DNA of 63,586 bases, filler included, from Catajapyx aquilonaris (Eukaryota), in NCBI GenBank assembly GCA_000934665.2. It is 3 parts of 3 records of this genome, joined end to end, with 100 filler letters (N's around TTAATTAATTAA, not from the genome) between each part and the next. Parts side by side here need not be neighbours in the genome. Positions count along the whole stretch, not along the records: positions 21,249 to 42,362 come from JYFJ02006133.1; 2 more parts are not named here. One strand, 5' to 3'. Below, one piece after another: positions 1-63,586 of the stretch. Each line of letters starts with the position of its first letter. The first letter of the stretch is position 1. Both the position numbers and the translations under genes were made by a program. The notes beneath the pieces are model-generated. The model was not told where the DNA came from. It saw nothing but the letters and a program-made list of their open reading frames with translations, and did not search any database.

Positions 1-608
1 TAATGACCTCACTTACAGACATGTTCAGTAGTGTCCGAAGACCAATTGGGGCGAGTTTCATGTTTTAGCAGTGTTGTATCACCGAATGCAAGGCCCTTAT
101 TCATGTAAAGGTGTGCAACACATGTTCGATTTGGCAACTCCGCGATAGTGACCCCTGGCGAGGCCACCAGGGGTCACCCACCGTGACCCCACGTCCAGAT
201 ATGTTGAGATGTGTTCGAAGAACTACCGTACCGCGTTTCACGTTTTTATCACCGAATGCAAGCCCCCAATTCACATGATCCTCGCAGAGATGTATGTTTG
301 GTCCGTTAGATCTGGCAACCCTGCAAGTGACCCACAGCGGGGGTCAGTCATCATGGCCCCACATCCAGACATGTTCAGAAGTGTCCAAAGACCAATTGTG
401 GCGAGTTTCATGTTTTTGTCACCCAATACAAGGTCCTAAAAGGATGCTGCATCTGGTAGTTATGGAAACCCTGCGAAATGGACCACCACCGGGGTGGGTC
501 ATCGTGGCTCCACGTCCAGATATGATCAGAAGTGTCCAAAGGACAAGTGTACCGAGTTTCATACTTTTGTCACAAAATGCAAAGTTCAACCCCTTAGCAC
601 CCGGACTA
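1..608. repeat. Degenerate ~150-180-bp tandem array (4 units, A/B/A/B pattern), probably the subterminal region of a non-autonomous DNA transposon
   Basis: A CA(C/T)(G/A)TCCAGA(C/T)ATG...AGTTTCA...TTTT-like unit recurs at ~11, 190, 360 and 511. The array ends in CCGGACTA (TAGTCCGG on minus), reminiscent of TAG-terminated Academ-type ends (inference). Confidence 0.5.
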
Positions 609-1261
609 CTATCCTTTTCCATTAGACAGGCTGAGGCAGCCGCCATCTTGTTGGAGGTAATATTGTTGCCTGCATTGTTGCCTGCCTCACATTTCAGGCC
701 GAATACCTCCTCTAGGTATATATATATATTAGCAGAACTCTTTGGCGCTACCAAGCATACTGACTTTAGTTGTTCGTTGGCTCTGTTGTTGCCAGGTTAT
801 GGTGAATAGCGAAGTTGTGTACAATCCGCGCGCCACCTAGCAACTAAACGGTCCGCTTACTAACGCCGCCTGCCTGACGCGTCTGAGCGCACCCGTTCCC
901 TGTCTATGATGGTGTTTCTGGACACGGGTTCCTAGGTCAAATATGTTTGTCTTGGTCCCCTCTATTACCCCTACAAGTTTGTCCCCCGAATTCATTTACA
1001 CCCTGTATACAAGTAGAAAACATATGGCACATATGAACCCTGATTGTGTAATGTAAGAATTGGATACTTGCAAAGGTAGGTAAGAGAAGAGGCAGTTGCT
1101 GACTAGGACCATGGGACAAATACGCTAGTGTCACAGGGGGAAGGTCATGTGTATTCCTCTCAAGAGGGAAGAGTGTGAATCCTAATGGGCATGGACATTT
1201 TAACCCTTTGTCTCCCACTCGATAATGCACTCTTTGGGTGTGAGACAAGTCAGAGTACTAT

Positions 1262-1500
1262 GACCTCAGCCATCCATCGCCACAAACTGTTTGAAAAAAC
1301 CATCTCTCTCAATGCGATTGAGTTCCAAGTGAAGGCAAAATGGTTGCTCTTTTGCACCTCAAAGAGAAGGTGAGGAACCAGTGAGGATGCCAACTTCCTG
1401 AGACCATTCAGTCTTTCACAGTCCTAAGCATAGTGCTCTGACTTGTCCCACACTCGAAAGCAAGCTTCTGTGTTGTCCATCTCCGAGTGTCCAGCATGCA
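1262..1500 (-). pseudogene. Degraded mariner (Tc1/mariner) transposase fragment
   Basis: Minus strand reads, across frameshifts, DTRRWTTQKLAFECGTSQSTMLR...GLRKLASSLVPHLL...DGFFKQFVAMD. This matches the mariner HTH / WVPxxL linker / approach to the first catalytic Asp. Confidence 0.6.
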
Positions 1501-2396
1501 GCGACAAACAGCTCCTAGTGCGTCAGGCTCGGGCCTTCTTCGGGCGATTTGGGGGGGGTGTCACGATCCCCTTTTTGTTTCCCTGCCTCCTTGCGATATG
1601 GGCGACATCTACAGGCCAGATCCAATTGTAATCACCAGAGCTTCAAAACTCAGCAAAGGTCATCTCTGTATGTGTTACCGGTTTTTAATAAAATAATATG
1701 TGCAATGACTTATGAAACAACCTACTATGCACAAGACGGTGACATCATCCTATTGCGACATCTACGGGGTTTTTTTTAGCCGGCTTCTACCTCCCTTATA
1801 AATCCAAGATAATTTTATACGATTGCAAATGTCAATTTAAAAAATTTTAAAGGTCCGGTTTAAAAGGAAGTAATGTGATCCATCAAGTGCAACAAAAGGC
1901 GGCTCAGGTGGTGAGCGGGCAACGCCCAGAGCTCGGTGCAGTCTGCCCGCCCAATTAGGAGCAAGGACACTTTTTACGACCAAAATGGCGCAGGGGGAGA
2001 TTGCCTACCCTTCACAGATCGTTCTGATTTTTTCCCCCGGCGAAAAGCAAGTCGGCGATAAGTCGCAGAAATTCTGGATTTTTTAAAAGGTTTTCAGCTG
2101 CACGTCCACATACCGGGAATTATGCAGCAGGGATCTGTGTGTATTTAAATTCGCGCAGTAAGTGTTTGCTTCGGTTTGTTTATAATGAATGAGACCTTTG
2201 GCCTATGATGCAGTGCCATTAAAAAATCACGCAAGTGGCGTAAATACTCATGAACTTAGAAACTGTGAACATTTCCTACGGCTATGGTGAAAGAAATTTC
2301 CGTCGGAGTTATACCAGTGAATTTGAAAAAAAAATGTTTGGTTGTAAAATTGGCAGCGGGAGTCAAAGGGTTGAAAAGTGTGGTAGTGTGTAGAAG

Positions 2397-2680
2397 TGGT
2401 CAGTGTTGGTGGTCTGGTGGTTAGCGCGCTCGCCTCTAGACCCAAAGTTGTAGGTTCAAACCCGGCCGAGGACGGTGACTTTTCTCCGGGTGGTAGAAAA
2501 GTGAGAGTGCGCCTTTTTTCGGAGGGGAAGTAAAGCCGTCGGTCGCATGTGTTTGTGACATTGCACGAGTGCACGTTAAAGATCCCCAGAGTGGCCAAAT
2601 TTCCAGGAGGAGGACCACCCCCTGGCGTCGGTGTTTAGCCTTAGCAGCAGAAATAGGCAGACGTTAAGCCCCACTTATAA
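2397..2680 (+). mobile_element. tRNA-derived SINE with 12-bp TSD
   Basis: A-box TGGTCTGGTGG and B-box GGTTCAAACCC. The body (GGAGGGGAAGTAAAGCCGTCGGTC...GTGCACGTTAAAGATCCCCAG) resembles arthropod Talua/Ruka-type SINEs. Perfect TSD AGTGTGTAGAAG at 2385-2396 and 2681-2692. Confidence 0.9.
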
Positions 2681-3079
2681 AGTGTGTAGAAGCGCAACTT
2701 GGAATTGCTGAATTGGCTATAAATAGTGACATTAAAAATAATGTGAGAAAAGTGAAAAATCCACACAGAAACTCTTTCCCAAAGAATAAAGCTTTCCTTT
2801 TACTGCAAAACCTGCCGGGATAGTAAATCCCACCTGTACAGGGCTAGCAGTTGTCATGACATACCTCGAGTCTTTCATTTCTCTCAAGCGTTCAGAAAAT
2901 CACTTCTAACAATATACACCTGGGTCAACATTTTACCAGGCTTGTTTCAACCCGTTAACCTACAATTTTCCTATCATCCAACTCTCCGCAGGGTAACCCA
3001 GGGGTAACCATCTCAGCCGATACGAATCCCCAATTATTGCAAATGTTCAGTCTTAATGTGTCACAAAATAGATATCTAC

Positions 3080-3180
3080 CCTAGACGTTCATCCAGTCGC
3101 TTCTCCTCCAGGTACTCGTCCACCTCCGAAGTGTCTATCTTGGTCCAACCCTTTTTCTTGTTGCTCTTTTTCACCTTCAT
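3080..3180 (-). CDS. NOP53: Ribosome biogenesis protein NOP53/GLTSCR2, first coding exon (partial gene)
   Basis: MKVKKSNKKKGWTKIDTSEVDEYLEEKRLDERLG matches the conserved NOP53 N-terminus (KKxW...EV..FLE..RL.ER.G). GT donor at 3079; upstream 5'UTR intron 3184-3316 (GTAAGG...AATAG). Confidence 0.75.
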
Positions 3181-6020
3181 GACCTATTGTGGGGCCAATC
3201 CTTCCCAGGTGTGTAAATCAATCGTTGAACACTTCTGCTGGGATGCCGCAGGCCAGCAACTATCGGTTAATGTGTACGTCACAATTTTAAAAACATAATT
3301 ACAACGGGCTCCTTACCTCCTGCTTCTACCAACGTCCAGCGAAGAAAACTGACCTCGTGGCTCTTGCTCGTGGGTCGTGAGGCAGTCCTTTCAGACAAAG
3401 ATCAACCATATACAGAGCATGCTGGATCCTCGATGGCATTACGCACATAGGCCACGAGATGTCGCCTTGCACCGGCCGCTAACACGTTACTTATAAAAGC
3501 TGCTACTTTACTAAAGCTGTTACTGCTATTACCATAAGACTTTACCAACAGTGGATACCAACGTGGATAATATGACACAATGTGACATCATCCAGCCGTA
3601 GGTGTCCTTGTTCTGGAGACAGGCTCTCGAGGCAGCAGTATAATGGTCATTAACAGGATAAACGGCACCACAATGTTCAGTTGTGACTCTTTAGCTAGTT
3701 CTCATAGGTGACGAAAAGCAGTTATTTTTGATGTGGCTTGATTTCTTGCTTGATTTTTTAAATAAAATTATGGCCATGCAGCCAAGGATGATGAAAAGAC
3801 CATATTTATTTAAAATGCAAATGTAGCAGACCTTCACATGCGCCCCTGGTTGATGTGTCGATATGCGTGCATATATGGTGCATATCAATTAAGTCAGCGC
3901 CAACTATCGTGTGTGGTGAGCATGGGGGTGAGTATGATAGGCCGCGGGCGAAATACCGGGAGAGTCTAAAGTGACGCTGCACATCTAAATAGCGCGCTCA
4001 ACTTGAGATGAATCTATGATTTTAGTGTCTCAAGACCTGAACATTCAGCACCTCGTATTTATTCCCATTGCAAACCTCCATGCCAAAGGGAAATGAAAAC
4101 CAGAGAGGAATATTATTTCCGGTTATTTTTGGGCCTAATTATCCTGGAATCATCTCATGCTGGAAAAAAACCTTGAGCCTGTCTTCCCATCCTAACAAAA
4201 TGATGGCGGTTTTTTTTCCCAAATGGCACCACTTCTGCACTGGATGTGATGCTAATACCTGCAAAACCTCCCCAGTTAAATTGGCAAAATCCTCAATTTT
4301 GTCAAAGATATTGATAAAAATGGCAATAACATTAATCAAGTTTTATTGACATAGTGATTTCCGAGGGGACACATGACTAGCAGAAAACCTGAACACATAT
4401 CTGAACCATCCATACCCTGACACTGTGGCGGGCACAACCACAACACAACACTCGCGCATACACACAAGTACTCAACATACAAGTTCACGTTGTTGTCTAC
4501 ACCTGGGTATATAAAGGAGCTCTTTGGTTCTGGGAGCAGCAGACAATGTTCCCAATGTTCGATGTAAAAACAAATTTCCACGCAGAAAGAAAATGTACCA
4601 GTGAAACCCGTAACTCATTTACAGGAAATTAAAATTTTTGTATGTGAATCCACAACATTAAAAGTACCTTTTGCCAGATGCTGAAAGACATTCCCTCAAG
4701 CACTATTCCATTGTGAAAGCCTGCAAAACCATAAAAAATGAAACCAAACAACAATTGTGGTGAGTGAATAACCCAACCACAACCAAGGGAAATAAATAAA
4801 AGGGGCCATATGAAAAAGAATATCCAACTGACACACACACACATTCACCTGCTCCCTTTCCTCCTATCAACGTCTTGCAGACATACATGTACCTCTCAAA
4901 AAAGAATTGCATGCTGATGTAATCATCCTCATGCATCTAATAAATGCCCTCTATCTGTGATCAAGGACACTGACGATGAATTCATTATCAAAGTGCCAAT
5001 ACTGCCGTCCCAATGAGAAACGCCCTGTCTACAAAAACCAGTCAGGACGAAAATTGAATGCAGGGCCTGCTCACGATTTCTTCCTTACTGGTTTTCTCCT
5101 TGAGACAGCAGAACAAGTCAATATGTCTTTGGAGAGAGGATATTCTAGGTTGCCTGGTATAGGAAGCATAATTTCTCTAGTCTGCACCCACCAGCTTTGA
5201 TTATTGTGCCTGACGTTTCTTAGGCCATATCCACGCCTCCTCCCAACCTGCTTTTTACATGGATAATTTTTACTGGCCCCAAAATGCTTGGGAAAATGTC
5301 ATGTACAGTTACGACAGTGGTTCGCCATAATTATCATAAAACAAATGCCGTAGACAACAAGTTAGTTCACATTGTGAATCAGGCTTGATGTGTGAAAAGC
5401 ACATGGAAAAAAGAAATTCTTCTGACACAGTTCAAATCCCAGAAGACACATTCTTTTTTAAATCACATCTCTTTCCAACACTGATGGAAAAAGAGGGGGA
5501 AATGATCACATGTTTTGAACAAGTAAGAATAATATCCTCACTTATCATCATCAAAGGTCTCCACATCATTGGTTCACATTAACAGTTAATGAGCAGCCAA
5601 CTTCCTAATGGGCAATAAGAGGCTCCCCATTTAAAGATGGTAAGTTCTTTCCACACTACAGGCACATGTTATTTTAACAGAGAGAAAAAAATTAAGCATG
5701 ACCTATGAACAAACAACATCTGTATACCATTGTAAGGTTATCTATTCAACAAATATGACAATTAACAGAATAATTTTACCACATTCACATCCTCAACATT
5801 ACCCTTGGAATGTGTACTAAAACACTGACACACACACACACACACTCACCCTCATATTTTAATCCAGCTGTATATGCAGTGGTTTATGATAAGAATGTAG
5901 CCAGCAGTTGCTGATCTGGACTACAAACTAACCATATGCCGCTGCACGCTTAAAATTCATTTAACCATGGGCAGAAAAAAAAATGTTAAAAAAAAGATTG
6001 CTTTTGGGTCAACCACACCA

Positions 6021-6101
6021 TCAGATACTCCCTGGGCGTACCATCTTCTCTCTTGGATCAAACTGATTGCGGTAACGCCCAGCTAACACGGCACCCAAGA
6101 T
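6021..6101 (-). CDS. TSPAN13: Alternative (distal) terminal coding exon of the tetraspanin-13/31 gene
   Basis: Acceptor TGTTTGTCTTCCAG, then phase-0 ILGAVLAGRYRNQFDPREKMVRPGSI*, paralogous to the proximal last exon at 10022-10096. Confidence 0.85.
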   Translation of the reverse strand: MLGAVLAGRYRNQFDPREKMVRPGSI

Positions 6102-7256
6102 CTGGAAGACAAACAAACATACAAGATTATGAATTCTGAACAAATGTATTCTGGTGTATTGAAAAAGGAACAGATTAGGAATGGTTCAAAACATATTTTT
6201 GTTGAAAATTATGAGGAAGTAAGCAATTCTGTTCCTTAAAAAGCTGAAGACTGTTCCACCTTAAGAAGAATGTGTAAAACACTCCTTACACAAAAAGGGT
6301 GCACCTATTACATAGCTTGGAAGACCTCTTTCTATGTCCACTAAAAAGAACCCACAGTTACTAGAAAGTGCCATTTCCAGAAAAACCTGGTAGTTTCTGT
6401 CAAACAAGACAATCCCTCCTGTTGTGTACAGTAAGATGCTCTCAACTATGCTGCTTGTCAAGCAACTGAGTTCCAACTGACATACTGTCTACTAGGTCAT
6501 CAATGTTTCTGAAAATATGGGTTGCATACTCATAGACCTACTGAAGAGAGGCGAGTGTATGGTGGCAGAGGGCAGCCCAATTGGGGCGTACAGTTAGGTA
6601 AACACATGTTATAAGTCACCTACACTTTTGGAAGCAACAAAAATGGTTTGAATGGACATCCATTAGGTGGAAAATATGGGGTAAAGACAGCAAGCAACAG
6701 GAAGGTGTTGTTTGTAGGAGACTGCAGATGGCCAGGAGAGGCTGCCACTGGCAATATGCGGAGCAGTGCACAGAAGTACAGTTGAGCTTCCTGTTCTCGT
6801 TAGTGCCATATGTTTTTCTGCCACTTTCCTACCTGAACAGAACAACTCGCAATATACAGCACACGCTTCGAGTTACTAAGAAGGACATTGGGCAATACTT
6901 TTAAAGAACACCCCCCCCCCCCCCCCNAAGCTCTTAGTAAACCATGCAATTGCATTCAGAGCAACTTTAATATAAGGTATATGAAGTAAAAATGTAGGAG
7001 AATGTGGTTACTGTTAAAGATTGCACAACACTTCTTAGTGTGTGCCAATTGTAGGCTTACATAGCAAGGGAAAAGTTACACCCCTCTCGAGGCCCTCTGG
7101 CATCAACCATAACAAGAAGTCTCAACATTTTTGTCATCAGCACAAGAAAAGTCCATGAAAATGCAACCTTCAAGCAGATTCCTCTGTTGTTCACTTAAGG
7201 GCGCCGGATACCTATACGATTTTTCAGAATCGTGGGCCAAGTTTGGCTGAGTCATA

Positions 7257-7596
7257 GGGGCCGTCCAGACGGGCCGACCTTAGCCGCGGCCGGCACCGGC
7301 ACCGGCTTGCGGAGCCACGGCTGGCCACGGTACCCGTTCAGACGGGCACATATTTTAATAACAGCCACCCGCATTATAATAGTGGCCGGTAGTCATGGCA
7401 GCGACGAAAAACAAGTGACGCGCAGTATCCGTCGCCGAGGCCAAGCCGTGGCCAAGCAGCGAGCCAACTTCCAGGAAGTCGGCCAACTTGGCCGACTTCT
7501 GAGCCGAGGCCTGGCCGTGGCCATTGCCGGTGAACCGTCGCGGCCTCGACCAGCCGCGGCTGGCCGCGGCTAAGGTCGGCCCGTCTGGACGGCCCC
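7257..7596. mobile_element. PIF/Harbinger-type MITE nested in the left foldback arm
   Basis: Perfect TIR GGGGCCGTCCAGACGGGCCGACCTTAGCCGCGGCC and 3-bp TSD ATA. The empty site is reconstructable from the opposite arm. Confidence 0.85.
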
Positions 7597-8250
7597 ATAG
7601 GTGCAGTGTTCTCTTTGCTCCACCTATGCGGGTCTCTCGATGGAGGTCTGGACCTGAAATTTTCACAGCATGGCTAGTCCAATTGAGCCCCCGACGGAGC
7701 TTGGATCAATTAGAATAATAATTGCGGGATCTACAAGGGGAGGAGTTTTTGAAAAACGGCTCACGGTATCTTGGCTCCGGATTCGCATTTGGGAAACATC
7801 TCGATGGTCAGCGATGGCAAAAGTTGTCCTCTCTTACTCCTCCAAAGTGCGATTAATTTGGGCTATTGGTGTTTGCTCAGCTATTTAAACCGTTTCACCA
7901 CCTCACCTTGTAAAATAGGAGGGAGTACTTCCGAAATAGAACAGTCGGTTCCCTGATGCCCACACACTTTTTAAATTATTTAGCCCGAACAGGTTCCCTG
8001 GCAAACTGGAGAGGGAACCAACTGCTCTATGTTCGAATTTTTCTCTCAGATTTTACCCAGTGCGGTGGTGAAACGGTTTAAATAGCTGAGAAAACACCAA
8101 TAGCCCAAATTAATCACACTTTGGAGGAGTAAGAGAGGACAACTTTTGCCATCGCTGACCGTCGAGATGTTTCCCAAATGCAAATCCGGAGCCAAGATGT
8201 CGTGAGCCGTTTTTCAAAAACTCCTCCCCCTGTAGATCTCACAATTATTA

Positions 8251-9295
8251 AGGCCCGTTTCCAAAGAAGCTTCAGCTTGAAAAAGTGCGCTCTGGCTCTG
8301 GCTCTAGCTCCAGCTGCAATGCGTTTCTAGCGCTGGGTCGATATTTTAGCTCTCCCATTCAGCTTGCTTTGAACATCGAGCACAAGACAATTTTCAAGCT
8401 GGAGCTGGAGCTAGAGTGTCTTTCTGACCAATCCGGCACGGCTCCTGGGGTCACGTGGGACAATCTCGGTGGGGAGGCGGCTAGGGGCGGGGCGATGACG
8501 CAGGGTGGGGAGGCCAGGGCATAGTGAGGAAGGAGAGGGGAGGAAAAAAAGATGACCTGTTGAAGGTCACGGAAGGAGCTGCTCGGGCAGAGGGCCCTGC
8601 CGATGCAGGGGGAGGCAGCGAGGAGAGACAGACTGATTTGACTGAGAAGAGTGACCTTGAGCCTGAAGAGCTATCTCCTCCGCTCTGTTGTGATCGCCAT
8701 CTTGGTTTTCACAAGCTGGCACGAGCTGGAAAGCCAAAGATTCTTTGGAAACCGGTCTGAGGGCGCTAGCTGTGAAGCACCGGCTAAAGGGCGGTATCCA
8801 CTGCTCAATATCAAGGGGTTTCAACCCATTCAACCCCTTGAATCAACCCCTTGAGCGGGCTTGAACCAAGTAGAGCACGGCCCTACTCGGTTCAACCCAT
8901 TGAATTGAAGGGGTTGAACTGAGTAGGACCGTGCTGCAAACTTGAGCGTTACAGAAAAGCATTACAGGCTATTATATCCGAGTCTACTATACCCTAAGTG
9001 GCATGAGAGTGTTATAGTCAGGCACCTGCCATGGGGCCCATGACAGGGGCATGCAGGGAAATTCTTAGGAAGGTCACCATGGGTGTCCAGACTTTACGGT
9101 CACCATGAATGTGTCCAGACTTTAGGATTACCATGCATGTGTCCAGACTTCAGTACTGATAATAAGCAATCAATTCACTCCCCCCAATACTGATCCGATT
9201 TTAAAGACGTATTCATGTCAAAAGCTGCGGCTTGTGTTCCCGACACAACCTAATGTTATTTTTTTTCAAGCTGAAGCTTCTTTGGAAACGGGCCT
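8251..9295. mobile_element. PIF/Harbinger-type non-autonomous element nested in the right foldback arm
   Basis: Perfect TIR AGGCCCGTTTCCAAAGAAGCTTCAGCTTGAAAAA; TTA TSD at 8248-8250 and 9296-9298; internal TCAACCC palindromes (8810-8940) and three GTGTCCAGACTT repeats (9083-9150). Confidence 0.85.
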
Positions 9296-10021
9296 TTATT
9301 CTAATTGATCCAAACTCCGTCGGGGGCTCAATTGGACCTTCCTCGCCATGTTGTGAAAATTTCAGGTTCGGACCTCCAGCGAGACGTCCGCATCGGCGGT
9401 GCAAAGAGAACACTGCACCCATGACTCAGCCAAACGTGGCCCGCGATTCTGAAACGCATAGGCATGTTAACAATTAAGTGTGATGGGGAAGGAGGACAAT
9501 GCTCTAATGGTTATGCCATTGGCCTGCCCACTGGAAAGTCTGGGGTTTTAATTTCGTTTCTGCTACCATCACTTGGTTGGGTCCTCCCCCCCTCAATCTC
9601 TGCTCAAATGCCAGAGGCATGACCTGTACTCTCCTCTGCCAAGATGGTCCGAAATGACAACACTTGCACAACATGTCAATGAACTGAATTCTACTTTAAA
9701 AATAATGGGACATGCTAGACTTGAGAAAGGCAAAAGCATGACCAGTTATTTTTCTATTATTATGCATTGTAAAAATTTTCCTGAACATTTTTTGATTGTG
9801 CCTTCAATCTTTGGGTTTCAGAGGGTGCCACAACAGATCTTTACAAAACTGTGGATGCATTACAGTGGACCTGAAAGCAGGGTCTACTTCTTCACAAGTA
9901 GGAAAATATAGGAACTGTCAGACACCAATAAATGTGTTACAAATCGTTAGTTACCAGTAACTGTGAAAGTTAAGAGTGGTGAAAAGAACCCACCAAGCCC
10001 CGTGTAAAAGAAGAAAGATTC

Positions 10022-13000
10022 CTAGAGGAAGGCTGATGGATGGCCTCGTGGATCCTTCTGGTTTCTGTAGCGCACTGTCAGCCAAACCCCCAGAAACTGG
10101 AAGAATGAAATAACAGGCCCACAAACCATATTAGTGCATTATTCCACAGCCATGCACCCAAGCCTATCAATTCTGCTAATGCCAATGTGATCCCAGGACC
10201 TCCCTCTAGATGTCTAGGGGGTACTCAAACCAGGTGAGCTATTTAGAAATAAAGCCCCATTTACATGTGGGCAACTTGATCGATAATGTCATCGCCCGTG
10301 AGTTGTAGTGGTTCTGATGTCATGACGCAAGCGATAGCACTTATACATCGCCTGTGTGTTTACGAGCCGGGGATGTCATCACCATTGTCTATTTTAAACA
10401 GACCTGAGTGATACCCTCGCCGATACCCTCCCTTCTTAAATGCAATTGCTACTTCGGCCCAAATCACTGCTTTCATTAGGATTTCATGGCTCGGGGATGA
10501 CATCGCCGATCAAATCACCCACATGTAAACGCGGCTTAATAAAGGGTCACTGACACCAAAATTAACACTTTGAATTATTTTTTGCAACACATGCAGCCTT
10601 CAAATAATACATCAAAGTTGCACCAATTTTTGACATACCACATAAAAAGCATATTTATACATGACCATGTCATGTAGTCAGCCCTTCTTATCCACACAGA
10701 TACCAAAACTTGCTGACATTAAGTGAATGGCGGAGTACCATATTACCTCACTTAAAGCGACATACAGGTGTAGTAGAGGTCGACCAGTATTTAGAACCTA
10801 GTGTAACGTGAGGTTTCATTAAGCACAGCATTATCACGATCTCTGTGAAAACTATTATTACTCAAATGAATGCATTACACCATGTTCTACAGTGCTGATA
10901 CAGCCCAGGACACTTCTATTGCCTGATACATCCCATAAGATTGTTCGTTAAGGTCCAATTTCACGGCATTATTTTCAATTAAAATGCAAGACTGAAAGAA
11001 GGGAAGCATATCTATCAGGATATTTCATACATTGGATTTGGATTTTATTATCTGAGTAAAGAGGCTTCTCAGGCAAATTGATATCACTACATAAAGTGAT
11101 CCTCTGAAGCCAACAAAATCTGAGACCAGCGAACTATTGAGCAAAACGAAGGACTGAAGTAATTTGCCATGATCCTTTGTATGTTTAGGGGGGTTCCCCT
11201 CTCATAGCAGGCTGAATATGCGATTGATCACACTCTATGCCATGAGCAACAGATGAACTTGCATATTCTCACACTCCTGTACTCATACATTTTTCACAGT
11301 AACATGCATTCAAAAAAATTTGACAATCATTCAAACTATGCAAATCTACCTCAGTTATTGTGGCATGCCGGCCACCCTCCGGTTATACCGGCAGGGTGGT
11401 CGACCTCGTTTTATACCGACATACAGCTTTTAAGTGAGGTAATACAGTATATGCCCATAACTTAAGCACATCTTCTCATACACTTTATATCATCTCTAGA
11501 TCACATGTCATTCCTAGTTCAATGCAAATACAATGCAAATAGTTGTTATATTGTATTGTAGTGTTTGGGATCTGGAAAATTCAAGTTTTGCTTTATAGAA
11601 AGTCAAGTTTCTCTCTCCCCCACAAATATTTTCTATTCATAGCTGGTTGAAACTGCGGATATGAATCCTGCAGATAAGGAATGCCAACTACTCAGTTCAT
11701 GGTATTTTTTTAACCACACACATGGAACATAATTATAGGACAATAGGGACCTATGCAGTGAATTCTTATCATTATCTCATAACTTTTGGGTTATGTGTCA
11801 GTGGCCATTTGTCACAGATGTTAGGGACATCTCTAATGTAGCCAGCTTCTAGTGCAACACTATTACACATCATGCAGCTATTTGCAATAAATGAATAATG
11901 AGGACAAAACTCCACCATTAAGTGCCTTTTGTGTACATGTCTCACTCTGCCTCTTTTGCTTGTTCTTATGTTAATGTCATAGTTTGTCAGAAGGCTGTTT
12001 CATTTAATAACAATATAAAACCATGAAACAGAGTTGTTCTTAAAAATGGCAGGAAAAAGTCAATTCCACACATGTTAAAATTGGGATGCATTATGAATTG
12101 TTACTCTTAGTGCCAGTTCACACGTCACTTTTTGTGACAGACGTGCGCTACAGCAACTGGCCACTTGTGGAAATACACAGGATTGAATGAGAGCATTCAC
12201 ACGTGGCCACAGCAGTGGTGAGGGTAGGCGTCTGTGGGCCCGGAGTGGCTTGGGAGTTGCTCGACAGAGCTACTGAGTGGCAGGTCCAAGTGTCTCCGGC
12301 TTCTTCAAGCGCTCAAGGCCACAGGCCACTAGGTAGCGGACCATTGCTTTGCATTGGTGCATGCACACAGAGCCACAGGCTACTCACGCCCGCCACAGGC
12401 CCAGTCATATGTCTACTCTTGTTCATGCCGCGAGGAAAGGGCACTTTATCACCGTGGCTTATGCAATTAGTGAAGGAAATTAATGTCAGAGATTTTATAT
12501 ATGAAGTCAAGGCCCATACCGGTATTTGGGATGCATCAGTTGTCAAAAATATCAGGGGGGAAAAACCAAACATTTTATCATCTTGCCTCAGATATTGGAA
12601 TAATGTATGGTACAGTCCTACCGATGATCTTTTGAGCAAAGGATGAACATGAATTTTCCTGTTTTCCCTGCATTTTTTCTCTCTTTTCAATAGGAGTAGC
12701 AATAGTGCATATAAAGCCATATAATGTTTTTCACTGGTTGCCATACTGAATCTGGCCCACCTGCTGTGGCGAACATCTGCCCAACTGCAGTGGCCAACTC
12801 GAGCGATTGCAGTGCTGGACCTAAGCGACTGCAATGGGCAGTGACTGTGGCGCGCGACTGAAGTGGTCACGTGTGGACCTGCCCTTAACCTGTTGAGGGT
12901 GACGGGCCTCATATGAGGATCTGCGATGTTTGAATTTGGCAAGCTACAATGTGCACATAGAATTCGAACTTTTCGGTTCCAAATTTGGTTCAATATACTC

Positions 13001-16000
13001 CTGCCATCTCTTAGATGGTGACTAAAGTACCATGACCTTCCCACAATCCAATGGGTGGGAGCAAAGCTGAGTCGAACATGCCAAGGCCATGCGGCTGCCG
13101 CGTCATCTTTCACGTAAAAAAATGCACTGCGTACAGGGTGTCCGTCAAGTCTGGACCTTTGGGAGTTTCTCAAAGGTACAGTGTTGTGGCAATATTATGC
13201 AACCATTATAACAGTGTATAGTGATTATGTAAACTTGTTAGGTCTATTGACGTTATGCAAGCCAAACGATTCTAAAAAAATTATGTCTGCAACACCCTGT
13301 AGATGAATTTTTCCGGCAGTTTACATTTAAAAGGACCACCACGAATTAAAATGATTAATTTTGGTGCGAAGTTAATATCACTCCTACATCAAATTTTGGA
13401 CAAAGAAGAAAAAACCTGCCCAAAAACCTGCCAAAAACTCCGCCATCAACAGGTTATAGAACTACTGATTCAAGTTTTAGAAGGTGTGTGACAGGACATT
13501 TCTTATAAGCACTTATAAGTACATTAAAAAAAATTATAAGTAGGCCTACATAAAGGTTATCTACAAGCACCCTTCAATTCCTAACAAAATACAGTAAAAC
13601 CCCAATATGATGAACTCGGGTAAGACAAAACTTGCATATGGGTGCAGGGAGAGTAACATGGTCCTTTCGAATGTGATGGAAAAACTTGCCACGTTAGAGC
13701 ATCACTTTTTAAAATTGTTACTTTAATGGCAGCAAGAAAGCAATGCAATTGTCCAATCAAGGGTATGATTGTTTTGGGGCCAATTAAATTGCACTCATGT
13801 TTCTTTAACATGTGTCCTAATTCTCTAGTATTTCACATGTATCTTGCAAATCCAAATTTCCACATGGGTTTTCCCCTTCCGTTAAACAGCTGGCTGTGCC
13901 ATGTCTGGCAGGGGGAAGGGGGTAAACTCTGAGGCAGTGTGTCAACAAAACAACAAAATTAGCGACTGGTAAAAAAGTCTTACTCTGAATATTACCACCC
14001 ACCTCTGTAAAGCTGAAGAAGAGTCCGATTCCTCCAATGACCTGGAAACCAACTCCAATACTCTTGTGCATCTTAGTCATACATGGATCGCATGTGCATC
14101 CACTTGTCATGTCATTGCAACATTCTCCAGATACAGGGGCAGGGCAGCAGGCTGGCACATCTTCACAAGATGGGTGCCCCATATCTTCATCCGCATCTTT
14201 CCACTTTTCAAAACCACAACACCCCAACATCCTCTGAGCCACGCTTCGGGTGTTATTGCTAGCACTTGACCATCCCTGGACAGAAAAGTTAAGTTAATTC
14301 TTTAACTCTTTAACTTACACAAATCAACATACTTTCTTAGCCAACTCCTTTTGAGTCGCTTCACTAACTGCTAAGCAAGCACAGGCAACGCTGAATTGCA
14401 CCAGGAAGATCAAAAACAAGACTACCATGTACTGAAATCTCCAGTTAAGATTTTTCATCAGTGTTGTATGAGATGACAATAATCATATGAAAAGGATACG
14501 AAGAATAGAAGCACCTGGTGGTGCTTTATGGCTCCCAGAAGGCCAACAATAGCTACAATGAGAAGAAACACTCCACATGCTATGATGCCCCCAACAATTG
14601 GAAGGCTGTTGACTGCCTGAACTCTTCCCCATTCAGCAACTACACCCACCAGTGCAAAGGCCACCACCTGCAAAAAACACAAAAATTATCAGTCAGGGTT
14701 ACTGGACTGTAATATGAAGTGTGTGGAGAGCGTTATCAGTTGTTATTCATGACTCAGACTCATATGCATTGCAGCTCTAAGTTCAGGGTCAAAATTCCAC
14801 ATGTGCAGTCAAGTGTGATAGTTATACATTTAAATTAGACAGAAAGGATGCCGTCCCAAAGGAATAATTTCTCCTCAATAAAGTGCCTATGTGAAAGCAC
14901 CATCATTCTTGCACAAATGCAAATGATTTACACACACTGACAGTTATACAAAACTTTGCCCAAACCATTTTCATCCAAATAAGACAACTTGTCCAATGAT
15001 TTTGCCTTAACACATTTCATCTCATGGAATTATAAATAAATAAATAAATAATAATGGATACCCCGTGATAAGCCTCCTTGGGCTTTTTAGGGGATCATAT
15101 TTTAATTGACTGACTTTAATCTTGCCTTTGCTGTGACGGATTTTGATAGTGGGAGGAAACGGAAGAACCCCGAGAAAGCCCACGCAAACACGGAGAGAAC
15201 CCATCGAAACTCTATCCACATAAGTATCCTCTGTCCGATCCAGGGATCGAACTCGGGACCTTGGAGGTGGAAGGCTGCGGCACTAACCACTACACCACCG
15301 TGCCGCCCTTCATCTCATGGAATTCTCATACAATTTACCATTTCTTTAGAAGACAAGATATAAATCCTCCATTCAGGATCTACCTTCTACTGTGCCTTTT
15401 ATTTTGCACAATTTTTTTTAACAAAATCATGATTGCTGCAAAAGAATTCCACGAGACTAATAATGTATACTTAGACGAAATATGTTGGAGAAAATTGTCA
15501 TTTCGACAAGAATTCCTTTAGACAAAATGGCTTTTAATGCACTGGATAATATAGCTTCAAACGAAAGTAGCTTTGGTGAAGTGGTGTATCACAATTACAG
15601 TGCTGGAAACACTGCCTTTACCCTGGCACATAGTGCACATGCAAGAGAACAAGTGGAAATGTGCCTGAGCACCACTTGATGCATGCATGCTTCTATCTGC
15701 AACCACTTGCCTGACCGCTTGGCACTGCTGCGGGGGCATAACATATAAGGCAGTTTATTTCAGAACTGTACAATCATGCATGAATTATTATAGGTGCAAG
15801 GTATGGATCAAAAATGGGTAGAATAATGATTTGGATGGCAGAACTGTAGCTTCTTCGTATGCAAAGTTGCATACTGTAAAATTGTTTTATGATTGGTTTT
15901 TCCTCCAGTCAGTTAAAATAATGCTTGTAAGATTAGACGTAACAATCCATTGCTCTTCCGTCAATTTTCGACTTGTTAAGTTAAGAGACAGCTGCCGACT

Positions 16001-16346
16001 ATCCACTACCAATAAAACTATAATGTTCACTCAACAAGTCTACCATTACAACTTTAGTGATTAACATATACAGTCACTAATGGTAGGGTTTGTACAGCAG
16101 CTGAACACCATCTGACAGCCATAATGGAGTCAGCTACCGAACATACAAAAATGCAACATCCTGACACAAAATGCCACAATGATCCGTTCCTTCCGGTGTT
16201 TTAATTACACCCTTATCAAACGAAACAATCGCCACGTACCGTTCCTCTGATCAACGCAAATATATAATCCCCCCGCCATGACTCACTATGTAAAGGATGT
16301 TGAGCGCCATAAGCGCATTTTTGGAACAAGTAAATCCTCCACACAT
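10022..16346 (-). CDS. TSPAN13: Tetraspanin-13/31 family protein (Tsp97E-like), 224 aa, 5 coding exons
   Basis: Exons 16287-16346 ([20 protein letters not shown]), 14500-14667, 14333-14431, 14003-14275 (CCG motif, [11 protein letters not shown]) and 10022-10096 ([24 protein letters not shown]). All phase 0 with GT-AG sites; both termini are diagnostic of TSPAN13/TSPAN31. Confidence 0.95.
10253..10536. mobile_element. PIF/Harbinger-type MITE
   Basis: Imperfect TIR AGCCCCATTTACATGTGGG / CCCACATGTAAACGCGGCT with TAA on both sides. Confidence 0.75.
10541..11810. mobile_element. Degraded TIR element (Kolobok-like ends) enclosing nested insertions
   Basis: AAAGGGTCACTGACAC at the left end versus GTGTCAGTGGCCATTT at the right end. 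Confidence 0.4.
10675..11690 (+). mobile_element. MER2/Tigger-like (pogo) MITE, split by an inverted-repeat insertion at ~10741-11445
   Basis: The 3' half (11446-11690: ACTTTATATCATCTCTAGAT...AAATAGTTGTTATATTGTATTGT...TGGTTGAAACTGCGGATATGAATCCTGCAGATAAGGAATGCCAACT) and the 5' part (CAGATACCAAAA...AATGGCGGAGTA) resemble the MER2 consensus as I recall it. The insert has TIRs TATTACCTCACTTAAA / TTTAAGTGAGGTAATA. Confidence 0.6.
12110..12884. mobile_element. Old Harbinger derivative with MADF/Myb-like remnant
   Basis: TTA on both flanks; imperfect TIR GTGCCAGTTCACACGTCAC / GTCACGTGTGGACCTGCCC; internal [13 protein letters not shown] resembles a MADF domain start. Confidence 0.5.
14432..14499 (-). 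other. U12-type (minor spliceosome) GT-AG intron, 68 nt
   Basis: 5' site GTATCCTTTT, branch site TCTTAAC close to the terminal AG, and no polypyrimidine tract. Confidence 0.9.
15032..15308 (-). mobile_element. tRNA-derived SINE with V-domain-like core and 16-bp TSD
   Basis: A-box TGGTGTAGTGG, B-box GAGTTCGATCCC, core GTTCTCTCCGTGTTTGCGTGGGCTTTCTCGGG...TTTCCTCCCAC and (TTTA)n tail. TSD TTCATCTCATGGAATT at 15016-15031 and 15309-15324. Confidence 0.9.
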
Positions 16347-16787
16347 GGTGCTACTGTGCGAGGCAACCGATCACTTCTCCTGAACCTTCCTTCGGGAGTC
16401 TGACGCAAAAAGCAGGGATGACCGAGGTGTCTCTCGAAGGAGAGAACGTGCAACAGCGTATATGCCCAGCGCCAGCGACCGACCGAACGAACCTGCAGCA
16501 CCCAAAATGGCCGCCACCTGACTGATCGCCTGACACGACTACTTCATCAGTTGTCGATATCATCCAATGATTCCAGGCGTTCTTTGCCCTTCAGGCTTAT
16601 AATTTAATATTATTTTTGAATAATAATTGAGGTTTTGGCTTGACCTTTAGCCAAAGTTGAACCCATAGGTTATTGGTTAGGGATGCCAGGAAGAGCATGA
16701 GGATGGCATGGCGGCCTTCTTATCCGTTGTTTCGTCAAGGGCATTGGTCTTTCGATTGGTAGTGTGATTGCCCTTTTGTCGTTAGAC
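16347..16787. promoter_or_regulatory. Bidirectional promoter / 5'UTR region between the tetraspanin and SLC25A39/40
   Basis: Divergent ATGs separated by 441 bp; YY1-like CAAAATGGCCGCC (16503-16515) and ATGGCGGCC (~16708); CCAAT/ATTGG at 16564 and 16672. Confidence 0.6.
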
Positions 16788-17088
16788 ATGGACAAGGAGT
16801 ACGACGCGACCACGTCCCAGATGATGATTTCGGCATGTTCTGGGGCACTTCTCACGTCCTTGCTAAGTATGGTGTTCTTGGGTTGATATTGGCATGGCAC
16901 TAATTGCGCCTGGATTTACAGTGACTCCACTGGACGTTGTTAAGATCCGGTTGCAGGCACAGGAGAAGCAGCTGACACAACGCTGCTTTCTGTACTGCAA
17001 TGGCCTCATGGAACATCTGTGCCCCTGTTTGGCCAGTAGTAATGGTTCGAATTGGTACCAACGGCCGAGTCAGTTTTCTGGAACGATG
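16788..17088 (+). CDS. SLC25A40: Mitochondrial carrier SLC25A39/40 (Shawn-like), first two coding exons (partial gene)
   Basis: Exon 16788-16866 (MDKEYDATTSQMMISACSGALLTSLL), 55-nt intron, exon 16922-17088 (MTPLDVVKIRLQAQ...CFLYCNGLMEHLCPC...FSGTM). Contains the carrier signature and the Cys-rich loop typical of SLC25A39/40. Confidence 0.92.
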
Positions 17089-17252
17089 GCAAGTATATTC
17101 ATGTGGAATCAGTCACTCCAAGCCAGCAAATGTAATAAGGTGAAATGGAGAGAAGCAGATTCATTTTTCGTCATTTTAAAAATGCGCTTAAATGTTCCAT
17201 ACTTTTTAAATTGCATTAAGCAGACACCAAGCAGATTAAACTGCATCCTTAA

Positions 17253-17535
17253 CCCTGGAACCGTGACGTGCCTGAAAGTTACGGCAACAGTGACGTGGGG
17301 TCGTTTAGGAACCTATCCATATTTTAATTGTTATTAATTTTTATATCATACTTGTCAATGTATTGACTATATGCAATCATTCTTTGAACAATGGCTAAAA
17401 TGATCGCTAATTCAAAATAAACCTGCACTTCCTGTTATATACTTTTTTTAAATGGCAAAAGTTCATTGTAATGATCATTTTAATGCATTTTAATTTCTTT
17501 GGGGTCCTAAAAGAGCCCGCGTCACGGTTCCAGGG
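17253..17535. mobile_element. piggyBac-type MITE
   Basis: Perfect 16-bp TIR CCCTGGAACCGTGACG with CCC/GGG ends and TTAA TSD on both sides. Confidence 0.9.
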
Positions 17536-17889
17536 TTAAGATTAGGGTTATTGACGAGAAACTGTGACTTCTGCACTAAGAAATATAACTCATGCAGCCT
17601 GCTTTATAGACCAAGCTTAGGCTCTTAACCTTGTGTTATCAAGACCGTACTTTTTTTTAGACGAACATGGTACATTGCCCGCTGGGCCATTGCTGATTGA
17701 AAGATGCTTTCTAGTGGCTGCCAATATCCATTTTTTAAGTGCTCAATCAATGATAGGTTATCAACTAGTTTATGCAAACAAAATCGATACCAGTAATCTA
17801 CAGTGCAAATATACTTTTAATTGTATTTAAGCCATAATGCCAATTAAATGTGGCAATTCACATTGCGTTGCTTTTGGCATGGGTTAATC

Positions 17890-20364
17890 CAGCGGTTCTC
17901 AAACTTTGCCACATCGGGCCCCCCTGGAAAGTAATTCCCCCCCCCCNTTTTTTTTTTACATCCCCCACCCATCTATGCACTAGTAAGTATTTGGTAATTT
18001 GGTACGTACAGTACTATGTCCATTCCTAAGCTATACTTACTCCTGTACTTGCCAAATTAGTGCGACTTGTGCGCCTGTTTACTGTCACATAATTTTTGGA
18101 TTCGGGGTGGAATGTTGCTGAGAGCCACTCGGAGGTCCTTTTCGACGTTCAAACGTCTTCTATACTTGGACTTGATGGCGGCCAGTGTTGAGAAACCTCT
18201 CTCGCATAAATATGTCGTTGAAAACGGCAGCAACACCTCTACGGCTTTGGAAGAAAGTTGCGGGTATTCTTGACCTCTCTTGATCCAGAATTTGGCTAGG
18301 CTTGCTGTCGTCGTAAATTCGTGTTTCAATGCACTGTCTGCAGATAAATCTATCAGCTGCTCTTCTTCCTCCGTAGGAAGTCCATTGTCCAATTTGCTTT
18401 CAAAAGGGTTCTGAATCCAGGCGTTTAAGCTCATATCAATCTTGAAGTACTCCTGAAATTTCTCTTCCAGGACGGTGAGGTGACTCACAATCACTTCCCC
18501 TATTTGACACTGATCTATTCCGTTCCTTTTTGCAAAAATATTGACATTGGGAAACATGTCATATACCTCTTGCTGAGCCCTGGATTTCCACATTTGCAAT
18601 TTGCAAATGAAACCAAGTTTTTTCTCCTGAGAATGCAGAATGTTCATGTTATCTCCTTGCAAAGACGTGTTAAGCGCGTTGAATTTCTCGAAGATGTCAG
18701 TCAAATAAGCGAGCAACAAGAGCCAACGATTGTCCAGCAATAAGTGGGATGTGGAATAGTTATTTCCTGACAAGAAAATCCTTATTTCTTCTCTGAGTTC
18801 AAATAGCCTTGTGAGCTCCTTCCCACGAGAAAGCCACCGTGCTTCGCAGAAGTACAGTAGTGTGTCGTATTCTGCTCCCATATCTACACAAATCAATGAA
18901 AACAGTCTGGCTCTCACTGGCGCATTTTTAATGAAATTCACCATTTTCATTACTTCTTGCAAAACTTCATTCAGCTCTGCATTGATCGTTTTCGCTACGA
19001 GAGCCTCCCTGTGTATCATACAGTGTGTCCAAACACAGTGCGGAGCAACATTTTTGACAAGTGCTTGAAGGCCCATTCTTTTACCCGACATTACTGGAGC
19101 CCCATCTGTGCAGATGCCAATGCAATCTTCCCATTGCCAACTATTTTCGTCAAAGAAGGAGTGCACAATATTGAACAGTTCCTGAGCTGTTGCACGGCGT
19201 TCGATGGGTTTGCAAAAGAGAAGTTCCTCACTTAAGTCCTCTCCTGACACATAACGCACGTATGCAATTAAATGGGCATCACTTGCAACATCCGTTGCCT
19301 CATCGAGTTGCAAGGCAAATTTCTTCCCCCTTATGGTCTCAGAGAGTTGTTCAACATCTTGTGCCATGTCACCTATCCTCCGAGAGACAGTGTCATTGTA
19401 ATGAGGGATTGTTTCCAATTGTTTGGCTGCTTCTGCACCAATCATTGTCTTTACTAGTCTACAGCTGCTGGGAGAACCAATGTCTCGGCAATGTTGTGTG
19501 GTTTCTTACTTTTTGCGACATGGAGAGAAAGTTGATACGACGCTAGCAATGCCTTCCTCGAAATCGAAGCAGCTGATGTGAATGATTTTTTTTCAAGCTT
19601 AAAATGACTTAACTTACGTTCAAAAACTCCACAGGCTTATCCTTCAAACCACTATGGTTGGTTTCAAAATGTCTCTTCAACTTGTTAAGTTTCATGCTGT
19701 CTGCAGCCAACACTTTCAAGCAAACTACACATTGGGGTCTTTCTTCGCCTTCGATAATAATTGTGCTCGTGAAACCCAGTCTCAGATAGTTCTTGTCGTA
19801 CTTCCGAGTCTTTGAATAACACTTCTCACGTGAGCTTTCCTCGTCCTGCTTTCCTCTTGCTCCCGCTGGCACTGGCACCAACACTGAGGTACCTATCCAT
19901 CTATAATTCAAAATTCTATATCGTTATTGTTATTCGCTATATTGAGACTACTCAAGTCACTACTGCAGGACTACTGACCGAGCTATTGACAACAGAGAAG
20001 TGTGGCTTTGGACTGACTCCTCTGAAGGGAAAACACGGCCATGTGGCGTCGCCACAATGAAGCACCTCGCTGCCTGGGTATCTGGCAAGATAACGTGAAA
20101 CATGTGCGGCTACCTGGCGGCTCATGTGACTCTCGTCTTACTTATGACAAAACAACATCCGCTTTATGAGCGGTCATGATTCATAGCCGGAAATAATATT
20201 CCATCCTCTCTATCTCCGTTGCTCGTTACTCGCCTTTTTAAAAAAAATACAATTTGTACATGCCACAATCAGTACAGTACAATTCTGCATCGTGAGGGTA
20301 CGTACGCACGCCACCGTGCCCCCCCTGAAACCCCGTAGCACGCCCCACAGTTTGAGAGCCGCTG
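17890..20364 (-). mobile_element. Full-length Buster/Charlie-family hAT transposon in an SLC25A39/40 intron
   Basis: TIR CAGCGGTTCTCAAACT / AGTTTGAGAGCCGCTG; 8-bp TSD GGTTAATC (nnnTAnnn Buster pattern) at 17882-17889 and 20365-20372; encodes a transposase. Confidence 0.95.
18057..19911 (-). pseudogene. Frameshifted hAT transposase (ZBED5/SCAND3/Buster-like)
   Basis: ORF 19609-19911 holds the zinc-finger region (RKYD..YL.LGF...PQCVVC...KLKRHFETNH). ORF 18057-19445 holds LQLDEATD, CTDGAPVM, HCMIHREAL, RWLSRG and TTYLCERGFS. The two are separated by frameshifts/stops. Confidence 0.9.
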
Positions 20365-21148
20365 GGTTAATCTGATGTTGACATACCCAGTGGTGGGCAC
20401 AGCAAATGGAAAGTTTAGCTTCGCTAACCACTAATCCACTAGCTTAAAAAAAAAAAAAAAGAGTTGACTTCAATAAATTGCTAACACTAAACAGCTAGAA
20501 AATTACCAGAAGCTAACACTAACTTTTATTTTGTGAATGTAATGTTTTTTGGCTCTAGGACCCTTTAACCCTAATAAGACAGGCCTATCATATGCTGATA
20601 CGGTAGCTTTAAAAAATTCTGCTGGCAAAACTATAGCGTTTTCCCACTATGTTACGTGGTTTCCATGTGGCTTTTTAAATTTTCTCTCACGTGAAAAATC
20701 GCGAGTTTTGGACTACAAAATCTTGCATAAATAAACCGGATTAACCAGATTAACTTGAATGAAATCATCTTTTTGCGGCAACTGAAAAATAAACTTCGAA
20801 AAGGGAAAAAATCTGACCTTGGCGGCAAAGGAGGAGGCACAAAATATATGGGCGAGTGGCCTTCCGTTCGATTTGCGTGAAAATTGGATATGTTGTACCC
20901 CAGACGATCCTGATCAATGTTAGATAGGGGCATTTCGAGGTAGGACCTACAGGGAGCATGCTAATGACCTCCGCAGGTAATAGGGGGAGTAGTAGACTAC
21001 AATAAGTCTCAGGAACTCAATGGTTATTGCATTAAATTATCTATTAATCTTTATTACCTATTCATCTGGTTCAAATTCTACTCCTTGAAGGTTGTCATCT
21101 GGAGTTTCCTGCAGGTGCACTTCAACATTCATTGGGTCAATGTAAGGA

Positions 21149-21248
21149 NNNNNNNNNNNNNNNNNNNNNNNNNNNNNNNNNNNNNNNNNNNNTTAATTAA
21201 TTAANNNNNNNNNNNNNNNNNNNNNNNNNNNNNNNNNNNNNNNNNNNN
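21149..21248. other. Artificial contig linker
   Basis: 44 N + TTAATTAATTAA (stops in all six frames) + 44 N. Confidence 0.98.
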
Positions 21249-22421
21249 GATTTGCATAGCGAATAACAGGAGAGACAGACATACGTCTAGAAATATGTAT
21301 TAGATGACCATATACAACGTTTTACATCATGAGCTTATTTACAGGGAATATTACAGGCTATTGCAAGTTGCGTATACGATGGTGCACATGGAATGGTATC
21401 CGCATGTGTTGACACTTGCAGTTCCTGCAATAGTGTTAAGAACATTGAGAGCCCTGTAGTACAGTGGTACATTGCGTTTTCTTGGTTCCTTTCTGTTTCT
21501 GCCCATAATTGAGTGAGACTCGGTGAATCTTCTATTTCTAATTCAATTGATTAATCATGTTCAAAGACACAAGTTTATAGGAAACATAATTCAGTTATGC
21601 ACATCTTTCCGGTCTGGAATTGCAGTTGCAAAAGCATAGACTACGGGATTTTGTTAGAAAAGTCCATAGGTGTGGGATGAGATGTCAGACACTTCTCATA
21701 CAACAATCTTGAACCACATTTAGCAATGTCCTGGGAACTCAAAATTACGCAAAATATATTCCCATTCTGTTACTTAATATTTTGTACAATAATTATTGCG
21801 CATTTTACCCCAAATATTACAGTAACTATTCATGGGCTTTCTGTGCCTGAAACAATAAACATATTTTATAGATTGTTAGCATGTAATAATACGAAACATA
21901 CTCTTCGGCTACCTTCCCTTTTGAATTGGGCACTTGGATTGTGCACCACTCTGAGCAATGTTTTCAGAGAACTTTGAGGTTATTACTTTAGACACAGCTA
22001 CGAAAAAAATTTGGTAATTTCCATGTTACTAGATGTATTCATGATATGTCTAGAACCTCCGAATTGACTGCTGCATTGTTGGCAAATCCGTGGATTGATA
22101 TCCAGATATTGCCACATTATTTCTTCTCCAGTGACAAATTTCAAATAGAAAAGTATAGCATTGAAATAATTACCATCACTGGAATTTGTTCTTCAAGATG
22201 CGATAATGAGGAAATAATACCTGAGCATCAATAACAAATGCGTTAACAATACCAACCTTATTGTGGGACCTCATATGACTAATGCATATGCGACTCTGGG
22301 TTACTTCATTAATTAACAGTAATTGCTGTAATTAATTGGCTTTTCTTGAGACTTGCCTCTTTGTATACAGGATGTGATTGTATAGACACAAAGCAAGACG
22401 GTCAAATTTTGGGACATGCAT

Positions 22422-23729
22422 TTAGTTTAGCTGTTTTTCAACATCTTTGAAACCTTCATTGTATGACAGTAATAGTGTCTTGGATGTCGGTGCCAGTGCC
22501 GGTGCCGTTGCCACTGTCGATGGCATCTCAGACTGGCATGATCTTGAAGGGGGCTGCAAATAGTGAAAACAACGAGAGATGTTAAAGAACAATAATACAA
22601 CTACACAAAATGTAATAATGCTTCTTTATTGCTGAAGAAAGCAGATTTAAACAAATCATCGTTCATCTGCGTTACAGAGTCACATTGCAGCCAGTTGTAA
22701 AATATTTAAGTACTTTTGAGAAATGTCACGTAAATAATTTAATTTTTGTGCCTATTGACCTTTCTGTGCACGCCTCTACAGGCTATTTTAGTAAATGACA
22801 CATCAGCAGCAGTACGTAACAGTTTCTTAACTGGATGGATATACTCATGATAATGTCAGTATGAAATGTAATGAGTCATTACATATCAGTTACTTTCCTC
22901 GTGAGTCAAATCTCTATTGACGGGTCCTACTGTGAGTGTCAAGGAAGTAATACGTAATTGAGAGTTGTATTACATATGTAGCAAGAAAAAAAGCATTATT
23001 TTTACTATTAGACTATATATCTAGAATGGTGCAGACAATAAACAATTTTTGCCCAAAAAATATCAGTGTAATGTTGGAGAAGCATGTGATTCAATGACTC
23101 ATTACATATGAGTACCTGCTTGCATCAGCTGCAATGAGCAATGAATATCTTAATTATTTTGTTAAGGGTGACGAAATTAGAACAATTTCTTACCTTTGTA
23201 CACACCCATTGTGTTGGTGGCCGTGATGGTGGCAGTCCAAGAGCTCCATCAGGAGTGAAGGGAGGCATTTTGACATGTTCCTCCAATTTGTCGCAGGCAC
23301 GAAACAAAACGAAGAGAGGGCAGCACACAGTGGAAGTCCTTACAAGAAATGAAGTTTTATAAGGAAATATTTATCCATAATTAGATTAAATGTGATAGGG
23401 TACAAATGACACTTCACTTGAAGTGCAAATTATCTACTGTCTGGCCCTGACTATTTCACGTATGCCTGGCTCAATACCAGGAAGGAATTTTAATCACTCT
23501 GTCAATGAGACTGGCCTTTGTTTGCATCCGCATTGTACCGGCGAACAATAACATGCAAAAAGGAATGTACTTACGAGTACCAGCAGCAAGCACCCAAGCA
23601 CTCATGCCAGGGATTCTCAGGTTCGCAATCCAGGAAGAGATGTTGGCAGACCCACAAAAAGGCTCCACAGATGAGGCAAAATGCCACCACAGCTATCACC
23701 AACATAACATCAGTTTCAGATGTCCCCAT
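22422..23729 (-). CDS. Orphan Cys-rich membrane protein G1, 143 aa, 3 exons
   Basis: Exons 23575-23729 (MGTSETDVMLVIAVVAFCLICGAFLWVCQHLFLDCEPENPWHECLGACCWY), 23194-23338 (TSTVCCPLFVLFRAC...Pro-rich) and 22422-22553. Intron phases 2 and 0 join into one open frame; donors GTAAGT/GTAAGA. Confidence 0.7.
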
Positions 23730-24126
23730 TTGTTACAGTCGATGCTCTGCGGTTAAAATGTTGCAGGTAATTGTGGCAGCACCAAAAGAGCCGTCTTTAG
23801 TGTGTTCTGGTGGTATGAAGCAGTCAAAGAGTAAACCACAAATAATGACTAATGGACCAATCGTCATATGATTTTCGCATGACCTCACTTCTTTTTGTCC
23901 AAAATGACTCCAAAGTGATGCAATAATGCTGACAAATTGTCGTTTGTGTAATATATAAATGTTTATTAGACAATGTTCCCACTATTACCAAGTTCATACA
24001 TTGCACTTACAAAAATTATCACAGTCCGGACACTACTTTGTGAGAAAATTTAAGTCACATCAGCTTTTCAGGTGAGCGATTCTTAAAATGGAAGACCCTC
24101 CTTATAATTATTGCAATTATTGGTAA

Positions 24127-25208
24127 CTAAGCAGTTGGTACTTGTTGCACTTGTTGCGCTTGCTGTTCATTTCTCACTGCCTGTTCATACGACGGTGGAG
24201 GAATGGACCAGACATACAGCCATGACTTGTCATCTGGAGGACTCCATGGTGGGGGAGGAGTTCGTGGTACTCCCTGAAAAATACATTTACCATTAATCTT
24301 GATTGTAATGTTATCTCAACGATTGAGAAAATTTGCATCGAAACAATTATTGCCCACAATTTGAATATCACGCAATACGCAAACATTTCCCAATGTGCAA
24401 ACCCTTAGCAATAATGTTACATAAGAGGCTCAAACATTTTAACCAGTGAGTACGTGAAGTACATTACCTGCTCTACTGATACTTGAAGAAGATCTGATCT
24501 GATCTGGTTTGAACGTGCGCTGCTGCTCCTTTGACGGCGGCATTGGATGCATCTTCGGCAGAGGATTAAAAGCAGGAGTCCAACGACCATTGCAGCTGAA
24601 AATGAAAGTTGCTTTCATTAGTATCTGGTGAGATTTTGACTATTGCTTACACGAAAATCGTCCACGAAAGGAACGGGTTTCAAACTCCATTTATAGTACA
24701 TACATGCAGTACATATGCTATTAGTACTATCAGCGTCATAGCTATCATTTTTTGGTAAAAATAACATGTGGTGTATACTCTTTTTCTAATCAATGATAAT
24801 GGCTTTGTGTACCTTATCCCAAAAGTGTTTGTTGAACCTATGAGATTTTATGACGCACATCTGATATGGAAAGCAGGCCATAGCCAGAACTATGAAAACA
24901 TCGAGAGTAACGAGTATTTGGCGATATCAGCATTGAAACGAACCCAATTATTCAAAATACTGTACCTGCTTAGTGATGCAGTTAATATAAATATTGGGCC
25001 ATTACTTTCACATTACTAAAAAGCCAACTTCATTACCTCCTACAAAGGTGTATATTCTTGTCTTATTCCAGATGAATGATGGTCCAGTACAGCAGATGTC
25101 ATTATTGGGTGGACAGCAAAGAAACTGGCCATTTGGCCAGCAGCCTCTGGACGCTCCAGTACATGATGCCGATGTAAGTAACACCGTTTGATTGGTATCT
25201 GCTTCCAT
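24127..25208 (-). CDS. Cys-rich ectodomain / single TM / PPxY protein G2 (WBP1/VOPP1/CYYR1-like architecture), ~148 aa
   Basis: Exons 25037-25208 (N-glycosylation sequon NQT, C..C..CC..CC), 24468-24595 (AMVVGLLLLILCRRC) and 24127-24273 (PPPWSPP, IPPPSYEQA). Phases 1 and 0. Start codon not certain. Confidence 0.8.
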
Positions 25209-25946
25209 TTCTTGCTCTTCGGTTGAATGCCCAGTGGACTGCCGCTTCCGTGTAGCACACAGTTGTACTGTATAAATTGCGGATGTGTAATCACTACAGG
25301 TACAGTTACCCAGGTTGCGCCAAGCAATGATAAGAGATTACTCGGGCATCCCTTATTGGTGAAAGGTTTAAGGACATCAATTACATGTGCGGCCCTGAAG
25401 ACAATGTAACTCACATGTTGGGGGGAGTTACCAGATGGTTGCACCATTAGTTGCAATATATTACGAATAGTTATGTAATTCCATTGTTCTGAATATTCTC
25501 ACTCTTCATGTAATCATCGTGAAGTTCTTGATATCCTGGGACACTCCAGATTTACTTTGATTACACTGCACATCAGGAACAAAAGGTACACTAAAATGAG
25601 TTGGCAGGTAATGCGTACAGCATATTTTGGGGACGGCTGATTGGTTCATAATGAGTGGGAGTTACAGCTCTGAAGAACTTTTCAAACATGAGATATGCAG
25701 GGTAATGTTTTTCAACACCACATAAAACTGTACAGGACTATGGGAAACAGTGCATCTGAAGAAATTTTAAAAATTTGCATTACTTTTAATTTGTCATTTA
25801 TTCCTCACTCATGTTGTATACACTCTAATATTGGTATGCAGCTTTTTCATTGCAATTTTGATAATAGTTTTTACAAGTAGTAAGAATCCTGAAGCTACTT
25901 GTAATTATATTGTCACTGTTGCACTTTCAAGTGGTCTTAGTCTGAA

Positions 25947-27290
25947 TCACAAAATATAATTAAACTGATGTACTCGTGTAAATTGCTGTCTCCCACTGTG
26001 CTGTGTATGAGTTCCGGGTGTTACAGACCCCCTCCCGGATGCTTCTTGCCTATTGGTCCGTCCAGGCCCTTGTGACTGGTAAATAACCCCCCGCAACTGT
26101 TGGGTAGTTGCAGTTCTTTGTTGCAATGGTGGTGCGGGATTTGCCTGGTGATATCCGTAATTTAGTGCCCTTGTTCGTGACTGTGACTGGTGTCCTCTGT
26201 AGCTACGACGTTGTGTAGATGGTACTTGGTCAGGTGTGCGTTGCGATGATGATTGATTGGCTCCGTTACTTGACAATTGTTGCCGTGACCTGAAGTAGTA
26301 ACTCTGCGACTTCTGGGTGGGTCGTGCCATTTGCGGCGCTGTCGGAGGTGTGACATAACTTGGATGGTGTGTCGATGTCGATGACTGACAGCTTCCGTAG
26401 TTAGGCGGCATTGTGTGTGCCTGTTGTTGCTGGTACCTCGTGTTCATGAAGTACGGCGGAGGCCTTGCTGACCATGACTCTTCGTAGGCAGGTGGAGCTT
26501 CAGATGCTCGTGTTTCTTGCCTCCGACGATTGGGTTCATCTGGTTCGCTTGATCGGTGACTTTGACCATTTGATTGTGATTGTTGGGGATATATTATTAT
26601 GGTGGGGGCTCTGTTGTGATGCAATATCGACGTTGTTGGAAAGGTCTGCTGGTAAAATTAATGTATTTTGCGTGATTGCACATACAAACTTGATCCTACC
26701 GAGATTAGATTTTAACTGATAATTTCGCCATAAGCCTATTATTTGGAACAGTGACTCTTTAGTCTATAGCAGTTAGAAAATGTAGCTGCTCACGTTAAGC
26801 CAAGTTGAATAGTCAATTAAAAATTCTGAATTACAATGAATAAATTGGGAATGACCCGACACTGGATATCAATAGTGTAACCAAAGTTGTGCAGGGATGA
26901 AAAATGATGGGCCAACCTAAAATTAGCAGGCATAATTTTTGAAAAAAAAGGGTAGCATATGGTTAAAAGTACCTTTACTTAAGGAGCACGCTGTCATTAT
27001 ATGAGTACTTACTTGACGTGAAGTGTGCCTTCTTGCGATGTCCTGTGTATTTCCAACATACCTGGACACGATTCGGACGAGGGCATCACATGGACAAAAC
27101 AAGATGCAGAACCTGAGCAGAAGAGAGGCTATTCATTCCAGTATTTTACGACACCGTATAACTTTATATCTCACACGTCGCAAAAAATTGCTGGTCGGCC
27201 ATAGATGCAATTCCGACGACAAATTTGCACTGCCCAAGAAAGCCAAAAAAGTACGAGAGCACCCGTAACTAGCCAAAGAAATACCTCCAT
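25947..27290 (-). CDS. Orphan membrane protein G3 with long Gln/Ser-rich tail and three PPxY motifs, ~305 aa
   Basis: Exons 27175-27290 (MEVFLWLVTGALVLFWLSWAVQICRRNC...), 27013-27112 (FCILFCPCDALVR...) and 25947-26648 (CAGCAG tandem acceptor; PPAY, PPPY, PPNY). Phases 2 and 0. Confidence 0.8.
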
Positions 27291-27858
27291 CGCAAGGCAT
27301 GGTTAAAACACTATTCTGTTACATTTCTGCTAACGACACAATGTGGCGGATATTTTCGCTGCAGATTGTACTTGTGTCCTTGTATCCGTCACGTGCAATT
27401 CCCCTTTGCAAAACTCTGAGGAAGATTATTCTGACAATATAGTGCAGCGCCTATCAGTCACCTTTGACTTATCCTGCGACTGGCTCAGCAGTAGACGAGG
27501 GAAATTCCCAGACAAAATATAACTGCTAGATTATTGTGTTTTAATATACGTAATGAGGCTAAGGAGCTTCTATGTAATTATGAGTTGAGAATAATCCATT
27601 GTTGAGATGTTGCTTATCAAACAGCTTCGTTGATGCTCAATATTTTTGTTGGCACTCCTGCATGCGCGAATTTCAAACTTATGTGATGCTGATACTGGGG
27701 GTGATGACCGTACATTCTGGATCAATTATTTTTCTCCTTTAATTTCTCTCAAGTCCTTTTGTACCATTATCACCGACCGACCATTAAAGAATGGCAATTA
27801 TTAGTTATTACATATGTGATGATCTTTTGCAAGCAGTAATGTAAGATATGTAACTCAC

Positions 27859-27969
27859 CTTGAGCCAAAAGGTTTTCCAATATTACCTTCTTTCAATTGT
27901 CACATTATCCAGGGTACCTGAAGCCTTCTATCACCGCATAACAGGAGCATGAGGCACATGATGCAAATG
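27859..27969 (-). pseudogene. Relic exon-2 copy (A) of the microprotein family
   Basis: TTGCAG acceptor and GTGAGT donor; homologous to 28742-28854 and 30461-30568 (reads ICIMCLMLLL...). Frameshifted relative to the shared stop, and no matching first exon found. Confidence 0.55.
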
Positions 27970-28784
27970 CTGCAAAACTTCTCCTTCTGCACTTCAAATT
28001 CAACAGTCAGAAACTTCAAAATTCAAGGTTTAATAATGCATAATGAGGCAACAACATGTGTAAGGTTACATGGGGGAAAGACTCACATTCGTTACTATTC
28101 ACTTCTTAAGAAAGTCTAATTTTGACGGAAAGAAAATGTTGATTTATAATTTATAATTTTGCTTATGTAACACCATATTGTGTCTGCTGCAGCATGTAAA
28201 TTTTCAAAATACGGATAGCCTGTGATTCGTCTAATTTGGCTCGAATATAAATTGTTGAACCATTCTTATATGGAGCCTTGTTGCTATAGTGGGATGCGTT
28301 TTCAACATATCAAGTTGCAAATATTTTCATGTTTCAATTTTGTCATGCATCTTGTGGTGCAGGCAGGTGAGAGTTGCAGAATGTGATGAGATATTTTCTT
28401 CAGCGGGATTGTTGTCCTCCGGAAATTTCGACTGTAAGGGAATAAAATTATATTAGCATTTTAACAATATTTTTTATCGCCGCGTAAAATGTTGGCATTG
28501 AAAATTGAACAATTATTATAATAATTGTTCAATTATGGAACTATTGTATATCTCGTTATGGCAAAAATTTTCATTTCTTCTTCATTTCTCTTCATTCTCT
28601 CCCTTCATTTCTCTCATATCCCTTTGTACAGTATGCTATTTTCTCTGACCTACCGGTACTCTCAAAAAACGGAAATAATTGTATCATAAATATGCGATGC
28701 TGTTTTGTAGGCAGTAATGCATTACAGTATGTGTAACTCACCTGAGCCATAAGGTTTTTCTAGATGACTCCTTCAATTGTCATA

Positions 28785-29349
28785 TTAACCAGTAAGGTAC
28801 TGGAGGCATCGTGCAACCGTAATTAACAGGAGTATAACGCAGATGGCGATAATGCTGCAAATAAAATAACAATTTAGTTGCATGGTACTCAAAACTTGTC
28901 CTTCTTAAAAGGATGACACCTGACCCTCCTTGAGTGCAAAGTCCAGCTGGCCTGGATATTAATAAATTGTGGAAGGATGATGACAATGACAAAGGAAATG
29001 GCGGAAAATGCAATGACCTCACTCCGATAACGTGTTTCGAGTTACATACACGTGCACTGGCATTCAATTGCATGGGGTTTGTCTCAGAATATTACACGAA
29101 CGTATTTGAAGGAGCGGCGTAAAAAAAATGTCAACAGAGTGTAACAATACGTCTATGGGACATCCTATCCTTCATCTATTAGCCACCTCTAACTATAGTG
29201 CAGTGTACTTACTTCCCTATGCTGGTGGGGTCCGGCACGATCATACGCCATATCTGGTGGCCACAACAGGAGACGAATATGAGTAAGATCGCGTAAGAAA
29301 AGACATCGGCCAGTGAAGAAATCTCCGAAGGTGGATCGTACGGGGCCAT
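28785..29349 (-). CDS. Membrane microprotein B with two hydrophobic segments, 68 aa
   Basis: GCCATGG start; exons 29213-29349 and 28785-28854 (phase 2): MAPYDPPSEISSLADVFSYAILLIFVSCCGHQIWRMIVPDPTSIGNIIAICVILLLITVARCLQYLTG*. Confidence 0.65.
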
Positions 29350-30504
29350 GGCGAAGGACTTCGAAGTGGTTCACACTGTCCTCTGCAGCAATGGCCAACT
29401 TCAGCTGCGAATGAGCCTCACTGGCTTCCCAGACAGTGACGCTTTCTTGAAGATGTTAATGGCTCATGGTCCAATCAGAAGCAAGGAAGAGGAATGGAGG
29501 CGGCAGGGATACCACACGATGCGAACCAATGCTTGGAAATAGGCTTAAAATATTTGCACTTTACACTGTAATAAATTATAATTATTTGGACACTAGAAGC
29601 AACTAGCATTAGACCTTCTGTGTGATCGTAGGTGTTTATTTCTGAGATCTGGTATTTGATCTGGCGATTTTGTAAGTGACTGAGGTTGGCAGGTGGCAGA
29701 TATATTGGTTATGAGTTATTCTTATTGTGCCTGGAAGTTGAGGGGACGGGGAGGCAGAAAAGATGGAGAAACTACAGTATTTAAGCCGTTACATCAAGTT
29801 TTAATATGATTTTTAAACTTTTGTATTTATGCTATTTTCGAAGACAGTTAACATACAGCAAAAGTGATGCCAATCCCAACTTGTTAAAAAATCACAATGT
29901 AGAACCTGTACATTACAGACACTGTGGGCGCTATCGGCGATTCAAAATTTTAAATACGTTAATCGGATAATTATGTCCAAATCGAATCCATTATTTCCTA
30001 CAACTAAGGAACAACACATTGCATGTGATCATGCGCCTAAAGCTTCATGTGAAGTTTCAGGCACATACTCTGCATTTTAATTTTTAAAATATGAGGCAGA
30101 TACGAATTTACTCCCCCTAATATTTTGCTCATGCTGCTGAACTCTTTTGAAATTGAGCTAAGTAAAATATAATGGTGGGATGTATTTTCAAAATATCAAA
30201 TCAAGGTTTGTAGGAGGATTTGTCGACTTCAATTTTGTCCTTCTTTTGCTGCACGCTGGAGAGTTTTATAGATCATGTCGAGATGAAGCAGGCCATCATG
30301 AGATCTCCTACTTCAGGTGATCATTGTCGTCAGGAAATTCTCCGCTGTAAGAAAATATAAATGTTACATTTTTTCTGGATCTTGTACCGAAGTTTGAGTG
30401 ATGGCAATAAATGTTTTATTAATAATACTATTTTGAAAGCCTGTATGGTACACAACTCACCTGATCCGGAAAGGTTATCCTTGACGAATCTTTCAATCGT
30501 AATG

Positions 30505-31196
30505 TTATCCCAATAAGAGTTCTACCCCAGCCAACAACAGCAGCAATGGGACGCAGATGACGCCAGCTCTGCAAAAAAAATAAACGATGTAGATGCATAG
30601 GGTTAAAATCTAAACATTTTAAATAAGCTGCATGCTCCAAAATCTTAAACAACACACATCAAGTTTTGAGTGTTCTCTCAGTAGGTATTGATTGTCTTCA
30701 CTTTCTATTTTTAATCATATACGATATATTGTAAGTATGAAGAGAAAGCTTATTATCCTATGCATTAAAAATAGCGACATTTTATTCCCATTTTGCCAAG
30801 AAGACACCTGACCCTTCTTGAGTGCAAAGTCCATCTGGCCTGAATTCTGTGGTATACTAGTATGATGACGATGACAATAAGGAAAAGGGTGGGGAACGCA
30901 ATGGCCTCTTTCTGATGTGTATGAGAGGTTCATGTTACATCCTAGTCCAGACAATCCAATTGCCCGATTAAATTGCATGAAGTTTCTTTTAGATGAAGAA
31001 TGGCAATAAAATGTCACCTTAACACATGTCTTACTTACAGTATTATGGTGCAGGGGTTCCTGCCTTCATCGATGCATCGGCACAGTAGGGAGCAAACAAT
31101 GTAGCAGACAAAGTAGAGAAAAAGAGCATTAGCAAAGAACCAGCAACTTCGACATAAACTAGGTTCCACAGGCAGAGGCAGATTGTCCAGACACAT
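30505..31196 (-). CDS. Membrane microprotein C, 73 aa (tandem paralog of B)
   Basis: Exons 31039-31196 and 30505-30568 (phase 2): MCLDNLPLPVEPSLCRSCWFFANALFLYFVCYIVCSLLCRCIDEGRNPCTIILAGVICVPLLLLLAGVELLLG*. Flanking DNA is homologous to the B unit at ~1.8-kb period. Confidence 0.65.
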
Positions 31197-32390
31197 GGCT
31201 GGGCATTAAAGTGTAGGAACACTGGTCTGTAGGGCAATGGTCAACTCCAGCTTCCTCAGACAGCTATGCTGTCGTGCAGGAGCCGTTAATGACTCATGGT
31301 CCAATCAGAAGCAAGGAAAGAGGAATTCAGGCTGCAGTGCTACCACAGGATGCGAACCAAAAGCTTGGAAATAGGCTCAGGCTGATAGGTTTAATCGAAT
31401 GGGTTTAATACCTTCATTATTGAAAATCTAAAATTTACAACAATCCCTGATTGTAGAAGTTAGTATAGTTTGTGAGTTCTGATATTTTGATCGGGTGATT
31501 TTGTGAGTGACTGATTAACCAGCAGATGAGGTTGGCAGGTGGCAGAAAGGTTCATTGTGCCTGGAAGAGGGGTTGAGGGAAATGGGAATAGGGCGACATT
31601 ATACAAAGCACATTATTTGGAATTATGTCGCCATTTTAGTAATTTTGAAGCAGGTTATCAAGTACTACGTCAGTAATACAGAAAAGGTGATTGCATTTCA
31701 ATTTTTGTATTGTTTTATACAAAGATTCCGTCAGAAGTTAGAAATCTGTAAAATGGCATGATGGAAACCAATACGATGTGATATGGATGGCAATAATATT
31801 CCGATAGAAATATTTGTCAATTTATTATGTCAATTGTTACGTAATGGTGCTACACACCTATTTACAGTTACATAACTACCACCATAAAAAATACTGAATT
31901 GGTGAAACTGAGATACTCGTTTAAGGCATTTTGTGAAGTTCAGGATCCACATTTAATCCTGCACTTCTATTTAGAAATTCATTTCGCACAAGAATGCCTA
32001 TGCAGTAGTCGCCTTTTTTAAAATCACGGAACAGTACTGCTTGACTTCAGAACATTTCTCAACAAAGGGGCTCGGTGAAACGTCAGACACCTCAATTGTC
32101 ACATACCATTTTAAAATATATAAATAATTATCAGCACTGATTGTGCTGGGCGATTCAATAATGGCTCAAATGCCACTTATATTATTGCTTAAACCAATGG
32201 CCGTGACAAGCCTTCGATCATCAATGCCACTTTTGGATTCATTGTTGAAAATTATTTCTGCCAGTACTTTCGTCAATACAGGTCTGATCCTTTCAGTCTT
32301 TCACTATAAGATAGCGCATATGTACAGTACACACCCTGCTTATGCAGTTTTACAACACAACACGTAATACTGAAGAGTCACTTGTAATGT

Positions 32391-34164
32391 TTAAATATGA
32401 AGCGTAGCACAATTTCCCAATTCCTGTGGAATTGTTACATAACACGTGCTGACATCTTCGGGCTGAGGCGGCTGCTTTGTCTTTGAAGCACTTCTTATCG
32501 CCTCTGTGTATGTGGGAGGCGGGATGTGATAGTCCATCGGAGGCGACATGGGAGGGCTCCATGGTGGTGGGGCGTCCTCTTGTGACGCAACTTGTGATGA
32601 GACGTCATTCCGAGGCAGACTCTGGAAGTAAAGAGTCGTTACAGTCTCTCTATCTGCTATTGAGGATTTCCGGTCACACGTGATAAAATGCGGCATTATC
32701 AAGAAAAATAATGTTAGGCCAATATTGATGCGTTCGTGTTGACGTAACCCCGTGCTTTTCTTTTGATAAATAATAATGACAAGTGGCAGTTGCAGGTCAG
32801 TTTGAAGGAGTCGTATTTGTACACTGGCTGTTATGTAAAGGAAAAAAACACCGCATAAGGATAATCCTCACCTCTTTTCAATGTTCAGAAAAAGTCCTGA
32901 ACATTACGAGCGATTTGTAAATAAACTGACGACCAGTCGAAACAATATGGTCAAATGAGTAAAATAAGGACTAAAATGTGGATGAAATTGTTGAAATTGA
33001 AATTGTTGTCATTTAAAACAAACTATCAGATTTTCGAAGCAGAGAAATAATAAAATGTCTTATTATTACACCCTGTAGCAATGTTGGTATTTGCTGATGC
33101 TATTTTTCTGCGCATTTTAAGGAATAAGCAATTCAACAGTGAAGGTTGGTTTTTGTCTCTCGGTGTCAATGTGCTTTCACAATAGAGAATGTTTGCCATT
33201 TATTGTGTAGTATTTGTAATCAGAAATGCTTCATAAATACAATAACCTGCCCGATATGACCGCTATGTAGTGTACTCCTACTGATGGAGGTCAGTGATGT
33301 GTACAGAGCGAGTACAAGTAAACATTGATCAGTTAGCAAATTTGATATTAAACCTGAAAATCAATCCAGGATAATGAAATAGTAAAATATTGATTATCAA
33401 CATGTTGGCTAATGAGGGTGTCAATTATAAAGTGTGATTTTTACATCGACTTTTAAAATTATCCGTAAGATTTGACCATCTCGGAAAGTACCTTCAAACA
33501 TACTGTACAACGCCTAACTTAACCAAAATATGACTCTCATTATTGGTCAACATTTCAGGTCTATATTTGCACGTCCCTATATGTAACATTAAATGTAATT
33601 ATGTATTTACCCGAGTGGTAGCTGGTATTTGGCGAACGTTCCCTTTCCGCTTCCGATGTGACAGCAGACATTTGCACAGTATCAGGAGGAGTATCAAGGA
33701 TACGATGAGCACCACGACTGCAAGAAGAAAAAAAAAGCACAAATCACATTAGATTATATCAGACTTTCTGCAAAACAATCCCATGGAAAATTTACATTTC
33801 AAACAGGAGTTCTCATTTTTACGTAATACTGTTGATTTAGGACCGGTTGCACCAAAGCTAGATTCAGGTTCAGGTACTACTGTTGTTAATTGTTGACAAC
33901 AATTACTCGCACCTAAACCTGAAACTTTCTTTGATGCAAAACTCTTCATATGTCAAGATATTACGATTTCAAAGTATTTTCCTTACTTCCGACAACAAAT
34001 TCTGTCTTTTGTGACAAAACGGGTGAGACGTCGTCGCAGCATGTATCGTCATCACGTAAGCAGCACACAGTGTTCCCATGGCAGCACCGATGGACATAAT
34101 CTCTGCAGTAAGTGACACCACATGTGCCTTCTAAAGAGACTGAAGAGTTGTCGTTACGAACCAT
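32391..34164 (-). CDS. Cys-rich ectodomain / single TM / PPxY protein G4 (paralog of G2), ~171 aa
   Basis: Exons 33987-34164 (MVRNDNSS...C..C..CC..CC..CC), 33611-33717 (VVLIVSLILLLILCKC) and 32391-32621 (PPPWSPP, IPPPTYTEA). Same intron phases (1, 0) as G2. Confidence 0.8.
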
Positions 34165-36279
34165 CCTCAACACTAAAGGTGTCTTCTTGCAAGTGCACTC
34201 GTACGTAGAGCTGTCTAGCTTTATGTACTGTACACTCAGGTTATCTTATCTTTATCTGTTTACTGTGACCTCAATCGGAACTGTGGACTTCCAGGCCGAA
34301 TGTGGGTGGGTAAAGTGTGATGGTCGAAGGACACTGTGTGATGCAAAATGTGATATAAGATTTGTGGTCCAAGAACGTCATCAGGATTAGTTACTGTTGA
34401 TCCCTTATGGGAGATCAGATATTACATTGAAGTCAATAATGGACATAGCTGATCCATCTGATTTTAGGGCATTAGCTGGATTAACTAATATGGGTCTCGC
34501 TTGAAATAGACAATTACGGTTGGAGAAACACAGTAACTAGACATTAGACAGCCTCTAGCTCAAAGTAGCTGGATTACTTAACAGTGTGACCTTTTCACTC
34601 AACTATTCTCGAATGTCTTCTACGTCCTTGTGCAAAGCTTACTTACAATATAATGACATGATGAAGTGTGATTATCAAGAAAAATGTGAACTTGACATAT
34701 TAGAAAGCAGTATATACGTAACATTACTTTTCTATGAGCAGATATGATAGGGCCTGAGATCATAAAAGCATTAATGTATTACTCACAGCCTGCTGGTACA
34801 ATTGCACCTTGAGTGTGAACTGCTTATTACAAAGGTTTGCAGCCCAAGTTTAAGTACGTCAATAACTAGGTTTTATATGCAAGGAACTGGAACACATTTT
34901 ACTATTTGCACACTGCACTCTCTTTTTGTGCAGACAATTCCTCATGATAGTTATCGCCGTCAAAATGTGAATCATGTACTGACGATTTCTTGAGGTTTGC
35001 AAATAATGCCACACATACACCCCAAGTGATTAGAACTGTTTCCCCCCCCCCCCCCCCCCCCTNGTGCTTATAGCATAGTCAGCATACTTTTCCCACGCGA
35101 TAATAACTTGCTGTAGGCGAGTGAACTTTATTGCCACTTTGCCAAGTCGGCAAAATGTTGGACGATTTCTCCCGACAACCAACACACAACTTTTGATCCG
35201 GGTGCCATGAGTTGCCAGGAGGTAAAAGCTACACACTGCGCATGACCTGATTGGCGCAATTCATACATTGCATAGAGTGCATCACTTCATAAATACATTT
35301 ACATTTTTGTTGTTATCATATTATGTGGTTATGCAATACTGTGCACATATAGTATAATTTCGTCATAAATTTGCGAAAAAATTGTGCTGAAATTACTTAA
35401 CCAATAATTGCTCAAAATTTTGCAAATTATTGGTGGCTCATTCTGTAAAATTTAATGAAGAGCCAGCAAGTATGGGATTTACATTTGCCCAAAACAGATG
35501 GCGTGAGCAATGCAAAAAAGCCCGTCTCTCCAAATCATTCCACATCAATAATTGACTGTGTCCAACTTTTTGCAAAATCCTGCGACAAATCTTGCTGCCT
35601 GTGCTACACAGTACGAGTTTAGCTCTCCCCAGTCCTCTCAAAGCCGACCGGTGCAAAGAGTCCCTACGACTTACAACTCACTTGTCAACCGGAGGCCATC
35701 AGTACACTAGAGGTAGCTGCATCTGGCCACCCTGAATTATAATTATCAATAATTTTAACCACCTTGTTTTCAGTATAGCCCCCCCCCCCCCCTAATAACA
35801 GAAAGTCGACTGCGGCTTAATTAACACTTTTGACACTTTTGTGCAATTTGTATTTTGCACGGCTGTTTTGCAAAAAAAAAAATGTTTGGCAGATATCCAG
35901 TGCAATCTGCACGCGGTTTCTTGCCAGTGGATTGCGCAGTCATTCTCCCGGCAGGCGATGCTTCACTTTCTGAAAGGGTGTGGGAATAAGGCAGGAGGTA
36001 ACTTGCTGTAATGCTTGGTAGGAATTATTATTGAAAGTAATACGTAAATTTGGGATGTAAAAAATAGCTCGGATAATTGCTGGTTATAGCTGCTTATTAT
36101 TAACAATAAGTAGTGAACCATTTAGTTACAACTTAGGTCGGTCCTATATATTTTTTTATTACAAAATATTTTACGCTATGCGAATTGCAATGTTAATTCC
36201 ATAATATTGATGGCTGATCATGATTATGTTCATCTGCACGGGTCCAATTTGTCGCACTTTCCAGGTGTAGGAGTGGAAC

Positions 36280-36810
36280 TTAATAGGGTGACATATTATA
36301 TTTTGGGGTCACCCACTTTGGCTTGGCAAGTTCTCCGATCCTGTCACTAGGAACAGCCTGAAAATAATAATAACAACAATAGTAGTATTAGTAATAATAA
36401 TACAGGGTGATACAAAAATTGTGTGGATCAGCAGGCTACAAATAGTAATACCAACGTTTGTACGGAATACAAGCATAGTAATTATTTGTAGTGTGCAAAT
36501 ATTTGCAATAAATTTGAAGTACGTACACGCAGAGTTCGTTTCGAAATCTTTCGAGGAAACTCGTGGTCGTGCATCACCCCGGGATGCTCCTTCTTCGGCT
36601 GAGACAGTCTCTCTAGTCTGGAACTGCATCTGAATCGAATAATGTCTCCACCTAGAGCAAAATATTAAACGGTATTACGTATATTGCCTATATTCTGAGG
36701 TTAATATTAATTTAGGCTATAGGTACCACAGTTATTTACTCACTCGGTTTCCGAGGCGGTGTAGCTACTTGCCAACTCCTGCTAAATGTGTTCCACATCC
36801 AGTTGATCAT
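36280..36810 (-). CDS. THEG (testicular haploid expressed gene) repeat-containing protein, short (~89 aa) or truncated
   Basis: Exons 36744-36810, 36527-36651 and 36280-36357 splice in frame to ...CSSRLERLSQPKKEHP...PRKISKRTLRAVPSDRIGELAKPK..., i.e. two S.R(L/I)..L(A/S).PK motifs. Confidence 0.6.
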
Positions 36811-38414
36811 TTTTGGATAAATTTAGCTGCTCCTTCCGGTATAATAGCAGGAATTCTAAATATTGTGTTCGCACCCTCAGGAATGAAGTAAAGTATGATT
36901 GCCGTTTCCCTAACAACAGGGAAACCATGGAGAATATTAGCAGCAGTTGACAACAATATATGATAACAAAAATATGTTATTTTTATTTTTATTTTATTTT
37001 GCGCGTGTCTGAAAGGTTCCCATCTCTGTGTATACAGCGGTCACCTAAAGAGAGGCTAGAAAACTTGCGAGAAAAAATATATTGAATTTCACATGAATTC
37101 GATGTGCCATACATTATCTCCATACTGTAAGGATGTTTCCACGGTTACAGAAACACTTGTACAGATAAAAATCAAGGTAGCACGAATGATATCAAATCAT
37201 TGTGAAATGCGGAAGTAACACGTGCCAGTGATAAACTTTATCGCAAATTAATTTGGGTTTCAAATTATATCAGTATTTCGTAAATCGTAAAGGTAATGTG
37301 ACGAATGCATGTGATAGTTATTTTTGGATCTATTGTCATTGCCGCAATATCTAATACACCTGAGGACTCATTTCCTCGTATTCTGGGTTTACCTGTAAGT
37401 CAGGGTCGTTTTCTTCTCTCTGAAGGATCTCTTGGAGGACGTCTGATGTGACTGGCACTTCTTTTTCTGCCATAGACACTTCAGAATTTGGCACTTCAAT
37501 CTTCATGGTCCTTACTTTCTTCAGGGTTAGTTGGCTCCTGATGTCTAAGGTTCTGATACTGTTACTCCCACACACACTTCCTTTATTATGTATAACGTAC
37601 TTGCTTTATCAGGACATGACACTTACATCAAGGTGATTATTTAGATAGATGCTGCTGATTACTCGCGGTTGACCCCTGCTAGTGTTATGTATTACGCAAG
37701 TCTGAGGTCCTGGTTTGTGTGTGACGGACTTTAAGTATTGGTCTTTTCCATTAAAAACAACGGCAAGTTCACCCTGTAACATTGATAATGATATGATGGT
37801 TTCATATTTAAGCTGCTGGTTGGCTATAGTTTATTGTGACGCTCAATATGATAGGCTACTCTTCATGAGGTCTTTGTTGCCGTAATCTTGTCCCATTGGA
37901 ATGATTTCAGAACATGGAAGTTTGAAGATTCTAGATGTACTGTCCCTTATGAAAAAAATAATTTCCAACCTTTCTCTTTGGAACTGTAACTGCTGGTATA
38001 TCAGAAAACTGACTCGACTGTCTAATACTGTATAGTACGGTATGCTTCGAGAACTCTAGTGTATAGTGCACAATATATTTCCAACTCAATTTCACCCGAA
38101 TGTGTTTCTGATATTTCTGCCAGTCAGGTCTTCATCTATAAAAGTCGATGATAATCTTCAACATATTTACGTCCTAAGGCTGTAGTTCTTTGCAAACATG
38201 TTTATATTGATAGTCCTGCTCTTTATTCCTGTTCGCTTCTATAGATGGGGGTAATAAGGGTGAAGGGAACCGGATATGGCTTATTTACTATACAATAGGC
38301 CCTATCCATACATTCTATTGTGGCACTCCCCTCCACTGTATTGTTGTACAGCATAACTTATATTCGAATATGCTGTATAAACACATTTGCGGAATGCCAG
38401 TAGAATATTACCTA

Positions 38415-39367
38415 CACCGAAAAAAAAATTTTGTTGACAGAACCAAAATATGGTTCATGGAACCAAATTTGGAGGGTTAATATACAACCTATCAAGATTT
38501 CGGTTGAAGTAACCAAAAAAAATAGGTTGTCGCATTTTGGTTGAGTTAACCAAAATATTGGTTGTTCTGACGTGTTTCTCCTAACCTAGATTTTGGTTGA
38601 GGTAACCAAAATATTGGTTGTTCTGACGTGTTTCTCCTAACCAAGTTTTCGGTTGTGGTAACGAACACATTGGTTATGATAATTATCATCATCGCCTATA
38701 ACTGACACACATCTGGCGGAAAGTAATCACCTGAACATGAGAGGCTGCCCGTAATACAATCGCAAAGCGCGGCCGTAGACAGTGGGTACTTATGATACAG
38801 TCGCTGAAGAGTCATTCACCAATGTACAGTCGAATTACTTGTACTCTGTACCTACACTGGAGGGGGTTAGCCCCAGCATATCATGTCAGTTAGCTTCTCT
38901 CAATTACAGAGACCCCATCCTTCACACTTGCGTTTAAACACTAGTAGTCAGAGAATCTCTGTAACGTCCCAAAGAAGCCCATCCACTCCTACCTGGAACA
39001 GGTGAGCACTCAACCACCCGATGGACATTATGTCTCTGTCAGGTTGCCCCAAGGGCTTGGTTATGATATCATCATCGCCTATAACTGACAAGCATCTGGT
39101 GGAAAGTAATCACCCGTTCACCTGGCCTGAACATGAGAGGCTGCCCCCAATGCAATTGCAACCAATTTTTTTTTGTTACGCCAACCGCGTGATTTTGGTT
39201 CTGCCAAGTGCAGTTTTGGTTGAATCGACCCTTTAGCACTCTACCAAATTTTTTTGGTTACTTCAACTTATTCCTTTTTTTCGGTGCAAGTGCAGTTTTG
39301 GTTGAATCGACCCTTTAGCATTCTACCAAATTTTTTTGGTTCTGTCAACAAATTTTTTTTTTGGGTG
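38415..39367. mobile_element. Non-autonomous CMC/EnSpm-like element (CAC ends, TA flanks)
   Basis: TIR CACCGAAAAAAAAATTTTGTTGACAGAACCAAAA / TTTTGGTTCTGTCAACAAATTTTTTTTTTGGGTG, many TTGGTT...AACCAA subterminal repeats and internal direct duplications. Confidence 0.75.
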
Positions 39368-39716
39368 TAGTTGTCAGGATTTGGGATTTTTTAAATGACA
39401 ACATATAGACCTATTAAGGTGTTTTGTTTTATTTACAATGCAAGTTCAATATAAGTAGTGTAATAACATCTGTTGACAACCGGTGACTTTCGGCATGTGA
39501 AGGGCTACACACTGCTGCACGAATATTTTGAGTACTTCTATGAGAGACGGTGTTCGATGTCATCAAAATTACGACGTTTCCGTACGTTGTCAGAGATTGA
39601 CATCAAAGCGAATGCGGAATACATTGACAATATGCTTATTAGTAGGCCTAGTCTAATAAAGAACGTGCTGGTATCATAGGAATTTTTAAGGCGAATACTG
39701 TTCGTGTGTAGCGTGA

Positions 39717-41660
39717 TTATAATTTCATTTCGTTTTTAACCCGATAGTTGATTAATTCTCCCAGAAACACTCCAAAACTGAATAACAAAAAAATACAAAG
39801 CAGCGCCAACGGGCCTTTAATTTGACTTATTCTCAGTTCCATGGACAACTTGTACAGCAACTTTTCTGCACGGGTAAACTTCAAATTATTGAGGGCGATT
39901 ACGTACGAAAAATCGACCATGTAATCATCAAATATGCCCGACTGAATTAATCGATATTGAAATCTTCCGAATGCCGGTGTCAGAATTGAATATTTGGGAG
40001 AAATCGCACCACCAATTACGCGCAATGAAGAATCGTCAATTATTTCAACAGGCAAATTCCCTTCCAAATCCATTCGCAGATATGCCGTTGGAGTTATAAT
40101 ATCAGCAGAACCTAGACACGCAAAATCTTCATTAATTGCTTTCATCAAGCAGCTCATCATATCTCGTCCTTCTTCCATACCTAGCAATACAATCTGATGG
40201 TAATCTATTTCAGATCTCTCAAGAGCCATATTAATGTACGAAGATAGGTTACTTATCCCTCCCCATTTCCAGCCTGGAGTTTGTGCAAGTTCTTTATAAT
40301 CATTGGGAAGGACTTCCAGATCAGGGGTGACGAGAAATGCGAAAAATTTGGCCTCATAACCAAGGACAATCAGGTCGCAGAAGAGCCACCAGAAGCAAAT
40401 TAACATGCGCAAAGACGAACAGGTTGGGATGAGGTTGGGATTTTCCTCGATTAGTCCGGACCAAACAAATCGTAATGAATAGAGCAGGTGAGATCTAGGA
40501 GGATGCTCATTTGAATGGAAAGGGTAGCTGATGGAGTACTGGATCTTCAGGAGGTAGAAAAACACCAGAGTGCTTATTGAGGCTGATAATATGATGAGTG
40601 ACCACATTCCGGATGTGTACGGTTTGAAGATGGATGTCCATGAAAATAGTGGTTGAGGCAAACGCCTACCGAATGTAATGTACGAGCTGTAAAAACAATC
40701 GGATGAATCACCAACACGGACAGTGTTGTCTGTTGTATACGATGCGGTTACAAGTGTTTCTCTTCTCTGTACAGCCCCGATCACACCGGTGTAGTTACCG
40801 TCTGGTAAACGCTGTTCATCTGCATACCCAGGCACTGGGACAGGTCTGCGTGATTGCCAGTCAAAGTTAAACAAATGTGCCAAATCCACCATAAACCAGA
40901 GGTACGGGAATACCGGAAGGCCTTGTCTTACTTGCTCCTTAATTTCTTCAGGGTTAGACTCAACAATCCAGGTAATATTCAGGAACTTCTTATTCAAGTC
41001 CGTCGAATAATCCGGAAAAGGATTCAGCTCACTCAGCACAATTCCAGATTGGACAGAGTACATTCCTCTGGGTACAGTCAACGGGTTGCCTCCGTCGCAA
41101 AAATGACACTTGTTCGCTATCTGGACGTATCCTGTTGCTTCATCATATTGTGCACCCATTTGGTACAAAAATTCGGATTCGAGTATCGCAGGTTTGACAT
41201 CTGAATTTTGGCTGTAATACATAACACGATCTTTACGAGGATCCAATCTCACAACACTAGCGACGTATTTCAACAATGGGTCATAGTTGTTGTCGTGATA
41301 TATGAGCACCACGAACAAGCAGTTTCCAAGATGACGTGATGTTGGCCTTTCCAACCATGAGAACCAATATTCGAAGTTGTCGTTTGTGCCTGGATTTATA
41401 GGCGGAGCTGGAGTTGATTTGTCCCATTTGACAGCAACTGATGCACCATACAAACGTCCGTTGTCGTTCAAACTGTTCGACATAGCCAATGGTAGGTACT
41501 TGTAATCGTGTCCCAGAACCAGGAGGCAATCATCCTTATGGCGATAGATTTTTGTGACGAATGAGGCAACGACATTATCTTCCGTTGATTGCGAGATTAA
41601 GGTTGGCAATCCGTGAATTTCACCAGAAAGAACAACTATGGCTAGAAGAAACGCCTGCAT
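39717..41660 (-). CDS. Divergent ionotropic receptor (IR, iGluR-derived chemoreceptor), intronless, 647 aa
   Basis: Signal peptide MQAFLLAIVVLSGEIHG; S1 DGNYTGVIGAVQRRE; M1 after FKPYTSGMW; M2 SLRMLICFWWLF...GYEAKFFAFLVTP; S2 RLIQSGIFD; M3 LRISQIKGPLALL...VFLGEL. Confidence 0.92.
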   Translation of the reverse strand: MQAFLLAIVVLSGEIHGLPTLISQSTEDNVVASFVTKIYRHKDDCLLVLGHDYKYLPLAMSNSLNDNGRLYGASVAVKWDKSTPAPPINPGTNDNFEYWFSWLERPTSRHLGNCLFVVLIYHDNNYDPLLKYVASVVRLDPRKDRVMYYSQNSDVKPAILESEFLYQMGAQYDEATGYVQIANKCHFCDGGNPLTVPRGMYSVQSGIVLSELNPFPDYSTDLNKKFLNITWIVESNPEEIKEQVRQGLPVFPYLWFMVDLAHLFNFDWQSRRPVPVPGYADEQRLPDGNYTGVIGAVQRRETLVTASYTTDNTVRVGDSSDCFYSSYITFGRRLPQPLFSWTSIFKPYTSGMWSLIILSASISTLVFFYLLKIQYSISYPFHSNEHPPRSHLLYSLRFVWSGLIEENPNLIPTCSSLRMLICFWWLFCDLIVLGYEAKFFAFLVTPDLEVLPNDYKELAQTPGWKWGGISNLSSYINMALERSEIDYHQIVLLGMEEGRDMMSCLMKAINEDFACLGSADIITPTAYLRMDLEGNLPVEIIDDSSLRVIGGAISPKYSILTPAFGRFQYRLIQSGIFDDYMVDFSYVIALNNLKFTRAEKLLYKLSMELRISQIKGPLALLCIFLLFSFGVFLGELINYRVKNEMKL

Positions 41661-42362
41661 TTTTTTTTCACTAAAAATCTTATAAACGCGCTTCACCAAC
41701 CGAACTGTTCTTCTCTTGGGAAGTCACTAGACTTTTAGAAATCACTGGGGATCTGATATAATTTTGCGTGGGCTGCATGCTAACCATATCATTACAGTTG
41801 GTCCATTCTCTGCATTCAATGCCGTCAATGATACCCCCACATTTGCAGTTTCCTTTCCGTATACAAATGTGTATTCTTGACATGTGTTGTTGAATAAAGA
41901 CAGCTGCAGGACGACCATAGAAATAAAATAGAGATAGTATCTTGATGCAATGTTTACTTACCAGTATTGGACTATATACGAAAGCTCATCCCATTGATTC
42001 CATGATATACGACATTAAAATATTGTGTTCTAAGCAGGAAATGCTGAAGATTGGGATCAAAAAATGGGTAGAATTTTTAATGAGATTAGGCTAGTCATTT
42101 TTATAGAGCCTTTTCCGAGTATACCCTTGTTCACATGTGGTCGATTTTACGACCCGTGAGCCGCACGTGGATTGTTCTGTAACTAATAAGTAGTTCTAAG
42201 TTCGGACGACAGAGACCCCCTTTTGCTTTGTTTATGATATACGTACGACGCAAGGTACGACGCACCGACGCACAGTGGGCGCGGAGCCCTGTTTAGGACG
42301 ACATAAATGAAAATGCTATCAAATCGGACACATTTTCCAATTTTGAGGATTGTAAAGGATAG

Positions 42363-42462
42363 NNNNNNNNNNNNNNNNNNNNNNNNNNNNNNNNNNNNNN
42401 NNNNNNTTAATTAATTAANNNNNNNNNNNNNNNNNNNNNNNNNNNNNNNNNNNNNNNNNNNN
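42363..42462. other. Artificial contig linker
   Basis: 44 N + TTAATTAATTAA + 44 N. Confidence 0.98.
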
Positions 42463-42882
42463 CCATTTTCATCGAGAGCAATGCCAAAGCTGATAAGTCA
42501 AGTTGAAGACATCTGTAGCAGAACTGATTAAGTGGAAATGCTGTAAAGGCAATGAGCCAAGACTTGGAGCGCAGCACAAAAGGTTTCCCTTCATTTCCCA
42601 ATAGAAAACAGATACATTCAGAAAAGTCATTTTATTGCAGTCAGTTAATTCTCTCACTAGCCAACATTGCACAGGAGCCAACACTCAAATCCACACAAAT
42701 GCATTGAGACCTTGATCTCAATGATACTGACCTACAACAACATCTAGTTATGAGCATCATCCTCTGGTAACAACGGTCCTGGAAATCACTGCTGCTCTTC
42801 CTCTGGGCAAAAGAAATCTGAAAGCAACAGAAGATGCAAGAATGTAAATCTGGTGAAACAGTTTAACATGTGCCATCCATTA

Positions 42883-43297
42883 CACTGAAGTGCCAAAAGT
42901 CATGTGAAACTTTTTAAGTCACATACTACATTACCTGGCGTGTATGACCAGGTGTTGTCGTGACGCAGAGGAACACAACAGCTCATGGCACTGCTTTGTG
43001 ACGATGGGAAAGTCCAGTAGGATAATGCACCGTTTCATCAGGTCCAGAATGGGTTCAAGGAGCATTGTGATGAATGATGTGACCAGACTGAACCCTATCC
43101 AGCATTAATGGGACGTGGTGCAGAGGTCCATTTTCATTGAAGATCCTACACCTCATTCAGTAATCCAGGGAGCTGTGGGTGGCTATGTCCAGATGGCATG
43201 GCTCAACATATTTCCAGGTCTTCCCTCCATACATGGAATCAATGCCCGAGTTGCAGGGCTAGAGGGTTACCTATCTCATGACTTTTGGCACCTCAGG
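42883..43297 (+). mobile_element. Internally deleted Tc1-like element
   Basis: TA-flanked TIR CACTGAAGTGCCAAAAGTCATG / CATGACTTTTGGCACCTCAG; decayed DNAPFH and PD.NPIQH.WD transposase motifs. Confidence 0.75.
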
Positions 43298-43493
43298 TAA
43301 TGCAGCATGCATAAACAAATGCACATTAAATCGAAATTATACACGAAAATCACTAAATTGCTGCTGAAACTAACCCAGAAAAATAATTTGGTAATGGAAG
43401 GAGCTATCAAAAACAGAAGCAGTAATAAGCGGGTGGTCACTGGTCAGTGATGCAGGAAAGTCAATTGATAAGCATATGACAATATAAAAGCGA

Positions 43494-44057
43494 TTAACTA
43501 ATCTGCCTATTATGCATCAGTGTCTAATTAACGGCTATTTAAACCGCTTCCTAATATAATCAGGGCACCAGTGATGTTCACCTAGCATGAAAATCATCTG
43601 CATGTCCATGTCATATGGTAGAAAATTAATGATGTTATAACACCTTGTGACCCCAAACTCTTCCATATGCCTCATTAAATATAAGTTGGATTATAACCAA
43701 ATGTTACAATTATTATACACTTATATACTATCTGTACTTATCTATACTTATAATTCTAATGAATGCTATATTCATACAACTTATATTCTCTAGTCTGTCA
43801 TCTCCACTTACAAATCCAATGTTATAATCATACAACTTATATTCTAATGAGGCATATGAACGAGATGTTGCAGCCACAAGGTGTTATTAAAACATGATTC
43901 ATCTTCTAATTCATTTGTAAAATGGAGTGCAGGTGATATATCCATGCTAGAGGAACTTCACTGGCGTTGGACAAGTCCAGTGGTGCCATGATTATATTGG
44001 GAAGCGGTTTAAATAGCCACTAATTAGACACTGCTAAATAATAAGCAGATTAGTTAA
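43494..44057. mobile_element. Foldback MITE with long imperfect TIRs, TTAA at both ends
   Basis: TTAACTAATCTGC...GGCTATTTAAACCGCTTCC...GGCACCA is mirrored by TGGTGCC...GGAAGCGGTTTAAATAGCC...GCAGATTAGTTAA. Confidence 0.75.
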
Positions 44058-46162
44058 GAGAAAAATGCAGTTGAAGGGATGACTTCATTGAAAGACTAAT
44101 GCACAGTAGTTCATGGAGAAATTAAGCCTTGGAGTAAAACATAAATGTCACAATGGCCTTGTCATTGCCAGTTAACTTGCAAAGTCATCATTTCCTCACA
44201 GGTTCAATCAAATGTCCTAAGTATGCTTCGCAGTGAATACACTAGTAGCACTCACCACATTTTGTGAGAAGGCTGCTACTCAACTCATTGTTCAAGTTTC
44301 CAATGCAACTTTTTTTGTAAACTACACTGCCAGCTAGGCAGTTTTTCAGGAGTGCTACACCCGTGTACAGACTGCAGGTGACTTCCTAAAGCACATGAAC
44401 TTGTGACTAACAAATGACAAAATAGATCACAGTATTCAAGGCACATGCTTTTGACGAGAAACCCTCAGAAAACTCTGAATATCCCATGTCAGATGTCCTT
44501 ATTTTGATTAATTGCAATTTTAAGCACCTGTTGATAACTAGGATTCCATTCAATTAAATGCACAAGTTATCATTAGGAACCACCACAGTAATTCACAATA
44601 TCTAGAAACCTACATTTCATCAATTCTGCCACCTTCATCACATGTGCTCTTGGACTGGGTCTCACAAATATTAATGCACCATGTTGCACTGAAATTAAAC
44701 CTAACACTACCTCAAGTCAAATGTCTCTGCAGCCCACTAGACAATAGCCTCACATCAGTGCTCTGATTGTCCAGGACCAGTTTTCAGCAGCGATTCCTAA
44801 TAATTGATACAGCCACAAACACTGCAGGCCTAAGTTTGGCAATGAACCTGACATACTCTGCCACTACTACTCCTGCTCCTAAATAGCCTTCACATTTCGA
44901 TATCAACTCAAACTGCGTGGATTATCCCATCAAGACACGAGGCACCAATAAATATAAATGAAAGCAAGATAATAGTACTCACCAAGGTAGCTGCAGTGTT
45001 GGCATCTGAAGTCACTCGAAGAACCATACTTGCGATGGGGCAGGCGATGGAATGAGATGACCATGTCGGTTGTTGGAGTGCCTCAGCCAAATGAGTTGTC
45101 CATCGCGGCACAGATGTTTGAGGCTGCTTCTGTAAATAAGGGCGGATTGTATGAGATCAAAATGTCAGGCAACAAGTTACTAATAAACTATGGAAGGGTC
45201 TCTCTGTTAGAGAAACTAAAAGCTCACTATTCCTCCAGATGAACTATCATCTGTTCAAATGCACTTATGTTGTGATTATCTTAATCAGAACTTAAATTGA
45301 CGTGAATAGTTTAACTGCAATATTTATGCATGTCCCATTTGATAGATCCTCTTCTGATGAAAAGGATTTTTGCTTCTGATTGCAAATCTAAATTCAACAG
45401 TAATGGACATACAGCAAGTAGGACTTGAATCCTAAAGCCAGACATCTTCAGTGCCAACAGACTGCCAGAATATTCCTATAGTGCATGCAGACAAAATATG
45501 TCCCCCCTTAATTAAAAAAATTAATGGTATCAATAATACTGAATTCAATATTGTGCCTATCCCTGTAATACAATCTGAATCTAATTATATCTGCCATTAT
45601 TGAAATTCAATCACCACTGCGAGCATGGGCCAAATTTTCCTTCAGTGGATACTTTTGCCTTTTCTGAGAAATCCCTAAACCTATAATAATTGCACCATTC
45701 ACTAGTGATCAAGACAGAACAGGCAGTCATTTGGAAAGTGCAAGACCTGATTTTCTAAATGGCCAACAATTCAGCTTATCAAAAGCTGTACAGTACCAAC
45801 ATGTAGCTAACGCCAGGTAACAATGCAGATTTACCAACCGCCGCCATTCTATGTCGGTGATTGTGTTTGGCGTAAAATGGCGTACTTAGTGCCTCAGAAG
45901 TAGCACAAGGTCAAAGCAAATTTGGCAATTTAATCGCAATTTTCTAATGGTTTTTCTTTTAATTCCCATTACATTGTGGACACTAGGCATGGTTGAGGCA
46001 ATTTGACTGATGGGTGCTATAGGAAGTCATCTCATTCGGTATAGTCACGATTGCACATTTTTAAACATCCTTACATGAACCACTTTAATTCCATTTTGTG
46101 GCAGTTAACAAACCAAGATGCAGTAATGCGTCCCTGCATTTCAATGAGCCAAGGTCAAGTGT

Positions 46163-46331
46163 CATTCGTCCAGGCCCATTTTATTACACAAATTCATCCA
46201 ATATTTCTAATGGAGCTAGTGTCCAAGCAATTGTTGGTTTTACGACCCGAGTAAAACCAATAATTGCTTGGCGACTAGCTCCATTAGAAATACTGGATTA
46301 ATTTGTGTAATAAAATGGGGCTGGACGACTG
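46163..46331. mobile_element. Small hairpin MITE (~55-bp TIRs)
   Basis: CGTCCAGGCCCATTTTATTACACAAATT...ATGGAGCTAGT versus ACTAGCTCCAT...AATTTGTGTAATAAAATGGGGCTGGACG. Confidence 0.7.
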
Positions 46332-46429
46332 CAAACGGAGTTTATTACAACATTGCTTTGCACTAAAAAATTAATAAGTGTCTGCATGTATAACTTTCCG
46401 ACTTTTCGTGGCTAAAAATTAATGTACCT

Positions 46430-46496
46430 CAATTGAATCGGTGATTTTGAAAAGGGGCAAGATTCAATGCCCTTTTCAAAATGACCGATTCAATTG
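46430..46496. repeat. Near-perfect hairpin
   Basis: CAATTGAATCGGTGATTTTGAAAAGGG / CCCTTTTCAAAATGACCGATTCAATTG. Confidence 0.7.
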
Positions 46497-47482
46497 TGCT
46501 TTTGAAGTACACAGCCTTCGCAAGTAACCCCCCATCTAAATGATGTGCACATACCTGTACTCGTAGCGCAGTTGTCTGTAGACCTGGTACGTCCGCCTTC
46601 TTTGGAGATCAAGATGAAAAAGAGAGAGCTGCACACATGCAGGACTGGATGGGGGGGGGGGGGGNGGGGGGTCAACCCCACCCACCCCACTCCGGATATG
46701 CTTATCTCAATGGTCAAATGCCTGGGTGCACACCTCAGCATGACCTGTTACTATATGCAAGGTCAACATCAGGAGGGCGTGGTTTAATGCACAATACCTA
46801 GTTACCTACCAGAGTATGGATTGCATTTTTGGGCTGGAAATTCTTATAATAGGTGCAAGGTAATCCATAAGGTCTGTGCGTAAAATCAGGTCAATAAACC
46901 GCAAGTAATAACATCACTGATATTAATATTATTGTCTTTTTAATCCTGTATGCATTTCCAGAAAAATCATATCAAACAATGTCCATAATGAAGATTATTG
47001 CTACATACAAACATGGCGTATAAAAAGAGAAGAAAATGTGCCAAAAAGTACAAAAATAATGGCAAGAGGTGACCATCAATTGGCAGTGACGTATAAGATA
47101 TGAAATGTATATTAGTAAATGGCGCCTATTGTGTGTCAGTAATTGGTCTTTCTTCATGAGGTATTTGCCATTATTATCATAGTTCATTGCATGACTAGAT
47201 CTCTGCAGTTACAAGTACTATTTAACATGAAAATGAACAGGAGTGTTTGTCTTAACCTCCTGACTGACCTCCATACTTCAAATTACTTACAGAGAGCATT
47301 GAACACACTAGCAATAATGCTCTAGAGATAATTAACATCATAAATCCAACGAGCAGGATGCACCACTTGAAGTGCCCTTGCACAATTTTGAGTCAAGTGG
47401 ACCTGAATTAATGTCCACTTGACCAATACTGTGGAGATCTTAGTATATGTTTGGACAATGATTACGATGTGCACTAATTAAA

Positions 47483-50400
47483 TTAAATCCCATGCAGAGC
47501 CAGGTGTAAGAGGCTGTCCTGTCCGACTTGCTCGTACTCCAGTGTCTGGCAGTACAGAATACTTAAGAACTTGGCAGGGTTGCACTCTTTGGACGTCGGA
47601 CACACACTTTCTTCCAGAGCTTCTAACACTATGCGTCCCAGTGTACGGCGATTCAGGTCCTTCCAATGAAAAGGAATTTAAAATTATGATTAGTTAATTG
47701 ATTGTTAGGCAATTACGCATTCCCTTTCGTGCTTAAATGTGTTTTTAGATTAGGAACTTTGTTGTTATTGGCAGTTGGCATGTGGAGTGGCAGTCACAAA
47801 CACTTGACGCCTCTGGTGTTGCCAACTGTGTAACGGTGTCAAGAGCAGCAGCATCGTTCGTCTACTGTACCGGTACTGAACATGACAAATTCTGAATTAA
47901 AAACTATCCAACGTTACATCAAGCTGAACACTGTCAAAGTTTCCATTGTATGATTTTTCAAACGTTCTTGTAATCAACTGTATTTCCTGGAGAAGACTTT
48001 TCTATCAGAAAGTAATGCATCTAGGATTACATTTTGGCATTGCAAGTCTTCGTGTACACACCTTGCAATGAAAGACAGCCGTAAGAGTATCCCTCAGCTT
48101 CTCTTCAAGGAGCAACAATCGACTCCTGTCCTCCTCAACCTGCTGAACTTCACGCTCAAGTTTCTCCACCGTCTCTTCTCTTTCCAGCAGATTCCTCCCC
48201 AAAGTGCATCTCTCCTGGAATTTTGACACCAACAATGAGCACACCATCGCAACAATAAACAGTGCGTACGTATACCTCTTCCCACTCGCTCTCAGCCTGT
48301 TGGAACTGCTGCTTCAACCAGATCAGATGTCGACGCAGCTCCAGTACAGTTGTCTCTGGTTCAAACTGTCTCCTATCATCCGGCTCCTCCTGGTCACTCT
48401 CAGAAGGCGAGTAGTGACCACTGTCCACTGTAGACAGAGGCCTTTGATTGCTGCTTCCATCACTGCATATGCAGACAGAAAAAATGTATTGTAAAAAAAA
48501 GAAGCCAAGAAATTATTCCGAAGTTCAACGACCAAACATTGGGAAGTCTTCCAAAGTTGCACGCTTATCGCTTTTTCTGTAGTTTTTTTTTTGTTACAAC
48601 TAGGATGAAAGAGATTTATTTTCATGCCATTGATGTGAGTCACGTAGGGTGTTTTCCTGGCTTGTTGTGTCTCACCTGTTGGCACCCAGCTCATGATGCA
48701 GAAGTTGTGAGTCAGAATGCGGTCTTGATCCTCTCTTCAAATGTGCTATGCCTTCAGCCATCAGGTTACGTGTGGACAGAAGTTCAGTCAATAAACGTGA
48801 TCTGAAATCATAATTATGTAACATTGAGTGCTTGAGTATATGTGCCTATGCATAAGGATGTTTTCCGCATTTTTTTTTTGCACTTTAAACCCTTCAATCG
48901 ACTTCTTTTTTTTTGTAACAACCGGAAGTCTGTAAGGCCAACGACCATGCATGTTTTGCTCATCATCCATCCTGCGGGGCATATGCTTCCCACACTTCCT
49001 GCACTTTCCATCATCAACAGACATATGTAACACGAACCACGCTTTAGTCACGCTAATCTGCACTATCTTACACGCCTCGAGTGTAGTGTAAACCTCTGCC
49101 AATTTTATATCAGGCCAACCGATCAAAGAAAGAAAAAAAAAACCCTCAAAAATCTGAATATTCCGTGAGCCAAAAACCTTTCAAAAAAAAATAAAATAAA
49201 ATGGGAAGCACATGGAGGTAGGCTATACACTCGTAAGAGATCTTACGACTTCCTCAATGACTTATTCTGCTTACATTAACACTAAGCCCTGCAACCAAAA
49301 TAGTGTGTGTAAAGATGGAGGGGGTGGGTGGGGGGAATGGAAAAAGAAGAGAGGAAACGACGAGATCCCCAGAGGGTGGGGGGGGTTTTGTCTCGTTAAA
49401 TATAACAGCCCTTTGCATGTGTATTTCTGGATAAGATCTAACAGAAGGAGGATGAGGAAGGATCGAGCTCTTAAGAAGACTCGTTTCTACCAGGTGATGA
49501 CCTTCACCCCTTTTGTGTCACCTTCCTGGAGATTAATTCGCAAAATAATGTTGTTAGAATTAATTAATTCGACGAAGCTTTTCAATTAAAAGTAGCCTAA
49601 TTGAAGAGCTTGGTTGAATTAATTAATTCTAACAATCCGGCCTTGCTAACAGTAGGGTATTATTTTGCGAATTAAAAGGGCATGAAAATTTAATTAATTT
49701 TAATTTTAATTTAGAGTTTTAAATTTTCAATGCATCGATATTAAATTTATTTGATTTTAATTTAATCCATGAATTTTAATTTAGAGTTTTAAATTTTCAA
49801 TGCATCGATATTAAATTTATTTGATTTTAATTTAATCTATGAATTTTATTTGTTTAAATTTCAATGTTAATTTTTAATTTAGAGTTTTAAATTTTCAATG
49901 CATCGATATTAAATTTATTTGATTTTAATTTAATCTATAAATTTTATTTGTTTAAATTTCAATGTTAATTTTTAATTTGAATTAGTTAAATTTGAGTCAC
50001 TTGCAGTTAAATTAAATTTTTAACTTTCTCAATTATTTTAATTTTTAATTAATTTTTAATCCTTTAATTTCCTCGATTAATATCAATTGTTTTAATTTTA
50101 GTTTCAATTAATCAATTTTTCATTGGTTAAATTAATTGGTAAATATTGTAATCATTTAATTTCATATTTATATTGTAAATTCTCGTAATTAATTTAATTA
50201 TTTTAATTTCTTAATTAATATTTATTGTCAATTTTCATTGTGATTTTAGACCTTTTCGAAGAAAAAAAAAGTCTTATAGAACGGCTCTGTCTGTGGACAG
50301 GTATCAGACAGACAGACAGAGCCGTGCTATAAGACTTATTTCGATTTTCGGGTTCCGGGTTCACTCTTTGATTTTCTTAATTAATATTTATTGTCAATTT

Positions 50401-52319
50401 TCATTGTGATTTTAGACTTTTTCGAAGAAAAAAAGTCTTAAATAAGACTTATTTCGATTTTCGGGTTCCGGGTTCACTCTTTGATTTTCTTAATTAATAT
50501 TTAATTACGTATTGAAATTTTTATAATATTTGAGAAAATATTGAAATTTTCCGATGCCATTTTTTGAATGAGTAAGCATGCCGCGGCATGCCGTAATTTT
50601 TTGCGACACTTTGTAAATCCTATAAGACCATATAATAATACAAGAAATTGTAAACGCATCCACACCATTTTTCTTTGTGAAGCCAACCCTTAGTGTGTGT
50701 GTTTTTTTTCTGTCAATTCATCCCAATTGAGTCACCCCACTTCCCAATTCTGGTCTATTAGGATGAACCCCAGGGTAGCAATGCAAGTTTGAGGAACGTA
50801 GTGTTAGTGACCCACTTTTTCCCTCCGCTTTTGTCCTGAACGACCGCTGGAAATAGATGTTCCGCCTTGTGAAAATAGATTCGCACAAAAAGAACAAGAG
50901 GGTTTACTATGCGAGTTGTTTGGAGCTGGCACTATACGAGCTATACAATGTTGTGGCTACGACACAATAACTGACCTGTTTCTACGAAGAAGGAGGCAGC
51001 GTCTCTCGGCCATCCTCCACCTGGCTTCACAGTGAGACAATGCTTGCCTGCACCTCTTCAGCTGGAGGTCCCTGCTCTTCAGGGCTTCGTTGGCCATCAC
51101 CAGTCCTTCCTGTCGGTCCATCAGGATCTGGGATAGATGGTGCGTCCGCTGCTTCAGTTCCTCCGCTTCCTGCCTCGACATCTCCAGGTGCTCCTGGGAT
51201 TGGTCCAGGGCAGCCTCCGCACCTTGCAGCCTCCTCCTGGTCTCTCGAAGGCCCTTCTTGGACGCCTCGGATTGGTCTCGAGCCTTCCGGAGAGCCTCGC
51301 ACGTCTCCTGAAGCTCGTCTTCCACTGTCAGATCGGGCTTGAAGTTCTTCCGTGGTGCATCGGATATGTCTAGTCCCTACAAGTGCCAGTAACATTTGTG
51401 TCAATGACTTCTGATAATGATAGGCAACGATAGCATACAAGTTAATGGCCCCTTCTAGAGCACAATGACCCCTGCCACTCGAACGGCAACTACCTCCAAT
51501 GTTGATGACCTCCGGCATTGTGATCAATGACCTCTGCTAGGGGCAATCATCTGTAACATTATGGACAATGACCTCCCACGACCTCAGACGTCGATGACCT
51601 ATGGTATTATGGTCAATGACCCCTCCTACGGCAATGACCTCCCATTTGGGGGCAATGAACTGTAGTGCCATTTGAAGTGCAATGACCCCCGGTATTATGA
51701 TCAATGACCTCTGCTGGGAGGTCATCGACTCAAAAAGTCGATGACCTCTACCACTGTAGAAGTCAATGACCTCTGGCATGGGGTCAATGACTGGTCAGTA
51801 AGGTCTTCAGAAGTGGAGACAACTGACCTGGGTCATATCCTCCAGTTCTTTGACCAGCAGCTGGAGGTTGGCTTCCTGCTGTTCCAACGCTGCCAGCTTG
51901 TCATCCTCCCTGTTGGTCATCCCCACCTGCGACAACAAGGCCAGGTGGTGACCCTCGATGGTCAACACGGCTGTCTTCAGCTCAGCAAAGACCTGCCTGA
52001 GAGTCATCAGCTGCCGATGCTGCTCCTTCAACCGCCTTTCCAGAAGCTGAGGATGCATCTGCTGTTGCCCCCCTAATTGGCAATTAGTGGCCAGCAACTG
52101 ACGACGCCCACGGCATCCAGCCAACACAAATCTCCTCTCCTGTAAACCACACCAATCATATCGGTCCGGAATAAGCCATTAAATCCGCACCTCTTTCAAC
52201 ACCAGTTCCCTGCAACCATCCTCCCCAGCGGTGGTCATCTGCCTCTGAAAATTCTTGGGCAGATCACCATCCTCCACTTTGGCCCTCCTGGTTCCAATCC
52301 TCTTCTTCTTGCAGCTCAT
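47483..52319 (-). CDS. Uncharacterised coiled-coil protein, 494 aa, 7 exons
   Basis: Exons 52191-52319, 51828-52139, 50976-51376, 48676-48801, 48276-48462, 48062-48214 and 47483-47659. Phases 0,0,2,2,0,0 join in one open frame; heptad-rich E/L/Q/R segments. Confidence 0.85.
49690..50505. repeat. AT-rich tandem duplications in intron 3 of the coiled-coil gene
   Basis: TTTTAATTTAGAGTTTTAAATTTTCAATGCATCGATATTAAATTTATTTGATTTTAATTTAATC occurs three times; duplicated block at 50205-50505 contains a hairpin with (GACA)n. Confidence 0.8.
51401..51800. repeat. Degenerate CAATGACC(T/C)C minisatellite in intron 2
   Basis: At least 11 TGACC units in ~400 bp. Confidence 0.75.
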
Positions 52320-55300
52320 CCTTATTGCACCAAGCTCAGAAGGGAAACTGAGCCCTCCACAAGCATGTATATGGCCAAGAGAATGTGCAAAGGGGAGGAG
52401 GGGTGCGGTAAGAGAGAGCTGGGGTTATTTTCCCAGCATCCCCCCCACCGCACACACACCCCCATGAGCCCATGACATGAGGGGGAGAGAACTGGGGGTA
52501 AAATTAGGCCTACCCGACATTCAGAACATTTTTCACACGTGACGTGTTGTTGACTCCGAGCACTGTCTAGCCGACTTGCAATGGAGCCAACAAATTAATA
52601 GCCTGTGGGTATTAATAAATTGATTAGAAACAATGTGCTGTCAATAAACATTGATTAGTAACAATGTGCTATCGATAAAGATTCATCAGTAACAATTTTA
52701 CATGTTATTAATAAACAGTAATTAGAAACAATGTTATGATCGAATAGCCGCTATAGTCTTAACGAGAGAAGCGAAACGCAATTAATGGTCCGTAACCATA
52801 TATTTTATTTGTTTCCATCATGTACAAGGTTTGATACAGTCCGTCGCGCAACAATTGCAAACGACGCTCTCTATCCGGGGGGGAATAAATAGTGGCATAA
52901 TGATATTGTCTTGCATAATCTCTGAATGGCACGCTCCATTGTTGCCGAGGGGGGGGAACATACTTGTCGAACTGAAAGGCCCAATAGAAGTTCAAATATC
53001 AAGCAATTTAACAATATGTAGATGAGTATTAAATTTGAGTCAAAAGTGGCCATCCACCCAAAAAAAAAAAAGGTGAATTTATTACAAATTTTGCATGAAA
53101 ATATTTGCCACTTCTATTGGGCTGTTCAATTGCACGATGGACACTCACAATTTTACAATGAAGCACTAGTCGCAGACTAGTTCTTGTCACCGGGATAGAA
53201 TTTTGCTACAAATAGTGACAGGAAAAATTGAGTGGCGGGGAAAGGGGGGAGGAAAAAAAAAAGTTGACCCTCGTTGTTCGAAAGGTCCAAAATAGTTTTA
53301 TGTACACTGATCTTAGTTACACTGGGGAGAACAGTACACTCCAAGCAAGTCCTTACACAAAAAAATAATTGCTATTATTACTTCTTTTTTTTTTTAAAGG
53401 CCATTCAGACGTTTCGTCCCACATGAAGCGCAACATTGCTGATTTCCGCACTCATGTTGTGCTTCCAATGTGAGGTTCGACTTCGGCAGTGTACTGTTTT
53501 ATTTATTTTCTCTCTCTTTCAAAAATGCAGGCTCTGGAATACCGAGAGTGGGTACAGGGTTTTTACTATATCAATCTCCTTGGCAAATTGACATCACATG
53601 CTAAGGACAATCACATTTAAAAAAGAAATGTAGAGCACCATGACTAGGTATTTTTTTTTTTAATGTAGAGACTTACTCGAACACAAAGGATGCCGGTCAC
53701 CGTAAAGTCATAATTTATTTTTCTAAACAACAGTTTAAGTACAGTGTGGGCATCCTCGCATGCCAAGGACCAAGTCTCCCCAAATTATTTTCCTATGGGT
53801 TTATTACTGATACAAGAGACTGCGGCTAATTGAGACACCTCCTCTTAATTTAACAAAAATTGGACATTGTGCAGCCCTGCCTCTAAAGTCCTGACATTTC
53901 GAGGGGCAACAAGTTTCCAAATTCTCAGTAGCAATATGCTCACAGGACTTGAAGCATTGCTGCACATAAGTCTTGCTGAAAGTGATCAGCGTTAAGTATT
54001 GTCACTAGTACAGTTCCTGCCTCCGCTACGCGTTCACACAAAATTTGGAAAACACAAAAAATAAATTCACGTTTTGAAGGCAGCAGGACAAAAGTGTGAA
54101 TGTCAAAATGTGCCGCATTTAACGTTCCAGTTACAAATTTAAAATCCGCAAGTCCATGCTGCCATCTCCCAGTCCACTCGATGATGTCATGTTATTGGCC
54201 GGAAGATTTCAGTCTTGGCAAGAATTACTTTCTTTTTTAATATTATAAATACCCATACCCCCAGATGTGATATCCTTGAAAGGCTGCATGTTCATGCGAA
54301 TAAGAACTACAATATGCAGCCAGCGCATTCGTAATTAACAATGGAAAACAAAACGAGGAACTATTTATTACATTATGCAAGCTAATGGACAAACCAAAAA
54401 AAAAAAAAGTACGATAATAGTAGTGCCTTGCTAAGCAACAATATAGGAACCAGTTCTGGTAAAATAATTGGCGTCATAAGCGACAAGAAATGCATGCAAT
54501 TCGTAATATATTATTTTCTTTATGTACAAACGTGCAATAAATTAACCCTCGGTTACAGTAATACTTCACTTGGCAATTAAGTGCGCATTTTTAAGTCTCT
54601 TCCTGCCTGCAGAATTACAAGACCTGACAAAAGTACCAATAAATTGATGCGAATCAACTGGCATGTCGTGACAAGCACGCCAGCATTTTGCGAGTATCTC
54701 CGCTGAATACCTGGACACTTTCCCCTTGCGAGTCTTGACTGCGATCCAGACAAAATAAGAATCTCCCCCCTAAAAAATAAATTCATACATCATGCACAGT
54801 AACCAAAATGCAAATTGCAGCGAATTAACAACAAAAAATATTATTACAGACACGAGAAAATTCAAACCAGAAAAGAGAGCAGTCCTGCTTGGGAAACTAA
54901 ACAAAATTTCCCGTGCTGCGAGGGAGCTGGACTGTTTCGCTACTTAAACGAACTGTACCATGTTTTGCGCAATGTGTTCAGCAAACAAGACAAAATGCGA
55001 GTGACTTCAGAACGAAACTAATTCGATGTACAAAAAATAGTGTAAGTTGTGTTCTACACTGCAACAATTACGCAAAAAATTACTTTGGTTTCAAAACAAT
55101 AGAGGCAGCCTGTAATTCCCAGAAAACAAATCTGAATCAATGCAAAAATAACTTGCACCTGTCTCTAATTGCAAAAAAATATATAATAATGAAATGGGCA
55201 ACTGCAACCCTTTAACTAGTTGAAACCAACCCCAAAATATAAGTATCCTTAATACTGATTCCCAAACTATGTCTACCAATAGGAGTGGGGTGCAAAATCT

Positions 55301-55586
55301 TCTGTTACGGAATTTTGCCAAATTTTTTTTTTCATCTTCTTCTTTTCTCCTCGTCGTCGTCTTCTTCCTCTTCGGAGAAGGTGGGCACGGGGGGGAAAAA
55401 TAATTGTTACCTCAAAATAACAGACTTCTGCTTTTCTTGATATGCAGGTGTGGGAAAAGTATCGTCGTCAAGACTCATTTCCGCTAAAAATTAATAAGTG
55501 AGGTTGAAACCCTGCTGCCTCTTCACACTGCAAATGTAAAGATAAACCAATAAGAATTACATTTTCATTGGCTAAAATTTGAACTA

Positions 55587-55895
55587 CACTGTACTCCCGA
55601 TGATTCGGGTGCGGATTATCCGGGCATCGCCGAAACAAAGAAAAATAAATAAACGTCCTAAAAATGCAAATATGTCTTAAAAACAAAAAAAATATCTGAC
55701 TTTTCCTAGAAGACAAACTAAAAATGTGTGGGCTGTTTCATTACTTTAATTAAATCTTATTAAAAAGAGCTTACAGTACGTACAGTAGTTCATTTAAAAC
55801 CTCTGAACAGCTCATTTTTACGGTATTTAGGACCATCTTCTGATTATCCAGCGACACTCGTGCAGTTGTTAGCCTGGATAATCCGGAGTACAGTG
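55587..55895. mobile_element. Tc1/mariner-pogo-type MITE at the 3' end of SLC41
   Basis: TA flanks at 55585-55586 and 55896-55897; TIR CACTGTACTCC / GGAGTACAGTG with GGATTATCC/GGATAATCC subterminal motifs. Confidence 0.8.
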
Positions 55896-58460
55896 TAATT
55901 AGCGGCGATGTCGACTGACCTTCGTTAACAACCTTCTCCCCCATGGCAGCCAAAAATTCGAAGGCCAAAAAGAGCAATCCAGTGCCAAGCAAGTCCCCAA
56001 GAGCTGTCAGATACGGGATGGCGGAGGTGTCTGGGTCGATCTTCCTCACCCATAGCCAACTGGTTAAGTTCTGGGCAATCACGAGGAGCAAGGCGACCTG
56101 AACCGTGGCTGCAGTCAGGTACGCCAGAAGGAAGAGGAAGGTGAGTGAGGTGTGTCCAGCTTGGAAGTAAGAGATGGTGTAGGAGAAGAGGAGGTGTCCG
56201 GGGAGGACCATGAAGAGGAGGACCCTGGCGGTGCGAGAGTGGCTTCCTTTCCCAATGAAGACGGTGAGTGGGTTGGTCCAGACCCTCTGAGTCGGATGGG
56301 GCAGAGTTCCAGGGACAGCATCGCGGTGGAGGGAAGTGGAGATGCGGGAGGCCTGCACTGCCACCAGGTTTCCTCCGACTCCATTGATCACGGGCTGGTA
56401 CACGGCAATGCCAGCAAACCTAATCACAGCCTGGTCCAGGATGATGCCACCCATGCTGCTAATGAGCATGGCGATGAGAACAGGTGGCCATCCAGTGTAG
56501 AGTACAACCCTGGTGTATTCGTTCTTCCTTGCCAGCCACACCCAGAGAGGAGTTATTAGGAAGTAGCCAACAATCACCACTGGAGCTAGCCATGTGTCAC
56601 TCCCTGAAAAGTAATGAAAATTAGTCATTTCAAGATTGACGTCCATTGATGTTGGAAGGAAAGCGAACATGTCGGCAATGCTTACCCAGGGAACTGAAGA
56701 AAATGCTTGAGAGCCAGGCCAAGAGACCTAGGGTAGTAATATCGCCCAGGCTGGCAGCGATGGGAGTCGCCACATTGTCCGGGTTTATATTGCACTTACG
56801 AGAGAGAATTATCACAGCCACCATGACTACACCTGCAAATAGAAAGGAACCACCACGGTAATAAAGGTTGCTAAAGCCTACTAACATTTTTATGAACTGG
56901 TTGTTATCAAGTCGGAATTCCTATGATCATTTCCTTGATGACCTTAATACCCTTCACTTCTTAGTTGACATCATGCCCTTGTCATCATTCCCTTGGTCAG
57001 ATATAAAATATTTCTTCAAATTTACTTGAGCTTTTATCCGTGAAATAAATAAATCAATAGCATATGCCTCAATTTGATGTGCCCATTCTAATCAGATCAA
57101 TTCAACAGTAGATCAGGCGTACTTAATTACCATCAGCAGACTTCATTCTAATGTTCAATTGGATGACGCCGATGTCTGTTTTGTGCACGTCAACACCAGA
57201 TGTTAGCAACAATTGACGTCACAAGCAGGTATCTGATGGTAGTAACGTTTTCTTCCCTTGGCTTCAAAAACCATATCCTTCCTCTTTGTGGAAAGTGACA
57301 TTACGTATGCTGATAAGGTCTGCACTTCTGAGGCCATATGCAGACGCATACATATTCAACCACGAATAAATAAGTTCCAGAAAAGTATGCCGCATGGAAT
57401 ATTTCGCAAAAATTATTCACCTTAATAAAAGTACACACTTGACCCGCATGTGCTCACACAATTTTCCAGATGTTTCCTTCGAATTTATCTTGGAACTCAT
57501 CCAACATTCCTTAACCTGATTTCTTCATCCTCGAACTATCCAACTTATTAGACAAGCTGAATTGGGACTACTGCGGCACCATATTTCTAACGCACCTATT
57601 TTTAAGAATTATCTGACCAAGGTCAGTAAAAGGCCACTACCTCGGACCCTTGATAGAGCAGAAAAGCGTCTATTACAGGATATTTTTTTGTGACCAGACA
57701 ACATTGTTTGCCTTTCAATTCCCTTCAAAATTTTCAACCAAGCCGCATTCGAATACGTACCTAAAGCGCAACTAGCTAAGGCTGCAGTGACAATGCTGCT
57801 GGCACAGAGGAGCAGTGCGTGGCTGAGGTTGAACTGGCCGTCAAAGGCCACCCCCATCAGCACTGCCACCACGGAGGCCAGAAAGCCCACCACGATGGCC
57901 TGGCACTGCACCAGCGACAAGTTCCCAACTGCCATGCTCCACTGCTCTTTCGTAGTGTCCATGTTCCCCAAGTTGGCCTGAGTGGACAGCCTGGCTGCCA
58001 GGGTCATCTCCAGGTTCCCCTTGAGTCCAAGCAGGGCCGGAACGAGAATGAAGAGTTCCGGCACCTCCCTGAACACGTCCCAGTGCTGCACCAGGTCTAG
58101 GACCAGCCCCGCTCCAACCATCCCCATCCCGGCAATCAGGAAAGGGATGAACACCTGGATCCCAATGGTCTTCCAGCTCTCCTGGTCCTTCTCCGGAATT
58201 AGGGACTCCCGGCTGGCTGCAATGCTGTTCTGCAGAGGCGTCGGGGCCTCGCTGGGAGGAACCGATGCCTGGTCAACGGTGAGGGTGATTTCTGGGAGGG
58301 AGCGAGGCCTGTCCTGCTCAGCATTGTTGGCGCTAGTTGCATTGTTGGTGGTGGAGTCAGGCAGCACCACCTCCAGGAGCTGGACGGGCGATGCCTTGGA
58401 GTCCATCGTGGCCACCTGAGCCTCTGTCTTGTGCAAAGGCCTGTGGATCTCCAGGAGCAT
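55771..58460 (-). CDS. SLC41A1: SLC41-family (MgtE-related) Mg2+ transporter
   Basis: Exons 57761-58460 ([20 protein letters not shown]), 56686-56832 ([15 protein letters not shown]) and from 56603 ([24 protein letters not shown]), joined by phase-1 introns. The true C-terminus is uncertain (possible donor at 55919). Confidence 0.93.
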
Positions 58461-61400
58461 TGTGGAGAGGGACTTAGCCCTGTGGGGAAAAAAGAGCAAC
58501 GCACTTTAATAATGTGTCCGTAACGCAACGCTATTTAACCATGTAACCTACACGTGGGGGACAGGAGGACAGAAAATCAGAGCCTGAATTGGACTAGTTA
58601 CCACAGGCAATACCCGAAAACTTCATGCCACCAACGTGACATTGCTCAATCAAAATCAATAACCTTTCACCACCATACACCTGACCTGATTGATTGATTC
58701 TTAGAACCTAAATAATGTCCATTTCAAGCGCTGTTCAACGAATACAAAACAGCTGCTTTACGGTAACGTAACAAACAAAAAACAGAAGTCGCATGCCCAA
58801 TTTTGTCCGAATTGGTTTTGAAGGATTTTTATTAAATTCCTGGAATCCCATGTTAGTGACATCGAGTGAGAAGCGCACTACTTGCAACTCTAGGTTCACT
58901 CTACTTTTGCTAAACGAGACGATCCAGAAAAGGAAGGAAGACATGATATCGGTATGAGAAATTAAAAGCAACATCGAAAAAACACAGTGCTGGACAAACA
59001 AGTTACGTACACCTGAGAAAATATGGGCAGCTTCTGTGCGGCTTCAATGTTCTACATGGGAACAGGTAACAAAGAGAAAGAGAAAAAGAGGGAAAAATCA
59101 GATACACTTCCCCAAACGAGTCACCTCTTTCTCAGACAATTACCACAACGTCTTTAAAAAAAGAAAAGACTTGTACGCGTCATCATGGCAGGGTCAGGAT
59201 TATTAAATCTAGTGAAACTCCTCGACAAACGAGGAGAGGAAATCTGTATTTCTTTTTTTTTCTTTATAAAAAGGTCATCATGCATTAATTAGCTGGCAGG
59301 ATTCCAAAACACACGCAGACGTCTGACAATCTGAGTCAACTGTGCGAATATTAATGCCACACAATTTCCTAATTCATTAGCTACGTGTTGTCGGACACAA
59401 CATTTTGCCCTTGACCACAACAACAAAAAAGGTGCTAATCAACTTCCGTGGTGATTACAAAATCCAGCTTGGTGCTATCAAGTACACCAGTAAAAACCAC
59501 AAGATAATATTCTCAAAAAAATTAAAATAAGCAGGGTGCCAAACGAACCCCTTTCACTCGGTTAACGAGCATAATTTTAAAAAGAATCGTGCACGTGTGT
59601 GACACCTGGCTTTATACTCACCATACTCCAATACTTTTCTATAGCCTCCTGCAACGAAATGAACAAAAGAAAAGAGAGAGGAGAAAAAGGGACTTCAGTC
59701 ACACTGTACTGAGCACGTGAACAATGAACACAAGTTAATTGAAGTATAATATACCCCAAGACACACAAAGCAGGTCACCCACACAAGTTATATCACCACA
59801 TTTATAAATATAGCGGCATGTTGTTACCCCCTCTTCTGCTAAAATCGGAAGCTGATTATGTAACCGCACTGCGCACTTTAAAAAGCGCCAATAAAGCTAT
59901 TACTGCATTACAGGTCGAAAGCGAGAGAAACTTATAGGTTACAACAAGTTTGAAAACAAAACACACCATACGTTGCAACAATTTTGGAGGATTCGATAAC
60001 CATTTTCACTTCCTTCCTTGTAACAGAGGAGAGACCCACCACACGAATATAGAGCACAACACTATTTTGACAGGCTGCGCGATTATTCCGTCTCTCGACA
60101 AAGGGTCGTTCACAATAAAAACCTTCAATTGCGTCTGCCAAACATGCGGTCCTATTCATGCGCAGGTGCTTTCTGCCAATTGAGGACCTGTTCACTGCCG
60201 ACACTTTCGACATGAATATCCTTTAACAGTTTACCTGACATTGCATTGTAGTTTGAGGTCGAGAATTTGCATAAGAACAAATACATAAAATTTGTCGGCA
60301 ATAAGCCCTGCTCTAAATCCAGTACATAATCGCCAAATTCTTTACCCTTTCTGCATTAATCTTGTGTGTTGTGATTAGAGCCATCGCAATAACTCTGGCA
60401 TGACTGTAATCATGACTGGCATCAAATGACAAGCAGCAGTGATGCACGACTGTATGGTAATTGCACACATCATTGCATTCGCATAGAAATACTCGCTAAA
60501 AACTTGACGTGTAAACACAGAGGATGAAACGTGACTGCAATCACATCAGTTTGCAGCTAACTGTCTTCCCTTTGCCCTAGCACATGGACAATGGAAGTAT
60601 CCTTCTGTTATTATTGCAGCGGAAAATAGGTTCAATGTCACTGACTTCACCAAAACTGAATATGCAAAAACCACACAACTGAAGGATTTCAAGTCCTTGC
60701 AAATTTTTGTGCAGGTTTTTGAGAACAATGGAAAATTACATGGCCACAACACACGTTTTCACACCACCTGCACACACATCATGGCCAGCTAATTAAGTCA
60801 TATTGCCACGGAAGCTTTAATCAATGCTACATACTAGGAAGTTTCACATCTGGATATTTTCAGGCGCCAAAAATAGTCGACATAAAACAAGCCTTGAATA
60901 AACTGTTTGCAAATAAGTAGTCTCAACGTGGTTACGTAAACTGCGTACTGGACAAAATTCCCTGATGGCGCCTGGAAAACTCCGACCTCGCTTTGTCATC
61001 ACAACATTGTATTCAACCTTCTTCTCCTGCATTCCCACAACATAATCTCGTGTAACACTGTCCCTGCCACCACTGACACATTTGGACTATCCTTCTAGGC
61101 CAGCGATTGTGCTACTTGCAACAAATATTTGGGTTATCAAGGCTCTGCAATGCAAACTGTTCCCTCACATTTTGCTGTGTTCGTAAAGCACATTCCAATG
61201 AAGTAATAACAGATTACATTCTAGCAATACCTGAAGAGGTACCTGCTCTACTCGGATGACACCCGAACAAAGACCACTGGTAACTCGATATGTTTCAAGT
61301 AACTTTATGTAATAGTGTCCGAGAGCACTTAATAGCCTGTGTGGACAGCACACAGATAAGGTTGAAGACCAGTGACCTAGCCAGTAAAAACCAAGACGTG

Positions 61401-61734
61401 CCACCAGCCGCAGCCTGTACGTGACACTGCAGGGGATTCACTCAGATACCCGATAGCCACCAGGTCCCTTGATCAACAACTGTCACAGCAATAAAACCCT
61501 ATAAGAATGGACAACAAAAGTGATGCGCAAACAATAAACATTGCGCCATCACAATTCATTACGCCGTGGAACAATGACATGAAGCAATGTAATTACGGCA
61601 TCTACCTGGTATCCCGAAAAAAATATTTACTTCAGAGCAACAATCCCGGTGACGCACCTGTCCATCACAGATTATTTGCCCGGTACTTCCGCACTAAGCC
61701 GCTTCCTACTTTTCATCATCATCGAAAGCATAAT

Positions 61735-62540
61735 TCCTAATACAACCAATAATATTCCAAATAGAGCTAATAATCAATTCCTAATGTAGCTACTAATTCC
61801 CAATATAACCAATAAATAAATCATGTAGCCAATAATTCATTCAGACTGATGTAGCCAGCAACTCCTGAATATAACCAATAAATTACTCATAATAATGACC
61901 TAATAATTCATTCCTTATGCAGAGAATAATTAATTCCTGATGTAGCCAATAATTCCCAATATAACCAATTCATTCATTCCTAATATAACCAATTCAACCA
62001 TTCCTGACGTAGCGACTAATTCATTCATAACGTAAATAATAATTAATTCCTGGTGTAACAAATAATTATTCCTAATGTAGCCAATAATTCCTAATTTAAC
62101 CAATTCATTCCTAATATAGTTAATAATTCATTCCTGATGTAACGACTAATTAATTTGTAACGTAACCAATAATTCATTTGTAACGTACATTACCAATAAT
62201 TCATTCCTCATGTAGCGACTAATTCATTTGTAACGTAACAAATAGTATTCATTCCTGATGTAGCGACTAATTCATTTGTAACGTTACCAATAATTCATTC
62301 CTGATGTAGCGACTAATTCATTTGTAACGTTACCAATAATTCATTCCTGATGTAGCCAATAATTCATTTGTAACATTACCAATAATTCATTCCTCATGTA
62401 GCGACTAATTCATTTGTAACGTAACAATTCATTCCTGATGTAGCGACTAATTCATTTGTAACGTAACAAATAGTATTCATTCCTGATGTAGCCAATAATT
62501 CATTTGTAACGTTTACCAATAATTCATTCCTGATGTAGCT
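61735..62540. repeat. Minisatellite, 23-bp monomer forming a 46-bp higher-order unit
   Basis: ATTCCTGATGTAGCGACTAATTC + ATTTGTAACGTTACCAATAATTC repeated; degenerate on the left, near-perfect on the right. Confidence 0.9.
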
Positions 62541-63300
62541 ATAATGTGAGTAATAGCAATTATCATATTCGCCGGCCAGTGTACGCCACGTATGTGCAGC
62601 GTACGCATTGTGCCGCACGGGGCCATTATTGAGACCTGACTGTTGCACCTTCCGTCCACAAGATTGCAACAATAATAACAATAATGTGCAATACTTCGCC
62701 ATATCCAGCAGTGACCTTGACCTTTTCCCTTCAACCCAAGTTGCACCATCTCCCCCCACCCCCCACCCCTCTCTTTCCCCCCCTCACCCCTGGCCTCCAT
62801 GAAAATTCGAACATGGCCTTCTATTCCATCCATATTGTGGTGGGCCTGCCTTGGGAGAATCCCCCCCAAAAAAATACTAACCAGGAGCCTGAGATATATC
62901 CGAGTGGTCCAGTGTAGTGACCTCTCTGGATCCCTGTGGCGTGACCTGACCGGTGTCGGTCTGGTGCCTGCTGTGCCCTGGGCAACGGCAGCAGCAAGGG
63001 TCCCTTTCGTGGTCCCTCCTCCTCCTCCTCCTCACATGTCCTCCCTCGGCCGCCCTTCCCGAATCGGAATGAATAACCTCCAGACTAGCTGGCTTTAATT
63101 TCAAGAGACTAAGAGACAAAGGCTGGGAGCACACTGTGTGACTCTACAGCTCAGCTCTGAGAGACACACTGCGAAACCGCAACTGCAGACTTTTCGCGAA
63201 TATTCGAGAGAGAGAGAGAGACAAAAAGGAGAACACTTCCTCCGAAGCCCCCCTCCGCTCCCCTACTGCCCTCCCCCTGCAAAAGTGGCGAAATTGGACA

Positions 63301-63326
63301 GGCCACGCCCACTCCCAGTGACGTCA
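63301..63326. promoter_or_regulatory. Candidate promoter (Sp/KLF box plus perfect CRE), possibly of SLC41
   Basis: GGCCACGCCC at 63301-63310 and TGACGTCA at 63319-63326, upstream (minus strand) of a GC-rich exon-like block ending in a GTTAGT donor at ~62881. Confidence 0.45.
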
Positions 63327-63586
63327 AAGGCGTTCGATCTGTACAATTCTGGAACGGCCGGGCGCTTAATGGTTATATTAGCTGCTTTTTTGGGGGGTTC
63401 GATAATTATACTGTACCATACTGTGTACAATTTAAGTCGGTTCGTGCACGCGGTCGAGACGCACTCATTAATGAACACATCTGGAGCTAGAGCAAGTCGC
63501 GGTCGAGTCGCGGTCTGGAGCTAGGCAGTGCTACAGTAGTGCTAATAAATGTAGCTAATATAGCTGTTGGTGCCCCCCCCCCCCGG

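Follow-up and report, generated by a model that had tools for sequence, protein, structure and literature searches.

A tandem array of six small minus-strand genes, five of them seen as spliced RNA, lies within a 63.6-kb stretch of DNA from Catajapyx aquilonaris, the whole of which we refer to as the window. Transcript evidence came from the contigs of one public run (X1). The joints in these contigs define five three-exon genes (T1 to T5) from position 23941 to about 34164; two exon boundaries were adjusted by cut offsets of +1 and +2. All 10 introns skipped by the contigs have CT..AC ends on the plus strand, that is, GT..AG on the minus strand. The sixth gene (G6, 22422-23729) has zero X1 read cover and its model is predicted only. 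All six genes share one layout, with an N-terminal exon, a membrane-helix exon of ~100-130 nt and a tail exon, and all features of the cluster are on the minus strand (Table 1).

Table 1. Features of the gene cluster and of the adjoining ORF, in positions of the window.
Feature	Position	Strand	Description and evidence
G6, family 2, predicted only	22422..23862	minus	ORFs, splice sites, paralogy, promoter motif
G6 promoter motif	23862-23843	minus	
G6 exon 1 CDS	23729-23575	minus	phase 2 end
G6 alternative 3-exon model	middle exon 23338-23194	minus	143-aa product
G6 helix-2 exon	22623 (start, second AG) to stop 22424-22422	minus	118-aa product
T1, family 1, 148 aa	23941..25262	minus	one 687-nt X1 contig over all three exons, 0 mismatches; ORF
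T1 exon 1	25262-25037, CDS from 25208	minus	Cys-rich ectodomain
T1 exon 2	24595-24468	minus	helix plus CRRCIQC
T1 exon 3	24273-23941	minus	PPPWSPP and PPSYEQAV; stop codon 24129-24127
T1 polyA signal AATAAA	23967	minus	
T2, family 2, 304 aa	25940..27302	minus	X1 joints 27110>27173 (cut +2) and 26645>27013; ORF
T2 exon 1	~27302-27175, CDS 27290-27175	minus	hydrophobic N-terminus plus Cys/Arg stretch
T2 exon 2	27112-27013	minus	second hydrophobic, Cys-rich segment
T2 exon 3	26645-25940	minus	232-aa Gln/Ser/Pro-rich tail; stop codon 25949-25947
Relic exon	27730..27976	minus	70% identity over 270 nt to 28861-28595 (T3 exon 2 and start of its intron)
T3, family 2, predicted 68 aa	28071..29476	minus	two hydrophobic segments; X1 joints 28854>29213 and 28431>28742; ORF
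T3 promoter motif	29476-29457	minus	
T3 exon 1	~29324-29213 in transcript, CDS 29349-29213	minus	
T3 exon 2	28854-28742	minus	stop codon 28787-28785, 43 nt before exon end
T3 exon 3	28431-28071	minus	untranslated
T4, family 2, predicted 73 aa	30175..31306	minus	two hydrophobic segments; X1 joints 30568>31039 and 30344>30461; ORF
T4 promoter motif	31306-31287	minus	
T4 exon 1	~31105-31039 in transcript, CDS 31196-31039	minus	
Intron-1 block	30800..30916 (T4), pairs with 28912-29028 (T3)	minus	75% identity over 120 nt
T4 exon 2	30568-30461	minus	stop codon 30507-30505, 44 nt before exon end
T4 exon 3	30344-30175	minus	untranslated
T5, family 1, 171 aa	31902..34164	minus	X1 joints 33717>33987 and 32621>33611
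T5 exon 1	CDS 34164-33987; transcript seen at least 34033-33987	minus	Cys-rich ectodomain
T5 exon 2	33717-33611	minus	membrane helix plus Cys-x-Cys, basic run
T5 exon 3	32621-~31902	minus	tail with PPPWSPP and PPTYTEAI; stop codon 32393-32391
Single-exon ORF, 668 aa	39717-41723	minus	Lig_chan domain, E=1.1e-9

The original prediction of six spliced genes plus a relic exon on one strand was borne out. Mapping RNA to the predicted junctions gave spliced X1 contigs at 10 of 10 joints in five genes; the sixth gene is backed by paralogy and a promoter motif, and the relic corresponds to a partial copy of T3 exon 2. Because the coding exons are mostly 20-59 aa, the ORF track would miss genes of this kind, as had been proposed. 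The expected transmembrane segment with juxtamembrane cysteines was recovered in all six proteins as a hydrophobic segment closely trailed by cysteines, and three of the six genes carry PPxY (one motif each in T1 and T5, three in T2). Among six-frame ORF pieces from the window, five of eight PPxY motifs (pieces of at least 25 aa) and five of six pieces combining a helix, cysteines and basic residues are on the minus strand of the cluster, which makes up about 9% of the sequence searched. This concentration is not due to chance.

T1 and T5 (family 1) are by their sequences clear paralogues. Their proteins align with a local score of 155, compared with an average of 30 for shuffled sequences (z=27, 0 of 500 shuffles as high), their intron phases are identical (1 and 0), and their tail exons match each other by tblastn (E=5e-8). 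The X1 contig enters T5 exon 1 by only 47 nt, so placing the T5 ATG at 34164 relies on the reading frame and on T1 as a paralogue. Both proteins begin with a mini-ectodomain of ~55 residues with cysteines in a C*C*CC*CC pattern. T1 has six of these cysteines (Cys 16, 23, 31-32 and 39-40), and T5 has eight, at the same four positions plus two more. T1 carries candidate N-glycosylation sequons at Asn 6 and Asn 48, and T5 carries one at Asn 6. The ectodomain is followed by one strongly hydrophobic helix with two or three cysteines at its cytosolic end and then a Lys/Arg run; Lys/Arg make up six of the 15 residues past the helix, compared with 1-2 of the 15 ahead of it. The family is predicted to be single-pass, with the N-terminus outside or luminal and the tail in the cytosol. 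The tails are short (47-76 aa) and disordered, and the paralogues have kept only PPPWSPP and the extended PY motif. Three of the seven identical residues in PPPWSPP use different codons, as do six of the seven in the block IPPP.Y..A.R; the latter supports protein-level constraint on the PY motif.

Family 2 (G6, T2, T3 and T4, with the relic exon) has a different build: a hydrophobic N-terminal segment, either a signal peptide or a first helix, is joined by a short linker with cysteines to a second helix, which has its own exon. Exon-1 coding lengths are 158, 137, 155 and 116 nt (T4, T3, G6 and T2, respectively), and the first intron is in phase 2 in all four genes (62 nt long in T2). At the protein level the family is weak. 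G6 and T3 are similar (z=6.9, 0 of 1000 shuffles as high), and 10 of 21 residues in their exon-2 helices are identical, nine of the ten by different codons (pN 0.29, pS saturated). G6-T2 similarity is lower (z=3.1, 4 of 1000 shuffles as high), and the remaining pairs show no significant similarity (T2-T3 z=-0.5, T3-T4 z=-0.2, T2-T4 z=2.0, G6-T4 z=-0.5). T2 is placed here only through its intron phase and weak similarity. The proposed division into two families stood up, on the scores of the T1/T5 and G6/T3 pairs and on a promoter and an intron block that T3 and T4 have in common in DNA. The T2 tail carries the motifs PPAY, PPPY and PPNY; the G6 tail is short and has no PPxY. Two AG acceptors lie close together at the G6 helix-2 exon; use of the first leads to an early stop, and the frame requires the second.

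The absence of an obvious cleavable signal peptide, also part of the original prediction, holds for T1 and T5 but needs qualifying for T2 and G6. T1 and T5 have no N-terminal hydrophobic core (best 10-aa hydropathy within the first 40 aa of 1.0-1.3). The hydrophobic N-terminal segment of T2 and of G6 could itself act as a signal peptide; T2 begins with Met-Glu, followed by 17 hydrophobic residues and Ser-Trp-Ala.

T3 and T4 stop at a shared place immediately after helix 2 and have no significant similarity to the PPxY-bearing members. The promoter motif GATTGGNCCATNAGYCATTA occurs three times in the window, ~90-135 nt upstream of the ATG of G6, T3 and T4; the pattern was derived from these same three sites, and 0 of 100 shuffles gave three matches. 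The intron-1 block has an open, helix-like frame in both its T3 and T4 copies (tblastn between frames, E=2e-10). Its pN of 0.27 against a pS of 0.35 gives no clear coding signal, X1 contigs skip it, and no further copy was found in the window at the DNA level. The relic exon reads as an orphan copy of a family-2 exon 2 and the start of the downstream intron, with no exon 1 and no promoter motif upstream.

We regard as possible, though we lean against it, that T3, T4 and perhaps also G6 are duplicates that are transcribed but are decaying or do not encode protein, and whose two-helix ORFs would be leftovers and not functional microproteins or decoys. The predicted T3 and T4 coding sequences are 0.52-0.53 identical, compared with 0.45-0.46 for shuffled DNA, and the two genes are better kept outside the coding sequence (promoter 0.69, intron block 0.70, exon-2 stretch past the stop 0.70). 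With coding sequences near shuffled identity and exon-2 pN (0.52) close to pS (0.45), T4 may lack a constrained protein product. The proposed role of the tailless genes as decoys finds no support in these comparisons or in the similarity scores of T3 and T4 against the PPxY-bearing members. The unusual second AG acceptor of G6 points the same way. However, both ORFs start at the first ATG past the shared promoter and stop at a homologous place, and their length differences (21 nt in exon 1, 6 nt in exon 2) are multiples of three. By our calculation, DNA of 40% G+C would yield an ORF of at least 68 codons from a first ATG with a probability of about 0.01. The stops precede the last junction by 43-44 nt, close enough for transcripts usually to escape nonsense-mediated decay, both genes are present as spliced contigs, and helix 2 of T3 is constrained relative to G6.

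We searched for relatives of the cluster proteins at the single-exon level. Pfam scans exon by exon (12 ORF pieces at E<=1 and 11 exact exons at E<=10) gave nothing above the curated cut-off and no similarity to the Comm family or to the Pfam Shisa model. The sole related name was WBP-1 (PF11669), on the T5 helix exon (E=0.04-0.08, 14-15 bits against a cut-off of 28.1), a match likely owed to hydrophobic bias. A profile of the two ectodomains, searched against 1.84 billion representatives, retrieved no protein at E<=0.001, and word-based protein searches found no relative. The C*C*CC*CC pattern by itself carries little information.

With moderate confidence, we favor the interpretation that T1 and T5 are membrane-anchored NEDD4-ligase docking proteins of the STMC6/WBP1L build, and that T2 is alike. 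The STMC6 or Shisa-like class is credited to Pei & Grishin 2012 by papers that cite it, and its definition is given, with the extended Comm/PRRG4 motif GLPSYEQAV, in excerpts of PMC5578492 and PMC6125347. According to the excerpted PMC6991692, the luminal part of WBP1L is very short and contains C*C*CC*CC and an NXS sequon; WBP1L is palmitoylated and binds WWP1, WWP2, ITCH and NEDD4L through [L/P]PXY motifs, raising CXCR4 ubiquitination. T1 and T5 would work like WBP1L, WBP1, VOPP1 and CYYR1, as docking proteins that are probably palmitoylated and whose PPxY would bind WW domains of NEDD4-family HECT ligases. The bound ligase would be activated or relocated, and the ubiquitination and sorting of nearby membrane proteins would thereby be steered. 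T2, with its 232-aa cytosolic tail and three PPxY motifs, probably has the same mode of action. The proposal of an undescribed system is not supported, since T1 and T5 match a published build (mini-ectodomain, helix, palmitoylatable cysteines, [L/P]PxY); the cluster looks like fast-evolving, lineage-restricted relatives of a known class of ubiquitin-ligase adaptors. The rapid diversification and lineage specificity put forward originally would fit the lack of hits in the exon-level searches.

Two other functions were weighed for T1 and T5. They are unlikely to be arthropod Comm-type sorting receptors, in which the extended PY motif would divert a specific receptor from the Golgi to endosomes, in part independently of a ligase. 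Like T1 and T5, the fly genes comm, comm2 and comm3 are grouped in the genome, and the missing signal peptide of T1 and T5 would fit. The motifs PPSYEQAV (T1) and PPTYTEAI (T5) also resemble GLPSYDEAL of Comm and GLPSYEQAV of PRRG4, a motif that excerpts of PMC5578492 call critical for function, and conservation outside the motifs is described there as very low even among insects. However, the same excerpts give the extracellular part of Comm as free of cysteines and hence doubt its Shisa-like homology, T1 and T5 have six and eight extracellular cysteines, and the Comm family was absent from the exon-wise Pfam results. Functionally, Comm-type sorting overlaps with adaptors of the STMC6/WBP1L type. 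It is very improbable that T1 and T5 are auxiliary subunits binding and tuning a channel of the ionotropic glutamate-receptor type, such as that encoded by the ORF 5.5 kb upstream. With their Cys-rich mini-ectodomain and single helix they resemble the Shisa class, of which vertebrate Shisa6/7/9 (CKAMP) are AMPA receptor partners, and a Lig_chan ORF adjoins the cluster on the minus strand. However, nothing beyond this adjacency connects them with the channel, their tails have retained a PY motif and not a class I PDZ ligand, and the exon-wise scans gave no similarity to the Pfam Shisa model.

We compared the docking proteins proposed here with known adaptors. NDFIP1/2-type adaptors, which are small and cross the membrane more than once, have cytosolic PPxY motifs and activate NEDD4-family ligases, and T2, with two hydrophobic segments and three PPxY motifs, may work like them; the likeness is one of build, and the PY motifs of NDFIP are N-terminal to three helices whereas those of T2 are C-terminal to two hydrophobic segments. 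WBP1L (OPAL1), WBP1 and VOPP1 are described, in excerpts of PMC6991692 and PMC6125347, with a common build of a short luminal C*C*CC*CC part with a sequon, one helix, cysteines at its cytosolic end and a Pro-rich [L/P]PxY tail, and all of these elements are present in T1 and T5. T1 and T5 differ in having no sequence similarity detectable at the exon level, much shorter tails with a single PPxY, eight ectodomain cysteines rather than six in T5, and genes arrayed in tandem among those of a second family of small proteins. CYYR1 and Drosophila CG15760 are like T1 and T5 in their Cys-rich N-terminal part, single cysteine-containing helix and PPxY. CYYR1 is reported in the excerpted PMC11399591 to bind WWP1, WWP2 and ITCH through PPxY, with WWP1 sent to lysosomes, and PMC5578492, also seen as excerpts, describes C*C*CC*CC and PY motifs in CG15760, a candidate Shisa-like protein of the fly. 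Both are described with an N-terminal signal sequence, which T1 and T5 lack, and CYYR1 has three PPxY motifs against one in each of T1 and T5. Commissureless and PRRG4 are likewise short membrane proteins, Comm, PRRG1 and PRRG3 being given in the excerpts of PMC5578492 as without a signal sequence, and Comm, PRRG4 and T1 share the extension of the PY motif by an acidic and a hydrophobic residue past the Tyr. In place of the Cys-rich mini-domain of T1 and T5, PRRG proteins carry a Gla domain, and Comm is free of extracellular cysteines.

The window is ~40% G+C animal DNA with short introns. A six-frame reading of positions 22422-34164 found short ORF pieces of three kinds on the minus strand: hydrophobic helices followed by cysteines, two Cys-rich pieces and three Pro-rich pieces with PPxY. 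Across the whole window, five of the eight PPxY motifs in ORF pieces of at least 25 aa, and five of the six pieces that combine a helix, cysteines and basic residues, fall on this strand segment, which makes up ~9% of the sequence scanned for them. The clustering of PPxY motifs and helix-plus-cysteine pieces is not due to chance.

No sequencing run recorded as RNA was listed for the region; the one public run that matched (X1), of unrecorded kind, shares 0.25 of the region's sampled words. Its contigs, aligned between 21249 and 39500, leave out ten segments, each of which has CT..AC ends on the plus strand, that is GT..AG on the minus strand; two exon boundaries were set by shifts of +1 and +2, which restored GT..AG. 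X1 cover is confined to the exon parts of the spliced genes. On these two grounds we infer that X1 is a transcript assembly, and its spliced contigs are the sole transcript evidence used here. They give five three-exon genes, T1 to T5, whose joint-crossing ORFs encode 148 aa (T1), 304 aa (T2), 68 aa (T3), 73 aa (T4) and 171 aa (T5). The T1 contig has AATAAA 26 nt before its end. The order along the minus strand is T5, T4, T3, a relic exon, T2, T1 and G6, the last a sixth gene that is predicted only. X1 cover is nil at 21858-23684 (G6), at the relic and at a block shared by the first introns of T3 and T4, which has no bearing on the expression of these parts. The original prediction listed six genes, a relic exon, a helix-then-cysteine feature and three PPxY genes; all are present, and its splicing was confirmed by the X1 joints for the five three-exon genes. 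The cluster is real and the earlier gene models are largely correct. A 218-nt X1 contig at 29785-30001, between T4 and T3, departs from the window sequence at a single base and by one deletion and one insertion of 3 nt each, and may be an allele or a paralogous copy from elsewhere.

Coordinates of the spliced genes and of other coding features in the window
Feature	Positions	Strand	Evidence
T1	25262-25037, 24595-24468, 24273-23941	-	687-nt X1 contig across all three exons, zero mismatches
T2	~27302-27175, 27112-27013, 26645-25940	-	X1 contigs
T3	~29324-29213, 28854-28742, 28431-28071	-	X1 contigs
T4	~31105-31039, 30568-30461, 30344-30175	-	X1 contigs
T5	at least 34033-33987, 33717-33611, 32621-~31902	-	X1 contigs
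Lig_chan 668-aa single-exon ORF	39717-41723	-	Pfam, E=1.1e-9
482-aa open frame, hAT-family dimerisation domain	18057-19505	-	Pfam, E=4.8e-6
Two long MgtE-domain exons	55771-58505	-	E=2.4e-23 and 8.6e-12; typical of SLC41-type gene
Tetraspanin exon	13817-14293	-	Pfam
Mitochondrial-carrier exon	16867-17337	+	Pfam

The genes form two families. T1 and T5 are paralogues, as judged from their alignment: the local score is 155 against 30 ± 4.6 for shuffled sequences and was reached by 0 of 500 shuffles. In a search within the window their tail exons hit each other at E=5e-8, and intron phases are 1 and 0 in both. The N-terminus is polar, the best 10-aa hydropathy within the first 40 residues being 1.27 in T1, 1.02 in T5 and 2.3-3.4 in the other four genes; by this measure T1 and T5 have no signal peptide. 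No signal-peptide-like ORF or exon was seen in the short intergenic DNA upstream of either gene, and the T1 contig starts 54 nt upstream of the ATG with no additional joint. Exon 1 carries N-x-S/T sequons at Asn 6 and Asn 48 in T1 and at Asn 6 in T5. The six cysteines of T1 exon 1 (16, 23, 31-32 and 39-40) follow the pattern C*C*CC*CC. Those at 20, 27, 34-35 and 42-43 in T5 align to them, and T5 has two more (Cys 15 and Cys 28), eight in total. For the T1 ectodomain exon, an AlphaFold2 model built from a 2-row alignment had a mean pLDDT of 55.7 and a pTM of 0.28, too poor for a fold search.

Exon 2 of both genes encodes one strongly hydrophobic helix, a 19-aa segment with a hydropathy of 2.6-3.5, and ends in Cys-x-x-Cys-x-x-Cys in T1 and Cys-x-Cys in T5. 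Aromatic residues near the helix are FIW nine residues before it and IYTF at its start in T1, and EF only in T5. Lys and Arg account for 6 of the 15 residues after the helix versus 1-2 of the 15 before it. The basic side of a membrane helix is cytosolic (the positive-inside rule), which predicts a luminal or extracellular N-terminus and a cytosolic tail. Because there is no cleavable signal, this would be a type III orientation. Alignment of the tails is nearly limited to PPPWSPP and the PY block I-P-P-P-[S/T]-Y-x-[E/Q]-A-[V/I]-R, with the PY motifs PPSYEQAV in T1 and PPTYTEAI in T5. Across these two motifs 14 residues are identical, nine of them through different codons, and the motifs were therefore kept at the protein level while the DNA drifted. 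An imperfect 99-nt self-complementary stretch (71%) lies at 33847-33939, in T5 intron 1.

The second family comprises G6, T2, T3, T4 and the relic. Exon-1 coding lengths of 158 nt in T4, 137 nt in T3, 155 nt in G6 and 116 nt in T2 leave phase 2 in all four genes. The proteins share one plan: a hydrophobic segment at the N-terminus, a short Cys linker, then another hydrophobic segment, which exon 2 encodes; the C*C*CC*CC pattern is absent. In T3 and T4 the first segment sits behind 15-20 polar residues, and in T2 it looks like a classical signal peptide. The region after the second segment is predicted to be cytosolic in every reading, because basic residues come next. T2 has a 232-aa tail, rich in Gln, Ser and Pro, that contains PPAY, PPPY and PPNY, and is tied to the family by phase, layout and weak similarity only (G6-T2 z=3.1, 4 of 1000 shuffles). 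An upstream ATG at 27299 (-), 9 nt ahead of the T2 start codon and in a different frame, opens after splicing an ORF of ~50 codons, in overlap with the main one; translation of T2 may therefore need leaky scanning or a transcription start between both ATGs.

The predicted exon 1 of G6, 155 nt long (23729-23575, -), is followed by a GTAAGT donor, and ~950 nt past it lies a helix frame with homology to exon 2 of T3 (tblastn E=0.002). The whole-protein score of G6 with T3 has z=6.9, with 0 of 1000 shuffles as high. In the helix, 10 of 21 aligned residues are identical, nine of the ten by different codons, with pN 0.29 and pS saturated. There is good evidence in these comparisons that the G6 helix frame is, or formerly was, translated. 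Its inter-helix cysteines are at 28, 35, 44 and 48-49, with CCWY directly before helix 2, and the predicted tail has ~45 aa and lacks PPxY. Of two AGs spaced by 8 nt, the model uses the second; splicing at the first leads to an early stop. An alternative three-exon model omits the helix. A 20-nt motif, GATTGGNCCATNAGYCATTA, has three copies in the window, ~90-135 nt upstream of the G6, T3 and T4 ATGs; three matches occurred in 0 of 100 shuffles, a test that is not independent as the pattern was built from the same sites.

T3 and T4 are, judging by their DNA, duplicates. They are 83% identical over the 128 nt immediately upstream of the first ATG, share a 46-nt block farther upstream and a 120-nt block in intron 1 (75%), and have homologous starts of exon 2 and exon 3. 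The relic (27976-27730, -) is an extra copy of exon 2 and the start of its intron, 70% alike over 270 nt. In both genes the stop codon falls at a homologous site within exon 2, with 43-44 nt of that exon still to come; exon 3 is therefore untranslated and the proteins are tailless. Their protein similarity is not significant (z=-0.2). Identity of the predicted coding DNA is 0.52-0.53 versus 0.45-0.46 when shuffled, barely above the shuffled level, whereas the promoter, intron block and post-stop piece are ~0.70 alike, and in exon 2 pN (0.52) about equals pS (0.45). Because the proteins are unlike, the coding DNA is near the shuffled level and pN is close to pS, drift may have set in at least in T4, or else the pair may be in rapid divergence. 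These same values would fit a pair that does not encode a constrained protein at all, but both frames have been kept, with length differences of 21 and 6 nt and homologous start and stop; we take this alternative seriously while leaning against it.

The shared intron-1 block (28912-29028 in T3, 30800-30916 in T4) is better kept than the T3/T4 coding exons and is skipped by X1 contigs. Both copies hold an open helix-plus-basic frame (pN 0.27 versus pS 0.35), which suits the exon-1 phase of T3 and mismatches that of T4. Candidate explanations for the block are an alternative exon, an exon no longer in use and a regulatory element. As a candidate repeat element it was rejected, with no further DNA copy in the window; a match of 10 aa at 49066-49095 exists at the protein level only, the DNA there being dissimilar. 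T3 intron 2 contains a perfect 32-nt palindrome at 28503-28534.

We searched for homologues with single exons of 35-232 aa, queries of limited reach. In exon-wise Pfam scans the only match was a sub-threshold one to WBP-1 (PF11669), made by the T5 helix exon with E=0.04-0.08 and a score of 14-15 bits versus a cut-off of 28.1; the Shisa, CYYR1 and TMEM92 models gave no match. A two-ectodomain profile had 0 matches at E ≤ 0.001 among 1.84 billion representatives. Word-based protein searches found none for T5 exon 1 and T1 exon 1 among longer proteins or for the T2 tail among proteins of near length, and the ESM Atlas returned nothing usable for T1 exon 1 and the T5 tail. Metagenome contigs gave 103 pattern matches to the ectodomain alignment and 600 to the tail alignment, with 0 confirmed. 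Six PDB chains matched the ectodomain profile at E 0.21-2.8, none significant, and Rfam had 0 matches in the whole window. A literature search on Shisa-like expansions showed nothing relevant among the papers listed; Pei and Grishin reportedly described lineage-specific Shisa-like gene expansions in amphioxus and acorn worm.

Elsewhere in the window, the Lig_chan ORF, which shares the cluster's strand and is 5.5 kb upstream of it, looks like a variant ionotropic receptor, and the hAT-domain frame is that of a hAT transposase or a domesticated copy. Several X1 contigs have unrelated loose ends at 21273-21307, beside two N runs, and these ends suggest a dispersed repeat there. A 23-nt tandem array of ~29 copies occupies 61863-62537, and AT-rich tandem repeats lie at 49702-50224.

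By analogy with known adaptors, T1, T5 and T2 most likely act as membrane anchors that recruit NEDD4-family ligases via PPxY: the motifs would bind WW domains of HECT ligases and anchor the ligase at the membrane. The one piece of indirect support for the proposed WW-domain binding is that the PY block is kept in its amino acids although synonymous changes have accumulated. Small PPxY membrane adaptors determine the receptors and transporters that NEDD4-type ligases tag for clearance from the cell surface, and they are almost unstudied in arthropods, Commissureless excepted; of the four papers that a full-text search for fly CG15760 found, just one deals with it as a gene. The expressed paralogues of the locus form a compact set, some having and some lacking an ectodomain, a PY tail or any tail, and if orthologues are found it would offer a natural series for asking which parts adaptors require. 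Genes of 20-60-aa exons slip past ORF-based annotation, and these had no match in the protein collections searched with single-exon queries.

Where an undescribed system had been proposed, we see a known kind, the build of T1 and T5 being that of WBP1L-type adaptors. The cluster appears to be a fast-diverging arthropod-type tandem array in which an unnamed two-helix family stands alongside a known kind of adaptor. A bolder reading, which we consider a long shot, would make that family one of Cys-bearing membrane microproteins genetically paired with the WBP1L-like adaptors, with tailless members joining PPxY members via their helices and tuning or competing with ligase recruitment. If true, this would be a built-in adaptor/anti-adaptor module, quick to duplicate and diverge.

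T1 and T5 appear to match the WBP1L-type build feature by feature, as published WBP1L and STMC6 features recur in them, and add a Comm/PRRG4-like extended PY motif; their class membership would be by build; by sequence, the single-exon queries gave no significant match. Human WBP1L is not known to have a signal peptide. WBP1L is described as an adaptor whose luminal part is very short, is held by disulfides in a C*C*CC*CC motif and carries an NXS sequon; it has a single helix, its palmitoylation is proven, and its three [L/P]PXY motifs bind and activate WWP1, WWP2, ITCH and NEDD4L and increase CXCR4 ubiquitination. The paper nowhere mentions a signal peptide (PMC6991692). The STMC6 or Shisa-like class is defined by C*C*CC*CC and PY motifs and includes Shisa, WBP1, WBP1L, VOPP1, TMEM92 and CYYR1 (PMC6125347, PMC5578492). 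Its six conserved cysteines lie in the extracellular or luminal part (PMC5578492, PMC6991692), and an aromatic motif (WY, WF or IW) stands beside the helix on the outer side (PMC6125347). CYYR1 uses PPxY to bind WWP1, which it directs to lysosomes (PMC11399591). T1 and T5 resemble this class in the six-Cys pattern, the single helix right after it and the PY-bearing Pro-rich tail, but lack the N-terminal signal peptide described for CYYR1 and CG15760. For Comm and PRRG4, the extended PY motifs of the tail are GLPSYDEAL and GLPSYEQAV, with an acidic residue, Ala and a hydrophobic residue after [L/P]PSY; Comm and two PRRG proteins have no signal sequence and Comm no extracellular cysteines (PMC5578492). 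T1 (PPSYEQAV) and T5 (PPTYTEAI) resemble Commissureless in the extended PY motif and in having no signal sequence, and differ from it in their ectodomain cysteines, six in T1 and eight in T5, whereas Comm has none.
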